Source: Marsupella aquatica
Lineage: Eukaryota; Plantae; Marchantiophyta
Length of the DNA: 64,000 nt
Direction: 5' to 3'
Assembly (NCBI GenBank): GCA_973895155.1
Contig: OZ316893.1
Location: 23,272,015-23,336,014, forward strand
Shown here: positions 1 through 64,000 of the stretch, piece by piece
Position numbering within the stretch: position 1 is the first letter of the stretch
Layout: the number at the start of each line of letters is the position of its first letter
Made by a program: the position numbers and the translations under genes
Notes under the pieces: model-generated
What the model saw: only the letters and a program-made list of their open reading frames with translations
Database searches by the model: none
Told to the model about the DNA's origin: nothing

Positions 1-139
1 CTGGCCAACAATCGAAAAAAGATCCCTCCTTCACCAGATGAGCAAAACTCAACCATAACCATTGCGACCGTCACTTTCAATGATACAAGTCATGTTCCGA
101 GAGTGCCAGAATCAGGGCCATATTCCATACAATGAATCC

Positions 140-205
140 TTCTCCCCGAACAGATGGAGAGGCGCAAATGAATTCTCCCCGAACAGATGGAGAGGCGCAA
201 ATGAA
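140..205. repeat. 33-bp perfect tandem duplication
   Basis: TTCTCCCCGAACAGATGGAGAGGCGCAAATGAA occurs twice back to back (140-172, 173-205). Confidence 0.9.
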
Positions 206-896
206 CCCAGTAGTATCATCACCGGGAGTAATTGAACCCATCACAGAAAAGAAACCGAAGAGGAATGGCGGAAAATCTTTGAAGTGAGCGGTCATTTGTT
301 ATCCGATTGTTCTTGTAAGCCCCTCTCCCCTCTTAATACCCTGGGCACTATAGGAACCCCGGGAAATTGCAAGTGAGGATTTAGGCCCGACTCACATGTG
401 GTAGCCTTGAAGAAAGCAACCCTTAGTATCTACAAAACCTTGGCAAAAAACCAGATCTGGATTGCCAACAAGATCTCTTGCCCTATAACATCTGCTTTTG
501 TGTTACTATGAAATCAAAGGTTGGGACTTCACGAGCCTGAATTTTTCTGGCCCTTGCCCTTGGGATTCCACAAATATTTCCGTCAGGAGGGGTTTCCGGC
601 ATATAACTCTAGCTGCATTTGTGAAGTTGAGGGCCACACTCTTCAGGACCCTGTACATGCCAGTTGGCCTGTCTGTGCAACAGTCTAAAGGAATAGGAAG
701 TTTTGAAGTTGATGGCATTGATGGATGGAGAGGCTTGTGAGTCAGCCATAGGCTTGATTGATGTTACCAAATCTGTCACATGAGGTCCAGGCTTGACCTG
801 ACCAGATTACCTCATTGGTTCATTCCTCCTAACGCTGTGGTTGTGCTCCATCCATAGTATTAGGGGGGCTTTAGTGTTATCTCCATAGTGCACCAT

Positions 897-1242
897 TTCA
901 CCCACTAAACTGTCGGATGGGGAAAAAATTGGCAATTGCCCCTCCCCATTGGTAACTCATATCTCTAAATCTATACGTTAGCTTCCAAATCCAAACTGTT
1001 GATAGCCAGTCTTAGAAAGAAAGGCAATCATCAAACCAATCTCTCATTCACAATTTGATTTTCATTAAGTGCATGAAAGACACAACCAGATCCTTTTGTA
1101 TAGTACAGTTTTAGGGGTGCATGGAGTGGAGGTCAGTTTGGGGGCTTTTTGGTGGGATTTGGATGGTCAATAGCAACATCGTCATCTGAGAGCCCATAAA
1201 CACACCCTATTTCTATTGTTTGAGGACTAATAGCTACCAAAC
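897..1242 (+). repeat. Dispersed repeat fragment, diverged copy of ~22845-23170 (probable transposon remnant)
   Basis: Shared blocks in the same order and orientation: GGCAATTGCCC, CTTCCAAATCCAAACTG, TTTGTATAGT, GGTCAGTTTGGGGGCT, ATAGCAACAT, TTTCTATTGTTTG. Confidence 0.75.
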
Positions 1243-2832
1243 AAGTGGAGATGCTTTGACAAGAACTAAAGGACAAACTTGACTTCCCATTTGTGTTTTA
1301 CACTACCCTGATACACATGTCATTTAGATTGACTCTTTACCAAAAAGGCGGTCGGGTAATACATTGAATAGGTTACTCAAGAATGAGATGCAACCTAGTT
1401 GTCCTTCAAAAGACTAATTCAAGAGGTGGTCTAAACTTTGACCAGAACTACTGTTCACATAGTCCATGTAAGATTGGGAGAAAAGCATGTAGGATTGAGA
1501 GATTCTTGCACAAGTCACCTCTCAATTTCATGTGAAGCCGTAATATACTGGTCACTACATATCAACTCTTGTGATGAAATTTAAAAGCAAAATATGGGAA
1601 CTAAGTGGTTGGTCATTTGTTGTTGGGTGGTTCTTGTAAAACCCCCTTTAATACCCTGGGCACTATCGTCGGCCTGGCAAAGTGCATGCTATCGGAGTTT
1701 CTATAGGGCAGTGCAACATATAGGATAATGCAGGTCTGGTTCGGGGTAACTAGCCTGTACTTCTGTGACCGAAAGTGAAGTAAACCTCATCGTTGATAGC
1801 ATTATTGTATGTAATTCCTGCCCAGAAAAAAGGTTAATTACTTCTGGGCAATAGATTATGGGAATAGCATTCAAAGAGACAATGCCCTGCCAAAACTCAT
1901 TAAATATGCCTCTTTTTCCCCCACAACCCATTGGAAGAAGACCACCGTGTTTCCCCATCCAGGCATCACTTTTCAGGCCTGGTTCTTTTTCCTTATTGCT
2001 TGTGCTCGAATGACCCAAATGCCAGTACCTAACTTTAAGTTCCTTTGGGGTTATTGAACCTACACACAATACACAGGTCTATGCCAGGAATATGCCAAGC
2101 CAGGGTCCACTTTATGCATGCGCGTGAAAACACTTTGCATGGCCATTGCGGCAAGAATGAACTGTGCATTAGCCGACCTTGGCATAGAGGTTTCCTAGAG
2201 ATGGCAGTGCAAAAGTGCAAACTTGTGGCATCATTTCCAAGTGCCCCAAATATACGTAGCCAAGCACAATGTCCATAGTTGAAGGCAGACGACATCATAT
2301 GCTGGCAGGGCATTGAATGAACATACGTAGCTTGGCATGGTGCAACAAAAAAACATGTAGGAAGGTGAAATGTGTTGTACAAGTCCAAGGTAAGTGACTA
2401 CATTCATTTTGTACACAAATGTCTTGATGGGTTTAACTATTTTACACTACGTTGTGAGAAAGATTGAATAATTGGAAGGAAGACCCAATACAATGGAAGG
2501 AAGAGGGAATATGTAACTCAATGAGAACACTACCATGCGTAAATAAAAACTAAATTGAGAATTTGCAATGATAATAGTGTTGTGAGTAATGAAAACTGTG
2601 TAAATTGTGTGCACCAAAAATTGAATAGTAAATGACTATATGTTTAACAAGATGATTGTATATCTAAATCTTTGTGAATTGACCGTCAATGAGAATGACT
2701 AAATGAGAAACCCTGCCTAGTGTGTTCTAACGGAGAACAATAATTATGTGTACATATTGAGAGTGATTGTATATCAATGAATGACGAGAGTATATTGCAT
2801 GCTTATACATTTTAGATTGACTAGATGTAAGT

Positions 2833-3175
2833 TGTTGAGCATAGACGACATTCGCAACGGCAAGCCCATGAACCATCCAACGTACAATAGTCAACACAGA
2901 GAGATACGTGATTCACCTCCACATGAGGTATGTCCACGGGAACACACAAGAGCTTTACTGCACTCTAGGCCGACCGGCCATACCAAGCATTCACAGCACA
3001 AGTTCTCCTTATCTCTCAACTAGCTCCGTAACAATGAGCCTAAGTTCCACCAGGGTCTGGCATCAGCCTTGGCTATATGCACACCAGCACTACCGCTAAC
3101 ATTAGCTAAGTCCTAACCCAAGTTAGACTAATTGTGGTTAGCTCATGAGTCACAAGACTAGAGCAATATCTAACA
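2833..3175 (-). mobile_element. Solo LTR related to the copia element at 8469-14256
   Basis: TGTT...AACA termini and a perfect 5-bp TSD TAAGT (2828-2832, 3176-3180). 2833-~3040 is a diverged reverse complement of the 3' ~210 nt of the copia LTR. Confidence 0.9.
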
Positions 3176-3273
3176 TAAGTGAAATCTAAGAATAAGTGTA
3201 ATTACCTAACAGAAATGATGTGTTTCTTTGGATTGCATGTAGTAGTCCTTACACTTTTATTTTTCAATGCCAG

Positions 3274-6200
3274 ATGTCTCATGGGAATGCCTCAAATGTC
3301 ATCAAATCAAGACATCACTATGGTGCACTACTATGTGACCAAATCTAGATTCCAACACCAGGGAAGTTTACTTCTGATGATTTGACCTGGTTTTATAAAG
3401 AAGCTTGGATTCCAAAATCCAGGCTGAATGATTTCTCAAAGGTGAGGAATGTAGTGAGAAATTTAACAGTTGCCTGGAAATAAAAGAGACAACAATAAGA
3501 AACAAAGAACGTGGTTGGTTGACCATAAGGTATCCTTGTTGTTATGGACCCAAAGATGTCAGGGGAGACGTACTTGAGAATCTACCAGAAAATAGAGTTC
3601 TTCAAAATGGAGAGAAACCACTACGGCAGACTACAAAAACTGGAGCATCTTTTAGGAGAGGTTGTAGATTAAGTTTTTCAGTGAATTTCAAGGAAATGGA
3701 ATGGCCCAATGCTTGCTCGCTTAAATTTACAAAGTTCAAACATGTTGACAAAATAGGGAATTTTGATCATGGTTGGGAGGATGGTCTGCATGGGATGTAG
3801 GGGCTCACATTGCCCCCATAATATCCATTGATCTTTGTGAGAGCATTGAGAGGCTCTTGCAAACAGGAGTCATTGAACTGGGAGTTTTAAAGGCCCAACA
3901 GGAAGAGCAACGTGAGCATAGAAAGAATTGAGTTCAATGATGATAGAGCCAATGTAATTTGGACAAGGGACATGGGACTAGATTTGAAGGATTTGAAGGA
4001 TCTGAAGAAAGTTATTAGCAATTGGAAAGTCACTAGGCAAGTGATGATGCTCTGGGATGCAAGTTGTGGGTGAAGGGGCTAATGGTTTTCAAGTGCTATT
4101 GTACCAAGAGAGGGATGAGAAGACACAAACACCATTTATGTTGGTGATTATGCTTCATGTTTTGACATATAGTAAAATTATACATAAATGTAGAGGGTGA
4201 AACTCAGAATAGTATGTTGAGTACAGCCACAAAAAAAGAGTAACCGTAAATACTCCCCTTCAAACTGCTAACTCACCAAACCTGAGGTTCAATTTACTAA
4301 ATGGTCCTTTAGAAATACTTTTTTGGCTGGGAACGTGTGGTAGGGAGTCTCATCCTTGTGACGGGAGGCACTCCACAGGGCTGCTGAACTTAGACTCTAC
4401 AGCCTAGCTCCCCCCTTCCCTGTGAAATGTAGATGTGGCGATGGAGCTTGCTTGTAGCTGATTGAGAACTCAGAGAAGTTGTCATCTCTTTAGAGAGATC
4501 TAGAGGCTTGAATCAAACTAATCCTAGCTCAATCAGTTTTCTTAGCCATCAATTTCTTGCAAGTACCGTAATGGATTTTGTGAATTCAAATAGTCCTCAT
4601 CAATCCGACAAGGATCACAATGAATGTGATAGCTCCTTAGACAGGAGTGACTCTGGATCAGATAGCTCTGTACATAGGAATGATGATGAGAATCTATTTA
4701 ACAAAATTGAAGACAAATGGATGTTGAAGGTCTACCACCGCACACAACATAGAAGCTCTTCATCAATTGCAGAGGCCATCCCGTGCGGAATATCAATCTC
4801 TTTACTTACGCATTTCAATCTTGACTGTTATCTCTTGTTACTCCTGGCGTTATCTCTTTGGATCCTCCTCTATCGGTTGTTGAGCGTCAAACCTCTATGG
4901 TAGTGCACAAAGTTGTCCATGGCAGCAGGCACAAAGTGTCTTACAGCAGTCCCGAGAGCGGTCCATAGTGTAAAACGTGAGAAACTCTAGGTGACTTAGA
5001 ATAAAGTCACTTTTGAAAACATTAGTGCACTTTCACTCGGTAAATGAACACGTAAAAGTCCATGTGGGGCTCAAACCTTAACTCACCTGGAACCTGTGTC
5101 AAAATAGCGGGCGACTCACCAGCATTTTGACACTTTATAGAAAACTCTATTACTATTGAAAAGTTTCAGTGGTGATTCTAACCTTGGCTCTCTAATGTTA
5201 TACAATATTCTTTGTACACTATGCTCTGATTTCATGAATTCCAACATGTTGGACTCTAATGGACACCCACAAAGAGCGAGATTTATTGCAAGTTTTGACT
5301 GTGGTCAAGGTAGCTGTGAAAAGAACCAGACAAGATGACCTACATTGCATGGGCTCTGGCTTGTTTTATAATGGATTGTGTAGTTGAAGAGAAAAATGTG
5401 TTAAGGTAATTTGACCCCAACAGAGTAAAAATTCCAATAATTATTCAAAATATCTTGTCATTATATTATATCATCTTACTCCATGTGCTTTGGCAGTGAG
5501 GTTTGGCCAGGTGCTCCAATCACTTTATGTGTGTGGCATGTGAGGAGAGCATGAACTAAAAACATACTGAAAAAGGGAGAGATCCACATTCCCATGCAAG
5601 AATGAATAAATAGCTTGGAGACCTCATGTACCACAAAAACAAAGGTAAACTCTGACCTTATTTGTCTTTTCTTTCACATAGAAGGCTCTGGCTTATTTTA
5701 TTCAGTATATATTTTATTTAGTGTTTATTCAGGGTATACCCTCTCGAAGAGTCCCTCATGGCATCATGGGGAGATGAGCAACCACTATTTGTGGAGTATT
5801 ACAAAACTTCCAGGCATTGTAAGATCAGTAAGTGGGTGATAAATTTCAGGACCTTCAACCATGCCAACCAGAACACCAATGGGGCGATTGAGAGATGGCA
5901 TGGAACTCTGAAGCAGTACTACAAGTGCGAAGAGAAATCTACTAAGGTAGGGCGGAAGGTTGTTTGGCTAGTAGAACAATTGATTAACCATCTTGAACAC
6001 CATTATTGGTATATGTCTTGTATGAAGTGGCAAGGGCGGGTCAGAAATCGGAAAATTGAAGACATCATCTGGAAAGCCATCTTGAAGGCAAGGACTATTC
6101 CTGTAGATGATGTGAAGTATGAGGAAGGCAACAATGTTGCATTTGTATGCAACCAGAAAAAACCAGGAGAAGGATACCTTGAATGGCGATACGTGTGTGT

Positions 6201-6990
6201 GCACCTGTGGATCCAACATGCATGCAGGGAAACACTTGTAAGCATCTGGTGAATTTATATCTTACCTAGCCACAACTGTAATTTCATATGAAATATGAAA
6301 CTAATTATATTGACAATGTCTCATATTACTTGTGTTTCTCTATTGATGTACAGATAAAATTATTGCTTATGAGTGGCATGTGTGACTCCAAGGTTCTTCA
6401 AACCTATCGAACTCACTATGGCACTATGGTGGGTGGGCTCACATTTGAGAGGGCACAGTGTGGCCAAAGCCTAATATGGAAGTGGCTAGCGTGACTTTGC
6501 CAATCAGACATCTAGCCAGCAATGATTCAGATGAGGGGAATGTAGATGAGCTTGTATTGGAGGATTGTGAGCAAGAAAAGGAGGATCCAACTTTCAACTA
6601 TGGGCATTATGAGAAAGTGTTAATTAAAGGAGATTTATGGTAAAGTTGAGAGCACTCCTCATTTGAATAGCATTGGCATGACTGGGTTGCTAAAATTACA
6701 GGATGAATTATTTTCACTTGGGGCTAGATATGACTCTGTACAAATTGGGCCAACTCCATTGTTGAAGATGCCAAATCCACCAGCATTTGAAATTGAGGCT
6801 GACTGTAGCTTGAAAAGGAAGGAGCCTTTTGTGGACAAGATGTGCAAGAGGGGAAGACACTTACAAAATTCACAGAGAAGCTCAACTTTGGCTGAGGCCC
6901 CAGTTCGTGCAGCTCCCTTTGTCAGAATTGTTACAACGTGAGAGCCGGATCATCAAAAACTTGACAAGGTAGCGTTGGCAAGTTTGGGTC
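3274..6990 (+). pseudogene. MULE (MuDRA/FAR1-like) transposase pseudogene with SWIM zinc finger
   Basis: Fragments read YPCCYGPKD..RRGCRLSF..H (N-terminal Zn domain), FIMDC, PITLCVWHVRRA* (CxWH motif), TNGAIERWHGTLK and CVCTCGSN..CKHL (SWIM, frameshifted by an ATGC duplication near 6218). Many stops and frameshifts; ends approximate. Confidence 0.8.
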
Positions 6991-8468
6991 TGAACCAGGA
7001 GCATGATTGGCATCTCACAACATCAATGGGGCGTTACAAGAAGCCTACAAACAGGTTAGCAGTCAAAAGACAAATGTTGATAGTGAGAATAGGGATCCTT
7101 GTGCAACATAGATAATGAAAACAATGTGAGACGACTTGTAAAGGTGAAACCAGTTAGGGAGAAAAAGGCCCTTGGCTATCAAATGAGCTCCCAAACCACC
7201 TGTTTAGAAAAGGCCCCTAGTCAGTAAGGTAGTAAAGTTGTAGAAGAGAAAACATCTTGTATAGTTGAAATGAGTCCTATTTGCCTAAGTGAGGTGACTG
7301 TCCTTCATGTATACCCTGGTATTTCTCTGGAAAGTCAGCTAAGGCAGTTCCAGGCCTCTTATGTAGAAGAAATAAAGGATTAAATAGAGATGTAAAAGGC
7401 ATTGATACCGGCATGACTTCCATTTTGAAGAATACAATTTTTATGAAGTATTGTTATTCACTGTCGGATTGTCCAATTGAGTCCATTTTGGGAGACTTTC
7501 ATCAAATTTGTTGCTCTGGACTTTAACCAGTGCATTTAACTTGCTTTGAACTTAAGCTCCTTTTGTATACATTTGGCCAGTGTATTTCGAGTTCCTCATA
7601 TATACCCAACATTTAAATAATTTGTTTAGAACATAAGAGTTGCCTTTGTGTCAACTTGTGCATTAAGTTTAGGGTACTCGGCTTTGCTTCTCCATGGCCG
7701 TGCATAATTTCCTTCCAAGTGCTTCTGAAAGTTACATTGGGGTCAATCCAAAGGTGTATCATCGCATGTATATTGTCGTGAAATTGACATCTCTGAGATT
7801 GTCATTCTTCATTTGGAGTTTCAATGAAGCTAGTGCATTCGCTACTAGAAACTAGTACAATCTAAGGGCCAACAGTAATGCCCGTGGCGCTAGACATGCT
7901 ATTGTATCATCGTTGTGTTCCCGAGCCCAATCTTCATGTTAACAAACATCCTCATTGACTATAATTTGCCTCCACCATGCTGCAAACTATCTTCACCTTC
8001 CCCTCCTTAAATCTTCATTAAATCTCCTTAAATCTCAATCGACATTGAACATCCAACATAATCAACCTGTGGAAACTGAGTTCACATGACAGTAGAACTA
8101 TCAAAGCTTGAATACAAGATTGAATGCAAGATGGAGTCAATACACAACAAGTCCAAAAATTGTCACACTTTACTGAAATTTGATCCATAAACTCCTTATG
8201 GACAAGTGACGATTGCATTTCAGCTTTGCCAATCAGACAATCAAAAAGATTTGAAGTTCCCATGACTATGTTGCAACTAAACTAATCAAACATGGACATT
8301 GTCTAAGCTCTGAAGCAATTCCTAAAGCTTTGCCTTGATGTCACCAAGACCTGCTCTGTTCTCTGGAGCTGCAGGGGATGATGCCAATGTCTGCCCCATC
8401 TGTTAGCAAATCAAAGCTCTGAAGGCGTCAACCTCCGGGATGGTGTGGCCCGCATGGTATGCCTCTAG

Positions 8469-8853
8469 TGTTGGGTATTTACTCTTACGTCTAGGTTAGG
8501 TATGACGTGGTTGGTACAACAACGTGGGTTGGTACAACTATGTGGTTAGGTATAACTACGTGATTAGGTACAACTATGTGGTTAGGTACAACTAAGTTGC
8601 ACACTATATCATAAGAGGCATGTGTGCTTGGAGAGGAAGGACCAAGGCTCATTGTTATGGAGCCACTTGAGAGATAGGGAGAGCTTACACTGTGGAGACT
8701 CGGTATAGCCGACGGGCTTAGAGTTCAGTAAAGCTCTCTTGTGTGTTCCCGTGGACGTAGCCTCAAGGAGGTGAACCACGTATCTCTTGTGTCGACTATT
8801 GTGCGTTGGATGGTTCATGGGCTTGCCGTTGCGATCGTCGTCTATGCTCAACA
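8469..8853 (+). repeat. Copia 5' LTR with ~5 x 18-bp tandem repeats in U3
   Basis: TGTTGGG...CTCAACA. GTGGTT(A)GGTACAACTAT-like units at ~8507-8596 precede a TATA-like CTATATCATAA. Confidence 0.97.
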
Positions 8854-8855
8854 AT

Positions 8856-8867
8856 TGGTATCAGAGC
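8856..8867 (+). promoter_or_regulatory. Primer binding site for initiator tRNA-Met
   Basis: TGGTATCAGAGC, 2 nt after the 5' LTR. Confidence 0.95.
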
Positions 8868-9367
8868 ATGCTTGGGAGGTGACGTGTGTTCGTGACGGGA
8901 TTTCATTATGGTTTTTCCAGCGTTGAGTGTCGGTGGATTTCCCGGAGTTCCGTCGCATGGAACTTGGAGTTTATGGGCTCAACGGATAGATCGGGGCAAG
9001 AGCTTTCTAACGGTGTGAAGAAATTGCTGAACGGAGCTCGTGGTGCAGAGAGATCTAAGTTTTCGTCGTTCTGGATTTTGTGAAGAAAGTTGGCAATCGA
9101 CTCGGAGGGAGAAGCGTCAAGTGTTTTGACTCAACGGAGAGATTGAGGCAAGACGATTATTTTGAGTCCGGGATTGGCTCTTTGATGCAAAGAGGAAGGC
9201 TAAGCAAAATCAATTACCTTGTTGGATTGGTGACGGCACCAAGTGCAATTGATCAACATTTGTTGTTGACAAGTATTGGACTCCTAGCTTTGTGGGCTAC
9301 GCGGCGGTGTTGAGTTTCGAGTTTTTTGAGAAGTTGTGAAAAACAACAATTTTTGTGATTTTCTCAT

Positions 9368-10408
9368 ATGAGTGATTCGGAGGAATTTTTCGAAGACGTG
9401 GAACTTGAAGCACGAGGATCACCGCGGCGGTTTCAGGGGCAGAGAGAGGAGCAGGAGGAAGAGCACGTGACACCGATACTATCACCGGTGCGGCGTGTGG
9501 TGGAGGAAGCAGTACTACTACCGGAGCTCACGGTAGTGCCAAAGAAGAAGATGGAGACTTTCAAGCTTGGGGGACCCAAGTATGAAGTGACAAAGTATGA
9601 TGGGCGCTCTGACTACTTGCTATGGGAGAAGCAGGTGAAGGGAGTGCTCTATGCGTCAGGGATGGGCCAACTGCTGAGCACTCGTGAAGACGATGTTGAT
9701 GAGAAACAATGGGACCGCATGCAGGAGCAGGGAGTGTGGTGTGTTACACTCTATCTCATGCCTCCCATCATCAAGCAGTTGGGTGCACATAAGGATTGCA
9801 TGTCCTTGTTTGCGGAATTGCAGAGCAAGTATCACCGCAAGGAGTTGTCGAACCGGCTCTACACTTCCTACAAACTCATGAGTTTCAGGATGAAGGAATC
9901 CGACACAAAGTTGCAAGACCATGTGGATGCTTTCAACGACATGGTCGTTGACTTGGAAAACCTTGGGGAGACTTTGAATGATGAGACGAAGGCTCTACAA
10001 CTTCTTAGTTCATTGCCTCCATCTTACCAGTCCCTATCACGAGTGTTGTTGCATCGTGATAGGGATACCATTTCATATAATGACGTGGTAAGTTCTCTGC
10101 TTAGTGATGATCTTCAGCAGAAGATGCACATCACATCACAGCCTTCATCATCTGGTGCTGCCCTCAATGTTAACCGTGGGAGGGGTATGCAGCGACCAAC
10201 TGGGGACCGTAGAACCCAGTTTAGATCTAAATCCAGATCTAAGTCCAAGGGTAAATCCCCTCAGAGGAGGCAGGTGACATGTTGGAAGTGCAACCAAGTT
10301 GGACACTTCAAGCGAGACTGTAAGGGAAAGGCAACGGAAACTTCATCGGCAAATGTGGCTAGGGCTGATGGAGAAGCTGATTTACTCAATGATGAATATG
10401 TTTTATGA
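9368..10408 (+). CDS. gag: Copia Gag (346 aa) with CCHC zinc knuckle
   Basis: KYDGRSDYLLW, LQLLSSLPPSY and CWKCNQVGHFKRDC motifs; ends at TGA 10406-10408. Confidence 0.93.
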   Translation: MSDSEEFFEDVELEARGSPRRFQGQREEQEEEHVTPILSPVRRVVEEAVLLPELTVVPKKKMETFKLGGPKYEVTKYDGRSDYLLWEKQVKGVLYASGMGQLLSTREDDVDEKQWDRMQEQGVWCVTLYLMPPIIKQLGAHKDCMSLFAELQSKYHRKELSNRLYTSYKLMSFRMKESDTKLQDHVDAFNDMVVDLENLGETLNDETKALQLLSSLPPSYQSLSRVLLHRDRDTISYNDVVSSLLSDDLQQKMHITSQPSSSGAALNVNRGRGMQRPTGDRRTQFRSKSRSKSKGKSPQRRQVTCWKCNQVGHFKRDCKGKATETSSANVARADGEADLLNDEYVL

Positions 10409-13400
10409 AGCCGGGGGTATGCCCTGTGCACGTCATCTAGGAGAGCAGATGATGTGTGGATTCTTGATTGTGCTTGCTCTTTTCATATTTGTTACATTCG
10501 TGAGTTTTTCAGTTCTTACTCTATTTCAAACGGTTCAGTTCTGATGGGAAATGATCACTCCTGTCAAATTGAGGGAATTGGGTCTGTGAAGATTCAAATG
10601 TTTGATGGCGCTGTGCGCACAGTGTCCGGAGTCAGGTATGTACCTGGCATGCGTAAGAATCTGATTTCACTCGGTGTGTTGGATTCAAATGGTCATCAAT
10701 GGAGCGTTATTGATGGTGAACTTCAAGTCAGGTCGGGAGAGACAGTGATTTTGAAGGGAAGTAGGCAAAAGAATTTGTATGTGTTACAGGGCAATACTGT
10801 ATGTGGAGAGGCCAATGTAACCAAGTCTCACGAGGAGATGACTCAACTGTGGCATTCACGGCTAGGCCACATGAGTGAGAAGGGTTTGGCTATCTTACGG
10901 AAGAATGGACTCATTTCTGATTTGCAATCTTGTAAATTAGAGTTTTGTGAGCATTGCATTCTTGGAAAGCAGCATCGTCGTGCTTTTGGTGTTGGAACTC
11001 ATCGTTCCAAAGCGGTTCTTGAGTACATACATAGTGACGTGTGGGGTCCATCCCCGACTCCCTCACACTCTGGAAAGTTGTACTATGTATCATTTATTGA
11101 TGATTACTCAAGATTTGTGTGGATTTATTTCATGACGCATAAGTCTGATGTCTTGTCCATTTTTAAGAAGTGGAAGGCCCAGGTGGAGAATCAGACTGGA
11201 AACACGATCAAGTGTTTAGATACAAGGGTGAAGAGTCTGAGGTCAGACAACGGCGGGGAGTACACTTCAATGGAATTTGAAGAGTACTGTTCAGAACAGG
11301 GGATAACTCGCCATCTCATCATAGTTTATACTCCGCAGCAGAATGGTGTCGCTGAGAGGCTCAATCGGACACTGTTGGAGCGGTCACGGAGTATGTTGAG
11401 CCAATCAGGTTTACCACAAGAATTTTGGGCAGAAGCTATCAATACCGCAGCTTATTTGGTAAATCTTTCTCCTTCTAGTGCTATCAATTTCAAAACGCCA
11501 TTTGAGATGCGCTATAAGCGGCAAGCAGACTATCATGGCTTGGTAGTTTTTGGAAGTGATGCATATGCTCTCACACCGAAGCAGAATAGGACCAAGTTGG
11601 ATCCTACCTCCAAGAAATGTGTTTTTCTTGGGTACCAGAGTGGTGTGAAAGCCTATAGGCTATGGGATCCTATTGCCTGTAAGCTCGTTGTCAGTAGGGA
11701 TGTTTCCTTCAATGAATCCAGATTATTGAAGGAGGGGGAGAATACTCAGGTCTCCCGTACTGACAAAGGAAAATCTCCTATCCCGGATCTCGTTGAGGGG
11801 GAGATTGGTTATGAGGTGCATGACCGGAGAGAAGGAGTTGCTCCAATTATGGAGCTGGTTCCTGTGCCAGAAGAACCAGAGGAGTTTGTTGATGCTGGTG
11901 AGCAGCAAGTAGATGTTGTTGAGCTTCAAATTGTACCAGCACACGCAGATCAACCGGAGTCATCGGCTAGAAGAACATCTGGTCGCACTGTACGCGCTCC
12001 ACCAAGGTATGGACAGTGGGTTGATTCATCTCAACTGCAAGAGGATGATTTTACAGCTGATGATGAGGGTGATGCGTTAATTTTGGAAGAAGGGGAACCT
12101 TCTTCATTTCATGAGGCAAGTGCTTCAAAGGAGAAGCAGAAGTGGACTGCAGCAATGCAAACGGAGATGCAGTCACTAAAGGACAACAAAACTTGGGAGC
12201 TTGTTAAGCTGCCTAAGGGTCAGCAAGTGGTGGACAGCAAGTGGATTTACAAGTTAAAGGATAATTCCATAGGAGGTGGATCGAAGGTCTACAAGGCTAG
12301 ATTGGTAGCAAAGGGATTCACACAAGAGAAAGGTGTGGATTACAATGAGGTCTTCTCACCAGTTGCTAAGTACTCTACAATACGACTATTGTGTGTACTT
12401 GTTGTAATATTTGGTCTGCTGCTAGATCAGATGGATGTTGTCACAGCTTTCCTCTATGGCACATTGGAAGAGGTGATCTTCATGAGACAACCGCTAGGTT
12501 TTGTGAAGAGAGGACAGGAGGAATTGGTTTGCAGATTGCTGAAATCCTTGTATGGGTTGAAGCAGTCACCAAGACAATGGAACAAGCGGTTTGACGATTG
12601 GATTCGGTCACAAGGTTTTCACAGAAGTGTATTTGACCCTTGTGTGTATTTGAAACCGGTAAAGAATGTTGTCTTTGGGTTCATTGTTTTAGTACTTTAT
12701 GTGGATGATATGCTAATTGCAGCCAAGGATAGGTCTGAGATTGTTAAGCTCAAGGCACTGCTTAGTGTAGAGTTTAAGATGAAGGACTTAGGGCCAGCTA
12801 AGAGGATTTTGGGTATGGAGATCACTAGGGACTTGGAGGCTGGCAAGCTATGGTTGACGCAGAGCAGTTATGCGAGGAAGGTAATTGCAAGGTTCAACAT
12901 GGGGAATAGCAAGCCAATAAGTACCCCGTTGGCTCCACACTTCAAGTTATCATCAGCGTTCTGTCCTACGGATGACACAGAGAAGGGGTTGATGTCAAAG
13001 GTTCCGTATGACAAGGCAGTGTGGAGTCTCATGTATTTGATGACTTGCACTAGACCTGATCTTGCCATGGCTATGGGCAAGGTGAGCAGGTACATGTCGA
13101 ATCCAGGGAAGGTACACTGGGAAGCAGTGAAGTGGATTATCAGGTACTTGAAGGGTACCGTGGATCATGGTCTTTTATTTGATGCGAATGCAAAGAATGC
13201 TAAATCATTGATTGGCTATGTTGATTCTGACTATGGACAAGATTTGGACCGAAGGAGATCAACAACAGGATACGTGTTCACACTTGGCGGTGGATGCATA
13301 AGTTGGAGGTCTACTTTGCAGAAGTGTATTGCTCAGTCTACTACAGAAACGGAGTATGTTGCAGCTGCGGAAGCAGCAAAGGAAGCGATTTGGTTGGATA

Positions 13401-13681
13401 GACTTATCACTGAAATGGGATTGCCACAGGGGAATGTGAAGCTCCATTGTGATAGTCAAAGTGCGCTCCACCTTGCTGTGAACCAGGTGATGGACAGCAG
13501 AGTGAAGCACATTGACGTTAGGTACCATTTTATCAGGCAGGCTGTGTCTGATAATTTGTTTGAGCTAGTCAAGATTGATGGTAAACTCAACCCGGCTGAC
13601 GCATTTACCAAAGTGATTCCTTTGGAGAGTTTCTCTAGACACCGTGACGTATTGCAGGTTTTGCAATTGCATCACAAGTAG
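10409..13681 (+). CDS. pol: Copia Pol (protease, integrase, RT, RNase H), same frame as gag, open from the codon after the gag stop
   Basis: WILDCACSFH (PR), LWHSRLGH..CEHC, HSDVWGP, LRSDNGGEY, PQQNGVAERLNRTL (IN), LYVDDML (RT), GYVDSDY..RSTTGY and KHIDVRYHFIR (RH). Confidence 0.95.
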   Translation, partial: SRGYALCTSSRRADDVWILDCACSFHICYIREFFSSYSISNGSVLMGNDHSCQIEGIGSVKIQMFDGAVRTVSGVRYVPGMRKNLISLGVLDSNGHQWSVIDGELQVRSGETVILKGSRQKNLYVLQGNTVCGEANVTKSHEEMTQLWHSRLGHMSEKGLAILRKNGLISDLQSCKLEFCEHCILGKQHRRAFGVGTHRSKAVLEYIHSDVWGPSPTPSHSGKLYYVSFIDDYSRFVWIYFMTHKSDVLSIFKKWKAQVENQTGNTIKCLDTRVKSLRSDNGGEYTSMEFEEYCSEQGITRHLIIVYTPQQNGVAERLNRTLLERSRSMLSQSGLPQEFWAEAINTAAYLVNLSPSSAINFKTPFEMRYKRQADYHGLVVFGSDAYALTPKQNRTKLDPTSKKCVFLGYQSGVKAYRLWDPIACKLVVSRDVSFNESRLLKEGENTQVSRTDKGKSPIPDLVEGEIGYEVHDRREGVAPIMELVPVPEEPEEFVDAGEQQVDVVELQIVPAHADQPESSARRTSGRTVRAPPRYGQWVDSSQLQEDDFTADDEGDALILEEGEPSSFHEASASKEKQKWTAAMQTEMQSLKDNKTWELVKLPKGQQVVDSKWIYKLKDNSIGGGSKVYKARLVAKGFTQEKGVDYNEVFSPVAKYSTIRLLCVLVVIFGLLLDQMDVVTAFLYGTLEEVIFMRQPLGFVKRGQEELVCRLLKSLYGLKQSPRQWNKRFDDWIRSQGFHRSVFDPCVYLKPVKNVVFGFIVLVLYVDDMLIAAKDRSEIVKLKALLSVEFKMKDLGPAKRILGMEITRDLEAGKLWLTQSSYARKVIARFNMGNSKPISTPLAPHFKLSSAFCPTDDTEKGLMSKVPYDKAVWSLMYLMTCTRPDLAMAMGKVSRYMSNPGKVHWEAVKWIIRYLKGTVDHGLLFDANAKNAKSLIGYVDSDYGQDLDRRRSTTGYVFTLGGGCISWRSTLQKCIAQSTTETEYVAAAEAAKEAIWLDRLITEMGLPQGNVKLHCDSQSALHLAVNQVMDSRVKHIDVRYHFIRQAVSDNLFELVKIDGKLNPADAFTKVIPLESFSRHRDVLQVLQLHHK

Positions 13682-13860
13682 AGTTTTCTTAACATTCATT
13701 GTAATTACTGATATATGCTCTTCCTCATTCCTATGTATTAGGCTACGGCTTAGTTCTGGTTTGCTCTAGTTAGAGAGGGAAACCGGTTTGGTTTTTGTCC
13801 AGAACTTCCCGCTGAGGGATCATATACATTGGCAGTATTACTCTCCCCTAGACCAGAGTC

Positions 13861-13870
13861 AAGGGGAAGA
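13861..13870 (+). promoter_or_regulatory. Copia polypurine tract
   Basis: AAGGGGAAGA, 1 nt before the 3' LTR. Confidence 0.9.
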
Positions 13871-13871
13871 T

Positions 13872-14256
13872 TGTTGGGTATTTACTCTTACGTCTAGGTT
13901 AGGTATGACGTGGTTGGTACAACAACGTGGGTTGGTACAACTATGTGGTTAGGTACAACTACGTGATTAGGTACAACTATGTGGTTAGGTACAACTAAGT
14001 TGCACACTATATCATAAGAGGCATGTGTGTTTGGAGAGGAAGGACCAAGGCTCATTGTTATGGAGCCACTTGAGAGATAGGGAGAGCTTACACTGTGGAG
14101 ACTCGGTATAGCCGACGGGCTTAGAGTTCAGTAAAGCTCTCTTGTGTGTTCCCGTGGACGTAGCCTCAAGGAGGTGAACCACGTATCTCTTGTGTCGACT
14201 ATTGTGCGTTGGATGGTTCATGGGCTTGCCGTTGCGATCGTCGTCTATGCTCAACA
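13872..14256 (+). repeat. Copia 3' LTR
   Basis: 385-bp direct repeat of 8469-8853. Confidence 0.97.
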
Positions 14257-15234
14257 TCTAGGCCAAAATGTCACATTCACCCTCATTAGGAACTACAAAG
14301 ATAGACTGCATAACAACAACATAATCCTTGACCCAAATGGTAACCTCAACAAATGGCATTTGAGTTGTGGCAGTATGGACTAGATGAAACTGCTCATCAG
14401 GATCTTTGGTACTCAAATAGGCTACTATGAAGCCCATGAAAGATTTGGCTGCGTTAAACACATTTAGCTTGTAAGGGTGGGCAATCACATCCCACCAAGG
14501 AATCCACCAAGAATAAATCAAAACAATAAACGTGAGCCCATGTCCCAACAACCAACGATTTGTGGCTACATTGGGAACTCCCGTCAACTATCTTCTTGCA
14601 CACATTCTCATCCAAGAGCAGCCGCGTACATCCATGTTAGTAGAACTTGCGGGGTCAAAATGGACCATGAAGGCCTTCATGGGACCGAATGATTATGTAC
14701 CATTTTTGACACACTCCCTGACATCTCTAATAGTGGAAACCGTCTCCATGAAAGTTTGCTGGTTGTGTTGTACGCAGGAGACCTTGTCACTACACATCAA
14801 CGGCAAAAACATGGAAGAGAGTGAAATGCCAGTTCCCGATGTGTGCACAGTCCCGACATCTTTTTCTTTCAAAGAGACTTACACACAGGGAGAACACAAC
14901 AAAAACATCGTCTAGGTTAAACGCATAGCGTGATTGTGCTTCAAAATACAAAACTCAGTCAAAAGTGAAAGTAAAAGGTCAAGAAAAGTTATGCACATGC
15001 GCATGGGCACGGGCAGCGTTTACTCTAAACCTGGCCTGAAAAGTGACAAGGGGCTCTGCTTGGATGGGGAAACGCGAGGTCCTTCCGGTGGGTTGTGGGG
15101 GAAAATCGAGACATATTTAGTGCGTTTCCAGGGACTCGTGTCCGTGTATGGAATAGCAAGGGGGGCCAGAAATGTTTACATGCCTCCTGACATGCCTATA
15201 ACCTGCCTTCCTGATAACATTTACAAAGTGTGAA

Positions 15235-15635
15235 GTTTCAAACCTGGCAGACACCAATGAGGAGAGGGGGCATATCAGATGGCAGGGAGGCTGATTTGTT
15301 GGCAAACCTATGTCAAATGAGGTCTTGACCTGACCTGACCTGACCTGACCTGATGACCTCACATTGTGCCTGAACTCGGCAGTGTTCCATCCGTGGTAAT
15401 TACTACACTAGGTGCGATATCGGGCTTCGCAAACTGCATGCTACAGATTTTCAGTGTGGCAGTAGAACGGAATGGGAAGTTTCAAAGATGCCACGCATCA
15501 ATGGATGGAGAGGCTTGGGAGTCAGTCGGGAGGGTTGATGTGGTGCCTAGAACCTGTGTCACTTGAGGTTCTGACCTGACCAGACCAGACCAGACCAGAC
15601 CAGACTAGACCAGACCAGACCATCGGCTCATTTGT
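15235..15635 (+). repeat. Two diverged repeat modules ending in (GACCT)n / (GACCA)n pentamer runs; related copy at ~670-820
   Basis: ATGGATGGAGAGGCTTG(T/G)GAGTCAG and TGAGGT...TGACCTGACC are shared among ~695-820, ~15235-15365 and ~15470-15635 (the first block is exact only in the first and last copies). Confidence 0.7.
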
Positions 15636-16333
15636 GGGAAAAGACTTGGGTTCACCCCCAAACTTCCATTTCACCTGCAACTTTGTTGGAAATGTTTACG
15701 GTACCACTCCTACATTGTTGGCCCCATTTGGTGGTACAGTATGTGCGGAGGCCCTAGTGCCATCCAGGTTTGCGCAGTATTACTATCTTTTATTGCAGAA
15801 AATAACTCTATGCCAAAATATTATTCTCCTGATTTAGCTTTTTAATTTGAAAAATAATGTATGTATTGAAATATCAATTTTTGAAAAGTCAAGATACGTA
15901 AGATTACATCACAGAATTCTATTGAGATTTTACACACATCTAAAATATTTTGTCAGCCTGTCCAAAATCTTAGAAACACTTTATTTATTTGTTTATGGGG
16001 CATACTGGGATGGCACAACTATCTGTATCAAGAGTTAGGAACAACCCATTTGGACACAGGGCAGACTTCACATCCCCTTCCCTTCAATCTGAATGCCTTG
16101 ATTCTAGTGACAAATCATTGTTCATTTGACTACCCTTCCATTAAAGAAGTTGGCTAGCTTGTGGGATTGCATAAACTGTTGGGAGTATTGATGTTGTATT
16201 AGGGTGTCTCAAAGCTTGTTGAAGATAATAGCTTTTGGCCATAAACAAATAGTATTTTTGTACAAAAATTAGCAAAAGTTTGTTGTTATTGTTTTCACCA
16301 ATGACTTATGGTATAAACAATCTTTTCACTAGC

Positions 16334-16580
16334 CTCTAGAGTGGAAAATGAAACCTGGATAGACCCCTAGGTTGTCAACATGCTCCCATGGATGTTGCAA
16401 CTCAGATGGACCGCATTGTACTCACAATGTGACACAGAATATTCCCAATTATTCTGTCCCAAGTGTATGGTTTAGTCAGACCCCATTGTACTCACAATGT
16501 AACACAGAGTATTCCCAATTATTCCGTCCCGAGTGTATGGTTTAGTCTATGGTCCATGGGAGCATCATTTTACTCTAGAG
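16334..16580. repeat. MITE-like remnant: imperfect inverted repeats around a 70-bp tandem duplication
   Basis: CTCTAGAGTGGAAAATGA (16334-16351) versus TCATTTTACTCTAGAG (16565-16580); ATGCTCCCATGGA versus TCCATGGGAGCAT; 70-bp unit twice at ~16409-16548. Confidence 0.55.
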
Positions 16581-17568
16581 TGACTTATGGTCATGGTTTA
16601 TGAACAATGACAAAAAGTTATAGATAATGAATTTGGCACTCCATAACTTATTTTCCAGAATCTTAACCAATAAGTTAAGGTCATTACCTATTTTTGTTTG
16701 CAACCTATTGAACCCAAAATTGCCAAGATTGTTGACACTCCCAAAAGCTGCGCACACGTCCTTGAACGTGACCTAGTGCCCAATGGGATGTAATTAACAG
16801 AGAAGCTAATTAAGAACGTCACCCTGACTTACAAAAATAGTAGCCTTCAAAGAGGTTAAGGTGAGGTCCATGTTCCCTCGATCAACTTACGACAAGTCGA
16901 GCTCACCCAGAGGTCACAGCTGCCAAGTGCTGGAGTTGGAGCAATGTATGAAAATTTGTGAACGGGTTTTCTCAAACAAGCCAAATAGAATGTTGTCTGA
17001 TTCAGTTGGGGTACACTGCTCACAACCGATCAGAGACAACAATGCTATCAAACTTGATTGGTAATTTATTACATGAAAACAGGAAACCAATTCACCTGCT
17101 CCCCTGTTTTTTGCTAACAGTACCTCTTATTGGCTACCCTGCGTGTAAGCAGTAAGAATTTAGACACATTGAGAGAGTGTGTAGGACAAAATAACATCCA
17201 TTGTTGAAGGCCAATACCCAGTCCAGTCTCCTGATCAACTGTCTTGGACCAATCGGACGCAAAGGACCTTGCTCATAGCAGCCGCTAATCACCGAATCAA
17301 ACTCCTTCAAGATGCATCTAGAACGTGAATGCTCTAGTTTATGTGAGGAACTTAAAGATGAATGGTAGTGGACAGAAAAATGTGCTCTACGTTGGGGCGG
17401 GTTGGCACAGCCCAATTAAATGACTCTTGCTAATCGATAACTGTTCCCTCAATCCCTCAAATAAGGAAGACGAATCTCCTGAGGATAAATAGCATACGTG
17501 GACACTGAAATCCTCTTCGAAAATTGAAGAGGTGGACAAAAGCGAAATCCTAGACAACCTATGATGAG

Positions 17569-19263
17569 CTAGAATTCAGCATCCCAAGACTTTTCTGCGA
17601 TGAGCTTGGGCGATCTTCTGTCCTTCACATCAACGGAACCAATGATCTGCAGACACAACGAGAAACATTAATCCTGTCAGAAGAAACATATTTGAATTTG
17701 CAAACAGAAATAGCGCACAAGGGAGGAGACAGGGAAGCTTCTACGAGAGACCAAAAGACAACTGTAAGTGATACGACGGAATCCGGAGAATTCCACGAGA
17801 TCACAGACAAGGCAGATGAACAAAAAAACTGAGAAGGGACCATAGCTTTGGTTGTAATTGCTGTTGCTCACCAAGCACATTAGAGTCTTTGTACGTCTAA
17901 AGCGCTTTTCAACCATGTCAGTAACCTACGAAAATCTAAGGGACGAATACCGACTCAGAAGAGGAGAAGGGCACAACTCTAAACCAATGAGAAGGATACC
18001 TCACTCCCAATTAAAATTTGCAATATAACCTATAACTATTTGAGCAGGATGACAGGAAATTGTCATGTCATTCGGTCCTCACAATTCAGTAAAGTTCAGA
18101 AACAAGTATTACCGGAAGAACGACAAAACGAAGAAAGTGCTTACCTTAAAAGGTCCAAAGTACTTATCGTCTCTGATCCACTCTAGCCCCAACACAGTAT
18201 TGTTGGTGTCATATTGAGCTTTCAAATGATCTCCCCAGGGTAATTTCTTTCCTAACGCAAATTGCCAAGCATTCGTGTTGAAATCATAGCCTGGCTCCAC
18301 CGTTAGTTTCCACGGGTCATTCACGTAGGTGTACTTCAAGGACCCTCTTTCTGTGGCAAAACTGTACTTTGCAGTGACTTTATTTCGTGGATCCCATACG
18401 AATTGACCCTCGACAATGGTCGCATTTCGTTTCTGTGGGTGAATGTAGGTAAGCTTCAGGGGTTTCCCCATGACTGCCACTTGAGTGTGGAACTGGAACC
18501 GGGCGGACTGCACATAGAACAAGTCACAAAGTTCCAGTTAAAATGATAATCGAACTGCCATTAGGACTCCCATTCGTTTGCCAGATAGCGGTTTGCTACC
18601 TTGCCTCAAAGAAGGTGTATTTTGATGAAAGACGGAATGATGGATGGCGCTTAAAGTGAAGTCTCTTCCGGGACACCTTTTTGAATATGAACTCCCATCC
18701 TCTTGTTTGCATTTGTGCACTTCAATGTCTGTAAAAAGCACATTATTTCTTCCAGGCTAGGGCTATACAATCTATTCCCGACGGAACCACCAACCCTGAT
18801 ATTGGCCACCCTCGTCAATGGACAATCAGGACTGTGGTAGAGAACGAATAAATGCATGAATCTATGAAAGGGTTTTTAAGTGGAGCCTCTCATGGCAGCA
18901 CCTTTTGAGGAATTTCACACCTTCTTCCCTGATTCAATTTGCGCATTTGAAGGAAAGCAGAGTCGGAGAGTGGGAAGAAGGTGGGGAAAGAGGAAGAGGA
19001 AGAGGAAGCAGAGCACATTGTTACTTTACCTGGTGCGCCAAGTCATAATCAACCATGAAGTGCCCCGGTTTCTCGATGCCAAGCGACAAGCCCTCCAACG
19101 AAGGGCCATTGATGAATGTGGCATCCGTGAAGCTAGTCTTGAGTTTCACGTCCGCCACTCCCACGGCGAGCGTGAGCCCTGCCACATGCCCGCTCGAATC
19201 ATACCTCGCCTTCACCTGCGCCTTCGTCTTGTTGCCCGACTTGCTCGCCGGAGCGCTCACCAT
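17569..19263 (-). CDS. OEP24: Chloroplast outer envelope pore protein 24 (3 exons: 19263-19030, 18507-18145, 17646-17569)
   Basis: KARYD..DVKLKTSFTDATFINGPSLEGLSLGIEKPGHF | ARFQF..KPLKLTYIH..EPGYDFNTNAWQFA..LGLEW..FK | IIGSVDV..PKLIAEKSWDAEF* matches the OEP24 family. GT-AG junctions are in frame. Confidence 0.92.
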
Positions 19264-19862
19264 CCTGCCAAATGTAACTCTCTAGACCGCACCACCTCAA
19301 ACGACAACACTCTCTCTCTCCCACTTCACAATGCTTTGCGCTCGTCGACTCCAATCCAACCGAATCCGAGCCAACCCAATCCAATCCAGACGAACCCAAT
19401 CACATCAACATCACCCACATTGTCATGGCGATCTATCTAGGGATTCTAGGCTCTCCCCAGAGTCTTCCCGCTCAGTAATCCTCTCTCTCTTTCTCTGGGA
19501 GAGGGCGGAACATGCATGAATTCACACGCACCCCTTCTTCTCGGCCACCAAACCCCTTGGCCTGCAACGCAACGCAACCCAACCCAAGCGGACCCAACCC
19601 AGCGTTGGTCGTGCCGGAACAGAACGAAGGAATCAAGGACGGAACCTGAAGAAGAGGAAGAACCTGTTTGCTTTGGGCCAACAGAAAGAACAAGTCACGG
19701 ATTCAAATCCACAACCCAACAACCAAAGGATTCATAAAATAAGTAAATCATTCAAGGTCGCCAAACGGAAGTCGCGGCTCCGAGTCCAACGCTACAACCC
19801 ACCATTCCCCGACCTCAACCTCTGCCTTGTCCAATTCTCTCTCTCTCTCTCTGTCACGTCGT

Positions 19863-20344
19863 GACCCTACCCAACCCAAACGAAGGGGAAGGGCGACAGA
19901 CGGAGGCAGGGACAGGCAGGGACAGGCAGGGAGGGAGTAAAGGGCTGGAGGGAAGGGAAGGGAGGGACAGAGAGCGAGGGAGATAGGGAGATAGGGAGAT
20001 AGGGAGAAGGGAAGGGATGGAAAGGGTTGGAGGGACAGGAAAGGAAGGGAGGGAGGGAGGGAGGGAGGCAGGGGCAGGACTAGAGGGGCAGAGCCGGAGG
20101 AACAGGAAGGGAAGGGACAGGGAGAAAGAGAGGGGCAGGACTACCGGACAGGGAGAAGGGAGGGAGAGGCAGGGCTGGAGGAACAGGAAGGGAAGGGAGT
20201 TGGAGGGAGGGAAGGGCAGGACTAGGGGGACAGGGAGCAGGGAGGGAGAGGCAGGCGCTGGACGGAACAGGAAGGGAAGGGACAGAGAGGGAGGTAGGGA
20301 CAGACAGGACTCGGGTCAGACCCTACCAAATCCAAATGAAGGGG
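19863..20344 (+). repeat. Purine-rich low-complexity block bounded by an imperfect 26-bp direct repeat
   Basis: GACCCTACC(C/A)AA(C/T)CCAAA(C/T)GAAGGGG at both ends. Internal GGAACAGGAAGGGAAGGGA x3 and CAGGACT repeats. Confidence 0.7.
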
Positions 20345-20949
20345 TTGAAGAATCTTATTTATAAAACGTCAACTACAAGCTACTGTAGTTGTTGTCTAGG
20401 CTTCTAGAGTGAAGTCTCTAGACGGTAACTCCATGGCCCACCAGGTGAATGAGAAAAGTTATGGCTATGATGTATGTCATATGATAATTATCATGCATGT
20501 TTTTTGTCATGATTTTAATTTACATTCAAAAAATGTACTCTAGGGTCCCACCATAACATATGTGCATAAAAAGGAATATGGTATATTGTGTATGATTATT
20601 ATATTTTTATGATGACATGCACAATGGTTTTTTTATCATTTTATTAACATTCAAAGAATGTGAATTGTGAATATACTTTGGTGACATTTTTAATGTACTC
20701 TCTAATATTCATGTTCAAAGAACCAATAGTCAGGGCTAGATTTAATTGTTAGAAATACACTTACTCTAGTCCCAAAAACACAAACCAAGATACAATTGTC
20801 TGTATCACTTGATATTCGGGTCGCAAATACCTTGGTTTGGTTTGTGTTATGGCTCTACCAAAGTCATGACTAGGTGTGCATTTAACCTGAGGCAGGAAGG
20901 GAGAGGAGGGGGCGGGGAGGGGGGGGGGTGGTGGGAAGCGACAGGACTG

Positions 20950-20951
<2 letters not shown>

Positions 20952-20995
<44 letters not shown>
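20952..20995. repeat. (GA)22 microsatellite, with G-runs nearby (~20918-20928, 21115-21132)
   Basis: Direct reading of the sequence. Confidence 0.95.
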
Positions 20996-20997
<2 letters not shown>

Positions 20998-22441
20998 AAA
21001 CAAGGGAGAAGAAGATGAACGAAATGGTAGGGCCCAAGACTAGGGCGACAGGACGGGAAGGGAAGGGAGAGAGAAGGAACAAGACTGGTGGGACAGGGAG
21101 GGAAGGGAGAGGGAGGGGGGGGGGGGGGGGGGCAGGTAAGGACAGGATGAAGGGACAGGAGGTAGGGGGATATAATGGAGGCGCCCCAATGCCACTCTTC
21201 TCATTCAAATCTGGAACCAATCTCCCGATGGCTCCTAATTTTTGCTCTAATTGCATGAGAAATTGAAGCTCAAATGGACCTCAACATTGTCAGTGAAGCC
21301 TGGATGGACTTTGTCATACCGTCACATTTGACTAGCTTGGATAGGGCCTTTTACACTTTGACTCAAAAGTGACTCTAATTAAGCAACCGGGAGACCATAC
21401 CGTTTACTGTTTCATTTACTTTTATGACCCAATGTTCTGTAGCATCAGGTGCCGGGGGTTGAATGGGTCTCTTTGGCGGCTTGATGACCTGACAGCCTTG
21501 AACCTGAAAGACATCAAGACTTCATGCCTTTACCTGAGACCACTGGAGTTATCCTGTTCTCAGTTGGCCATTTTTTTCCAAGTGTTAAGTGACATTTTGA
21601 GTTATAATATATGACCATCTTTATGCTCATTAGCAATGCAGCAAATGATCTAAAACAGTCTCAACCCTTTTCAGCTAATAGATAGGCCATCAAAGAACAT
21701 GTTGGAAAATTTTGACTTAACCAGAGATTGAAATGTCCTCCAAATAAATGGACAAGTATGCCATATTCAAAGGTAAGGTTTTTATCACCAAACCATTGAC
21801 GACTTGATGATCTGTCAAGTTGTCAAGTCGCATCAAAACAGCCAGCTCTCATCCTCTCTATGGGAGAGATGGAGTGGCACTGATGCTTTCCAAAGGTTTG
21901 TCATCCATACTTAGCTGGTCGAGGGATAAATATTGGATTCCAGTGCAACTAAAGCTTGCAGCTACTGTAACAGTCCAGACAATTGTGATGGACCTTGTTC
22001 CCTCCCTGCTTCAGTTTCACTATTACCAGGTTACTGGTATTCTAAAGTTTATACTCCAATGGACCACCCTCAAGAACCTTGCAACCCAGATGGACCAGAT
22101 CACTTTTGACCCAAAAAAATGTGGATTGAATATGAAGGGAGAATATCCTTTGAGTACAATTTTTGGCAGTCAATCTGGTTGCACTCACCTGTCCATCCGG
22201 GTTTCATTTTGTCAAACATTTAGGTCCATGTTGCCTCTAATTTCTGGTACTCTAATGGCATGATTATTACTTAACTAGTTATTTAATCGCCTAATTGTCA
22301 CTTAATCATTGGTCTCCATCTGGAATCCATGGCCAGATTATCCCTTAATTTGTACCCTAATAGCACAATTAACAGTTAAGTAGTACTCTAATGGCATGGT
22401 CGTTAATTATTAGACCACTGGAGTTATCCTGTTCTCAGTTG

Positions 22442-23170
22442 ACTGGGCCAAAAAAGAGGGTCTATCTATTAGAAAACGTTGAGAAAAAGCACTAAGTGCA
22501 AACCCTCTTTTTTGGCCCAGTGGGCTCTTTTTCACCCACTAATCGGCCTAGTGAACCAGATGGGGTGGAAATTGGGCAATCGCCATGGGCTCTTTTTCAC
22601 CCACTAAACCGCCTAGTGAACTAGATGGAGAGGAAACTGGGCAATGGCCCTAGGCTCCTTTTTGCCCACTTTATCTTAGACGTATTTGCTGGGGCTCTTT
22701 TCCGCCGGCATCACTAAACTACACTTTACCTTAGAGCATCTGTACCGGGGCTCTTTTTTGCCCAGTGGGCTCTTTTTCGCCCAACAATCCACCTAGTAAA
22801 CCAGATGGGGTGCAAATTTGGGCAATCACCCAGGGCTCTGTTTAACTCACTAAACCGCTTAGTGAACTAGATGGAGAGAAAACTGGGCAATTGCCCTCCC
22901 CACTTGTAACCCATTTCTTTAAGTACTTAGAATTGAACTTCCAAATCCAAACTGATGAGGCCATCACCAAACCAGTTTGGTATTCAGACCTCCATTCTCA
23001 TAAAAAAACAAGATACATCCACATTGATTTGTATAGTGCAATTGAAGGCACACATGCATGATTTGAGGAATGGCGGTCAGTTTGGGGGCTCATAAGTGGA
23101 GTTGTGGACTCTCGATAGCAACATGGTCATCTCTGTTTCTATTGTTTGGGGACCTTCAGCCACCAAACTA
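22442..23170. repeat. 20-bp perfect inverted repeat followed by ~65-bp tandem units and a dispersed-repeat end
   Basis: ACTGGGCCAAAAAAGAGGGT (22442-22461) / ACCCTCTTTTTTGGCCCAGT (22502-22521). GGGCTCTTTTTCACCCACTAA..CCTAGTGAAC.AGATGG..TGGGCAAT units x4 plus partial units. Confidence 0.8.
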
Positions 23171-23507
23171 TTAGAAGGGCAACTATCGATAGAATATATG
23201 TACGTTATACAGACGAATCAGCTGAAGAAACTCCTCATAGGGAAGAGGATGACAGTTTAGTAGGATACGAATCGTCTAGATTAACCATCTTAGGAAATGG
23301 GGGAGATTGCGTAATTATGCTGCTACCAGTCAACTTTGTTTTAACAGACTGCAGGTGGAGCGCGATCGACAGAAACAGAATGATAAACAGAAACGAGCCT
23401 GATGTGATCTGCACAATAACAGGTATAATATTCATCATAAAAAAAGCAACAATCTCAGTTTCGATGTGAATCGATATTTTACTCTCCAGTTTCTGCAATA
23501 TACAATA

Positions 23508-25879
23508 CTAGATTGAAAAGGGATCAGTTTGACCACGCTTTGGGTCACGACCTGGCAAGTTACTGGCTATATTCCTCCCTAAATCAAACGTCCCAACTTC
23601 TTTCTCCTTTCGCACTTTCTCCTTTGGCTCTTGACTCGGGAACAGTTTGCTGAGACCAAACATTTGATCTTCCTTGACATTTTCTGGGGGGTGTTTCCCC
23701 CCTTCTGGTTCCTCTTCACCACCAAGCAACGGCGGAAGCTTCAGTTGTAAACCCCTATTATTGTCTTCATCAGTATTTTCTTTGGGTTTAAACATATCCG
23801 TAATACCTTGGAATGGGTTCTGTATGGAATTGTTGACCCTTTTAACAAACTTTACAACTCCGTAACGCCAAACAAGTGACGAGACTACGATGAACCCAAG
23901 CACCCAATGAGTCATTCTGTTCTGCCTGATAAGACTCTTAGCGATCTCAGTCTGCTGTAGCTCAATTGCCATCATCTTTCCCTCGTCTCCCTCATCTTCC
24001 TCCTGCCCCGTCTCTTCTCTGGGAGCTTGCAAAGAATTGGAGTTGTTCAACGCCTTGCAGAGCTCTTCCATCGCTTGAGAGTTTCTGTTCAATGAGCTTA
24101 GGACCGTTTCAGCAATTTTGGCAGCAGCCAAAGCCGTCTGTGCAGCTGCCTGTACAACCTGACGCATATCTGCAGGTTCCAAATTTTCCCCTCCAGGTAG
24201 CCCTTGCTCCAGACTACCATCTGGAATTGAGTTTACAGATTTCAAAGGAGCCCCTTTGTTCCGGGCTTTGACGGCTTGCACCTGAGATAAAAACCAACAA
24301 TACTATTAGTTCTCAACCTCACAGATTGCCTATTTGCGCATCATTATGTCCTCCCGCTCTGAAGCTGAAGAAAACGATGAACTCTTAACAGCATCAAACA
24401 CAAAAAAGTTCATCTAACTGGGGATCAAATTTTGAATCCGGAAGTATCACACCATTTCACGGATCTTCATAATCCTCTGCAGCAGCTCTACAACATCCCT
24501 CTGAGCCCCCAATGGACGAAAGACATGTTCCAAGAAAGCACTCCATAGTCATTGGAGTGAGAGCAGATGAGAGGTGCAAGAAATGAGAATCAGCTAAGCC
24601 GCAACGTCTGCCCAAAAGCAGCGAAGGTCAAATTCATGCCCTTTTGTCTTGTTCCCAATTCAGGCTTATGTACAAGCAAACATATAAAAGTTTGTGACTA
24701 TGAGTAAGGTCAATGCTCAGAACTGTTGCCCGTCTATCAATGTCCTGCGAAGGGTTTCCGTCTCAAATCGTTGAAAAAGAACCAATTGCACAACAATACG
24801 TATCTCCTGAAGAGAACAAGTCTGTGTAAATCTTGAACGTCTTGCACTTTTTGAGCAAGTTTCCTTACAATCTAAACTTCAACTTCACATGCTTAAGCAG
24901 TCATTTGTACAAACTGGAAGAGGCAACGGAGAAAAAAGAAGACAGATTGAAGCGGCAAAAACTTGGTCTCCAGCAAAGAACAAGAATGTCAGGAACATAA
25001 GAAAGTAAAACGAATACAAATAAATCACAACCCTTTCCTTAGAGTTTAGGTACTCCTCGATCTTAGCCACTAATTAACAGAAACTACTTCTCCAGTGCAG
25101 TTGTCTCTGCAGCAATTTACGAGGATGAAAAAACCTAAATTGTTTACATGAATATTGAAGCAGACAAATAGGTGGACAATTTGTGATCCCCGCGTGATGA
25201 CGGACATAAGCCAATCAGACTAACCCCTAACAGAAGAAACTCTTTGATTTTCACAGCATGAAATCCATAAAGATGCCCAAGCCTATCCATCCCACTACAC
25301 TAGAGGCAATCCAGGACCTTTCAATGGAACGGAAAAAGAGTTGGGGGACGAACAGGGGAAATCAGTGGTACAGACGTCTCTTGCTATCCTGAAGCTGTCC
25401 AGCACAGGATGCTCGAGCATGAGAAGCGAGAATCTGGAACGTACACTCAACTGCTGTAACAGGGATACGAGGAAGCTTGAGACCTTGCCATGACCAAAAA
25501 CCACCTAATACCTGGTGGACGTCTGACTTCATGGAGCACTACCTCACTTCAAGAAAATTGGGGTTACCAGATTTGGGAATGACGGACGGAACAGAACCCC
25601 TTCGTTCCTATTAGTGCAGCAGCCAATCGAGCACAAGTGAACAAAACAATGTTTAGTGAATTTCCTGTGGATCTAAGCACAGTGTACCTTCTTCAAGAGT
25701 CTCGCAACGTCCCGCAGATCTTGCACATCATTGGAAGTCGAAAAATTATGCTCCGCTGCCTTAGGCTCAATTTGTCCCTCCTCCACACTTCGTAGACTTT
25801 TCAACGCCTCTTCAATGAGCTGCAGCTCACTAGCCTCGAATGGCTCACAATCCGAACCGCTCGCAGCCTCATCTGCCAT
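23508..25879 (-). CDS. Uncharacterised plant protein with coiled-coil and single transmembrane helix (exons 25879-25688, a short middle exon near 24453-24500, 24281-23508)
   Basis: MADEAASG..LLKK followed by a GT donor; ..DVVELLQRIMKIREM; a 257-codon last exon after a CAG acceptor containing LIRQNRMTHWVLGFIVVSSLVWRYG. The middle exon structure is uncertain. Confidence 0.7.
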
Positions 25880-26360
25880 TCCTCGGAACGTCAGTCAAAC
25901 ATTCCCTGTCCTGAGCTCAAAGCTGCACTGATTCTTCACGAGAAACAACGAAGCACTTCTCTTTTGCGATGTTCGGTACAGATTCTGCATATTCCATGGC
26001 ATAATATGCCTCAGTCGGCGATGGGAGACAAAATTACCTCCCTCGGATAAACCCTCCATTGGTATCTCTTCAATGAGTTTAGACGAATCAGCTCTCATTA
26101 ACAACGCGTTGTGGCCTCAAGGAAGCAGAGCCCTATGTTGCCGTTTCTAAGGCCTGCAGTTTCGCAGCCCTAAACCTGAAATTCCTCCCCTTGAATTCAA
26201 AATCTTGGATGGATCAGCGTTGTACGTCGCTGGTTGTCATCTGCAACGAAAAACAAGCAGCTATGAAATCCCGCTCAACAAAGATATACAGAGGCACGAG
26301 AAACTATCTAGAGCGACTAGAGCTTTGAGCAAAGAACGATTCAAGGCACTGTAAAGTGAA

Positions 26361-26583
26361 GTCTTGGTGCAGAATAGAGCCGGATTTTATCCAAATCTTC
26401 AACTCAATTGCCACAAGACAAGCTTACATTTCGAATGGCAAGAGAACTATCAAAATGGACAGTTCTTGCCCACTCTTGGTGCAGAATAGAGCCGGACCTC
26501 ATCCAAATCTTCAACTCAATTGCTACAAAACAAAGTTGACGTTTCGAATGACAAGAGAACTTCTAAAATGGACAGTACTTGCC
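26361..26583. repeat. ~112-bp diverged tandem duplication
   Basis: TCTTGGTGCAGAATAGAGCC..ATCCAAATCTTCAACTCAATTGC..TTTCGAATG.CAAGAGAACT..AAAATGGACAGT occurs twice. Confidence 0.85.
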
Positions 26584-27059
26584 TCAGTGGGTTACAGCAG
26601 TTCCTCCAAAACCATCGAACCTCCCACATCTGAAAGCTATGGAGAATTTTGCAAGGTCTGGCTTGAATCAGTGAATCACTGTGCGAGAAACAATGATCAA
26701 TGCTGAGGCAGCGCGAGAGCCATGAGCCCGAGCAATAAAAAATTAATTAATGGTTTCGAAACAAGAGTCCTGTGTACCCTTGTCTCTACCCTGTCACCCT
26801 TTCCTTTGCCCTCCTTATCCACCACTATAGTATGATGCAATCTGGCCATGTCCATTCACAAAAACAATATGCAGTCCTGTCATGTCTATTCACCAAAAAA
26901 AATGTTTTGGGCGGAAAACAAACCTGACCGTGGGATGCAGGTCCTGATTTTTCTGCACCATTGGATTCACCAGCGACCCTCTGCCTCCCTGCCCAATGCC
27001 CATCCTGAGTAAAGGAGGACAGAATTTATTTAGTTATTTATTTAGTTATTTATTTATTT

Positions 27060-27062
<3 letters not shown>

Positions 27063-27091
<29 letters not shown>
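27063..27091. repeat. Poly-G tract (29 nt) after TATT/TAGT repeats
   Basis: Direct reading of the sequence. Confidence 0.9.
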
Positions 27092-27093
<2 letters not shown>

Positions 27094-30000
27094 AGAGAAA
27101 AATGTGGCCCTCCTTTTTGCACATGCCTCAGTTTGCCCAGCCCGGACCTTGCATCCCTCCCTGCTTGAAGTACCGCGCAGTACCATGGCCCGACGCTCCA
27201 ACCTGGCTTGCAAAGCTGCTAACTATGTTTTGGTGCATGCCTTTGTAGGGCTGCTACAACAATCATGCAATGCACAGACATTGGGCTAGTACACAAGAAA
27301 GAAAAAAAATTTAAGTTCAAAGCAACTTTTGACAACAGTCCATCCTGGTTGTAGAGGTCCATTCAAGTTGTTTCTCAAATGTTTCTTTGTTGGACTGGAT
27401 TTCATAGTTGGGCTTCTGCTTTTCATTTTTGAGATGTTGTTTTAGAATGGAATTTGTTACAATGTAAACCCCTCTGGTATTTAATTGCTTACTTCCATGG
27501 GAAGCTTCTTTCAAAATCCCTAGCAGCACATGCAGCCACACCTATGCTATTGGTCACAAACAAGAAAAGCTAGTTGTGCAATAACAACCAAACCTAAGGA
27601 ACCATCATTGAGGCAAGGCAAAGAAAGCTAATTAGACCCCTTAAGAGTAAAAAGAATAGAAACTGAAAAGTAAACACTTCAAATAAACAAACAAATGGGC
27701 AAACAAAAGCAACCTTTTTGGATGGCTAGTGATTGATTTATCAGTGTTTTTCCAGTAATAAAAATGTTTCTGTTTGTTTGGCAAATTGTTGAAGCCATGG
27801 GTAGAAAGAAACCTCTCAAATTCTGTAAAGTTTTTCATGGATTCTATGGACAGAGGAGTGTAAGGGAACATAGGAAACCCTTCGGCTAGTACGAACAGAG
27901 GAAAAACGATGAAGGGAAGGTAAGAAATCCTTTGGCGTAACATTTTGCATAGATTGTGTCTGAATGTTTTGCATAGACTATCACCATGAATAATCTATTC
28001 CACTATGCAAATGCAACAAGCTTACATAACCAAGGGGTCTGTACCTTCACTAGTGGGTTAAGGATATGGACAGAAATTAATAGCTATGTAAACCAAAGTC
28101 ATAATCTGTAACTATTTTCCATAAAGAATGATCATATGCCTTGACAATAAGTCATTGTAGGGGCTAGTGAAAAAGCTTTTACAGAACCCTTTGTGGCGTG
28201 GCTGTAGTATTCCACAAATGGTGAAGCTTACTATTTACATCCAAACCTACATCCCAAAAGTGTTATGGCCATGCCTTAAAAGCCATCACCCCTAATGATC
28301 AAGGTATGAGATGCCCAAGTTTGAGGGGACATTGTAGCACCTAAGAAAGAAACTAAAGAAGTCATGGGATAATGTCTAAAAGACAAAGAAGAAGTGCTAG
28401 GATTTTAGGCTTTGCCCCTGACTTGGTTTAGAATTCAATGTGTTCTTGTGGATATAGCCTCTGAGAGTTGAATCACATATCTTGTGTGTTTACTCTTATT
28501 TCCAAATTCATAGCCCAGAACTGTTTGCCATAAAGAGTGGTCATATGCCATGACCACAAGTCACGGCAGAGGCTTGCGAAGTAAAAACTTTACACAACCC
28601 TGTGAAAAAGTTATGGCCATTTGTTTAATTATGGCCAAAAGCGGCATCATAAATTTAGAGAGGCTCTACTATACCATTCTTTCTTGCCTTCCTCTTGGCC
28701 GCAGAGAAGTCCACATATGAGTCAACAATCCAACGTCATCAGCATCACTCCGCACCTTACAGTCCACCACATATGTCTAAGGGCAGGCTCCCGGGAAGAC
28801 ACCCCAGACCTGCACTTATCCATGTTATGCACTATGTCATAAGTGCATGGGTATCATTTATGCAGTCTCCATATGTGCATGTTGCACCTCCTAATAAGTG
28901 CATGTGAAATTGCTTGTGCAGTTCAGCAAGTGTCTTTGTCAAGTCATACGCATCAGACATCCTCACACCCCAAATGCTCTAGTGCAAGATTCAACTGGAT
29001 AAGTGCATGAAACTAACATTTGTAGTTGTCAGCCCTCCTGTCAATAAGTGCTTCTAACATTTGTGTTGCACTTATTGATGAATGCATGTGCACTCTTATA
29101 GATGAAAATGCTTGTATGTATTTGTGGTTTAGTGACACTGCCACACAGACGGTGCATTTTTTGGTGCATTTACAAAGAAAAATGCTCTACTATGAGGAAA
29201 CTGAAGCCGGGATGGACCACCATGTTGGACACATTGCTCCTATTGACCACATTTTGGTGGTCTATGGGAGTTTGGGGTCCATAACTTAATGACTATGACT
29301 AAAATAATTTTTAGTTTTCCACCTGCAAGGCAACTATGGAACAAGAAGACCTCAAAAAACTAATGTTTGGGCACATGAAAATTAAACTAATGGAATTTAC
29401 CCCTCCAAGTTTTGTGGTGAAAACTCAACCAAATTGGCCAAAAATTCACTATCACTTTGATGGAAGCAATAGCTTAATTACTCTTCTAGTATATCCCCAA
29501 AATTAGTTCATGGACCCCCGTGGCTACATTTTTAGGCCTTGTTTGAGCTTGCATTTTGAGAGGCTAATATGGTCCATATGGGGGTCCATAATGCTCTGCT
29601 AGCACACATTAAAACACTTAAGATCTATGAGACATTTTCACTAATTTTGGAACATTAATTAATAAACCCAAGACACAGTTTGTTTACGTTAGTTGATTTG
29701 GGCATTGGATGACACTATATTTGACCACTAAATTGCCCTGGGCACTCATATTTGAGTTGAGAAGGCTCCCGATCTCTAGATCAATTGAGAAATCTGCTTT
29801 TCTCAGCAAGGGACCCGAAGCTTTCTAGTAGCTGAGTCCTCTTTGTAGAATATATGTCACCTGATTTGTCTATGTACTTTAAAATTATTGGAAATCCTAG
29901 AGATTTCACTAAAGTCTCCATTTGGCAAGTTTTGAATTAGAGGTTAATAGCCTCATGATCTTGACACAACTATTCACCAAATGGATAAGTGCAGTGCTTA

Positions 30001-30858
30001 AGCTTTCAAAAGAGAGAAGTCTGATTAGGAAGAGAAGCTGTTGGACAAATATGATAGGTTTTACAGCTTGTATTGTTTAGATTAGATTAGATTTTCTCAC
30101 AAAATCAATTGTGGACCCATTCAGCCATGGCCTGAGCAATTTGACATTTTTTCAATTGCCACATGAATACTGTCTTTGCTTTGCAGGCCAAAGTCGACAA
30201 AATGGTTGTCACAAGCAGTTGTCAAAATCAGACCTTGTCGCTACATGCAACCAAATTCTCAAGCTACAAGAGTCAATAGTCAATCCGTGGCAAGTCCATT
30301 TGAGACCAGATCAATGTCTGACCAAATGAATTGTATCAATTCATTAAGTTCAAGTTCCGGCCATAGCTAGCAGTTTGCCTGAATTGCAAAAGGCCAGAAA
30401 TCTTACTCCATATGCCAATTACCCATTAACAAGGAATTTATCAAGTTAGTTATTAGTCATTGTTTATTATATGAAAACTACTTTTCAAATTTTTGAATTT
30501 AAATTTGAAAACGGGATACGTAACTAAAACCGTTTTACCCGTCTTGCTCTTTGCATTTCTAAGTTTTCACATTTCTTTTTACGGCATGGCGTCCCAAAAT
30601 TTACACCCAAATTGACGCAAACACGAATGAAAACTGTAAATTTGATTCACAAAACTGATGAGTCTTGTTTGTTGCGGTTGTTGTTGACATGGCACGCTCT
30701 GGTGCAAGAATTTTGGAAGGGCCCTCTAGTGGGGTCCGTAACTAAAAATGATCTGATTATGAATATCAAGTCATTGCAATTAAAGTCAAATTTTGGTAAA
30801 TGTGGTCCATGGGGGTTTCAAAGACCAACCTTGTGGTCCATGGGAGTTTCAAATAAGG

Positions 30859-31216
30859 TGTCATGCCGAGGGACAGTGCCTCTTATGCACATCGGCATGT
30901 CCCTCGCCTGCCCGCTAGGTATGTAGTTAGGGCTAGTGTACTACCTGAGTTAGCGACATGTTCTTGTAGCAAGTCTGGGCCGTTCTTGAAGCAAATGTGC
31001 TTGTTAGTGTGACGCCAGGAATTTGCTTGCTTAGGGCATGTCTTTCTTTGTGGGTTTTCAGTTCTTCTTGAATCGCTGTTGACAGAGCTCAGACAGTGCT
31101 CGTCGGTTCCGTACACGGGATTCACACAGTGATTCGTTAGATGCTCCCGGCCGATCTTGGCATCCTGCCGGTTTTTGATTCGATTTCAGTACAATTGTTT
31201 CTCTTACGCCTTTTAT
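30859..31216 (+). repeat. Repeat A1 (358 bp)
   Basis: Matches 35623-35980 with one C/T difference seen (GGTTTTTGATT versus GGTTTTCGATT). Confidence 0.97.
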
Positions 31217-31229
31217 TCAAGAAGAACTG
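31215..31229 (+). promoter_or_regulatory. Putative self-priming primer binding site
   Basis: ATTCAAGAAGAACTG is the exact reverse complement of CAGTTCTTCTTGAAT (31059-31073) inside repeat A. No TGG-starting tRNA PBS follows A1. Confidence 0.8.
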
Positions 31230-32822
31230 TCGAGTTAGCAGTGACGGGAAGAATATTGCTCGTGGCGATTTCGACAATTTTTGGTGAAGCCATTGCAATT
31301 TCTTTGACGAACATTGGAGCGACGGAATGAAAGTTATGGGTTTATGTGGTTATGTGTATACTTAAGTGTATACACATATCCATGCTTCCGAAGGGGTCAG
31401 GAGTTCCCTTTCCGGTTGCATCCGCGACTCCTTTGTTGCTTCCGACTGTCACTGCCGTTTGCCGCACGACCACCTCCCGACTGCAACCCGTGGTTTGTAG
31501 GCCGCTGGCCCTTCACATTCCGGCCACAACCTGCTGCTGCCGACGTTGCATCAACCGTTGCCTCGACTGCTTTTGGGGCCGTTTTGTGTTTGTTGCCACT
31601 TTTCGGCCACGGCTGCCGTTGAGCCCGTTTTGTTGCCTCGTGACGCCCTGCACAGGCCGTGCATAGGGCACCATGCCCTTGCCTCGGCTGTATCTCCCTT
31701 TACCGGCCGTAGTCCCTCCTCAATCCGGGATGTTTCTTCCCCTTTTCGGCATTTTCTCGCCCGTTTTTCCTGCCTCGACTCCCTTTCTTTTTGCCCTGCC
31801 ATAAGCAAGCGAGAGGACAGAGGGCACGAAGCCCTATGGAGAATTAAAGCATGGGGGAAGGGGAGCCGAGCACAAGGCAGCGCGAGTGTGCCAGGAGAGG
31901 GCGCGAAGCCCTATGCTATAGTAAAGAAGGAGGGGGAGCGAGGGTGCCAGGAGAGGGCACAAGGCCCTAAGCAACATTGAAGCAGGGGAGGGGAGTACAC
32001 TCGACTCCCTTGCCTTCGGGCATACTGTCACTAGGGCACGAGGCCCTATGGAGTAATTAAAGCAGGGAGGGGGAGGAGTACACTTGACTCCTCACACGGG
32101 AGTCTTTTGCCAGGGCACGAGGCCCAAATTGCATTGAAGGAGAGGAGGGGGGGAGTTCGTAGCCCCTTTTCGGGAGCACATAAGGTGGGGCACGAAGCCC
32201 TATGGAGGGCTCATGCCATTAAGAGGGCCCCATTTTTTTTGCCCTGCCTCGCGACGTCTTTTCTCCTCTTTCCGGCCACCTACGAGCTTGCCTCGGCTAT
32301 TTTCCCCTTTTTTGGCCTTTCTCACTTTTTCGCCGTGCGACGATCGACCTGCTGCCAGTTCCCGGGTCCACATCGGGGCCCGATGTATACACTTAATCGG
32401 GCCCCATGTTTATACATTTGAAAAGGCCAATGTATACACTTAAGGGGGGCCCAGGTTTACGTTTTTAAGGGCCCATTTTTCTGGATTTCTTTGTTGCCGC
32501 CACGTGTCATTTGCATAAAGCTGAGGGCCCAGCATATTCATCAGACAGTCAATCCAGCAAGCACAACACCAGTCCAATTGGAGTTTTTAAGGGTCTTTTC
32601 TTTGCCGACGGTTTTTCTGTGTGTTTACACATTCGACACATTTCTGCCTCGCACTGTTTATTTCCTAGCCTTGGGGCTGCCATTTCTTTTTCTTGTCAGT
32701 TTCTTTCCCATTGGCACCCAAGTGAGCATGCAGCATGTCAACCGACGCGCCAGGAGGTAGCAACACATCGCCACTGACACCCAGGTACCATTTACGGAGT
32801 GATCCACGACCGTGCCAATTTC

Positions 32823-35404
32823 ATTGGAGACTCAGACATCTTCACTCTTGTGGATCTAAGGCAAGGCTTTAACCAGATTTTGCTGCTTGCAAAGGATCGC
32901 AAGAAAACAGCTTTCCATGGTAGTAACCAACTATGGGAGTGCTTGGTGATGCCATTTGGCTTGAAGAATGCGCCCATATTCTTTCAAAGAGTCATGGACC
33001 AGGTTCTTCAAGGTGCTGAGTTTCTGAAATGCTACATTGATGATGTGTTGGTCCACAGCAAAGGATTTGACCAACATCTACTTGACCTTGAGGAGCTATT
33101 CATGAGGCTTAAGAAGGTGAACCTGAAGATACACCCCAAGAAGTGTGAATTTGCTGTCAGATCAGTAGTATACCTTGGGCACCGCATTCTTCCAAATGGA
33201 ACCATGGCTCACTGGGCCAAAGTGGTATCCATCCTGGAAATGCCCACTCCTACTGATGTTCGCACTCTTAGGAGCTTTATTGGGTTGTGCAATTACTACC
33301 GGATCTACATCAAAGATTTCAGTACCATTGCACATCCATTGTACTCTTTGTTGAAAAAGAATGTGACTTGGACATGGAGTACAGATGCTGAGGCAGCATT
33401 TGTCACTTTGAAGGAGAAGCTCTCAGAATACCCGGTGCTGAGAAGACCTGATTTCAGCAAGGTCTTTGTGCTACACACAGATTGGAGTGCCCTTGGGATT
33501 GGTGCCATTCTGGGCCAGCATGATGAGGAAGGTAAAGAGTACGTCATTGCCTATGCATCCAGGAGCAACAATCAGGCAGAGAGTCATTATTCTTCTTATG
33601 AGGGTGAATGCCTTGCTGTTGTGTGGGCTGTCATACATTACAGGCCCTACCTCTATGGGACCAGGTTTGTTCTCTACACCGACCACCAGCCCTTGAAGTG
33701 GTTGATGACCAACGACAAGCTTACTGGCAAGCTTGCTCGTTGGGCGCTCATACTCCAGGAGTATGATTTTGAGGTAATTCATAGGCCTGGTGTGACACAT
33801 CAAAATGCTGACACTATGTCCCGCAGCCCTTTGATTGCCTCTGATGATTCCTCAGATGCACGGCAGGATTTTGACCAGGTTTCCATCCTGCCTACATTTC
33901 ATGCATCGACCTATCTTGCTTTGCTGCCATGCTATGTTGTTGACCAACCTGTGGTGGACATATGGGAGGACAGCGACACTCTGAGATTTCTACAGCATGG
34001 GAAGTACCCCACACATATTATTGCTGCCCAGAGAGACCGAATTCAGCAAAGGTCCAAGCGCTACTTGTGGAAGGGAGATCATCTCGTGCGCTGCTTGCCA
34101 GACAGGGAAGTGGTGGTTCCACCCATTCATGAGAGGGTTGGCCTTATCCGTAAGGTACATTCTGAGCTTGGTCATTTTGGCGTTAAGAGAACTTACAGCC
34201 TCTTGGTCCCTCATTATCATTGGAGAGGCATGCATGGCCAGGTTCGAGATGTTATTGCCCGGTGTGAACAGTGTGATAGGGTGAGGACTTCTTTCACATC
34301 TCGGCAACCCACACTTCATCCACTCCCCATTCAGGGCATGTTTTATCGCTGGTCATGTGATTGGCTGGAGAATTACCCCTCACGTCTTGGGGTAATCTCT
34401 ACATCATGATCATGATAGAGCATTTCTCCAAGTGGATAGAACTTGTGGCATTGCCGGATAAGACCTCCCGTAGCACCAGCCAGGCATTCCTGCAACAAGT
34501 TCTCAGTCGTTTTGGAGCTTGTGCAGAATGTCTCACTGACCAGGGCTCAGAGTTTAGAGGAGAGTTCCAGGAGTTGCTTGATCAGGCCCTCATTGATCAT
34601 CGTCGGACATCACGAGATCACCCACAGGCAGATGGCTTGGCAGAACGCATGGTTCAGACATGCAAGAAGGGTCTTCGGAAGATCTGCCTCACCAAAAACA
34701 AGGAGGATTGGGACCTGGCCTTACCCTACATTGCCATGGGGTATAGGATGTCCAGACATGCATCACTGTCTAACTTTTCTCCCTACTTCTTGTTGTTTGG
34801 TCGTCACCCAGTTCCACCTTCTGCTATTGCTGCTCACATGCTTCAGGTGGTGGACTTGGATTCAACTGTGACTTGGTCTGATGTGATCTCTGAGAGGGCT
34901 GCCCTATTCAGGAGGGTTATGCCCATGGCCATGGAGAATTTGGCCATTGCACAACATAGGGACACACTGCGTTATGCACACACACGAGGGGGCACTTTTC
35001 AGCCCAAGGTCAGGAAGTTTGATGTGGGAGATTTTGTGTACTTGCAGCGGCAAGCTAACGACATCCTGGACACCTCTACTAGTCGTACTATTCTCAGGGT
35101 TAAAGCTATTCGACCGTCTGGAGTGCTAGAGTTACAAGGGGCAGATGGGCGCACAATTGCTGACAATGCCAAGAATTGCGCCCCTTGTCATCTGCCTAAC
35201 CTAGATCCCACCATTGTGACTTCTACTTGGATTCCACCTGTGGACTACCCTTGCAAGGTGTGTTTGCGAATTGATGATGCTGACCAGATGCTGCTGTGTG
35301 ACAATTGCAATGGAGGGTACCATCTTTTCTGCCTTCGGCCTGAACTTACCCAGGTGCCAGAAGGGTTATGGTTTTGCCCTTCTTGTGCTCCACGTGCTAC
35401 CTGA
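32823..35404 (+). pseudogene. pol: 5'-truncated gypsy pol: RT (partial), RNase H, integrase, PHD finger; 1-bp frameshift near 34361
   Basis: VDLRQGFNQI, MPFGLKNAP, YIDD (RT); HTDWSALGIGAIL, YEGECLAVVWA, TDHQPL (RH); HSELGH..CEQC, WSCD/LAGELP, TDQGSEF, GLAERMVQ (IN); CKVC..LLCDNCNGGYHLFCL..WFCPSC (C4HC3 PHD). Confidence 0.93.
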
Positions 35405-35436
35405 ATTTTCTTCAGCCCTCCTTTTGGCTGTGGTCT

Positions 35437-35444
35437 GGGGGGGG
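35437..35444 (+). promoter_or_regulatory. Polypurine tract (G8) directly abutting repeat B1
   Basis: GGGGGGGG|ATACAGAGG, 33 nt after the pol stop codon. Confidence 0.75.
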
Positions 35445-35620
35445 ATACAGAGGTTTACACCTCCACTACGTACATACCACTTCATTTGCTTTTTCTTGGC
35501 ACTTGTGAATGTGATTGGACTTTTTCTATGCATGTTGGTTGCTAGCAGCTTGCACATATGCCTTGCCGGTGACTTGTATGTTTTCGATACACTATGGCTA
35601 CGATACTATATGTCACGACA
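35445..35620 (+). repeat. Repeat B1 (176 bp)
   Basis: Appears identical to 35981-36156. Confidence 0.97.
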
Positions 35621-35622
35621 GC

Positions 35623-36156
35623 TGTCATGCCGAGGGACAGTGCCTCTTATGCACATCGGCATGTCCCTCGCCTGCCCGCTAGGTATGTAGTTAGGGCTAG
35701 TGTACTACCTGAGTTAGCGACATGTTCTTGTAGCAAGTCTGGGCCGTTCTTGAAGCAAATGTGCTTGTTAGTGTGACGCCAGGAATTTGCTTGCTTAGGG
35801 CATGTCTTTCTTTGTGGGTTTTCAGTTCTTCTTGAATCGCTGTTGACAGAGCTCAGACAGTGCTCGTCGGTTCCGTACACGGGATTCACACAGTGATTCG
35901 TTAGATGCTCCCGGCCGATCTTGGCATCCTGCCGGTTTTCGATTCGATTTCAGTACAATTGTTTCTCTTACGCCTTTTATATACAGAGGTTTACACCTCC
36001 ACTACGTACATACCACTTCATTTGCTTTTTCTTGGCACTTGTGAATGTGATTGGACTTTTTCTATGCATGTTGGTTGCTAGCAGCTTGCACATATGCCTT
36101 GCCGGTGACTTGTATGTTTTCGATACACTATGGCTACGATACTATATGTCACGACA
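35623..36156 (+). repeat. Repeat A2 (35623-35980) joined without overlap or filler to repeat B2 (35981-36156)
   Basis: Junction CCTTTTAT|ATACAGAGG. A1 is followed by T and B1 is preceded by G, so the boundaries are unambiguous. Confidence 0.97.
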
Positions 36157-37659
36157 AAGGGACTACACCACACGACCTGCAATTACCTCTGAAATGCACT
36201 TATACACGGTGCTTTTATGCATGGTAGAGTGTACACCGTGTGTCATTCATGTAAGGAAGAAAGGTTACCAATGTGTAACCTTTTCTATTAGGTGCTACCA
36301 TTTCCATAACCCTATGCCCAGAAAGTCTTACCCATAATATTTGTTCAGGGTAGGTATCCTAAAGTATAATACACAGTTGCGTCACTTTTTAGAGTGGTCG
36401 TCATTCAAATTTGAAGTGCATAAAAGTTTAAAAATGTGATCAAAGGTAAGTAATAAAATCAAAATGTGGATTGAGTTTAGTGTGACACAAAAAGTTACAC
36501 CATTGTCCAAGACAAGCAAAATAATCACACGAAACACCCCCAAAAAGTGAAAGACTTTAATTAATGCACGACAATCAATGCACGAGGATCAAGGAGGATA
36601 CTCCCTCCAGGCCTCCATGATCCGTATTGTACATACTCAGAGTATTCTACATATTCAATATTATGTGCAACATAGTTTTGTATAATAGTGATAAGAGGAG
36701 TTTAATTGTTAATAATATTTTGGTCACTTGATAAATAAAAATTGTTCTCCCAATATTTGTGGTGATTTTTAGAGTCATTTGCACTATCATTTTCAATGCC
36801 AAAAAACAACAGTAATAAGGCCCAAAGACATAGTGAAACGCATGACACGGACGTTGATGGCAAGTTGTCGGGCGAGGGGCACACTTGCAATGTAGGGCAG
36901 CCCCTCGAAGGGCTCCAGTCGCGCACGGGTGGGGAGGGAGGGGGCAGCGAGCGAGTGGAGTGATGATGAAATGGGGAAAAGGGGGAGGTTAAGGTTTAAA
37001 AGGAACATAAGAGGAAAAAAAATTTAAAAGGGGGGGAAAACACCTCTCATTTTGTTATACTTTTGTGGTTGTCATAGCCAGTGGTTTGTGCAATGACGTC
37101 TTTTATTCAAAGAATTTTTTTGTGCAAGGAGAAAAAAGAAAAAGGGAACTTTTGTGGATGCCGTGGCCAGTATTTTGCACAATGATATCTTTCATTCAAC
37201 AAAAAGTTTTGTGCAATTTTTATTCAATGATATCTTTTGCACCATGAGCAATTTCTCAACAACATCTTTAACCAAACAACATCTTTTATGCAACGCATGG
37301 GGATTGAAAGGATAGCGATAAAATGGTCATCTTTGCTAAACCCTAAAACCTTAAACCTGAAACCAATAATATAACATTGCGCCAATGTATAGAGTGTCGC
37401 CATTCAAATGCAAGGGCATTTTGGGTAAAAAAACAAACAAAGAAAAAGACTTGCTCCTTCTCTCCTTGACTTTTTACTTCATAACATCTTTCACATAATG
37501 ACAACTTGGATGAAACGACACCTTTTTTTTCTTTATAACATCTTTTACTTCTCGATATCTTTGGCATAATGACACATTTTTTTTATCAACATCTTTCACA
37601 TAATGGCATCTTTGGCAAAATGACTTCAAGGACATCTTTTGTGTAATGCACGTGTATTT

Positions 37660-38145
37660 TCCCTCAACGATGTCTTGGCTGACATGACATCTTTTCCCTC
37701 AATGATGTCTTTGCTGACACGACATATTTTTTCTCAACAACATCTTGGCCGACATGACAATTGTTTTCTTGATAACATCTTGGCCGACATGACATCTTTT
37801 TTCTCAACGACCTCTTGACCGCCATGACAAATTTTTTCCTCAATGACTTCTTTTCTCTTAACGACCTCTTGGCCATTTTTTTTTCTCAACGACTTCTTTT
37901 CTCTCAACGACCTCTTGGCCGACACAACATCTTTTCTCTCCATGACCTCTTGGCCGACACTACATCTTTTTTCTCCACGACCTCTTGGCCGACACTACAT
38001 CTTTTCTCTCCACGACCTCTTGGCCGACACAAAACCTTTTCTCTCCACAACCTCTTGGCTGACACTACATCTTCTCTCTCAACGACCTCTTGGCCGACAC
38101 GACATCTTTTTTTCTCAACGACATCTTGGCCGACATGACTTCTTT
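37660..38145. repeat. ~30-bp minisatellite, roughly 13-15 degenerate units
   Basis: CTC(A/C)ACGACCTCTTGGCCGACAC.ACATCTTTT repeated. Confidence 0.9.
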
Positions 38146-38289
38146 TGTGCAACGCACGGGTATTGAGCTAGTTATGTATGATATCAACTGTTTGGGTTGG
38201 GTTCTAGTGGGAAACCTATTCCCACAAAGCTCAAATTTTTTCTGCCTGTCAGCATTTACTCACAAAAAAATTTAGGCCCGTCAGCATGT

Positions 38290-38570
38290 ACTCATTTTCT
38301 GGTCAGAGGGTTACAAGAAAATTTAGGCAAGTTAGCATTTACTCACTTTCTGGTCACATGGTTACAAGAGACTACTATTACAAGAAAATTTGGGCCTCTC
38401 AACATGTGGTCACATGGTTACAACAGACTTCACATGGTTTCAAGAGACTGGTCACATGGTTACAAGAGACTAGTATTACAAGAAAATTTGGGACTCAACA
38501 TGTGGTCACTTTCTGGTCACTTTCTGGTCACATGGTTACAACAGACTTCACATGGTTTCAGGAGACTAGT
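38290..38570. repeat. Degenerate tandem repeats built on GGTCACATGGTTACAA
   Basis: The motif recurs at least four times, with TTACAAGAAAATTT and CAACATGTGGTCAC sub-repeats. Confidence 0.8.
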
Positions 38571-40168
38571 AACCCAGACCAAAGTGTCATTACCCCATAC
38601 ATAACCGAAGGGCCAAGCCTGTCAAGGGGGCATCACCATATTCTCTCGAGGAAGAGACGGGGCGTCATGGGCAGAGTTGAAGACATTTTCATCCGCGTCC
38701 CAACCAACCTGACCCCACATCGTAGACGAGCTTTTCAACTTGGAGAGGTGGGGTTGTGGGTTTATTGAGCAGATTTGTGAGTCTGGTGGATCAATTCCAC
38801 CCCAACTGCGGCCATCAGTCACTCTTGGGGAGAATTTGAGGATTTGAGAGGTTCACATTGAGGGGATGGAGCCGGCTTTCCATCCGGGTCCTGAAACGGC
38901 AACATTTGTAGAAGGACTTTTCAACTTGCGGAGGGATGTTTCTGGGTGAGAGTGAGCCAGTTCGTGGAACTGGTGGATCCACTCCAGCTCAATCGGAATC
39001 ATCACACTTTGGAAAATTTGAGGAGTTCTAAAGGTTCACACATTGAAGGCGATGGAGTTTTCTGGGTACATCCTTTCATCCGGGTCCTGAAATTACCACA
39101 TTTAAAAAGATTTGAGAAGAGCCTTCATGTTGTCGAGGTGGGTTTGTGGGTGAGTGAGGAGGTTTGAGAGACTGGTTCCATTCCAATTGTGATCATCACT
39201 CTTGGAGAATTTCAGGAGTTGGAGACGTCAACATTTGGGCGGTACAACATTCTCTCTTTTCGTTTTTTTTCTGTCTACAAACCTCAACAGGAGTGACTCA
39301 GTCTCTGCGTCTGATCTTCGCTGCTTTTCACTGTGTTTTCAGCTCGACGATCCAGTAGTTGACCTACGACGCTGAGATCCTTCTCGTCACAGTAGCCCAA
39401 GGAATTCAGTGATCGGGCTGATGCAGAAATAGAGATTTAGGCGGTACACCAAACTGCCAAAGGAAAGGTTCTAGGAGAAGACGAGAAAAGAGAACTTGAA
39501 GGCGCTTTGGTCTTCCTCATAGAGAGCAACCCAAGAGGGAGGACCTTGGCTCAATCTCCCACAAAGCTGTGATGCTGCATGAGCTGTCTCTAGCTCTGTA
39601 ACAAGTGAACACGTGAAAGATTCGGAAACAGGTGTTCACGCCATGGTGCAAACTTTGGTATGTTCGCCCAGAACGCTCCCCCTAATATTTTTATGGCAAA
39701 GTATATGAAAACAAAATTGATATATGCCGTTGTTCTGTTACATAGCTCAATGTCTTGTGCGTGTTACGTTTGCCCGTGGACTGTTCTGTTGAACATTTTT
39801 ATCTCTATCCTGTCCCAGTTTAGCGTGCTGGGCTACGAAGAACAATAATCTTTTTATGAAGGAAGTTTGTTCCTACAGTTTGTCGAGATCAAGAGCTTTG
39901 ATCTATTGAAGTTTCTCGCAGAGCCCTAGCCAAGGCGCAGCTGCCTACTGCTGATTCATAACACCCGAATCTATTTGCAATTCGTGATTGCGCCTCCCGT
40001 CTGTTTGACAAGCTCTATGGCAACCTTTCAGGATTTTTGACCTACTTGAAATGATGTGGAATGCAGACCATCAATTCAGAGAAGTTGTCAAAAGCAGTGG
40101 CGGAGCAGAATGAATGAATTGACATTGTAGATGCCCTGAACATGCTCTAGACTGGTAGAACGTGCAAA

Positions 40169-42040
40169 ATGGCGATTCGGTTTTTCCCACAATTACCAGC
40201 TTGTCATCAGCATTTAGAGAAGGCTGCTGACCAGGCAAGAGTATCAACGGGATATTCAATTGCTAGTGCATTGGTCCCTTCAGCTTTGGCCTCTGAATTG
40301 CATCTGGGTGCGTCTCGCCGGGATATTGGAGCCGGTGCACGATTCGTAACAGAAGCGAGAAGCTCCAAACTCGGAACGCACGCTACTGGAGTTTCAACAT
40401 GGATACAGAACAGGCCGTCTTCTTCTTTTTCAACCTCATGTAGAGTTGCCTCCAACATTGATCTGAGTGCTGTCGACAATCCGGCAGTGGGAGGGAGTTT
40501 TTCTAACAGCTCTGAGCCCAACAAAGCAGTTCTGGAGGCGTTGACGAAGGTTTGTACCGGACCCACACAGACGAGGCCTTTAGACGAGGCACAAGCTTTG
40601 AAAGTCCTTGATACGATTCTTCGATCAGTCAAAGGAGAACTACCAGAAGAGGATCAAGTGTCTCCAGCACAGATGGGTGCCTTTTTTGGGGCAATGACAT
40701 TAAGGGCAAATTCATTCCCAGCAGCCACGAATTGGAGTGAAGGAGAACGGAAAGCCCTGGCAGAATATTGGCCGTCTTTCGTGAAATTCCTCCCCCAAGA
40801 AGTTCTCTTTTTAGCAGATCCTGAGTGTGCACTTTTCGGAGATGGCTACCATAAGGGCCAAATCTTCCGTGGGAATGGGGTTGCCGAGGCACGGTTGGTG
40901 GGGGCGTTGAGGGAGGTGCTAACAGGTGCTCATCTCGGGTACGAGGAAGTCTATGGACTTCTCAGAGATCTCCCTCTGCATAATGGTCTTAGCCGTCCTA
41001 ATGGAACTTCAAATGTTGTCAGTGAAGCCCTGGTTGCAGCCTTCTTGATTGTTCAGCGGATGAATAAGGAGACAGATGCTGAGTTGAAGGCCTACTGTAT
41101 GGCTTTTGATGATGAGCTTGGCACTTTGCCTACAGCTAATGTCAGGTCATTAACCCACTATGGTGAACCTTATGATGGAAACACACGTTTCTTTCGAAGC
41201 ACTCTTTTTGTGGCCGCTGTCCGTGCCAGTTATGGAGAGGCTTGCTTGCTATATGGGGCTGACTGGATGCCCCCAAAGGGGGGCATCAATGAGGAACAGG
41301 CCATTAAACATTTAGGAGGAGCAACAAACTTAATGCCTTCACAGGCTGCAAAGCTTCTTGAGGATGATGAAGTGGGTTTTGCTTATGTAAGTCAGCGAGA
41401 AGCTCGTCCATCTTTATACTCCCTGGTTGGCTTGAGGAAGCACATAAAGAAGCGACCACCCATAGCAACCACAGAGAAAGTCCAGCGTTATGTCCGGGCA
41501 ACTGGTAGAGAAGCAGCAATGGCAGGGTTTTATCATGAGGGTTATGAGGACCCACTATTGATGCTGATACGAAGAAGAGGTATGGATGCTGGTCTTGTGA
41601 TTAAGGGTGAAGAGGGAGCTTTGTCTCTCTCCACGAGATCCAAATCAGCTGATGCTGTCGTGAAGGGTAGACCATTAAACTATTGTACTGGCTTCAGGCC
41701 AGGGGATCCGGAATGCATTCAAGTTTGTGACGGTGTGTCACGTGAGTCGTTCAGTTTGGAGATCGTTGCTTCGAATTATGGATTTGAATCTACTCCGACA
41801 CCAAGAGTCGACAGGTCAATTGCAAAAAATGTTGATCTAGGGCTTGCAGCTTTACGAGGTGAGAAAGGTGCTGCTTATGATCGGATTGTCCTAAACGCAG
41901 CTATGGCTGACCATCTGCTGGGATGTGAGGGTGCATCTGACCCTCTAATAGCTATTACACGAGCAAAATATGCTATTGACAGTGGGAAGGCACTACAACA
42001 CTTGATGGCATACCTGGAGAAAAGCTCGAAAATTAAATAA
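40169..42040 (+). CDS. Anthranilate phosphoribosyltransferase-like protein (glycosyltransferase family 3, At1g70570-type), probable organellar transit peptide, single coding exon
   Basis: 623-aa uninterrupted ORF with Ser/Ala-rich N-terminus, GPTQTRPL, QMGAFFGAMTLR, HYGEPYDGNTRFFRSTLFVAAV, IKKRPPIATTEK, KGEEG and AYDRIVLNA. Confidence 0.9.
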   Translation: MAIRFFPQLPACHQHLEKAADQARVSTGYSIASALVPSALASELHLGASRRDIGAGARFVTEARSSKLGTHATGVSTWIQNRPSSSFSTSCRVASNIDLSAVDNPAVGGSFSNSSEPNKAVLEALTKVCTGPTQTRPLDEAQALKVLDTILRSVKGELPEEDQVSPAQMGAFFGAMTLRANSFPAATNWSEGERKALAEYWPSFVKFLPQEVLFLADPECALFGDGYHKGQIFRGNGVAEARLVGALREVLTGAHLGYEEVYGLLRDLPLHNGLSRPNGTSNVVSEALVAAFLIVQRMNKETDAELKAYCMAFDDELGTLPTANVRSLTHYGEPYDGNTRFFRSTLFVAAVRASYGEACLLYGADWMPPKGGINEEQAIKHLGGATNLMPSQAAKLLEDDEVGFAYVSQREARPSLYSLVGLRKHIKKRPPIATTEKVQRYVRATGREAAMAGFYHEGYEDPLLMLIRRRGMDAGLVIKGEEGALSLSTRSKSADAVVKGRPLNYCTGFRPGDPECIQVCDGVSRESFSLEIVASNYGFESTPTPRVDRSIAKNVDLGLAALRGEKGAAYDRIVLNAAMADHLLGCEGASDPLIAITRAKYAIDSGKALQHLMAYLEKSSKIK

Positions 42041-44259
42041 GTATCAAAATTTCGGCAAGATCAGGGTACCTGCCTGCATGAACTTCAACTACGACGTGTG
42101 TCTCTGATCTGTATGGCAAGATTAAGCTGCCGTGGGAATTGGCCATGGGTTTCGAGACCGGAGTGAGATGTTGGAATCCATCTGTCAATGTTCCTTTGGT
42201 CAACCTCGGTCTTGTTCTGTCCCTAGAGAAGGAACTGATTGAGCTTCTGAAGGTTTTGACGGACGGAGACGTAACTTTCAACCTCTCCAATCTCTCCAGA
42301 CCCAGGAATGGAGAAAAGAGATTTGATCTCTACACACGAAAGGCGGAGGATGGTCTGAGAGGTACTCTGAGTAGAAGATATGTAAAACTACATTTCGGGA
42401 AGCGAAAATTTTACTCCATCCATATTTTTGACCGTAGGGAAAGGTTTTGAATGCTAGACAGATAACTCTAGTACAAGCCACAACCTTCTAATTCCCCAAA
42501 TTGATTATTAACGGAAATGTTCTTCAGGATTATCCAGTCTCCATGACGAAACTTTTGACAGACCAGAATTAGATGGCTCGAGCAGATTTCTGTTTGAGTA
42601 TGGATGGCAGTCCTCAGGGATGTTTTCACCAGTTCCTTAATGGACTGCCATTTTTACTGGAACTATGTGGCTTGTTCCTTGGATTCGACATAGTTGATCC
42701 TTTCTCATTGTGTCGGCAGATTACTGGTTGCGTCATGTCAAGGACAGAAGACTTGGGATGCTGAAATCTAGGTCTCTATTGGTTGTTTAGGATTTTGCAA
42801 TCTGGTTTCTTTGGTGAAACCTTAGTCCATGTGGGCGTTAACTTGCGGAGTCCCCAGACAGTCTAATATAGATTACAAAGTAGTCAGCAGCCGCAACTTT
42901 ATAACAGCCTAAGACAAGGGCAGACAATGAAATAGAAGGCCTCCTAGTGTTTAATTTTGAAAAAGCTTCAGACTGTCTAGATCTTGACAGTGCAAGGGGA
43001 TAACAAGAGTGGTTGGACACGAGCAAATTGTAACATCTAGAATCTCTAGGAGTAAATTTTCTATTCAAAGTAAGAGCGGATGAGGCTCTACATGAGCAGT
43101 GTCCCAAATGAATGGCTAGCGCGAAGAGTTTGTAAGATATAAGTAGTTTGGATAAGTACATTAGAAGTAATAAAAATTAAACGATCTAGATTGTTTCCAC
43201 TGCCATCTATCATTGGTGTTGAAGCTCTGGAGGAATAAGCTTTGTTGTTACAATTTATGGCTGGTAAATTCAGAACTAATGCGTTTATTAGAAATTTGAA
43301 GGTCTGGAGGAAGATGGACATCCAACTTCATACAGTCTATGGCTGGTAAAATGTCTACTATTGGGTTCATGGCGGCGAACTATTCCGACGGGACCTGGGG
43401 ATAAATGAACGGGCAACAATGACAAGACACTGATTAACCAGCAGCACAGCATGCCCACTAAGAGAAGTGAGAGTTTCCATTGATGTGCTTTTGGATTTTA
43501 AACGTATCATCTCTTCTTGTGCGCATTTGACTGTCCCTTACTAGAGTTGCACATTCAGTAATTGGGGGTTTTCTTTTCAGGCCAGTTTTTCGGTCAATAG
43601 TTGTGCACTAGTCGAGGAAAGGCTTGACAGTTCATTGTTCGTGCACCTCCCGTGAGGTTCCCTCTGGTTTTGTGTCAACTCATGTAAGCATGTTATTTGC
43701 ACTCCAGGGCAGACAGAAAGATCACAGGAGGTTCAACGTTCCCAGAACATTGGCCCATTTGACAAAACTGAGATTTTATCATTCCATTCCTCCTCTAGAA
43801 CTCCGTACCAATTTCGTCGTGTCAGCAATGATCATGGTTGTGACCACTGGTTAATGTTCCAAGTCTCTATGATCCCCTTTAAGAAAGTCTGCGTTAACGG
43901 ATCAAAGTCAGGATTGCTGATCGATTTCTTAGACGGGGACTTTCATAGCAATCACAGCTGGGAGGGTGAAACTTTCATTCTCAGACAGATACGAGAGAGA
44001 AAACCTCCGACCCAACCGATCTAAACCGACTCTGCAAGCGACGATCGCAAAACACTCCGCACGCCACAGTGATCGAGAAACGTACCCGGGGGAAGGAGAC
44101 GAAGAAGAAAGGAAAAAGAAGGAGGAGAAGAAGAGCTTAGAAAAACGGGAAGGAAGCCGACACTGTTAGTCATTCGCAGCCGTTTCGAGTTTGAAGAAAT
44201 GGCAGTGCCTACAGGCGATCTTACGAAGTCGGAAGAGTTCTTGGTATTTATTCCTCTAC

Positions 44260-45290
44260 AAATAGATTGGGCTTGACGATGCTTCCATATCTGCATGCAC
44301 ATCCAACTTAAGTCCGATCAGCTGTGAGGATTCCTTGCCCTGGAAATAGATTGGACTTGCAAATGCTTCCATATCTGCATGGACATCCAACTTCAGTCCG
44401 ATCAGCTGTGCTCATTCGTCCAGCAGATATATATCGAACTCGACTGTGCTTTTATATCTGCATTGACGTAAAACTTCAATCCGGTCAGCTCTGAACGAAT
44501 GTGGGTCAGCTCCGAGGATTCGCCTAACGTTGACTTAAACTCCTTCGTAAGGTGGGCAACGATCAGCTTCACCGTGAATGCTGATCATGCTGTGAGGATC
44601 ACCTTCACTCTGACGATGAGCACTGAAGATGGTAAAATTGGTTCGCTTACAACCGAACAAGTCAAAGTTTCACAAACCCTCCTTGTTTTCTATATTCAGA
44701 AGCTTCCATCTCTAACAGCGTGCAAGCCGAGCAAGCGAAGAGATCGGATCGCCGACTAAAACGAAAACCGTAATCAGATTCTCAAAAGCTGTCAACTCGA
44801 AGAACGGGAAGCCGAGCAGAGGAGAAGTGGGTTTTCGTTTTTGGGTCTCGAAAGGAAATTTTATTAACAAATCACGCGGAAGAGAATTGAGGACATGTTC
44901 CATCTCTAACAGCATGCAAGCCAAGCAAGCCAAGCAAGCCAAGGGATCGGATCGCCCACTCGAACCAAATCCGTAATCAAATTCTCAGGAGCTGTCGGCT
45001 CAAACAACGGGACGCCGAGCAAAGCAGAATAGAATTTTATGTCTTTTCGTCTCGAAAGGAAAAATTATCTAGCGAATCAAGCAGAAGAGAATTGAGGACA
45101 CGTTACATTTCTAACAAACGTGGAGCACGCCCCGAGATCGGATCACCGACTCGAAGCTCTCAAGAGCTGTCGGCTCGAAGATCGGGAAGCCGAGCAAAGC
45201 AGACCAGAATCTTCTTTAGATTTTTTTGGATAGGAAACTTGATTACTTGATCAACAAATCAAGCAGAAGCGAATTGAGGTCATGAGCGTG
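44260..45290. repeat. Two adjacent sets of diverged tandem repeats (~84 bp x3; ~200 bp x3)
   Basis: ATAGATTGG.CTTG..ATGCTTCCATATCTGCATG.ACATCCAACTT.AGTCCGATCAGCTGTG units, then GATCGGATC.CC.ACT..GCTGTC..CTC.AA..CGGGA.GCCGAGCA..GAATTGAGG units. Confidence 0.8.
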
Positions 45291-45480
45291 GAGCGCATGG
45301 TTCCCAAACGCCGCCCTGTGGCATGGCGGTGGCGCCTCGAGGTTTGCACGAGCCTGGCGGGTGCTCTGCTCTGCTCTGCTCTGCTCGCTCGAGTGTGTGC
45401 ATGGATTGCGAACGTCCTTCGGCAGACATAGGATTTGGTTCCCTTTGTTTCCCGTGTATGTAATCTCTCACACTTCTCTA

Positions 45481-45952
45481 TCATGACACTGTAAGGTTTC
45501 GAGACTTTCATATCATGACACTGTAAGGTTTTGAGACTTTCATATCATGACACTGTAAGGTTTCGAGACTTCCATATCATGACACTGTAAGGTTTTGAGA
45601 CTTCCATGTCATGATACTGTAAGGTTTCGAGACTTTCATATCATGACACTGTAAGGTTTTTTGAGATTTTCATGTTATGACACTGTAAGGTTTCAAATCG
45701 TGCATATCATGACACTGTAAGGTTTTGAGACTTCCATGTCATGACACTATAAGGTTTTGAGACTTCCATATCATGACACTGTAAGGTTTTGAGACTTCCA
45801 AATCATGACACTGTAAGTTTTCAAGTACTGTTAATTGGTTCCTGTGTGTATAATCTCTTACCTTCGATATCATGACACTGTAAGGTTAGAGTACTATCAC
45901 TTGGTTCCTGTGTATTAATCCCTTACACTTTGATATCATGACACTGTAAGGT
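45481..45952. repeat. 32-bp minisatellite (11 units) continuing as ~66-bp units
   Basis: TCATGACACTGTAAGGTTT(C/T)GAGACTT(T/C)CATA units starting at 45481, 45513, 45545 ... 45803. The same core recurs at ~45870 and ~45936. Confidence 0.93.
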
Positions 45953-46339
45953 TCCAGGACTATCACTTGGTTCTTGTGTGTATAAATCCCTTCCAATTAC
46001 CTACCAGGGCACTGTAAGGGTGCTGGAGTTACCCTACACAAGTTCAGAGACATTGCTCATGGGAAACTCGTTTATTTACAACTTTTGGGATAGTGTCTCC
46101 AAATTCATACACTATTTCCCCTTCCTTCCCACTCTGGACCAATCCTCCAGATTCATTTATCATAACCCCTTGCTTCCACTCTTATACAGTTTAGGCAAAC
46201 CTCCAAAATCATTATTTATAACCCCCTTGGATCCCACTCTTGGACAGTTTGGACCAACCCTCCAAATTCAGGGAGACACTTTGAACTCATTAAGTACAAC
46301 CAATTGGCCCTCAGTTTGCTGTAGGGTAGGGGTCTTAGG

Positions 46340-46712
46340 GTAGCTTTTGTTGCCCATTTTGTCTTAGCTGCCAGGGCCTTTGGGCTCGGTTGTTGCCCCT
46401 TGATTGGGTACATCGCCTTTGGGATCATGCCCATTTTGTCTTAGCTGTTTGGGCCTTTGGGTTTCTTTTTTGCCCCTTGATTGGATACTTTGCCTTTGGG
46501 ACAGTGTCTCCTGGTCAGGCTCTTTTTGTTCTTGGGCAGTGTGATATATATAAGTTGGGTACTCTGGTTAAATGGAGCCAATACTATTTGGGGAGCTCTC
46601 TATCAATTGAACTTGTTGGGCACTGTGATATATATGTGATATATATAAGTTGGGTACTCTGGTTAAATGGAGCCAATACTATTTGGGGAGCTCTCTATCA
46701 ATTGAACTTGTT
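46340..46712. repeat. Two local tandem duplications (~77 bp x2, ~91 bp x2)
   Basis: TGCCCATTTTGTCTTAGCTG..TTGCCCCTTGATTGG twice; TGTGATATATATAAGTTGGGTACTCTGGTTAAATGGAGCC..TTGAACTTGTTG twice. Confidence 0.85.
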
Positions 46713-47425
46713 GTTCTTGGGCTAAATGTAACCTGTACTATTTGGGAAGTTTTCTATTAATTAAACTTGTGTGGGTGTGGATTTGCAATAAGGCCCAAGT
46801 ATTAAAAAATGATTAAATAATAAATGTGGGGCCAAGTAGACAGGGAAATGATTGGGATTGGGTTTCGATCGCCACTCAAGAGGATTACGTTTATGCTCAA
46901 AGATCTGTGAATCTGACCGAACGAATTGTCGATCTTCTTACCCCTCCAGACCGCATCAGAGGGTTTAGGCAAACCCCTTATCCTCCGCTTCAAACTCTCA
47001 ACACGCTCTTCTCTAATTCCTCCCTTTTTTTTCTGTCCAAATCGTCTGTCACCTCTCCTCTCTCTCTCTCTGTCTCTCTGTCTCTCGCTCTTCTGATGAG
47101 CATAAGATTTTCCGCAGAGGTTCTCTTCACTCACAAGAGAAGATCTCGTCACTCACGAGAGAAAAAGGAATTGAGTGAGGCACAGGAAGCTCTAGCTGAA
47201 TGAATGAATTCAGCCGCTGGAGGCGGGCTGCATAGGCTTCAAGTCATGAAGACGACGAGCTTGAGATCTTGAGAGCTTCAGTGAGTGAGTGAGTGAGTGA
47301 GTGAGAGGCATGTGCATGCCATGAGTGGAACCCAAGGTTTTTCCATCCCCTTCAAAGCAATTGAAATCCAGCTAGAGAGCAGGGCATACGTATAGAAAGG
47401 CAGCAGGCTCGGCCCGTTTGGAGTG

Positions 47426-49709
47426 ATGGGCACTCTCTGCTGCTCATCGTCGTCCGTTCTGCTACTCTGTGCGGCTGCTTCGCCGCCCTCGTCCTCGTCC
47501 TCTCTCCTCAGCAGAACCAGCAGCATTTCAGAGTCTTCCTGCGGCAGCAGCAGCAGCAGCCGTTTGAATTTGGAGTCCAGAAATTATCCAGTCTTAGGAA
47601 GAAGAGGAAGGTCATGTTCCGAGTCGCAACTCTGGGCCCGATGCAGACGAAGCAGGAGGATGACGCCAAGGGCTGAAGCGAGGTCGGGTTGTCACTTGGC
47701 TGCCGGATCCCGTAATGAGGACCGCAGCAGCTTAGCTCAAAATGAGAAGGTACATCGTAATTCATGATTGAAAATTGTGGAGCTTTAAGCACCAGTCCTC
47801 GTAGTTTCAGGAGTACCAATATTAGTGTAAAATCTACTTGGAAAACTGAAACAGTGGGGTAAAAGGGTCTGTGCTGTCCACCCTTGCTTTGAGGCGCACT
47901 GCTGGCTTCAGCCCCTCTTATGGTAGTGTATTTCCATCTCCTTGCGTTCTCCAATTCAATTGTGTATGCATCAGAGTTTTCATTTCTGCAAAGAGTACGG
48001 GCCTAAGGTGCATTTTCTCCAGACTCACCAGCACAAGATGGGACACAGAGGGGTACGAACCCCTAGGGATATTGAACCTTGTAGTGCAGTTGTCAAGGTG
48101 AAGCCCCTTATGGCAGCAATATTTTTTGGGTGTTTTGTCCTCCCATCTTTCGCTCTCCTGAAATCTTCTGCTGTGACCCAGACAGGAGTTTGCAACGGAT
48201 TCTCAAAGATCAAAATGGCTGGTCTGGGAGCAACAGCATTACTTGCGAATGCTGTTTGTGGAAATGCTTTGGCAGAGGCAGTGGAGGCATCAACAAATGA
48301 GAACTCTAACTTCATGTTCGTTGTCATATGCGTCGGAGAAGCCATTGCTCTCACAGGAGCTGCTGTAGGTGGTAAGTCCTATGATCCGAATAAAATCTTC
48401 TTCGTAACGTTGTGTAAGAAACGGGAGGTAATGTTTGATGAAACAGATCTTCACTTTTGGTCACGGTCTCCAGGGTCCCGGCACAAGTTTAGATACCACT
48501 GAAATTGATCATGGTTGCATATAATGTCAGTTCATTTGTGAGTCTAAAGGTCGCAAGTATGAGGCCTTCTTTCTGGAGGTAAGGTGTGCTGCAAGATGTC
48601 CAGTCATGGTGGATCATCCTATCTCCAGCCAGAGCTTATTTTAAAAATTTCTTTCCCGAGTTCCCATTTTGAAAGATCTGGACTCCGTGTTTTCCACGTT
48701 TCAGGTGTGTTGGCCCGGCAAAGAAAGGTGGAGTTGGAGAAAATAAATGCACAGCTTAGGCAAATAAATGTGAATCTCAGGCGCCAGTCTCGGTTAGAGA
48801 CTTATGCACCCAACTTGACCTATGCTCCAGTCGGAAGTGGACGAATGGCAGAACTTCCGGTTCGTTCTCCCTGAAGATAGCATTAGCCTGGTTGAATTAA
48901 TTACCACAGCAGGTCTAACTTTGACTCAGTATTTCTATACATATTGTGTATCGAGAGTAGGAATTGCAACGCGGCAGGATCTCAGGCAATTCAAACTTTT
49001 CCTTGTTCAAATCTTAAAGAGAATGAGATTCTCAATTGAAGAAGAGATGCAAGGAGGGACCAATCTGACATAACGCATTGTATTAAATGTCAATGTAGGT
49101 TCGAAGTGATCCACTGAGGGATGAGTTGATGCAAGCTTTAAAAGCTGGAAAGCGATATCTCAGAGAGCAAAATCCTGCTGGTGCATATGGAGAATTTCAA
49201 CAAGCTATTGTTCTAGCACAAAAAATCAAAGATGCTGCGGAGGAGAAGAAGGCCACTCGTGGTCTAGGTAATGGCAAAAGCTGTATTTCATTGTTCTGAT
49301 ATTATAGATGTTATTATTCCTTATTCCATCCTTTGCCTCAAACACAAGGGTGCGCTTGTCCGGAGGTGACGGCTGTCATCCTCTCTTGGATCGTATAGAG
49401 AGGATCATATATGAATCTGATGGAGCATCTGTTGGAGTAGTTTTTGAAATTCATGATTTGTGATGTGCTCACTTTGGACATTTGTTTTTGTCTGTAGGTG
49501 CATCATGCCAAAGGCAAGGAAAGTACAAGGAAGCAATTAAGCATCATCTGTTGGTGTTGAATATCTCCAAACGCACTGGGGAGAACTCTGGGGACACAGA
49601 GGCATATGGTGCCATTGCTGATTGCTACACCGAGCTTGGAGATCTTGAAACAGCTGGAAAATACTATGACCGATATATTGAGCGTCTAGAGACCGATGAC
49701 ACGCTTTGA
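47426..49709 (+). CDS. FLU: FLUORESCENT IN BLUE LIGHT, chloroplast TPR regulator of tetrapyrrole synthesis (exons about 47426-47749, ~48185-48371, 48705-48858, 49099-49267, 49498-49709)
   Basis: Ser-rich transit peptide; EAIALTGAAVG|GVLARQRKVELEKINAQLRQINVNLRRQSRLETYAP; EEKKATRGL|GASCQRQGKYKEAIKHH..TEAYGAIADCYTELGDLE. The exon 2 acceptor is uncertain. Confidence 0.92.
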
Positions 49710-51727
49710 CTCGAGGTTTCTGCTAGTTGTGAAAGTACTGGATCATGGCACCGGCCCTAGTTACAGGCATCCAGCCATCTGGCTACCTGTTCATCTGTTG
49801 CTTCAAGTCTCAGGTTCTGGTTCTGTATGCCATTGTTCACAATGCCTCGTACAGCTTAGTTTGAGCGTGTATGATTTGTATTTTACAGTCTTACAATCTT
49901 CCCAAAGTGAACGGCACTTCAGCAGATTTCACATTGTGGAAGGTTTGTTTCGATCCAATAGCTCAGTTTGCTATAGGTCTCATGGGTTTATGGCCGCAAG
50001 GCTACGGCAAGCGTTTTCCAAAAATGTGATTACTCGAGTCATACTGTTACCAAACAGGCTTTCTGCCTGATTAAGCTACGGATGAAGGTTTCAAGTTGAA
50101 CAGCTGCAAAGTTGAGCTGTCTACAGTTTATTTCCAGCACAATTCTCAGCCATGATTGGACATAATGATTACATAGCCATCTACACTTGCTCTCTTTGAG
50201 AATGTTTATAGAATTTCTCAAGTTGGGCAAAACGAACTCATCAGTTGATGATTGAGAGCTGTGGACTTCTCTACTGGCGTTTTTCAAGTTATGTCCCTGT
50301 TTTATTTTTTATTTTCTCAACTTCTACCTGTGTCCAGGTGTCGCTGGTTTAGATAAGCTTTAAATATGCGTTCCCTACAGTATCCCTCCTAATCTGATGG
50401 AGGAGTAATCGTCTTTTCAAATGCTGGACAAATTACAAGTTTCTCTTTGTTCATGCAAAAGAGTGGAATACTCTCATGCAGTCAGTTAACACAAACTTAT
50501 TCAACTACAACAGTAAGACTTTTTTCTTTGATTTATTTCCCAAAGAGCAAAAGTGAGCAAGTTCAAAAAAATAGAATATGCACCTTCTAAACATTATTTC
50601 AGAAAATCTAGAATCCCTTAGAAACCTTTTAACAATAAGTGATCTCTGATTAACGCTGTGAGGTGAAACCATCTCAAAATAAATAATTAAACCAAGAGCA
50701 CTCTCTTCAACGCTGCGACATCAAGCCCTCTCAAAGGAAGTATGATTATTCTTGCTATGGATAGTGGAATGTTCAATCCACCCAAGTTCTTACTATATTC
50801 ATCCTAAATAACTCGAATCACCCCATTTTGATAAGGGGTTAAATTCAATGTTGTGGGGTGTATGTTGTATGTTGACAATATATACAGGGAAATGTTAAAT
50901 GTACCTGAAGTGTATATACTAACATAAATAACATATAATTTGATATAAGGAAATGTTAGGTCCACCCCACAATCTTACAATATGCACCCCACAACAAACC
51001 CAACCAGTGAATACCATGCATAGGTATTATAAACCGGTAGGTTATTGCAATACCATCCATCTGGTATGTCTGGCTGGGTCTGTTATTACAATAATCTATG
51101 AGTGCCAATCACAATGCCACTCAGTCTTCCCAGTACAAGTACCAACCATTCACTATAGTGCGGAGGACTGAGGCTGTTCGCTGTGGGCCTCCTCTAGACA
51201 AATTTCTCTTTGTGACCCTCTTATGCAGTTTATTCCTGACCTTTGCCAGACTTTTCAGTTTACTACTGGGTAGGCCTCTTGGGCTTTTTGGCGCTTCGGT
51301 CTTTGGATGTTTTGTCCTTGTTTTCTTCCCTTTACTTGCCTTTGGGATCTTATCTCCTCGTTTGGTGCATTTTGGTTTTTGGCAGTACCTTATAGCGGTA
51401 CTAGCCCAACCCTGGCCATGGAAGTTCTCCTGGAAGTGGGGTCTCACACTCCCATTCCCAGTGTTGGAAACTAGGTTCCATGACTTACTTACTGCTGTAC
51501 CCAGTCAAATTAAAAACTCAGGTTACTTACTCCTGTACCCAATCAATTTACAAACCCAGGTTACTTACTCCTTCACCCAATCAATGTAATGTATGTCCTT
51601 GGGGACACCTTTCCTCTAGAAAGGCCGTGAAGGACTGCAAAGAGCCGAGTCTACTTGTCTGCCAGCTCTCTCGTGTACCTGAGCAAAAAAATTCCGAGAG
51701 TTCCAATTCTGAGAAGAGAGAAGAAAC

Positions 51728-54700
51728 ATGGGAGAGCACGATGGACCTGCTTGGGACTGCCAATTCAAGTTGGTAAGTAAGCCGTTTGTATTGTATGTGG
51801 ATAGGCACCATCAATTCTCACAGCCCACTTCCTCTTGAATTGCTGAGACTGTTACATCGGCTTCTTCCACAGCCTCTCCCCTTCTAACATATGCCTGTGT
51901 CTTTCTAGGCCTTATACTGTTCCTAGTAGCACATTTATCTGACCATCATCTAAGACGGCATTGAACTAAGAGAAGAGAATCTGAAGATATGTTGTTTAAC
52001 AATGAGCCATATCGGACTAAGAGAGTAGAATCTGGAGAGATGTTGTTAGATTGTGAGCCGTGCTACTCCGTTGCTGTCTACTCGTTGTCAGCGTTGGTTT
52101 CCCTCGTAGATTTGCCGCGTTTTACTTTCTTTTCCTCGCCCCAATTGAATTGGAGATCTGTGGGCTTGAATCCGTTCATTCCAAGCTTGGATGCTGACAG
52201 TTTTCACCCATTGCATCCCTTCCTACCTACTGTACAGTGCTGTCTCAGCGTTGCTGTCTGTCTTCTTGGAACACCCAGTCTCGAATTGGATTTCTCAGTC
52301 CGAATGGAAAGGTTTTGAATGGATGAATGGTTTGTTAAGGTCAGGCTTCGTACTGAGGTACCCTTTTTCTTCTGAATTGACCTCCTAATGAATAAATGCA
52401 TGGTTTGTTAAGGTGAAGACTCTTACTGAGGTACCCGTTGTCTCATGAGTTGACCTGGTAATGAAGGAGTGAATGCATGGTTTGTTAAAGTCATACCTCT
52501 TATTGAGGTCGCCAGTTTCTTATGGATTAACCTAGTAATGAATGAATAAGTGGTTTGTTAAGGCCAGGCCTTCCTGAGGTACCCTTTTTCTTACTAATTG
52601 ACCTCCTAATGAATGAATGAATGAATGAAAGGTTTGTTAAGGTCAAGCTTACTTAGGTACCCTTTTTCGCATGAATTGACCTCCTATAGATGAACGAATG
52701 ATTGTGAAGGTCAAGCCTCTTACTGAGGTATCTTTTTTGTTATGATCCTCTCCCTTGGCTTCCAGGTGGATACTTCAATTTTTTTTGAATCAGAAGGGAG
52801 ACCGCACATTCTCCTTGAATCGACCAGCACTAGATAGGACACGAAACCCTATAGTCTACATGATTACCTCAGTAGAAGAGGGAGTGGAAAACATGACATT
52901 GTTGGGCTTCGCTGTTGTGGTTCTTCTGTTCTGTGTACAGAGAAGCAATCCGGTCCGTCACCGGGAAAGCGTTCGCATCGGATGTGGAGCAGGATTTGCA
53001 GGCGACAGGACTTCCGCAGCGTTGAGGCTCCTGAAGCAGGTGCCAAAGATGAACTATCTGGTGCTGGAATGTCTAGCAGAACGAACTCTCTCGAATCGAT
53101 TTGATGCCATGGGTAATGGTGGCAAAGGATACGACCCTCGAAGTAAGTAAACTAGAAAATTCATATATGCCTGCCCGCTACCTATTGTGAATCATTTTGG
53201 GCATTTTTTGGTCTGGTCTGTCTGAAATGCTTTCTTGCTATTTCTCCGTTCCTCCTCATGGGACTTGTAATGCGTTGTAACCGTGGAGATATCGATGATT
53301 ATTCAAGAGTTGGTGCATTACGATGAAACTCTGATGACAGTGATTTCCAGATGCTCCTAGACTTGAGACGTGCTCCCCTCCCCTCCCCTCCCCTCCCCTC
53401 CCCTCCCTGGTCTTTGTGTATAAGGCCATGAGAATCTATGCTATCCATCATGCAGTGCAGACCATCCAATTACTCTGAGGACATCAGCTGGAGATGTGGT
53501 TTTTTCGTGACTAGCCCTGAACTAGTAGTCGTGAGATATGTTTACTGGTCTCTTCTCTAGTGACTCGTCCAACATATTGGCTGGTAGACATCAGTGATGA
53601 TTTACTTACCCTTACGCTTTGATAGATCTCATTCAGAAAATTGTTTTCCTCTGAAAAAATGAACTTTCCAGAGTGCTAACGCTGGCAGATGTACTCCTTG
53701 CCCTTGTTTAAGAGAACCATTGAATTATTTTACAGTCCAGGTGGACTCAATTACTTGCAAAAGAGAGAGACAGGGAGAGGAGGGCTATGCACACGACAAG
53801 GAGTGCATTCATGGATTCATACATGAAGGAATGATATACCCACTTCTAGCTGGCAGTGAATGGGGAACGTGTCAACTGCATATAATAGAGTTAGAGTGCT
53901 GCTCAAACTGGCTTCTCTAAATGGAGAGGGAGGAGGGTGGTGGGGCTGAATTGGTGCCTTGCTCTTAGTGCTAATGGACATCCTGATGTGTTTTTGGCAG
54001 TTTCTGAATGGATGAGCGTGCTTCTACCTGTGGCTCTACAACACGGAGTGTGCATCATCACCAACATGGGCGCAAGTATGCTAAATTCACTGGCTGAAAT
54101 CTGTCTGAGAGTCTTAGAAAGTCTCGAAAATTATCTGAAATTATCAATTCTGTGTGGCTGCAGTTGATGCCGTTGGCGCTCAGGATGAAGTTCTGAGGAC
54201 AGCAGCAGCTCTTGATCTTCAAGTGACTGTTGCTGTTGCTTACGAGGTCCAGCCAAGCGCGGCAACAATGGTGAGTATTGTCTGACCACCAGGGTAGTGA
54301 AACCCTAAATAAGTATCAGTGCTTTGCAGTTTGGTTCGTCTTGATGTGAAACCGATTAACAGCTAGCATTCTGTCCTCAAACTTCCGTGTTTGAACTATT
54401 CAGAGTCTACTCATGCGTGTGCTATCCGACAATAGGTGCCCTTTTCAATGAAATGTTTGTTTCAGATTGCAGGGTTCCAGCACATATCTCGGTGCTGCTC
54501 CGATTGTCCATCTACTGGAAACATCTAAACCGGATGTTATCATCACCAGTCGTACAGCTGATGCAGCTTTGTTTCTTGCACCGATGGTAATCATCATACA
54601 CAGCCAATGAAAGTGTGCTGTATCGCACCTCCTAAATCTTTATAGGGATATGTTCCGCTGTTGGTTTTATATTTCACGTAGTCATTAATCAGGAATTCCA

Positions 54701-57374
54701 ACGTAAAATAATATTGTCTGAACCGGTACTCCAGGTTTTTGAGCTTGGTTGGAACTGGGATCAGTTTTGGGAACTTTCCCAGGGAACGTTGACAGGGCAT
54801 CTTCTGGAATGTGGATGCCAGCTGACAGGTGGTTACTACATGCATCCTGGTAAGCTGACGTTTATCCTACTTGGATTATTTTTTCCCCTTTCAGTTGATA
54901 TGCATGTTTGAACTGTGCTTTCGTCCAAACCTCTCCCATAACGACCCGGACTACGTCATACAACAGCTGATGCAAACAGAAACATTTCTCTCGACGGGCT
55001 TCTGCGCACTTCACTCCCATACGCGGATGTGAGTTGGAACGGGGATGTTGTCCTTGCTAAGCCTGCGGGTAGTGGTGGGGAGCTGAGTGTGGCAACATGT
55101 TCTGAGCAACTTTTGTATGAAATAGCGGACCCTTCAGCATACATCACCCCTGATGTGGTAAGATCTTCTATATGTGTAAAGCAGTAGAAATCTGCAGCTT
55201 TCTGGGCCTACTTCTAAGCATGGATCTCAAATTTGTTCAATAAACTGTATGATTTCGCTGCTTCGCCCTGTGGAGTTTGTAAGGAGTTACAGTTTGAAAT
55301 CTTCATTGCAGATCATCGATTTGAATGATGTGAGCTTCGTAGAACTCTCTGAGCATAGGGTGATTGCTGAAGGAGCCAAACCTGCCTCTCTTCAATGGCC
55401 TGAGGAATTGTTGCGTCTTGTACCAGAGGTAAGTATCTGTTCCCTTTTTCAAACTTCCCCTGGGTTGTTACTAAGATCCTACACTTAACGTACTTCTTTC
55501 TCCCACTGCAGTCAAATGCAACGATTGTAGTTAGAGGGTTATCATAGAGGGAACGGAGTGCGCAACTGGGCAGCCAGACTGGAACCTGTGTAGAAACACA
55601 GAGTAGAGGAACCACTGAGATTTTGGCAGCGATTGTAATTAGCTTATGTAAACAGCCCGTGTATAAAGATGGGAGCAATACAGCTGTACGCATTTTCCTT
55701 TCATCTCGAAAGCATGCACCTGTTTAGGTTTTAAAATGAACGCATGTATTGTTTTAACAAGTGCTGAAACATGTGATATTTGAAGGTTTGTGGCTGGAAA
55801 GGCTGGGGAGAAATATCATACGGTGGCAGAGGCTGCGAAGAAAGAGCTGCTGCAGCAGACTTTCTGGTTAGAACCTTTTTCCACATCCATGCATATCATT
55901 GTGAGATGATAGGTGGATTTTCATACAGCTGGATGTGAAGAGTGATTTTTATATAATGATGCAACCAAGTTCGGTATTGAACAACGTATGTGAATACGTA
56001 GTCGCTCACTGTAGCTGAAGGAAAAGCCAATCATGCATTAACAAGTCCGGATCGCCTTCTCAGGTCCGCTCGTGGATGGAAGAAACGGTTGCTGGTAGCA
56101 GTGTTAGCATATTATCATATTTAGTTGGGAAAAACAGCCTCGGCATTGGCCCAGTACACCAAGCAGACATTCCTAGCCCTGAGCTCCGAGAAGTAAGGCT
56201 CCGCATGGACGGGCTTTTCGAATCCCAGGCACATGCACAAAGGCTGACAGAGGAGTTTGGAGCGTTGTATACAAATGGCCCAGCCGGTGGTGGGGGCATT
56301 AGGTACTCGCAATTCTTTCTGCGAACTTTATTTATTCAATTTGTGCTGCTCAGCTGTGACCTTTGCAAAGTTAGAGCAGTTGAGATCCACATGCAAGGTT
56401 TATCTTAGAAGTTTGCTGCATTAGTAGATTGGAGTAAACTTCAAATTCTGAGCTCATGACTCCATGTTGAATGTAATTGTCTGAACGTATTCAGCTTAGG
56501 TCATTGCAAGGAGACTGCACTGCATAAAATTCTGGTTGGCCCTCCCCAAGAGCTCTCTTGTCTTCGATGACATAACCTCGCAACCGTATAAAATTGTTTC
56601 AATTCATTTCTTTCAGCTCGTGGTCTCTAGTTTGTGGTGCCAACACACTAGACATTGTAGCTTTTCCTTACATTCTTGAAAAGAGATACTGAATTTCTGG
56701 TTTTCTGGTTGCCCAAGAGAGAAGAGATGATTCTTCTGAGGTTGATTATGTTATTGTTGTGGATGAAATTTATCAACGGCTTCTCTGATTGCGTGACCTG
56801 TCTTCTACTATCCTCCCACAAGGTGCCTCGCGGAGAAGTATACTGGAAAATCGCAGTGAAGTCTTCCTCCGGCTCAAACTTGCTTGCCGATCTGCCTGAC
56901 AGTCAAGATAGCATTATCTTACGCAAGATATCACGAGGGAAGTGTGAAGCACCAGCTCCAGGGGGAGTGAGCGTACCGCTATATCAGGTTGCACATGGAA
57001 GAACAGGAGACAAGGGCAACCAAGTCAACATTAGTCTAATCCCACATTGGCCCAAAGACATAGATCGCTTACGAGCGGTCATACATCACAAATGGGTGGA
57101 AGAAGTGATGGGAACACTGCTCAAACATGGTCTCAATGGTCACAGCTCTCTTATGAAGGAAGCTGATTGCAAGATTACACCGGCAACTGACACAAGCATG
57201 AGCAAGGAAGGGAAAATGCAAATTGATATTTATCATGTGAAAGGAGTGAGTGCACTGAACTTGGTGATTACCAATATTCTAGACGGAGGTGTGACTTGCT
57301 CTAGACGGATTGACCGTCATGGGAAGTCGCTATCAGATCTGATTTTGAGTCAACGGGTGACTCTGCCAGTCTGA
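51728..57374 (+). CDS. Acyclic terpene utilization AtuA / DUF1446 family protein (At1g01770-type), multi-exon
   Basis: MGEHDGPAWDCQFKL (51728-51772, GTAAGT donor) | RSNPVRHRESVRIGCGAGFAGDR..YLVLECLAERTL | CIITNMGA | STYLGAAPIV | GHLLECGCQLTGGY | CSEQLLYEIADPSAYITPD | GWKGWGEISYGG | LYTNGPAGGGG | AHGRTGDKGN..LDGGVTCSRRIDRHGKSLS. Confidence 0.9.
52315..52735. repeat. ~75-bp tandem repeat x6 in intron 1 of the AtuA-like gene
   Basis: AATGAAT..GGTTTGTTAAGGTCA..TACTGAGGTACCC..TGAATTGACCT units. Confidence 0.88.
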
Positions 57375-57732
57375 GTGTCCGCATCTCTGTACCACCATAG
57401 ATTCGATTTGCTCTGCTCCCACGAAATAGAGCCCATGGTGGACATCATATGTTTTCAAGCTGGATGAACGTGTTTTGATCATTTGTAGTTTACAATATGG
57501 TGCTTTTGTAGTGTACCATAGTTATTATGAACAATCATTCAAAGTGACGGCTAGCCAAAGCTGTCTGGTGTTGAATGAACATGTGTATACAGTTGTAATT
57601 ATTTTCATGTTTGTGATTCGAGTCTGTGGTGACCATCGAAACCAGAATGTGGAAGGATACCTTCTGTCCACATGTATTGACAACATCATCATTGCTCAGT
57701 AGTAAACGAGAACGCAACCTTGTGTGCATGTT

Positions 57733-57889
57733 TCGCTAACAAGAACAGCCATGACTGTTCAGCATCCTTTAATCTTATTGAGCGAATCTTCGACTGCTGA
57801 CTAAAGTATGCTTTGCTAACAAGAACAGCCATGACTCTGTTCAGCATCTTTTGATCTAATTGAGCGAATCTTCGACGGCTGACTAAAGT
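57733..57889. repeat. ~80-bp tandem duplication between convergent gene ends
   Basis: GCTAACAAGAACAGCCATGACT..TTCAGCATC..TTGAGCGAATCTTCGAC.GCTGACTAAAGT occurs twice. Confidence 0.85.
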
Positions 57890-58043
57890 CCGTGGTCCTG
57901 GGAAACTGCTTATCTTGGTTTGAAACTTTGAACGTCTCGAGTCACTACGAACGAGCAATTTACAGTTCCAATGCATATATGACACTTGCAAGAAAATAGG
58001 AAGAGACGTAAATACAGCCTGACTAAGACCTCAAGTAGGTATT

Positions 58044-61000
58044 AGACTCCTGCTAAATCGTGAAAGCCATCAGGGTAACCGACGGCCGCAAGATCCTCAC
58101 GTCCAGTACGGTGATGCATTTTCTTAATCGCCTTTTGACTTGCGTTCCAAACTGAAGGAAATGTTTGAAAGAACCCAGGAAACAGACAGGTGAGACATCA
58201 TTAAACGGTAGAACAACGGACCACTACATCCTGAAGACCTTCAAGGTGGATAATATCAAGGTGTAATCCATTCCATTAAAAGTTGAAGCGTGACGCATGC
58301 TTTTGCCCTTGGTTGTTACACAATGTTAAGCCAATTGTCAGAGACATTATATGGTTTCTGAGTTTTCTGAGAAGATATTTCACACAGCGACAGTACAGAA
58401 GAAATAAATGCATTATACAACAGAGTTCAGCTTTCCGTGGCATCAACAGAACCTGGAGTCTTTAGCGTCTGGACATCCACAACTTTGAGAGAAGGGGGGC
58501 CATACACAACAAAACCCATTTTCGCTTCGGCAGTTCCTCGTTTCTTGTTCTCAACCACATTGGTAATATCCTCACCCAGACGATTTAGAGACATAGTAAA
58601 GCCTGGAAACCTTAGGTCCTGGAAAACTAAATCAGCGTCCCCTACATTTTATGCGACTTTTAAGGCCATTCTGCGTACTTCTGTCACCCAAACAATTTGG
58701 GATAAGATCATGCCACTACTTCCGATCAATGTTGGTATGCATTAGGCATTCTTTTACTGTTGTACATGGGGCATACGCCAACAGTGTTCCCTCCGGAATC
58801 AAGCGCATCTTGCGAAAGTTGTGTCCCCAATGTCCCACGTCAAAGATTGCACTGAAGACATTATGATGGAAAGACCCTTATCTTTTAAACAAAAACTGCA
58901 CCGGATGCATTTAATAAGTGTTAAGGACACCGGGATCCAGCCCAAGCGTTGTACCTCCAAGAACAGAGTTATTTAAGTCAATCATGAAACAGATCGTCTG
59001 CTTAAGCCAGAATGCTGTCCACCTTGTGCCTTGTCTGAATGAATCCGCGAGTTGCCTGCCAGGTGCTTTGCTTACATTTGTGCACTACAGAGGTGAACTT
59101 AAACATAAAGTTCCTGCAAAAAATTAAAGGACTCGACAGTACATAATACAACAATGCGACCACAGAAACCAATCCAAGTCAGGCTCTTTCCAGGGAACTG
59201 ACTACCAGATGACAAACAATTTGACGACAGATTCGTAAAATTGACCAGAAGGACCGCACTCAATTGCCTTGACTGACACTGACTCGTCCTGGGGAAGAAA
59301 ACCTCCGTGATGGAGATCCTTCCCTTTTCTTCCTGTCTTGGACTGGCCCTGATCCAGGCCCTTGTTCAACAGGAAGGACTACCTTCCTAGGTTGCCCTGC
59401 TGAATTTACTATCCGCTGAACAAATACATTACCACCACTAGTTTGAAGGTTTGGAACTACACTTCCTACATTTCTTAAAATACCGAGAGCGTCATTACCA
59501 GACGCAGCAACTGTAGAGCCATGATATTTTGGTGTACTGAGAGACCGTGTATTATAGGGCAGTCCTCGTGTACCCTTGCTAAATTGAGTAGAAGAAGAAG
59601 ATGGTTCCTTATCTGTATTCAAAGAGAGACTTCCCATGGAGTTGTCAAGACAAACCCCTTTCGAGAGGCCATTTTGGGTTGATCTTCTCATACTACTTGG
59701 TCGACCTGGAGTTGGCCCTTGTGCCTTCTGTGATTTGCTGCCCTCCTCATGGTACTGTAGATACCACAACAAATTCATCATATGTCTTTAAGAAGAGTAA
59801 AGAAGATTTCCTGGCACTCCAACCTTCACTCTGGGTGTACAGTTCTCATATTGCAGTTGTTTAAGAAACAAAATAGACAGAATCAATTGATGAGTACCTT
59901 TGAATCGTTGCTGTTTGAAAACACAGCATTAGTGTTGTTACAGTTGACATTTCCACACATAGGCACTTCATGGTGATGAGCACCCCTATCCTCCTTTGTT
60001 TGATTGGGCATGCAAGACAGTGAGCTGTTGTTTGACGAAATTCTCTTCAGTCTTTGTAAAAATGGTGGAGACTGCTGCTCTGGCCAAGTTGAGTGGGCAC
60101 CCTTGGTGCGGTTAGCTAGACCATTGCGTGGAGGTGACACCTGGCAGTAATACAATACCAACATATTAGAGTCAGTGACAGCACCTTTCGAAACGCAAAA
60201 ATGAAGATTTACCTTTAAAATACTTTATGGCATCTGCTTTTCCCTCGTGGTCAGAAGGTTCAGGTAACAACTTGTACAGCATTAGGTTTAACCAAGTCCA
60301 TACTTCGATAATATGCCTTTTACCTAGAGATGACTGGAAAAAGATTTCCTAAAGTGAATTTCTACCCATGCCAACAACATAAGGATTTCGGATTGAATTT
60401 TCAATTTTGTAGGGTCAACAAGGGACTGGAATCTATCCTTCTGGTCGCCCTAACGACAGAGTCACCACAATGGAGAAGGTGGCAAACTGACGAATCTTCT
60501 CAAACCAAGAGACTATTGATGCATCCAGGGTAACTTACATGTTCCCTCACAACGTCCCTTCTGACCACTGGATTTGCAGTATAAGCCCGATTACTAGCGT
60601 TCGAGTACCTAGCTTTCCCTGCATTCCATGCTGGAGTGCCGGCTGCTGATGTAGATGTCAAAGATCCCAGTGAGGTTGACTTGTCATTCAGCAGAGATGG
60701 AGGAGCACCCTCAGTGGCAGAGGTTGGTAAATAATCTCTACTGTTGGCATTGGCTTGCGCAAGCTGTTGCCTCATTATATCACCCTGCAGGCACGCCAAA
60801 CGCTCGAGGAATTGAGTCCCACAATTCAAAGTATCCCCAAAATACAATTCCTTTAGACCGCTATTCTAACGGGAGAACATGTACTCGCGCAATTCAGGCA
60901 AAAAGTGGATCATGACTATTGTGTCTCCAAGGCCAGTGGCTCGACACTTTTAACACCTAGGAGCAAGTGAAGCAGTAGAGGAATAATTTGAAATCAAAAC

Positions 61001-63722
61001 AACTATGCTCTTCTGTTCATAATTGCACCTTCAGATACGACTTGGATCTTAAAGAACTTCTTCAAGACTTCCAAACGACTTTGTTTTCTGCAACCAAACT
61101 CTTACAATCACGGAAACAGTGATCCTTTAACCTTTCTCAGGGGAGGCTCTTACAGCTCTCCAGAGGCGCTGTTGCATGTCTCGCAAAAAGTGTTGCTGAG
61201 GACCAATAACACTCCCAGGTCTTACTATCCGAAGGTAGCCTAGAACCTGTGTCCAACAAGGGCAATGCTCACAATTCATGAGACAGCTCCGGTTTAGATG
61301 GCTCCTCCATTGTTATTAGGAAGGCTCATTATATGTTGGGACCTTTCATGTCTTCAGTAAACAAAATAAGATATGAGAATAGAAGGAAGCAAGCCAGTGG
61401 CAAAGGATAAAGTGGTAATTAGAGTCAATAAAAACAGCTCAGCTAAGATGTTAGCCCCCTCTCTACCATCGCAAACGTTTCAAGATCTATTTGATTTTTC
61501 ATGAAAGGCAGAATAGATGACCGACTTCTTAGAACAATCTATATACCTCGTTACAAGAAAACCGATAATGCTTCATAATGTAGCATCCAATCAAAACTCC
61601 CGTTCGCCCTAAACCTGCCTGATATATAAGGAAAACATATCAACAATGTGTCAGACACTGGCAAGGGAAGAAGCTAGGAATGTCTTCATTGCAGATAATA
61701 TGTAGCAAGTAAGAGTCAAAGGTGACAAGTCCCCAATCCCCCCTACGCTACATTTCTTACCGTGAAAGACTGAACTAGAGGATACATACATTATTCACAT
61801 TGGTCACTCAAAACAAATTTCCTAGAGTCCAGACAACATGATATACATTGTCTCTCTTAACACCTTGATAGCATTGATGGATAACAACAAAAGGTAGGTT
61901 GGGGTGCTTATCCTTGTTGAAAGGAGAAATATCTTACCTTACAGTGAACAGCAAGTGATCCAGAAGTTTCCTCAACAATCTCCAAAAACCGTTTCAAGAT
62001 TCGATCTGTAGGACAGCTGCTTCCAACAAGACATGGAAATGCTTAAGAAAAACACATTTTCAGTTTTGTTACGACACATCCTTGTTGCGAAGTACATAAT
62101 ACTAGTGATGGTCACTACGTCAACAGTACATTCTTAAAATGTCAGTTGCTAATATTTATCGACATGTATATGCAAGGAGCTATTGCCCTCGTCACCTGGC
62201 AGGTTCCTAATCTACACAAAGTGACTTGTTTGACACAGCCGTGGGTACCCTGTACCACTTTCAGAATATTGAAGAGAAGCTCGCAACCTCCAACAGAGCA
62301 CAGTCGAATGTAAGGGGCAGCATAGACTTATAGTGACGTTACAAAATTCTTTGCTATTCACTAAGATCTGTCGAATATCCTTTGCCAGCAAGACAAAATT
62401 CATCAGGTTTCTGACCTGCCGTCTGGGAAGTAGAGATCGTAATGAGATATTCCATGGTCAGCAAAACGCCTCCGATCATATGTCCGCTTATTGAGCCTGA
62501 TCACGGCATTGACTCCGACCTGCTTCCGCCCAATTAAGATGTTACTATGGGAACAGCTAAGCCAGCGACAGTCGACGCAGTGAAACTATATTAAATCTTC
62601 TGACAAAATCTATCAAACTCCTATCAACTTCACAACTGATGGTCCTATGATAAAAACAGAAGACGACAACAAAACAGACAAGTACTGAGAAAATATCAAA
62701 GCCTTTAATCAGCTTTAGGTGGAAAGGGCACAGACCCGATGAAAATACTCCACATAATCTTCAGGAATCAGTGTCCTGTACCCATAGATCTACACAGCAA
62801 CATTCATTAAACACTTTTACTAAGAGTGTAAAGCTTGGGGCCAATTTTTGGCTCCTAAATACGCGACAAGATTACTTTGAGGTTTCTTTACAGAGGCCAC
62901 AGTGAGCACCACGCAAGCTACCCCCAAATCTCCAAAGACAGCTCATGTTACAACTATACCTAGGAAAGCAACAGACCAACTTACTCCAGAAAATCTTCTC
63001 TTATCCTCACCTCGTACAACCCTAAATGTTGCGTGAGTTCTCTTTCCTCTATGAGACAGAGACTGAAAGCTGTGGCAGTTCCGACCTAAGATTGACACCC
63101 TGGTGGGCAAAAAGCACAACTTTCGCTCCACCAGGTTAGTATCCTGCGGCGGAAGGCTAAGTCAGGTGGCACGGTGTAAAGACGCTACAGAATATGGACG
63201 CGCAGTACTCGACCCACAAATTTTAAACCAAGCCTGCTAGCATCTCCCCACTCACTAGCACCTCCACATCTCCAAATCACAGCACGGCGACTGACAAGTG
63301 GTGGGGTTGTCACTAGAGTTCCACGCAGATATCATGCAAATTATCCACTTTGGAGGAGCTTTGCGAAAGAACCTCCAGCCGCCTTGATGATGGGCCACTG
63401 AAAGCAATGAGCTTGTTTGGGACTATCCAATTGAGGTCTCCATTTTCAACCTGCCAGCAATAATCACCACATCCTCCACATATGAACTGCTGTAACCAAA
63501 TGCACAAGTGAGAGCCACATACCACATAATGGTTTGTTTCGCCATCTCAATCCATTATATTCCCGTTACCCCTCGAACCTGACTCTATCGGCCACTATTA
63601 AATAAGAAGCTACTATGTGAGCTAACGGGAGGGTGAGTCAAAACCTGCTCGAAGTATTCATATTCTTCTAGATTGAAGTTGTTGAAGTCAATCCAGCCCA
63701 CCTTCTGTGCTTTCGCAACGGC
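58044..63722 (-). CDS. CDC14: Cdc14-family dual-specificity phosphatase, multi-exon; 5' part lies at or beyond the window edge, 3' end uncertain
   Basis: Exons read [26 protein letters not shown] | [20 protein letters not shown] | [13 protein letters not shown] | [35 protein letters not shown] | LAVHCK | [18 protein letters not shown] | [27 protein letters not shown] is the Cdc14 active-site signature; a long Ser-rich tail follows. Confidence 0.93.
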
Positions 63723-64000
63723 CTGTTCACAACCATAGAGCAACTGGCTGAGAGAAAATTCAACTGAATCTGACAATGATCCTATGTCAGCTTATGCTTT
63801 GCCTCCTACCCCATATTATATGGCTTCAACGTTAACACTCTTTACCTGAACCATGAACATGTAGATGCCGACAGGGAATCAAACATGATGCCTGCAGGAA
63901 ACCGAGTTGAATCTAACAATAAAGTACAACTAACCCCATGACCCTCTTTGCCTAATTTCACTAGAAAGACTGATTCAGGGAAAAAATGATGGCGTTCAAA

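Follow-up and report, generated by a model that had tools for sequence, protein, structure and literature searches.

Structure and coding content of the M. aquatica element

The window (the whole 64-kb stretch of Marsupella aquatica DNA that was analysed) contains a recent but broken member of a Gypsy family, in which two direct repeats, A and B, are arranged in the order AAGG-A(358)-internal-G8-B(176)-GC-A-B-AAGG. On re-examination, this structure was exactly as an earlier note on the same DNA had described it, including the single difference over 534 repeated bp. The two copies of A (358 bp each) differ at one position (31176 T, 35940 C), and the two copies of B (176 bp each) are identical. 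Repeat A begins with TGTCATG and repeat B terminates with CACGACA; A2 and B2 are in direct contact, with zero bases between them (35980/35981). No further copies of A or B were found within the window, which also contains no N. The features of the element are as follows.

30855..30858, + strand: left TSD, AAGG (sequence; a 4-bp TSD is the rule in relatives)
30859..31216, + strand: repeat A1, 358 bp, TGTCATG start, left integrated end (sequence comparison)
31059..31073, + strand: predicted self-primer, complementary to 31215-31229, and putative 5' end of the transcript (15/15 pairing)
31217..31229, + strand: primer-binding site adjoining A1, predicted Tf1-type self-priming (complementarity and junctions of relatives)
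31230..32821, + strand: non-coding internal stretch with short degenerate repeats (no Pfam match, no likeness to relatives)
32778..34409, + strand: pol remnant (stop-to-stop frame) with 5'-truncated RT, RNase H and the H2C2 region of integrase (Pfam)
34361..35404, + strand: integrase core and C-terminal PHD finger, in a different frame (Pfam)
35437..35444, + strand: G8 tract adjoining B1, predicted plus-strand primer (sequence and junctions of relatives)
35445..35620, + strand: repeat B1, 176 bp, CACGACA end (sequence comparison)
35617..35626, unstranded: internal att-like junction GACA-GC-TGTC, a 10-bp palindrome and putative integrase cut site (sequence; relatives)
35621..35622: 2-base GC spacer between B1 and A2 (sequence)
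35623..35980, + strand: repeat A2, 358 bp (sequence comparison)
35981..36156, + strand: repeat B2, 176 bp, right integrated end, starting at the putative end-to-end junction of the cDNA (sequence comparison; A/B joint in runs X1-X4)
36157..36160, + strand: right TSD, AAGG (sequence)

Pfam matches in the pol remnant (RVT_1, 6e-26; RT_RNaseH, 1e-38; Integrase_H2C2, 1e-13) and in the second frame (rve, 6e-12; PHD, 4.5e-12) revealed the order RT - RNase H - integrase, with a frameshift near 34360 dividing the integrase. In whole relatives, the position of 31230..32821 is taken up by gag, protease and methyltransferase, and RT begins there. The M. aquatica copy is without the gag, protease and methyltransferase region; none of the four ORFs in this stretch had a Pfam match, and no likeness to relatives was detected upstream of about 32822. 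In runs X1 and X2, the depth of 31230..32821 was far under that of pol (a contig depth, not a copy number). The M. aquatica copy is thus non-autonomous and, given that gag and protease are missing and the integrase is split, it was likely moved in trans. No tRNA gene was found in the 64-kb window.

Repeat layout, priming signals and enzymes of the relatives

The organization of other copies was assessed in contigs from four runs (X1-X4, two studies) and in the relatives. In all four runs, contigs left the element at the end of B and entered it at the start of A, with diverse flanks (exiting/entering contigs: X1, 19/14; X2, 9/6; X3, 15/15; X4, 13/10; flank agreement low, 0.39-0.49; entry scored at the A2 equivalent, 35623), and the A/B joint was present in each run, with length variants. 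A second family was represented by 80 metagenome loci (69 distinct); all are old copies of this one family, and they come from assemblies of short reads, which can collapse B-A-B to B. Among the 69 distinct loci, 30 had a B-A-B end and 29 a B-only end; eight were whole A..BAB copies, and B preceded A1 at none of the 21 visible 5' ends. The TSD matched at 4/4 bases in 12 of 18 copies and at 3/4 in 4 more, and was absent from 2 (L009 and L022); in L024 and L045 the TSD lies after a sub-repeat inside B, and the end was chosen by eye. A third family, with 55% integrase identity, has kept both the ACA-GC-TGT junction and B-A-B. In distant loci, ACA-GC-TGT was found 3' of the integrase in 5 of 8 examined; in that group B-A-B was present only in L082, and in L081 and L083 B-GC-A was followed by other sequence, possibly through collapsed assemblies. 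L081 has a naturally intact integrase in an open frame. The B/A spacer was 2 bases in 32/32 relatives.

Relatives of the Gypsy family occur among mosses and liverworts and also in green algae; none was found in the viral contigs scanned. The permuted layout is a family-wide trait and not peculiar to one copy. As the earlier note had anticipated, A stands at the left end of copies and B at the right end, with mostly complete 4-bp TSDs, and neither BA..BA nor AB..AB copies occurred among the relatives examined. The mirror form AB-GC-A..B, which had likewise been predicted, did not appear (0 versus 8 A..BAB copies; binomial P 0.008).

Signals for reverse transcription were then located relative to the repeats. 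The primer-site region can pair, at 15/15 bases, with a segment lying within A (the best of 300 shuffles gave 9); the match is present in 19/20 relatives, where it carries two compensated changes, and a distant family has a 13-base complement. The M. aquatica element and its relatives are accordingly predicted to possess a self-priming primer site. The predicted fold of the leader (31059-31260) was unremarkable (z -1.12), its best fold pairing the primer just downstream of the primer site, and speaks neither for nor against self-priming. In the 80 loci of the second family, the end of A led into the primer site 20 times and the end of B never; the G-run led into the start of B 70 times and into the start of A never. 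These data support the earlier proposal, based on a PPT at the start of B and a primer site at the end of A, that the LTR is B-GC-A and that the integrated ends match its middle, and thus that the ends set by reverse transcription differ from the integrated ends.

With regard to the enzymes, the RT is of Ty3 type, and the closest solved relative was Ty3 Gag-Pol (E 1e-94, with the close relative P0121 as query). Among 128 relatives, the second Asp and the Glu of the DDE triad could be scored in 104; the spacing between them was 34 in 103/104, and the first Asp was matched in 94/104. The integrase catalytic residues are conserved across the clade. No chromodomain match was found at the integrase C-terminus, where a PHD finger is located instead. 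A tyrosine recombinase was found neither in 67 ORF pieces (at least 110 aa) from 12 whole relatives nor by Pfam in the M. aquatica copy. Whole relatives also bear a cytosine methyltransferase domain (PF00145, E 1.4e-9), and a homologous stretch was present in 42/80 loci as well as in P0253, which belongs to the same cluster as P0121. The 120 listed of 224 methyltransferase matches included proteins named from Calypogeia and Sphagnum and no Klebsormidium names.

The A/B junction and the route of integration

The A/B junction was examined in 30 copies, of which 12 were blunt, 10 were without 2 bases and 8 were of other types. It was thus non-blunt in 18/30, compared with an A-to-primer junction that was intact in 20/20 (Fisher P 8e-6). 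Most A/B junctions varied by 0-4 bases (L016/L020 had a junction with a large deletion), and some of the extra bases are the same as the base that comes next in the primer site or the G-tract. A tree signal was not seen for junction type (P 0.62 and 0.90), whereas it was for a control indel (P 0.002); the tree, built without L071 (pol deleted), was nearly star-shaped with 7/26 branches well supported, which limits the power of this missing signal. In 23 copies, B1 and B2 of the same copy were 91% identical versus 86% for different copies, and the B2s were mutually no closer than the B1s. Slippage at ATAT could produce some short A/B junctions after insertion. Given that the A/B junction is variable and without tree signal, it is likely remade in each cycle. 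The earlier view of this junction as freshly joined cDNA ends is in keeping with such behavior, although the blunt joining proposed there was seen in 12/30 copies.

Our favored reading, to which we assign a probability of roughly 0.6, is that the family transposes via a BgcA-ended cDNA whose ends are rejoined in each cycle into what is likely a circle, with the DDE integrase using the upstream internal CA-GC-TG. A1 would hold the promoter, R and U5, so that transcription would run from within A1 into A2, and self-priming as in Tf1 would yield a cDNA of the form BgcA-internal-BgcA. The ends of this cDNA would be joined by host end-joining, or by an RT jump over short shared sequence, to give a probably circular molecule, and integrase would cut and insert the internal CA-GC-TG of the upstream B-GC-A repeat. 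The integrated ends would then lie mid-repeat because the cDNA ends are joined and integrase cuts the internal site. Because the mirror form ABA..B is absent, a finished circle cut with equal odds at either junction does not fit. Under the usual scheme of reverse transcription, the upstream repeat would be finished first; if integrase engaged the upstream junction before the molecule was complete, which is an added assumption, the one-sided A..BAB outcome would be explained. B-only copies would be dead ends, produced by a circle with one repeat, by cutting of both junctions or by B1-B2 recombination at a later time. Thus, the circular intermediate advanced in the earlier note agrees with the layout, its symmetric cutting does not, and joining after strand transfer would yield the same product.

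Such joining after strand transfer needs no free circle: integrase would cut the upstream B-GC-A of a linear cDNA and insert both halves, and the host would join the loose A end to the start of B on the chromosome. The layout, the TSD and a variable A/B junction would be equally expected from this route, and the copies without a TSD (L009, L022) or with a large junction deletion (L016/L020) could be failed repairs. It would, however, entail a double-strand break for every insertion, yet in 16/18 copies the TSDs match fully or nearly so, and the differences at most A/B junctions amount to 0-4 bases; the same one-sided bias is also required. We consider it unlikely. Less probable still is that B2 and the A/B junction are templated by RNA running through B2, a scheme proposed for split-direct-repeat elements of the tyrosine-recombinase class, and that integrase uses ends restored from the B-A junction inside the element. 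The layout is indeed the one reported for PAT, Ngaro and VIPER (PMC6681497), and this scheme would account for A..BAB as the sole form seen. An inherited junction, however, should follow the tree, which A/B, the one variable junction, does not, and under the standard LTR scheme the positions of the G-tract and primer site would probably not allow B2 to be copied. The deleted and frameshifted state of the M. aquatica copy might suggest an ordinary LTR element altered by a one-off rearrangement, a nested insertion or misassembly. At the family level this reading is already refuted and retains scarcely any probability, since the same joints recur in four runs from two studies, B-A-B is found in 30/69 second-family loci and in the third family, and junctions of the ordinary kind, in which the G-run would meet A or B the primer site, occurred 0 times in 80 loci.

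Relation to known elements and significance

Its enzymes, and not its repeat layout, make the M. aquatica element a gypsy element. It shares with canonical Ty3/gypsy elements (Metaviridae) the RT-RNase H-integrase order, TG/CA ends, a 4-bp TSD and a G-tract, but its terminal repeats are split and permuted, with 0 canonical junctions in the 80 second-family loci, and its Asp-to-Glu spacing is 34 rather than 35. The predicted self-priming resembles that of Tf1/sushi (PMC7175516) and Tcn1 (PMC6317226), chromoviruses that differ in having a chromodomain in place of the PHD finger.

The architecture itself is already in print: the Fig. 4c legend of de Mendoza et al. (2018, PMC5890265) gives A-coding-B-A-B repeats with gypsy domains for KnitGypsy-Dnmt3 of Klebsormidium nitens, as in the M. 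aquatica element. Whole relatives likewise have a cytosine methyltransferase domain in pol, a region lost from the M. aquatica copy. K. nitens proteins match the M. aquatica integrase-PHD at 50-56% and are candidates for KnitGypsy-Dnmt3. The available text of PMC5890265 restricts that element to K. nitens and is silent on TSD, junctions, primer site and mechanism; here, the layout extends to bryophyte-type families and one further distant family. No mechanism for gypsy elements with split repeats was found in the literature searched, which lay outside Repbase and most subscription papers (the supplementary figures of PMC5890265 may add detail). In the accessible parts of their descriptions, this layout was not described for Chlamydomonas Gypsy-7a, which has a PHD in Gag-Pol but near-ordinary LTRs, or for REM1 (PMC2774666).

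Split direct repeats in the order A1 ... B1 A2 B2 are known from PAT-like elements, Ngaro-like elements and VIPER (PMC6681497); the present elements differ by a DDE integrase, TG/CA ends, varied 4-bp TSDs and no recombinase match. The integrases of foamy virus and HIV-1 are reported to cut palindromic LTR-LTR (2-LTR circle) junctions (PMC1180852, PMC4372172), and the present family likewise combines a DDE integrase with a palindromic end-to-end att junction, which it may cut similarly. In those viruses circularisation forms the att junction, whose use is a side route, whereas here the repeat itself carries the att junction and the newly joined ends remain within the integrated element. The present family would also offer a structural bridge between gypsy and the tyrosine-recombinase elements whose repeats follow this order. 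A further parallel is the IS3 family, e.g. IS911, in which a DDE enzyme integrates abutted ends a few bases apart on a circle; unlike gypsy, these are DNA transposons, have no RT step and depend on the transposase to make the junction.

On balance, we lean toward the broader view that, in a gypsy clade reaching from chlorophyte algae as far as mosses and liverworts, RT-made ends are uncoupled from integration ends, the LTR contains a preformed att junction and an end-joined circle-like intermediate is the obligatory route. REXdb was built, by its published outline, from LTR_FINDER calls requiring paired LTRs, TG/CA and TSDs (PMC6317226). An A..BAB copy would probably fail such a filter, so the genomes of bryophytes and algae may hold more of this abundant clade than has been annotated. 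If so, a whole clade would have been missed by LTR finders demanding paired LTRs with TG/CA ends, many of its members carrying a cytosine methyltransferase and a PHD finger; the proteins named from Calypogeia and Sphagnum extend the range of methyltransferase-bearing gypsy elements. If the proposed route is true, it would set the family apart from textbook LTR retrotransposons and would represent a natural, heritable use by a DDE integrase of an internal junction instead of the cDNA ends. It would also bear on whether 2-LTR circles can be genuine integration precursors, as what is a by-product of other LTR elements would be the obligatory route in this clade.

Layout and coding remnant of the element

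Rechecking of the coordinates of A (358 bp), B (176 bp), the GC, the eight-G tract and AAGG showed that the layout read in the earlier note for the Ty3/gypsy element of the window was exact to the base, with a single mismatch across the 534 repeated bases:

30855-30858, left target-site duplication (TSD), AAGG
30859-31216, A1
31217-35444, internal part, ending in eight G
35445-35620, B1, then GC
35623-35980, A2
35981-36156, B2
36157-36160, right TSD, AAGG

The internal part encodes a 5′-truncated reverse transcriptase (RT), RNase H, and an integrase whose C terminus carries a PHD finger; a frameshift near 34360 splits the integrase reading frame. Before about 32822 no likeness to relatives was found, and the window element is thus a young, non-autonomous copy. 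Five degenerate 39-bp repeats (31819-32223) lie in the non-coding stretch that takes the place of gag and protease. In the public sequencing runs X1 and X2, the depth of this stretch was far below that of pol, which suggests a small non-autonomous subfamily.

The window also contains a Ty1/copia element (8469-14256; labelled from domain order judged by eye) with ordinary 385-bp LTRs, 99.5% identical, in which gag (9359-10408) and pol (10409-13681) are separated by a single in-frame stop. A 629-aa uninterrupted frame at 40151-42040 resembles an anthranilate phosphoribosyltransferase-type host gene, and a 176-aa frame at 5722-6252 resembles a transposase fragment.

Relatives and spread of the layout

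The liverwort Calypogeia fissa gave the closest named integrase matches (88-89%); identity was 66% in Sphagnum magellanicum and 50-56% in Klebsormidium nitens, and longer matches came from Haematococcus, Pleodorina, Tetrabaena, and Coleochaete. When contigs of four runs from two studies (X1-X4) were aligned to the non-redundant stretch internal-B-GC-A, contigs leaving at 35620 and entering at 35623 numbered 19 and 14, 9 and 6, 15 and 15, or 13 and 10, respectively, and their flanks were unrelated (agreement 0.39-0.49). The A|B joint (35980-to-35445) was present in 8, 7, 2, or 3 contigs, respectively, with variants having one or two bases extra or missing. No G-tract-to-A joint was seen among the 15 of 18 joints listed, and no B-to-primer-site joint among the 15 of 60 listed.

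Of 532 loci confirmed in a metagenome scan, the best 80 were evaluated; identity in their best segments was 69-85%, and merging of near-identical loci left 69 distinct ones. Their 3′ ends comprised 30 B-A-B, 29 B followed by flank, one B-A with a broken B2, and nine cut or without B; L032, scored by script as B-flank, reads B-A-B and shares its flank with L026. Eight copies were whole A..BAB, and ten were A..B. Among the best 80, the G-run adjoined the start of B 70 times and that of A never, and the end of A adjoined the primer site 20 times and that of B never. Of the 18 copies whose ends were legible (L029 was excluded as illegible), 12 had TSDs matching at 4/4 bases and four at 3/4, and two lacked a TSD; one solo AB carries its own TSD. 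B stood beside A1 in none of the 21 visible 5′ ends of the distinct loci. Copies began at A and ended at B with 4-bp TSDs, as the earlier note had predicted. This metagenome family is likely from peat moss, because its methyltransferase piece is 84-87% identical to Sphagnum proteins.

A scan of prokaryote genome bins yielded 14 loci, and ACA-GC-TGT lay downstream of the integrase in 5 of 8 examined. The order in L082 is G-tract, B (106 bp), GC, A, B, flank; the integrase of its sister L081 is 55% identical to that of the window. The joints in X1-X4, the 30 of 69 B-A-B loci, and L082 argue against a one-off rearrangement, and together indicate that at least three families share the permuted layout.

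Several loci showed further features. L081-L087, retrotransposon contigs of this clade within bacterial and archaeal bins, are likely eukaryotic contamination; L081 carries an unbroken 1047-aa RT-RNase H-integrase-PHD frame. L072/L073 (near 2720-3270) and L047 (1-260) carry an inverted copy of A upstream of the element; in L072/L073 it adjoins a truncated A1, B2 is broken, and the inverted A is possibly a product of autointegration or rearrangement. In L024 (9173-9335) and L045 (11590-11749), B2 lacks one of the 15-base sub-repeats present in B1, and the TSD comes after the inner CA.

Predicted cDNA ends and the A|B junction

The 13 bases after A1 and the last two of A are complementary to 31059-31073 within A at 15/15 positions, compared with at most 9 in 300 shuffles. 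A matching pair was found in 19 of 20 relatives, 119-136 bases from the end of A, where two base changes from the window were compensated on both sides; L081 has its own 13-base pair. The same self-priming arrangement is known from Tf1 and predicted for Tcn1 (passages of PMC7175516 and PMC6317226). In the best predicted fold of 31059-31260, the self-primer is paired to a second purine-rich site that lies just beyond the primer site; the fold was not significant against shuffles and would be an alternative to priming. The ends of the integrated copy, TG and CA flanked by 4-bp TSDs, correspond not to these predicted cDNA ends but to the palindromic GACA-GC-TGTC within the B-GC-A repeat; the spacer of this palindrome is two bases long in 32/32 relatives.

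In standard LTR replication, a G-tract before B would place B-GC-A at both cDNA ends, and B2 would not be copied. If the A|B junction were remade from cDNA ends, it would be expected to be the ragged one. In 30 copies (32 listed less L032 and the solo AB) it was blunt in 12, lacked two bases in 10, and was otherwise altered in 8, whereas the A-to-primer junction was intact in 20/20 (P 8e-6). A|B behaves like a freshly joined end; the blunt joining proposed in the earlier note holds for 12 of 30. Some extra bases are identical to the base that comes next in the primer site (X1) or to the last base of the G-tract (L060 and L066), as might be expected of leftover primer. On a weakly resolved pol tree of 29 copies, junction type was scattered without signal (P 0.62 and 0.90); a control indel in A did cluster (P 0.002). 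B1 and B2 were homogenised within copies. The start of the primer site shares two bases with the start of B in the window and the moss-type family, and six in L081; as a lead, the join may use microhomology, via host repair or an RT jump.

Integrase, rival routes and precedent

The integrase catalytic residues are kept in the clade, and the second Asp to Glu spacing is 34 residues in 103 of 104 scored relatives, compared with 35 in the window's copia element and 35 usually. The shorter spacing may have to do with cleavage at a junction instead of at free ends. Among 67 ORF pieces of 12 whole copies, there were matches to a zinc knuckle, to an aspartic protease, and, at E 1.4e-9, to a C5 cytosine methyltransferase; none was to a tyrosine recombinase. 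The methyltransferase stretch lay upstream of RT in 42 of 80 loci (best 80 of 532), and occurred also in Calypogeia and Sphagnum proteins among the matches listed. It precedes RT in the moss-type family (L009:3439-4443), but four other polyproteins (P0155, P0160, P0216, and P0225) have it between RNase H and integrase, which points to two arrangements within one integrase-PHD clade.

We consider that the integrase would cut the internal att junction (CA-GC-TG) of B-GC-A and that the cDNA ends would be freshly joined (probability about 0.8). Formation of a circle before integration is the form of this reading that we somewhat favour; joining after strand transfer, with the same internal cut, would give the same product and seems rather unlikely. 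With lower probability still, B2 might instead be templated, by a route as for tyrosine-recombinase elements. The earlier note's circle route fares well as to fresh end-joining and internal att ends, but not as to symmetry. A finished circle with two equal att junctions should yield both products equally often, and the mirror product AB-GC-A..B was seen 0 times versus 8 for A..B-GC-AB (P 0.008), so that some bias is needed. For internal cleavage with fresh joining, our best guess is that integrase would bind early to the repeat finished first, giving a one-sided outcome.

Integrase cleavage of circle junctions is reported for foamy virus and HIV-1 (PMC1180852 and PMC4372172). KnitGypsy-Dnmt3 shares the window element's repeat layout and gypsy domains: per a figure legend of de Mendoza et al. 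2018 (PMC5890265), its repeats are arranged as in a DIRS element. No mechanism for it was found in section 9, the passages, and three supplementary files of that paper. In passages of a 2026 preprint, streptophyte Gypsy-DNMT3 is touched on only briefly. No published account of this integration route was found in the literature outside Repbase and most subscription journals; the architecture has apparently been described once before, and the mechanism apparently not. The layout of the window element is real, family-wide, and old, and the element is gypsy by its enzymes and non-canonical by its layout.
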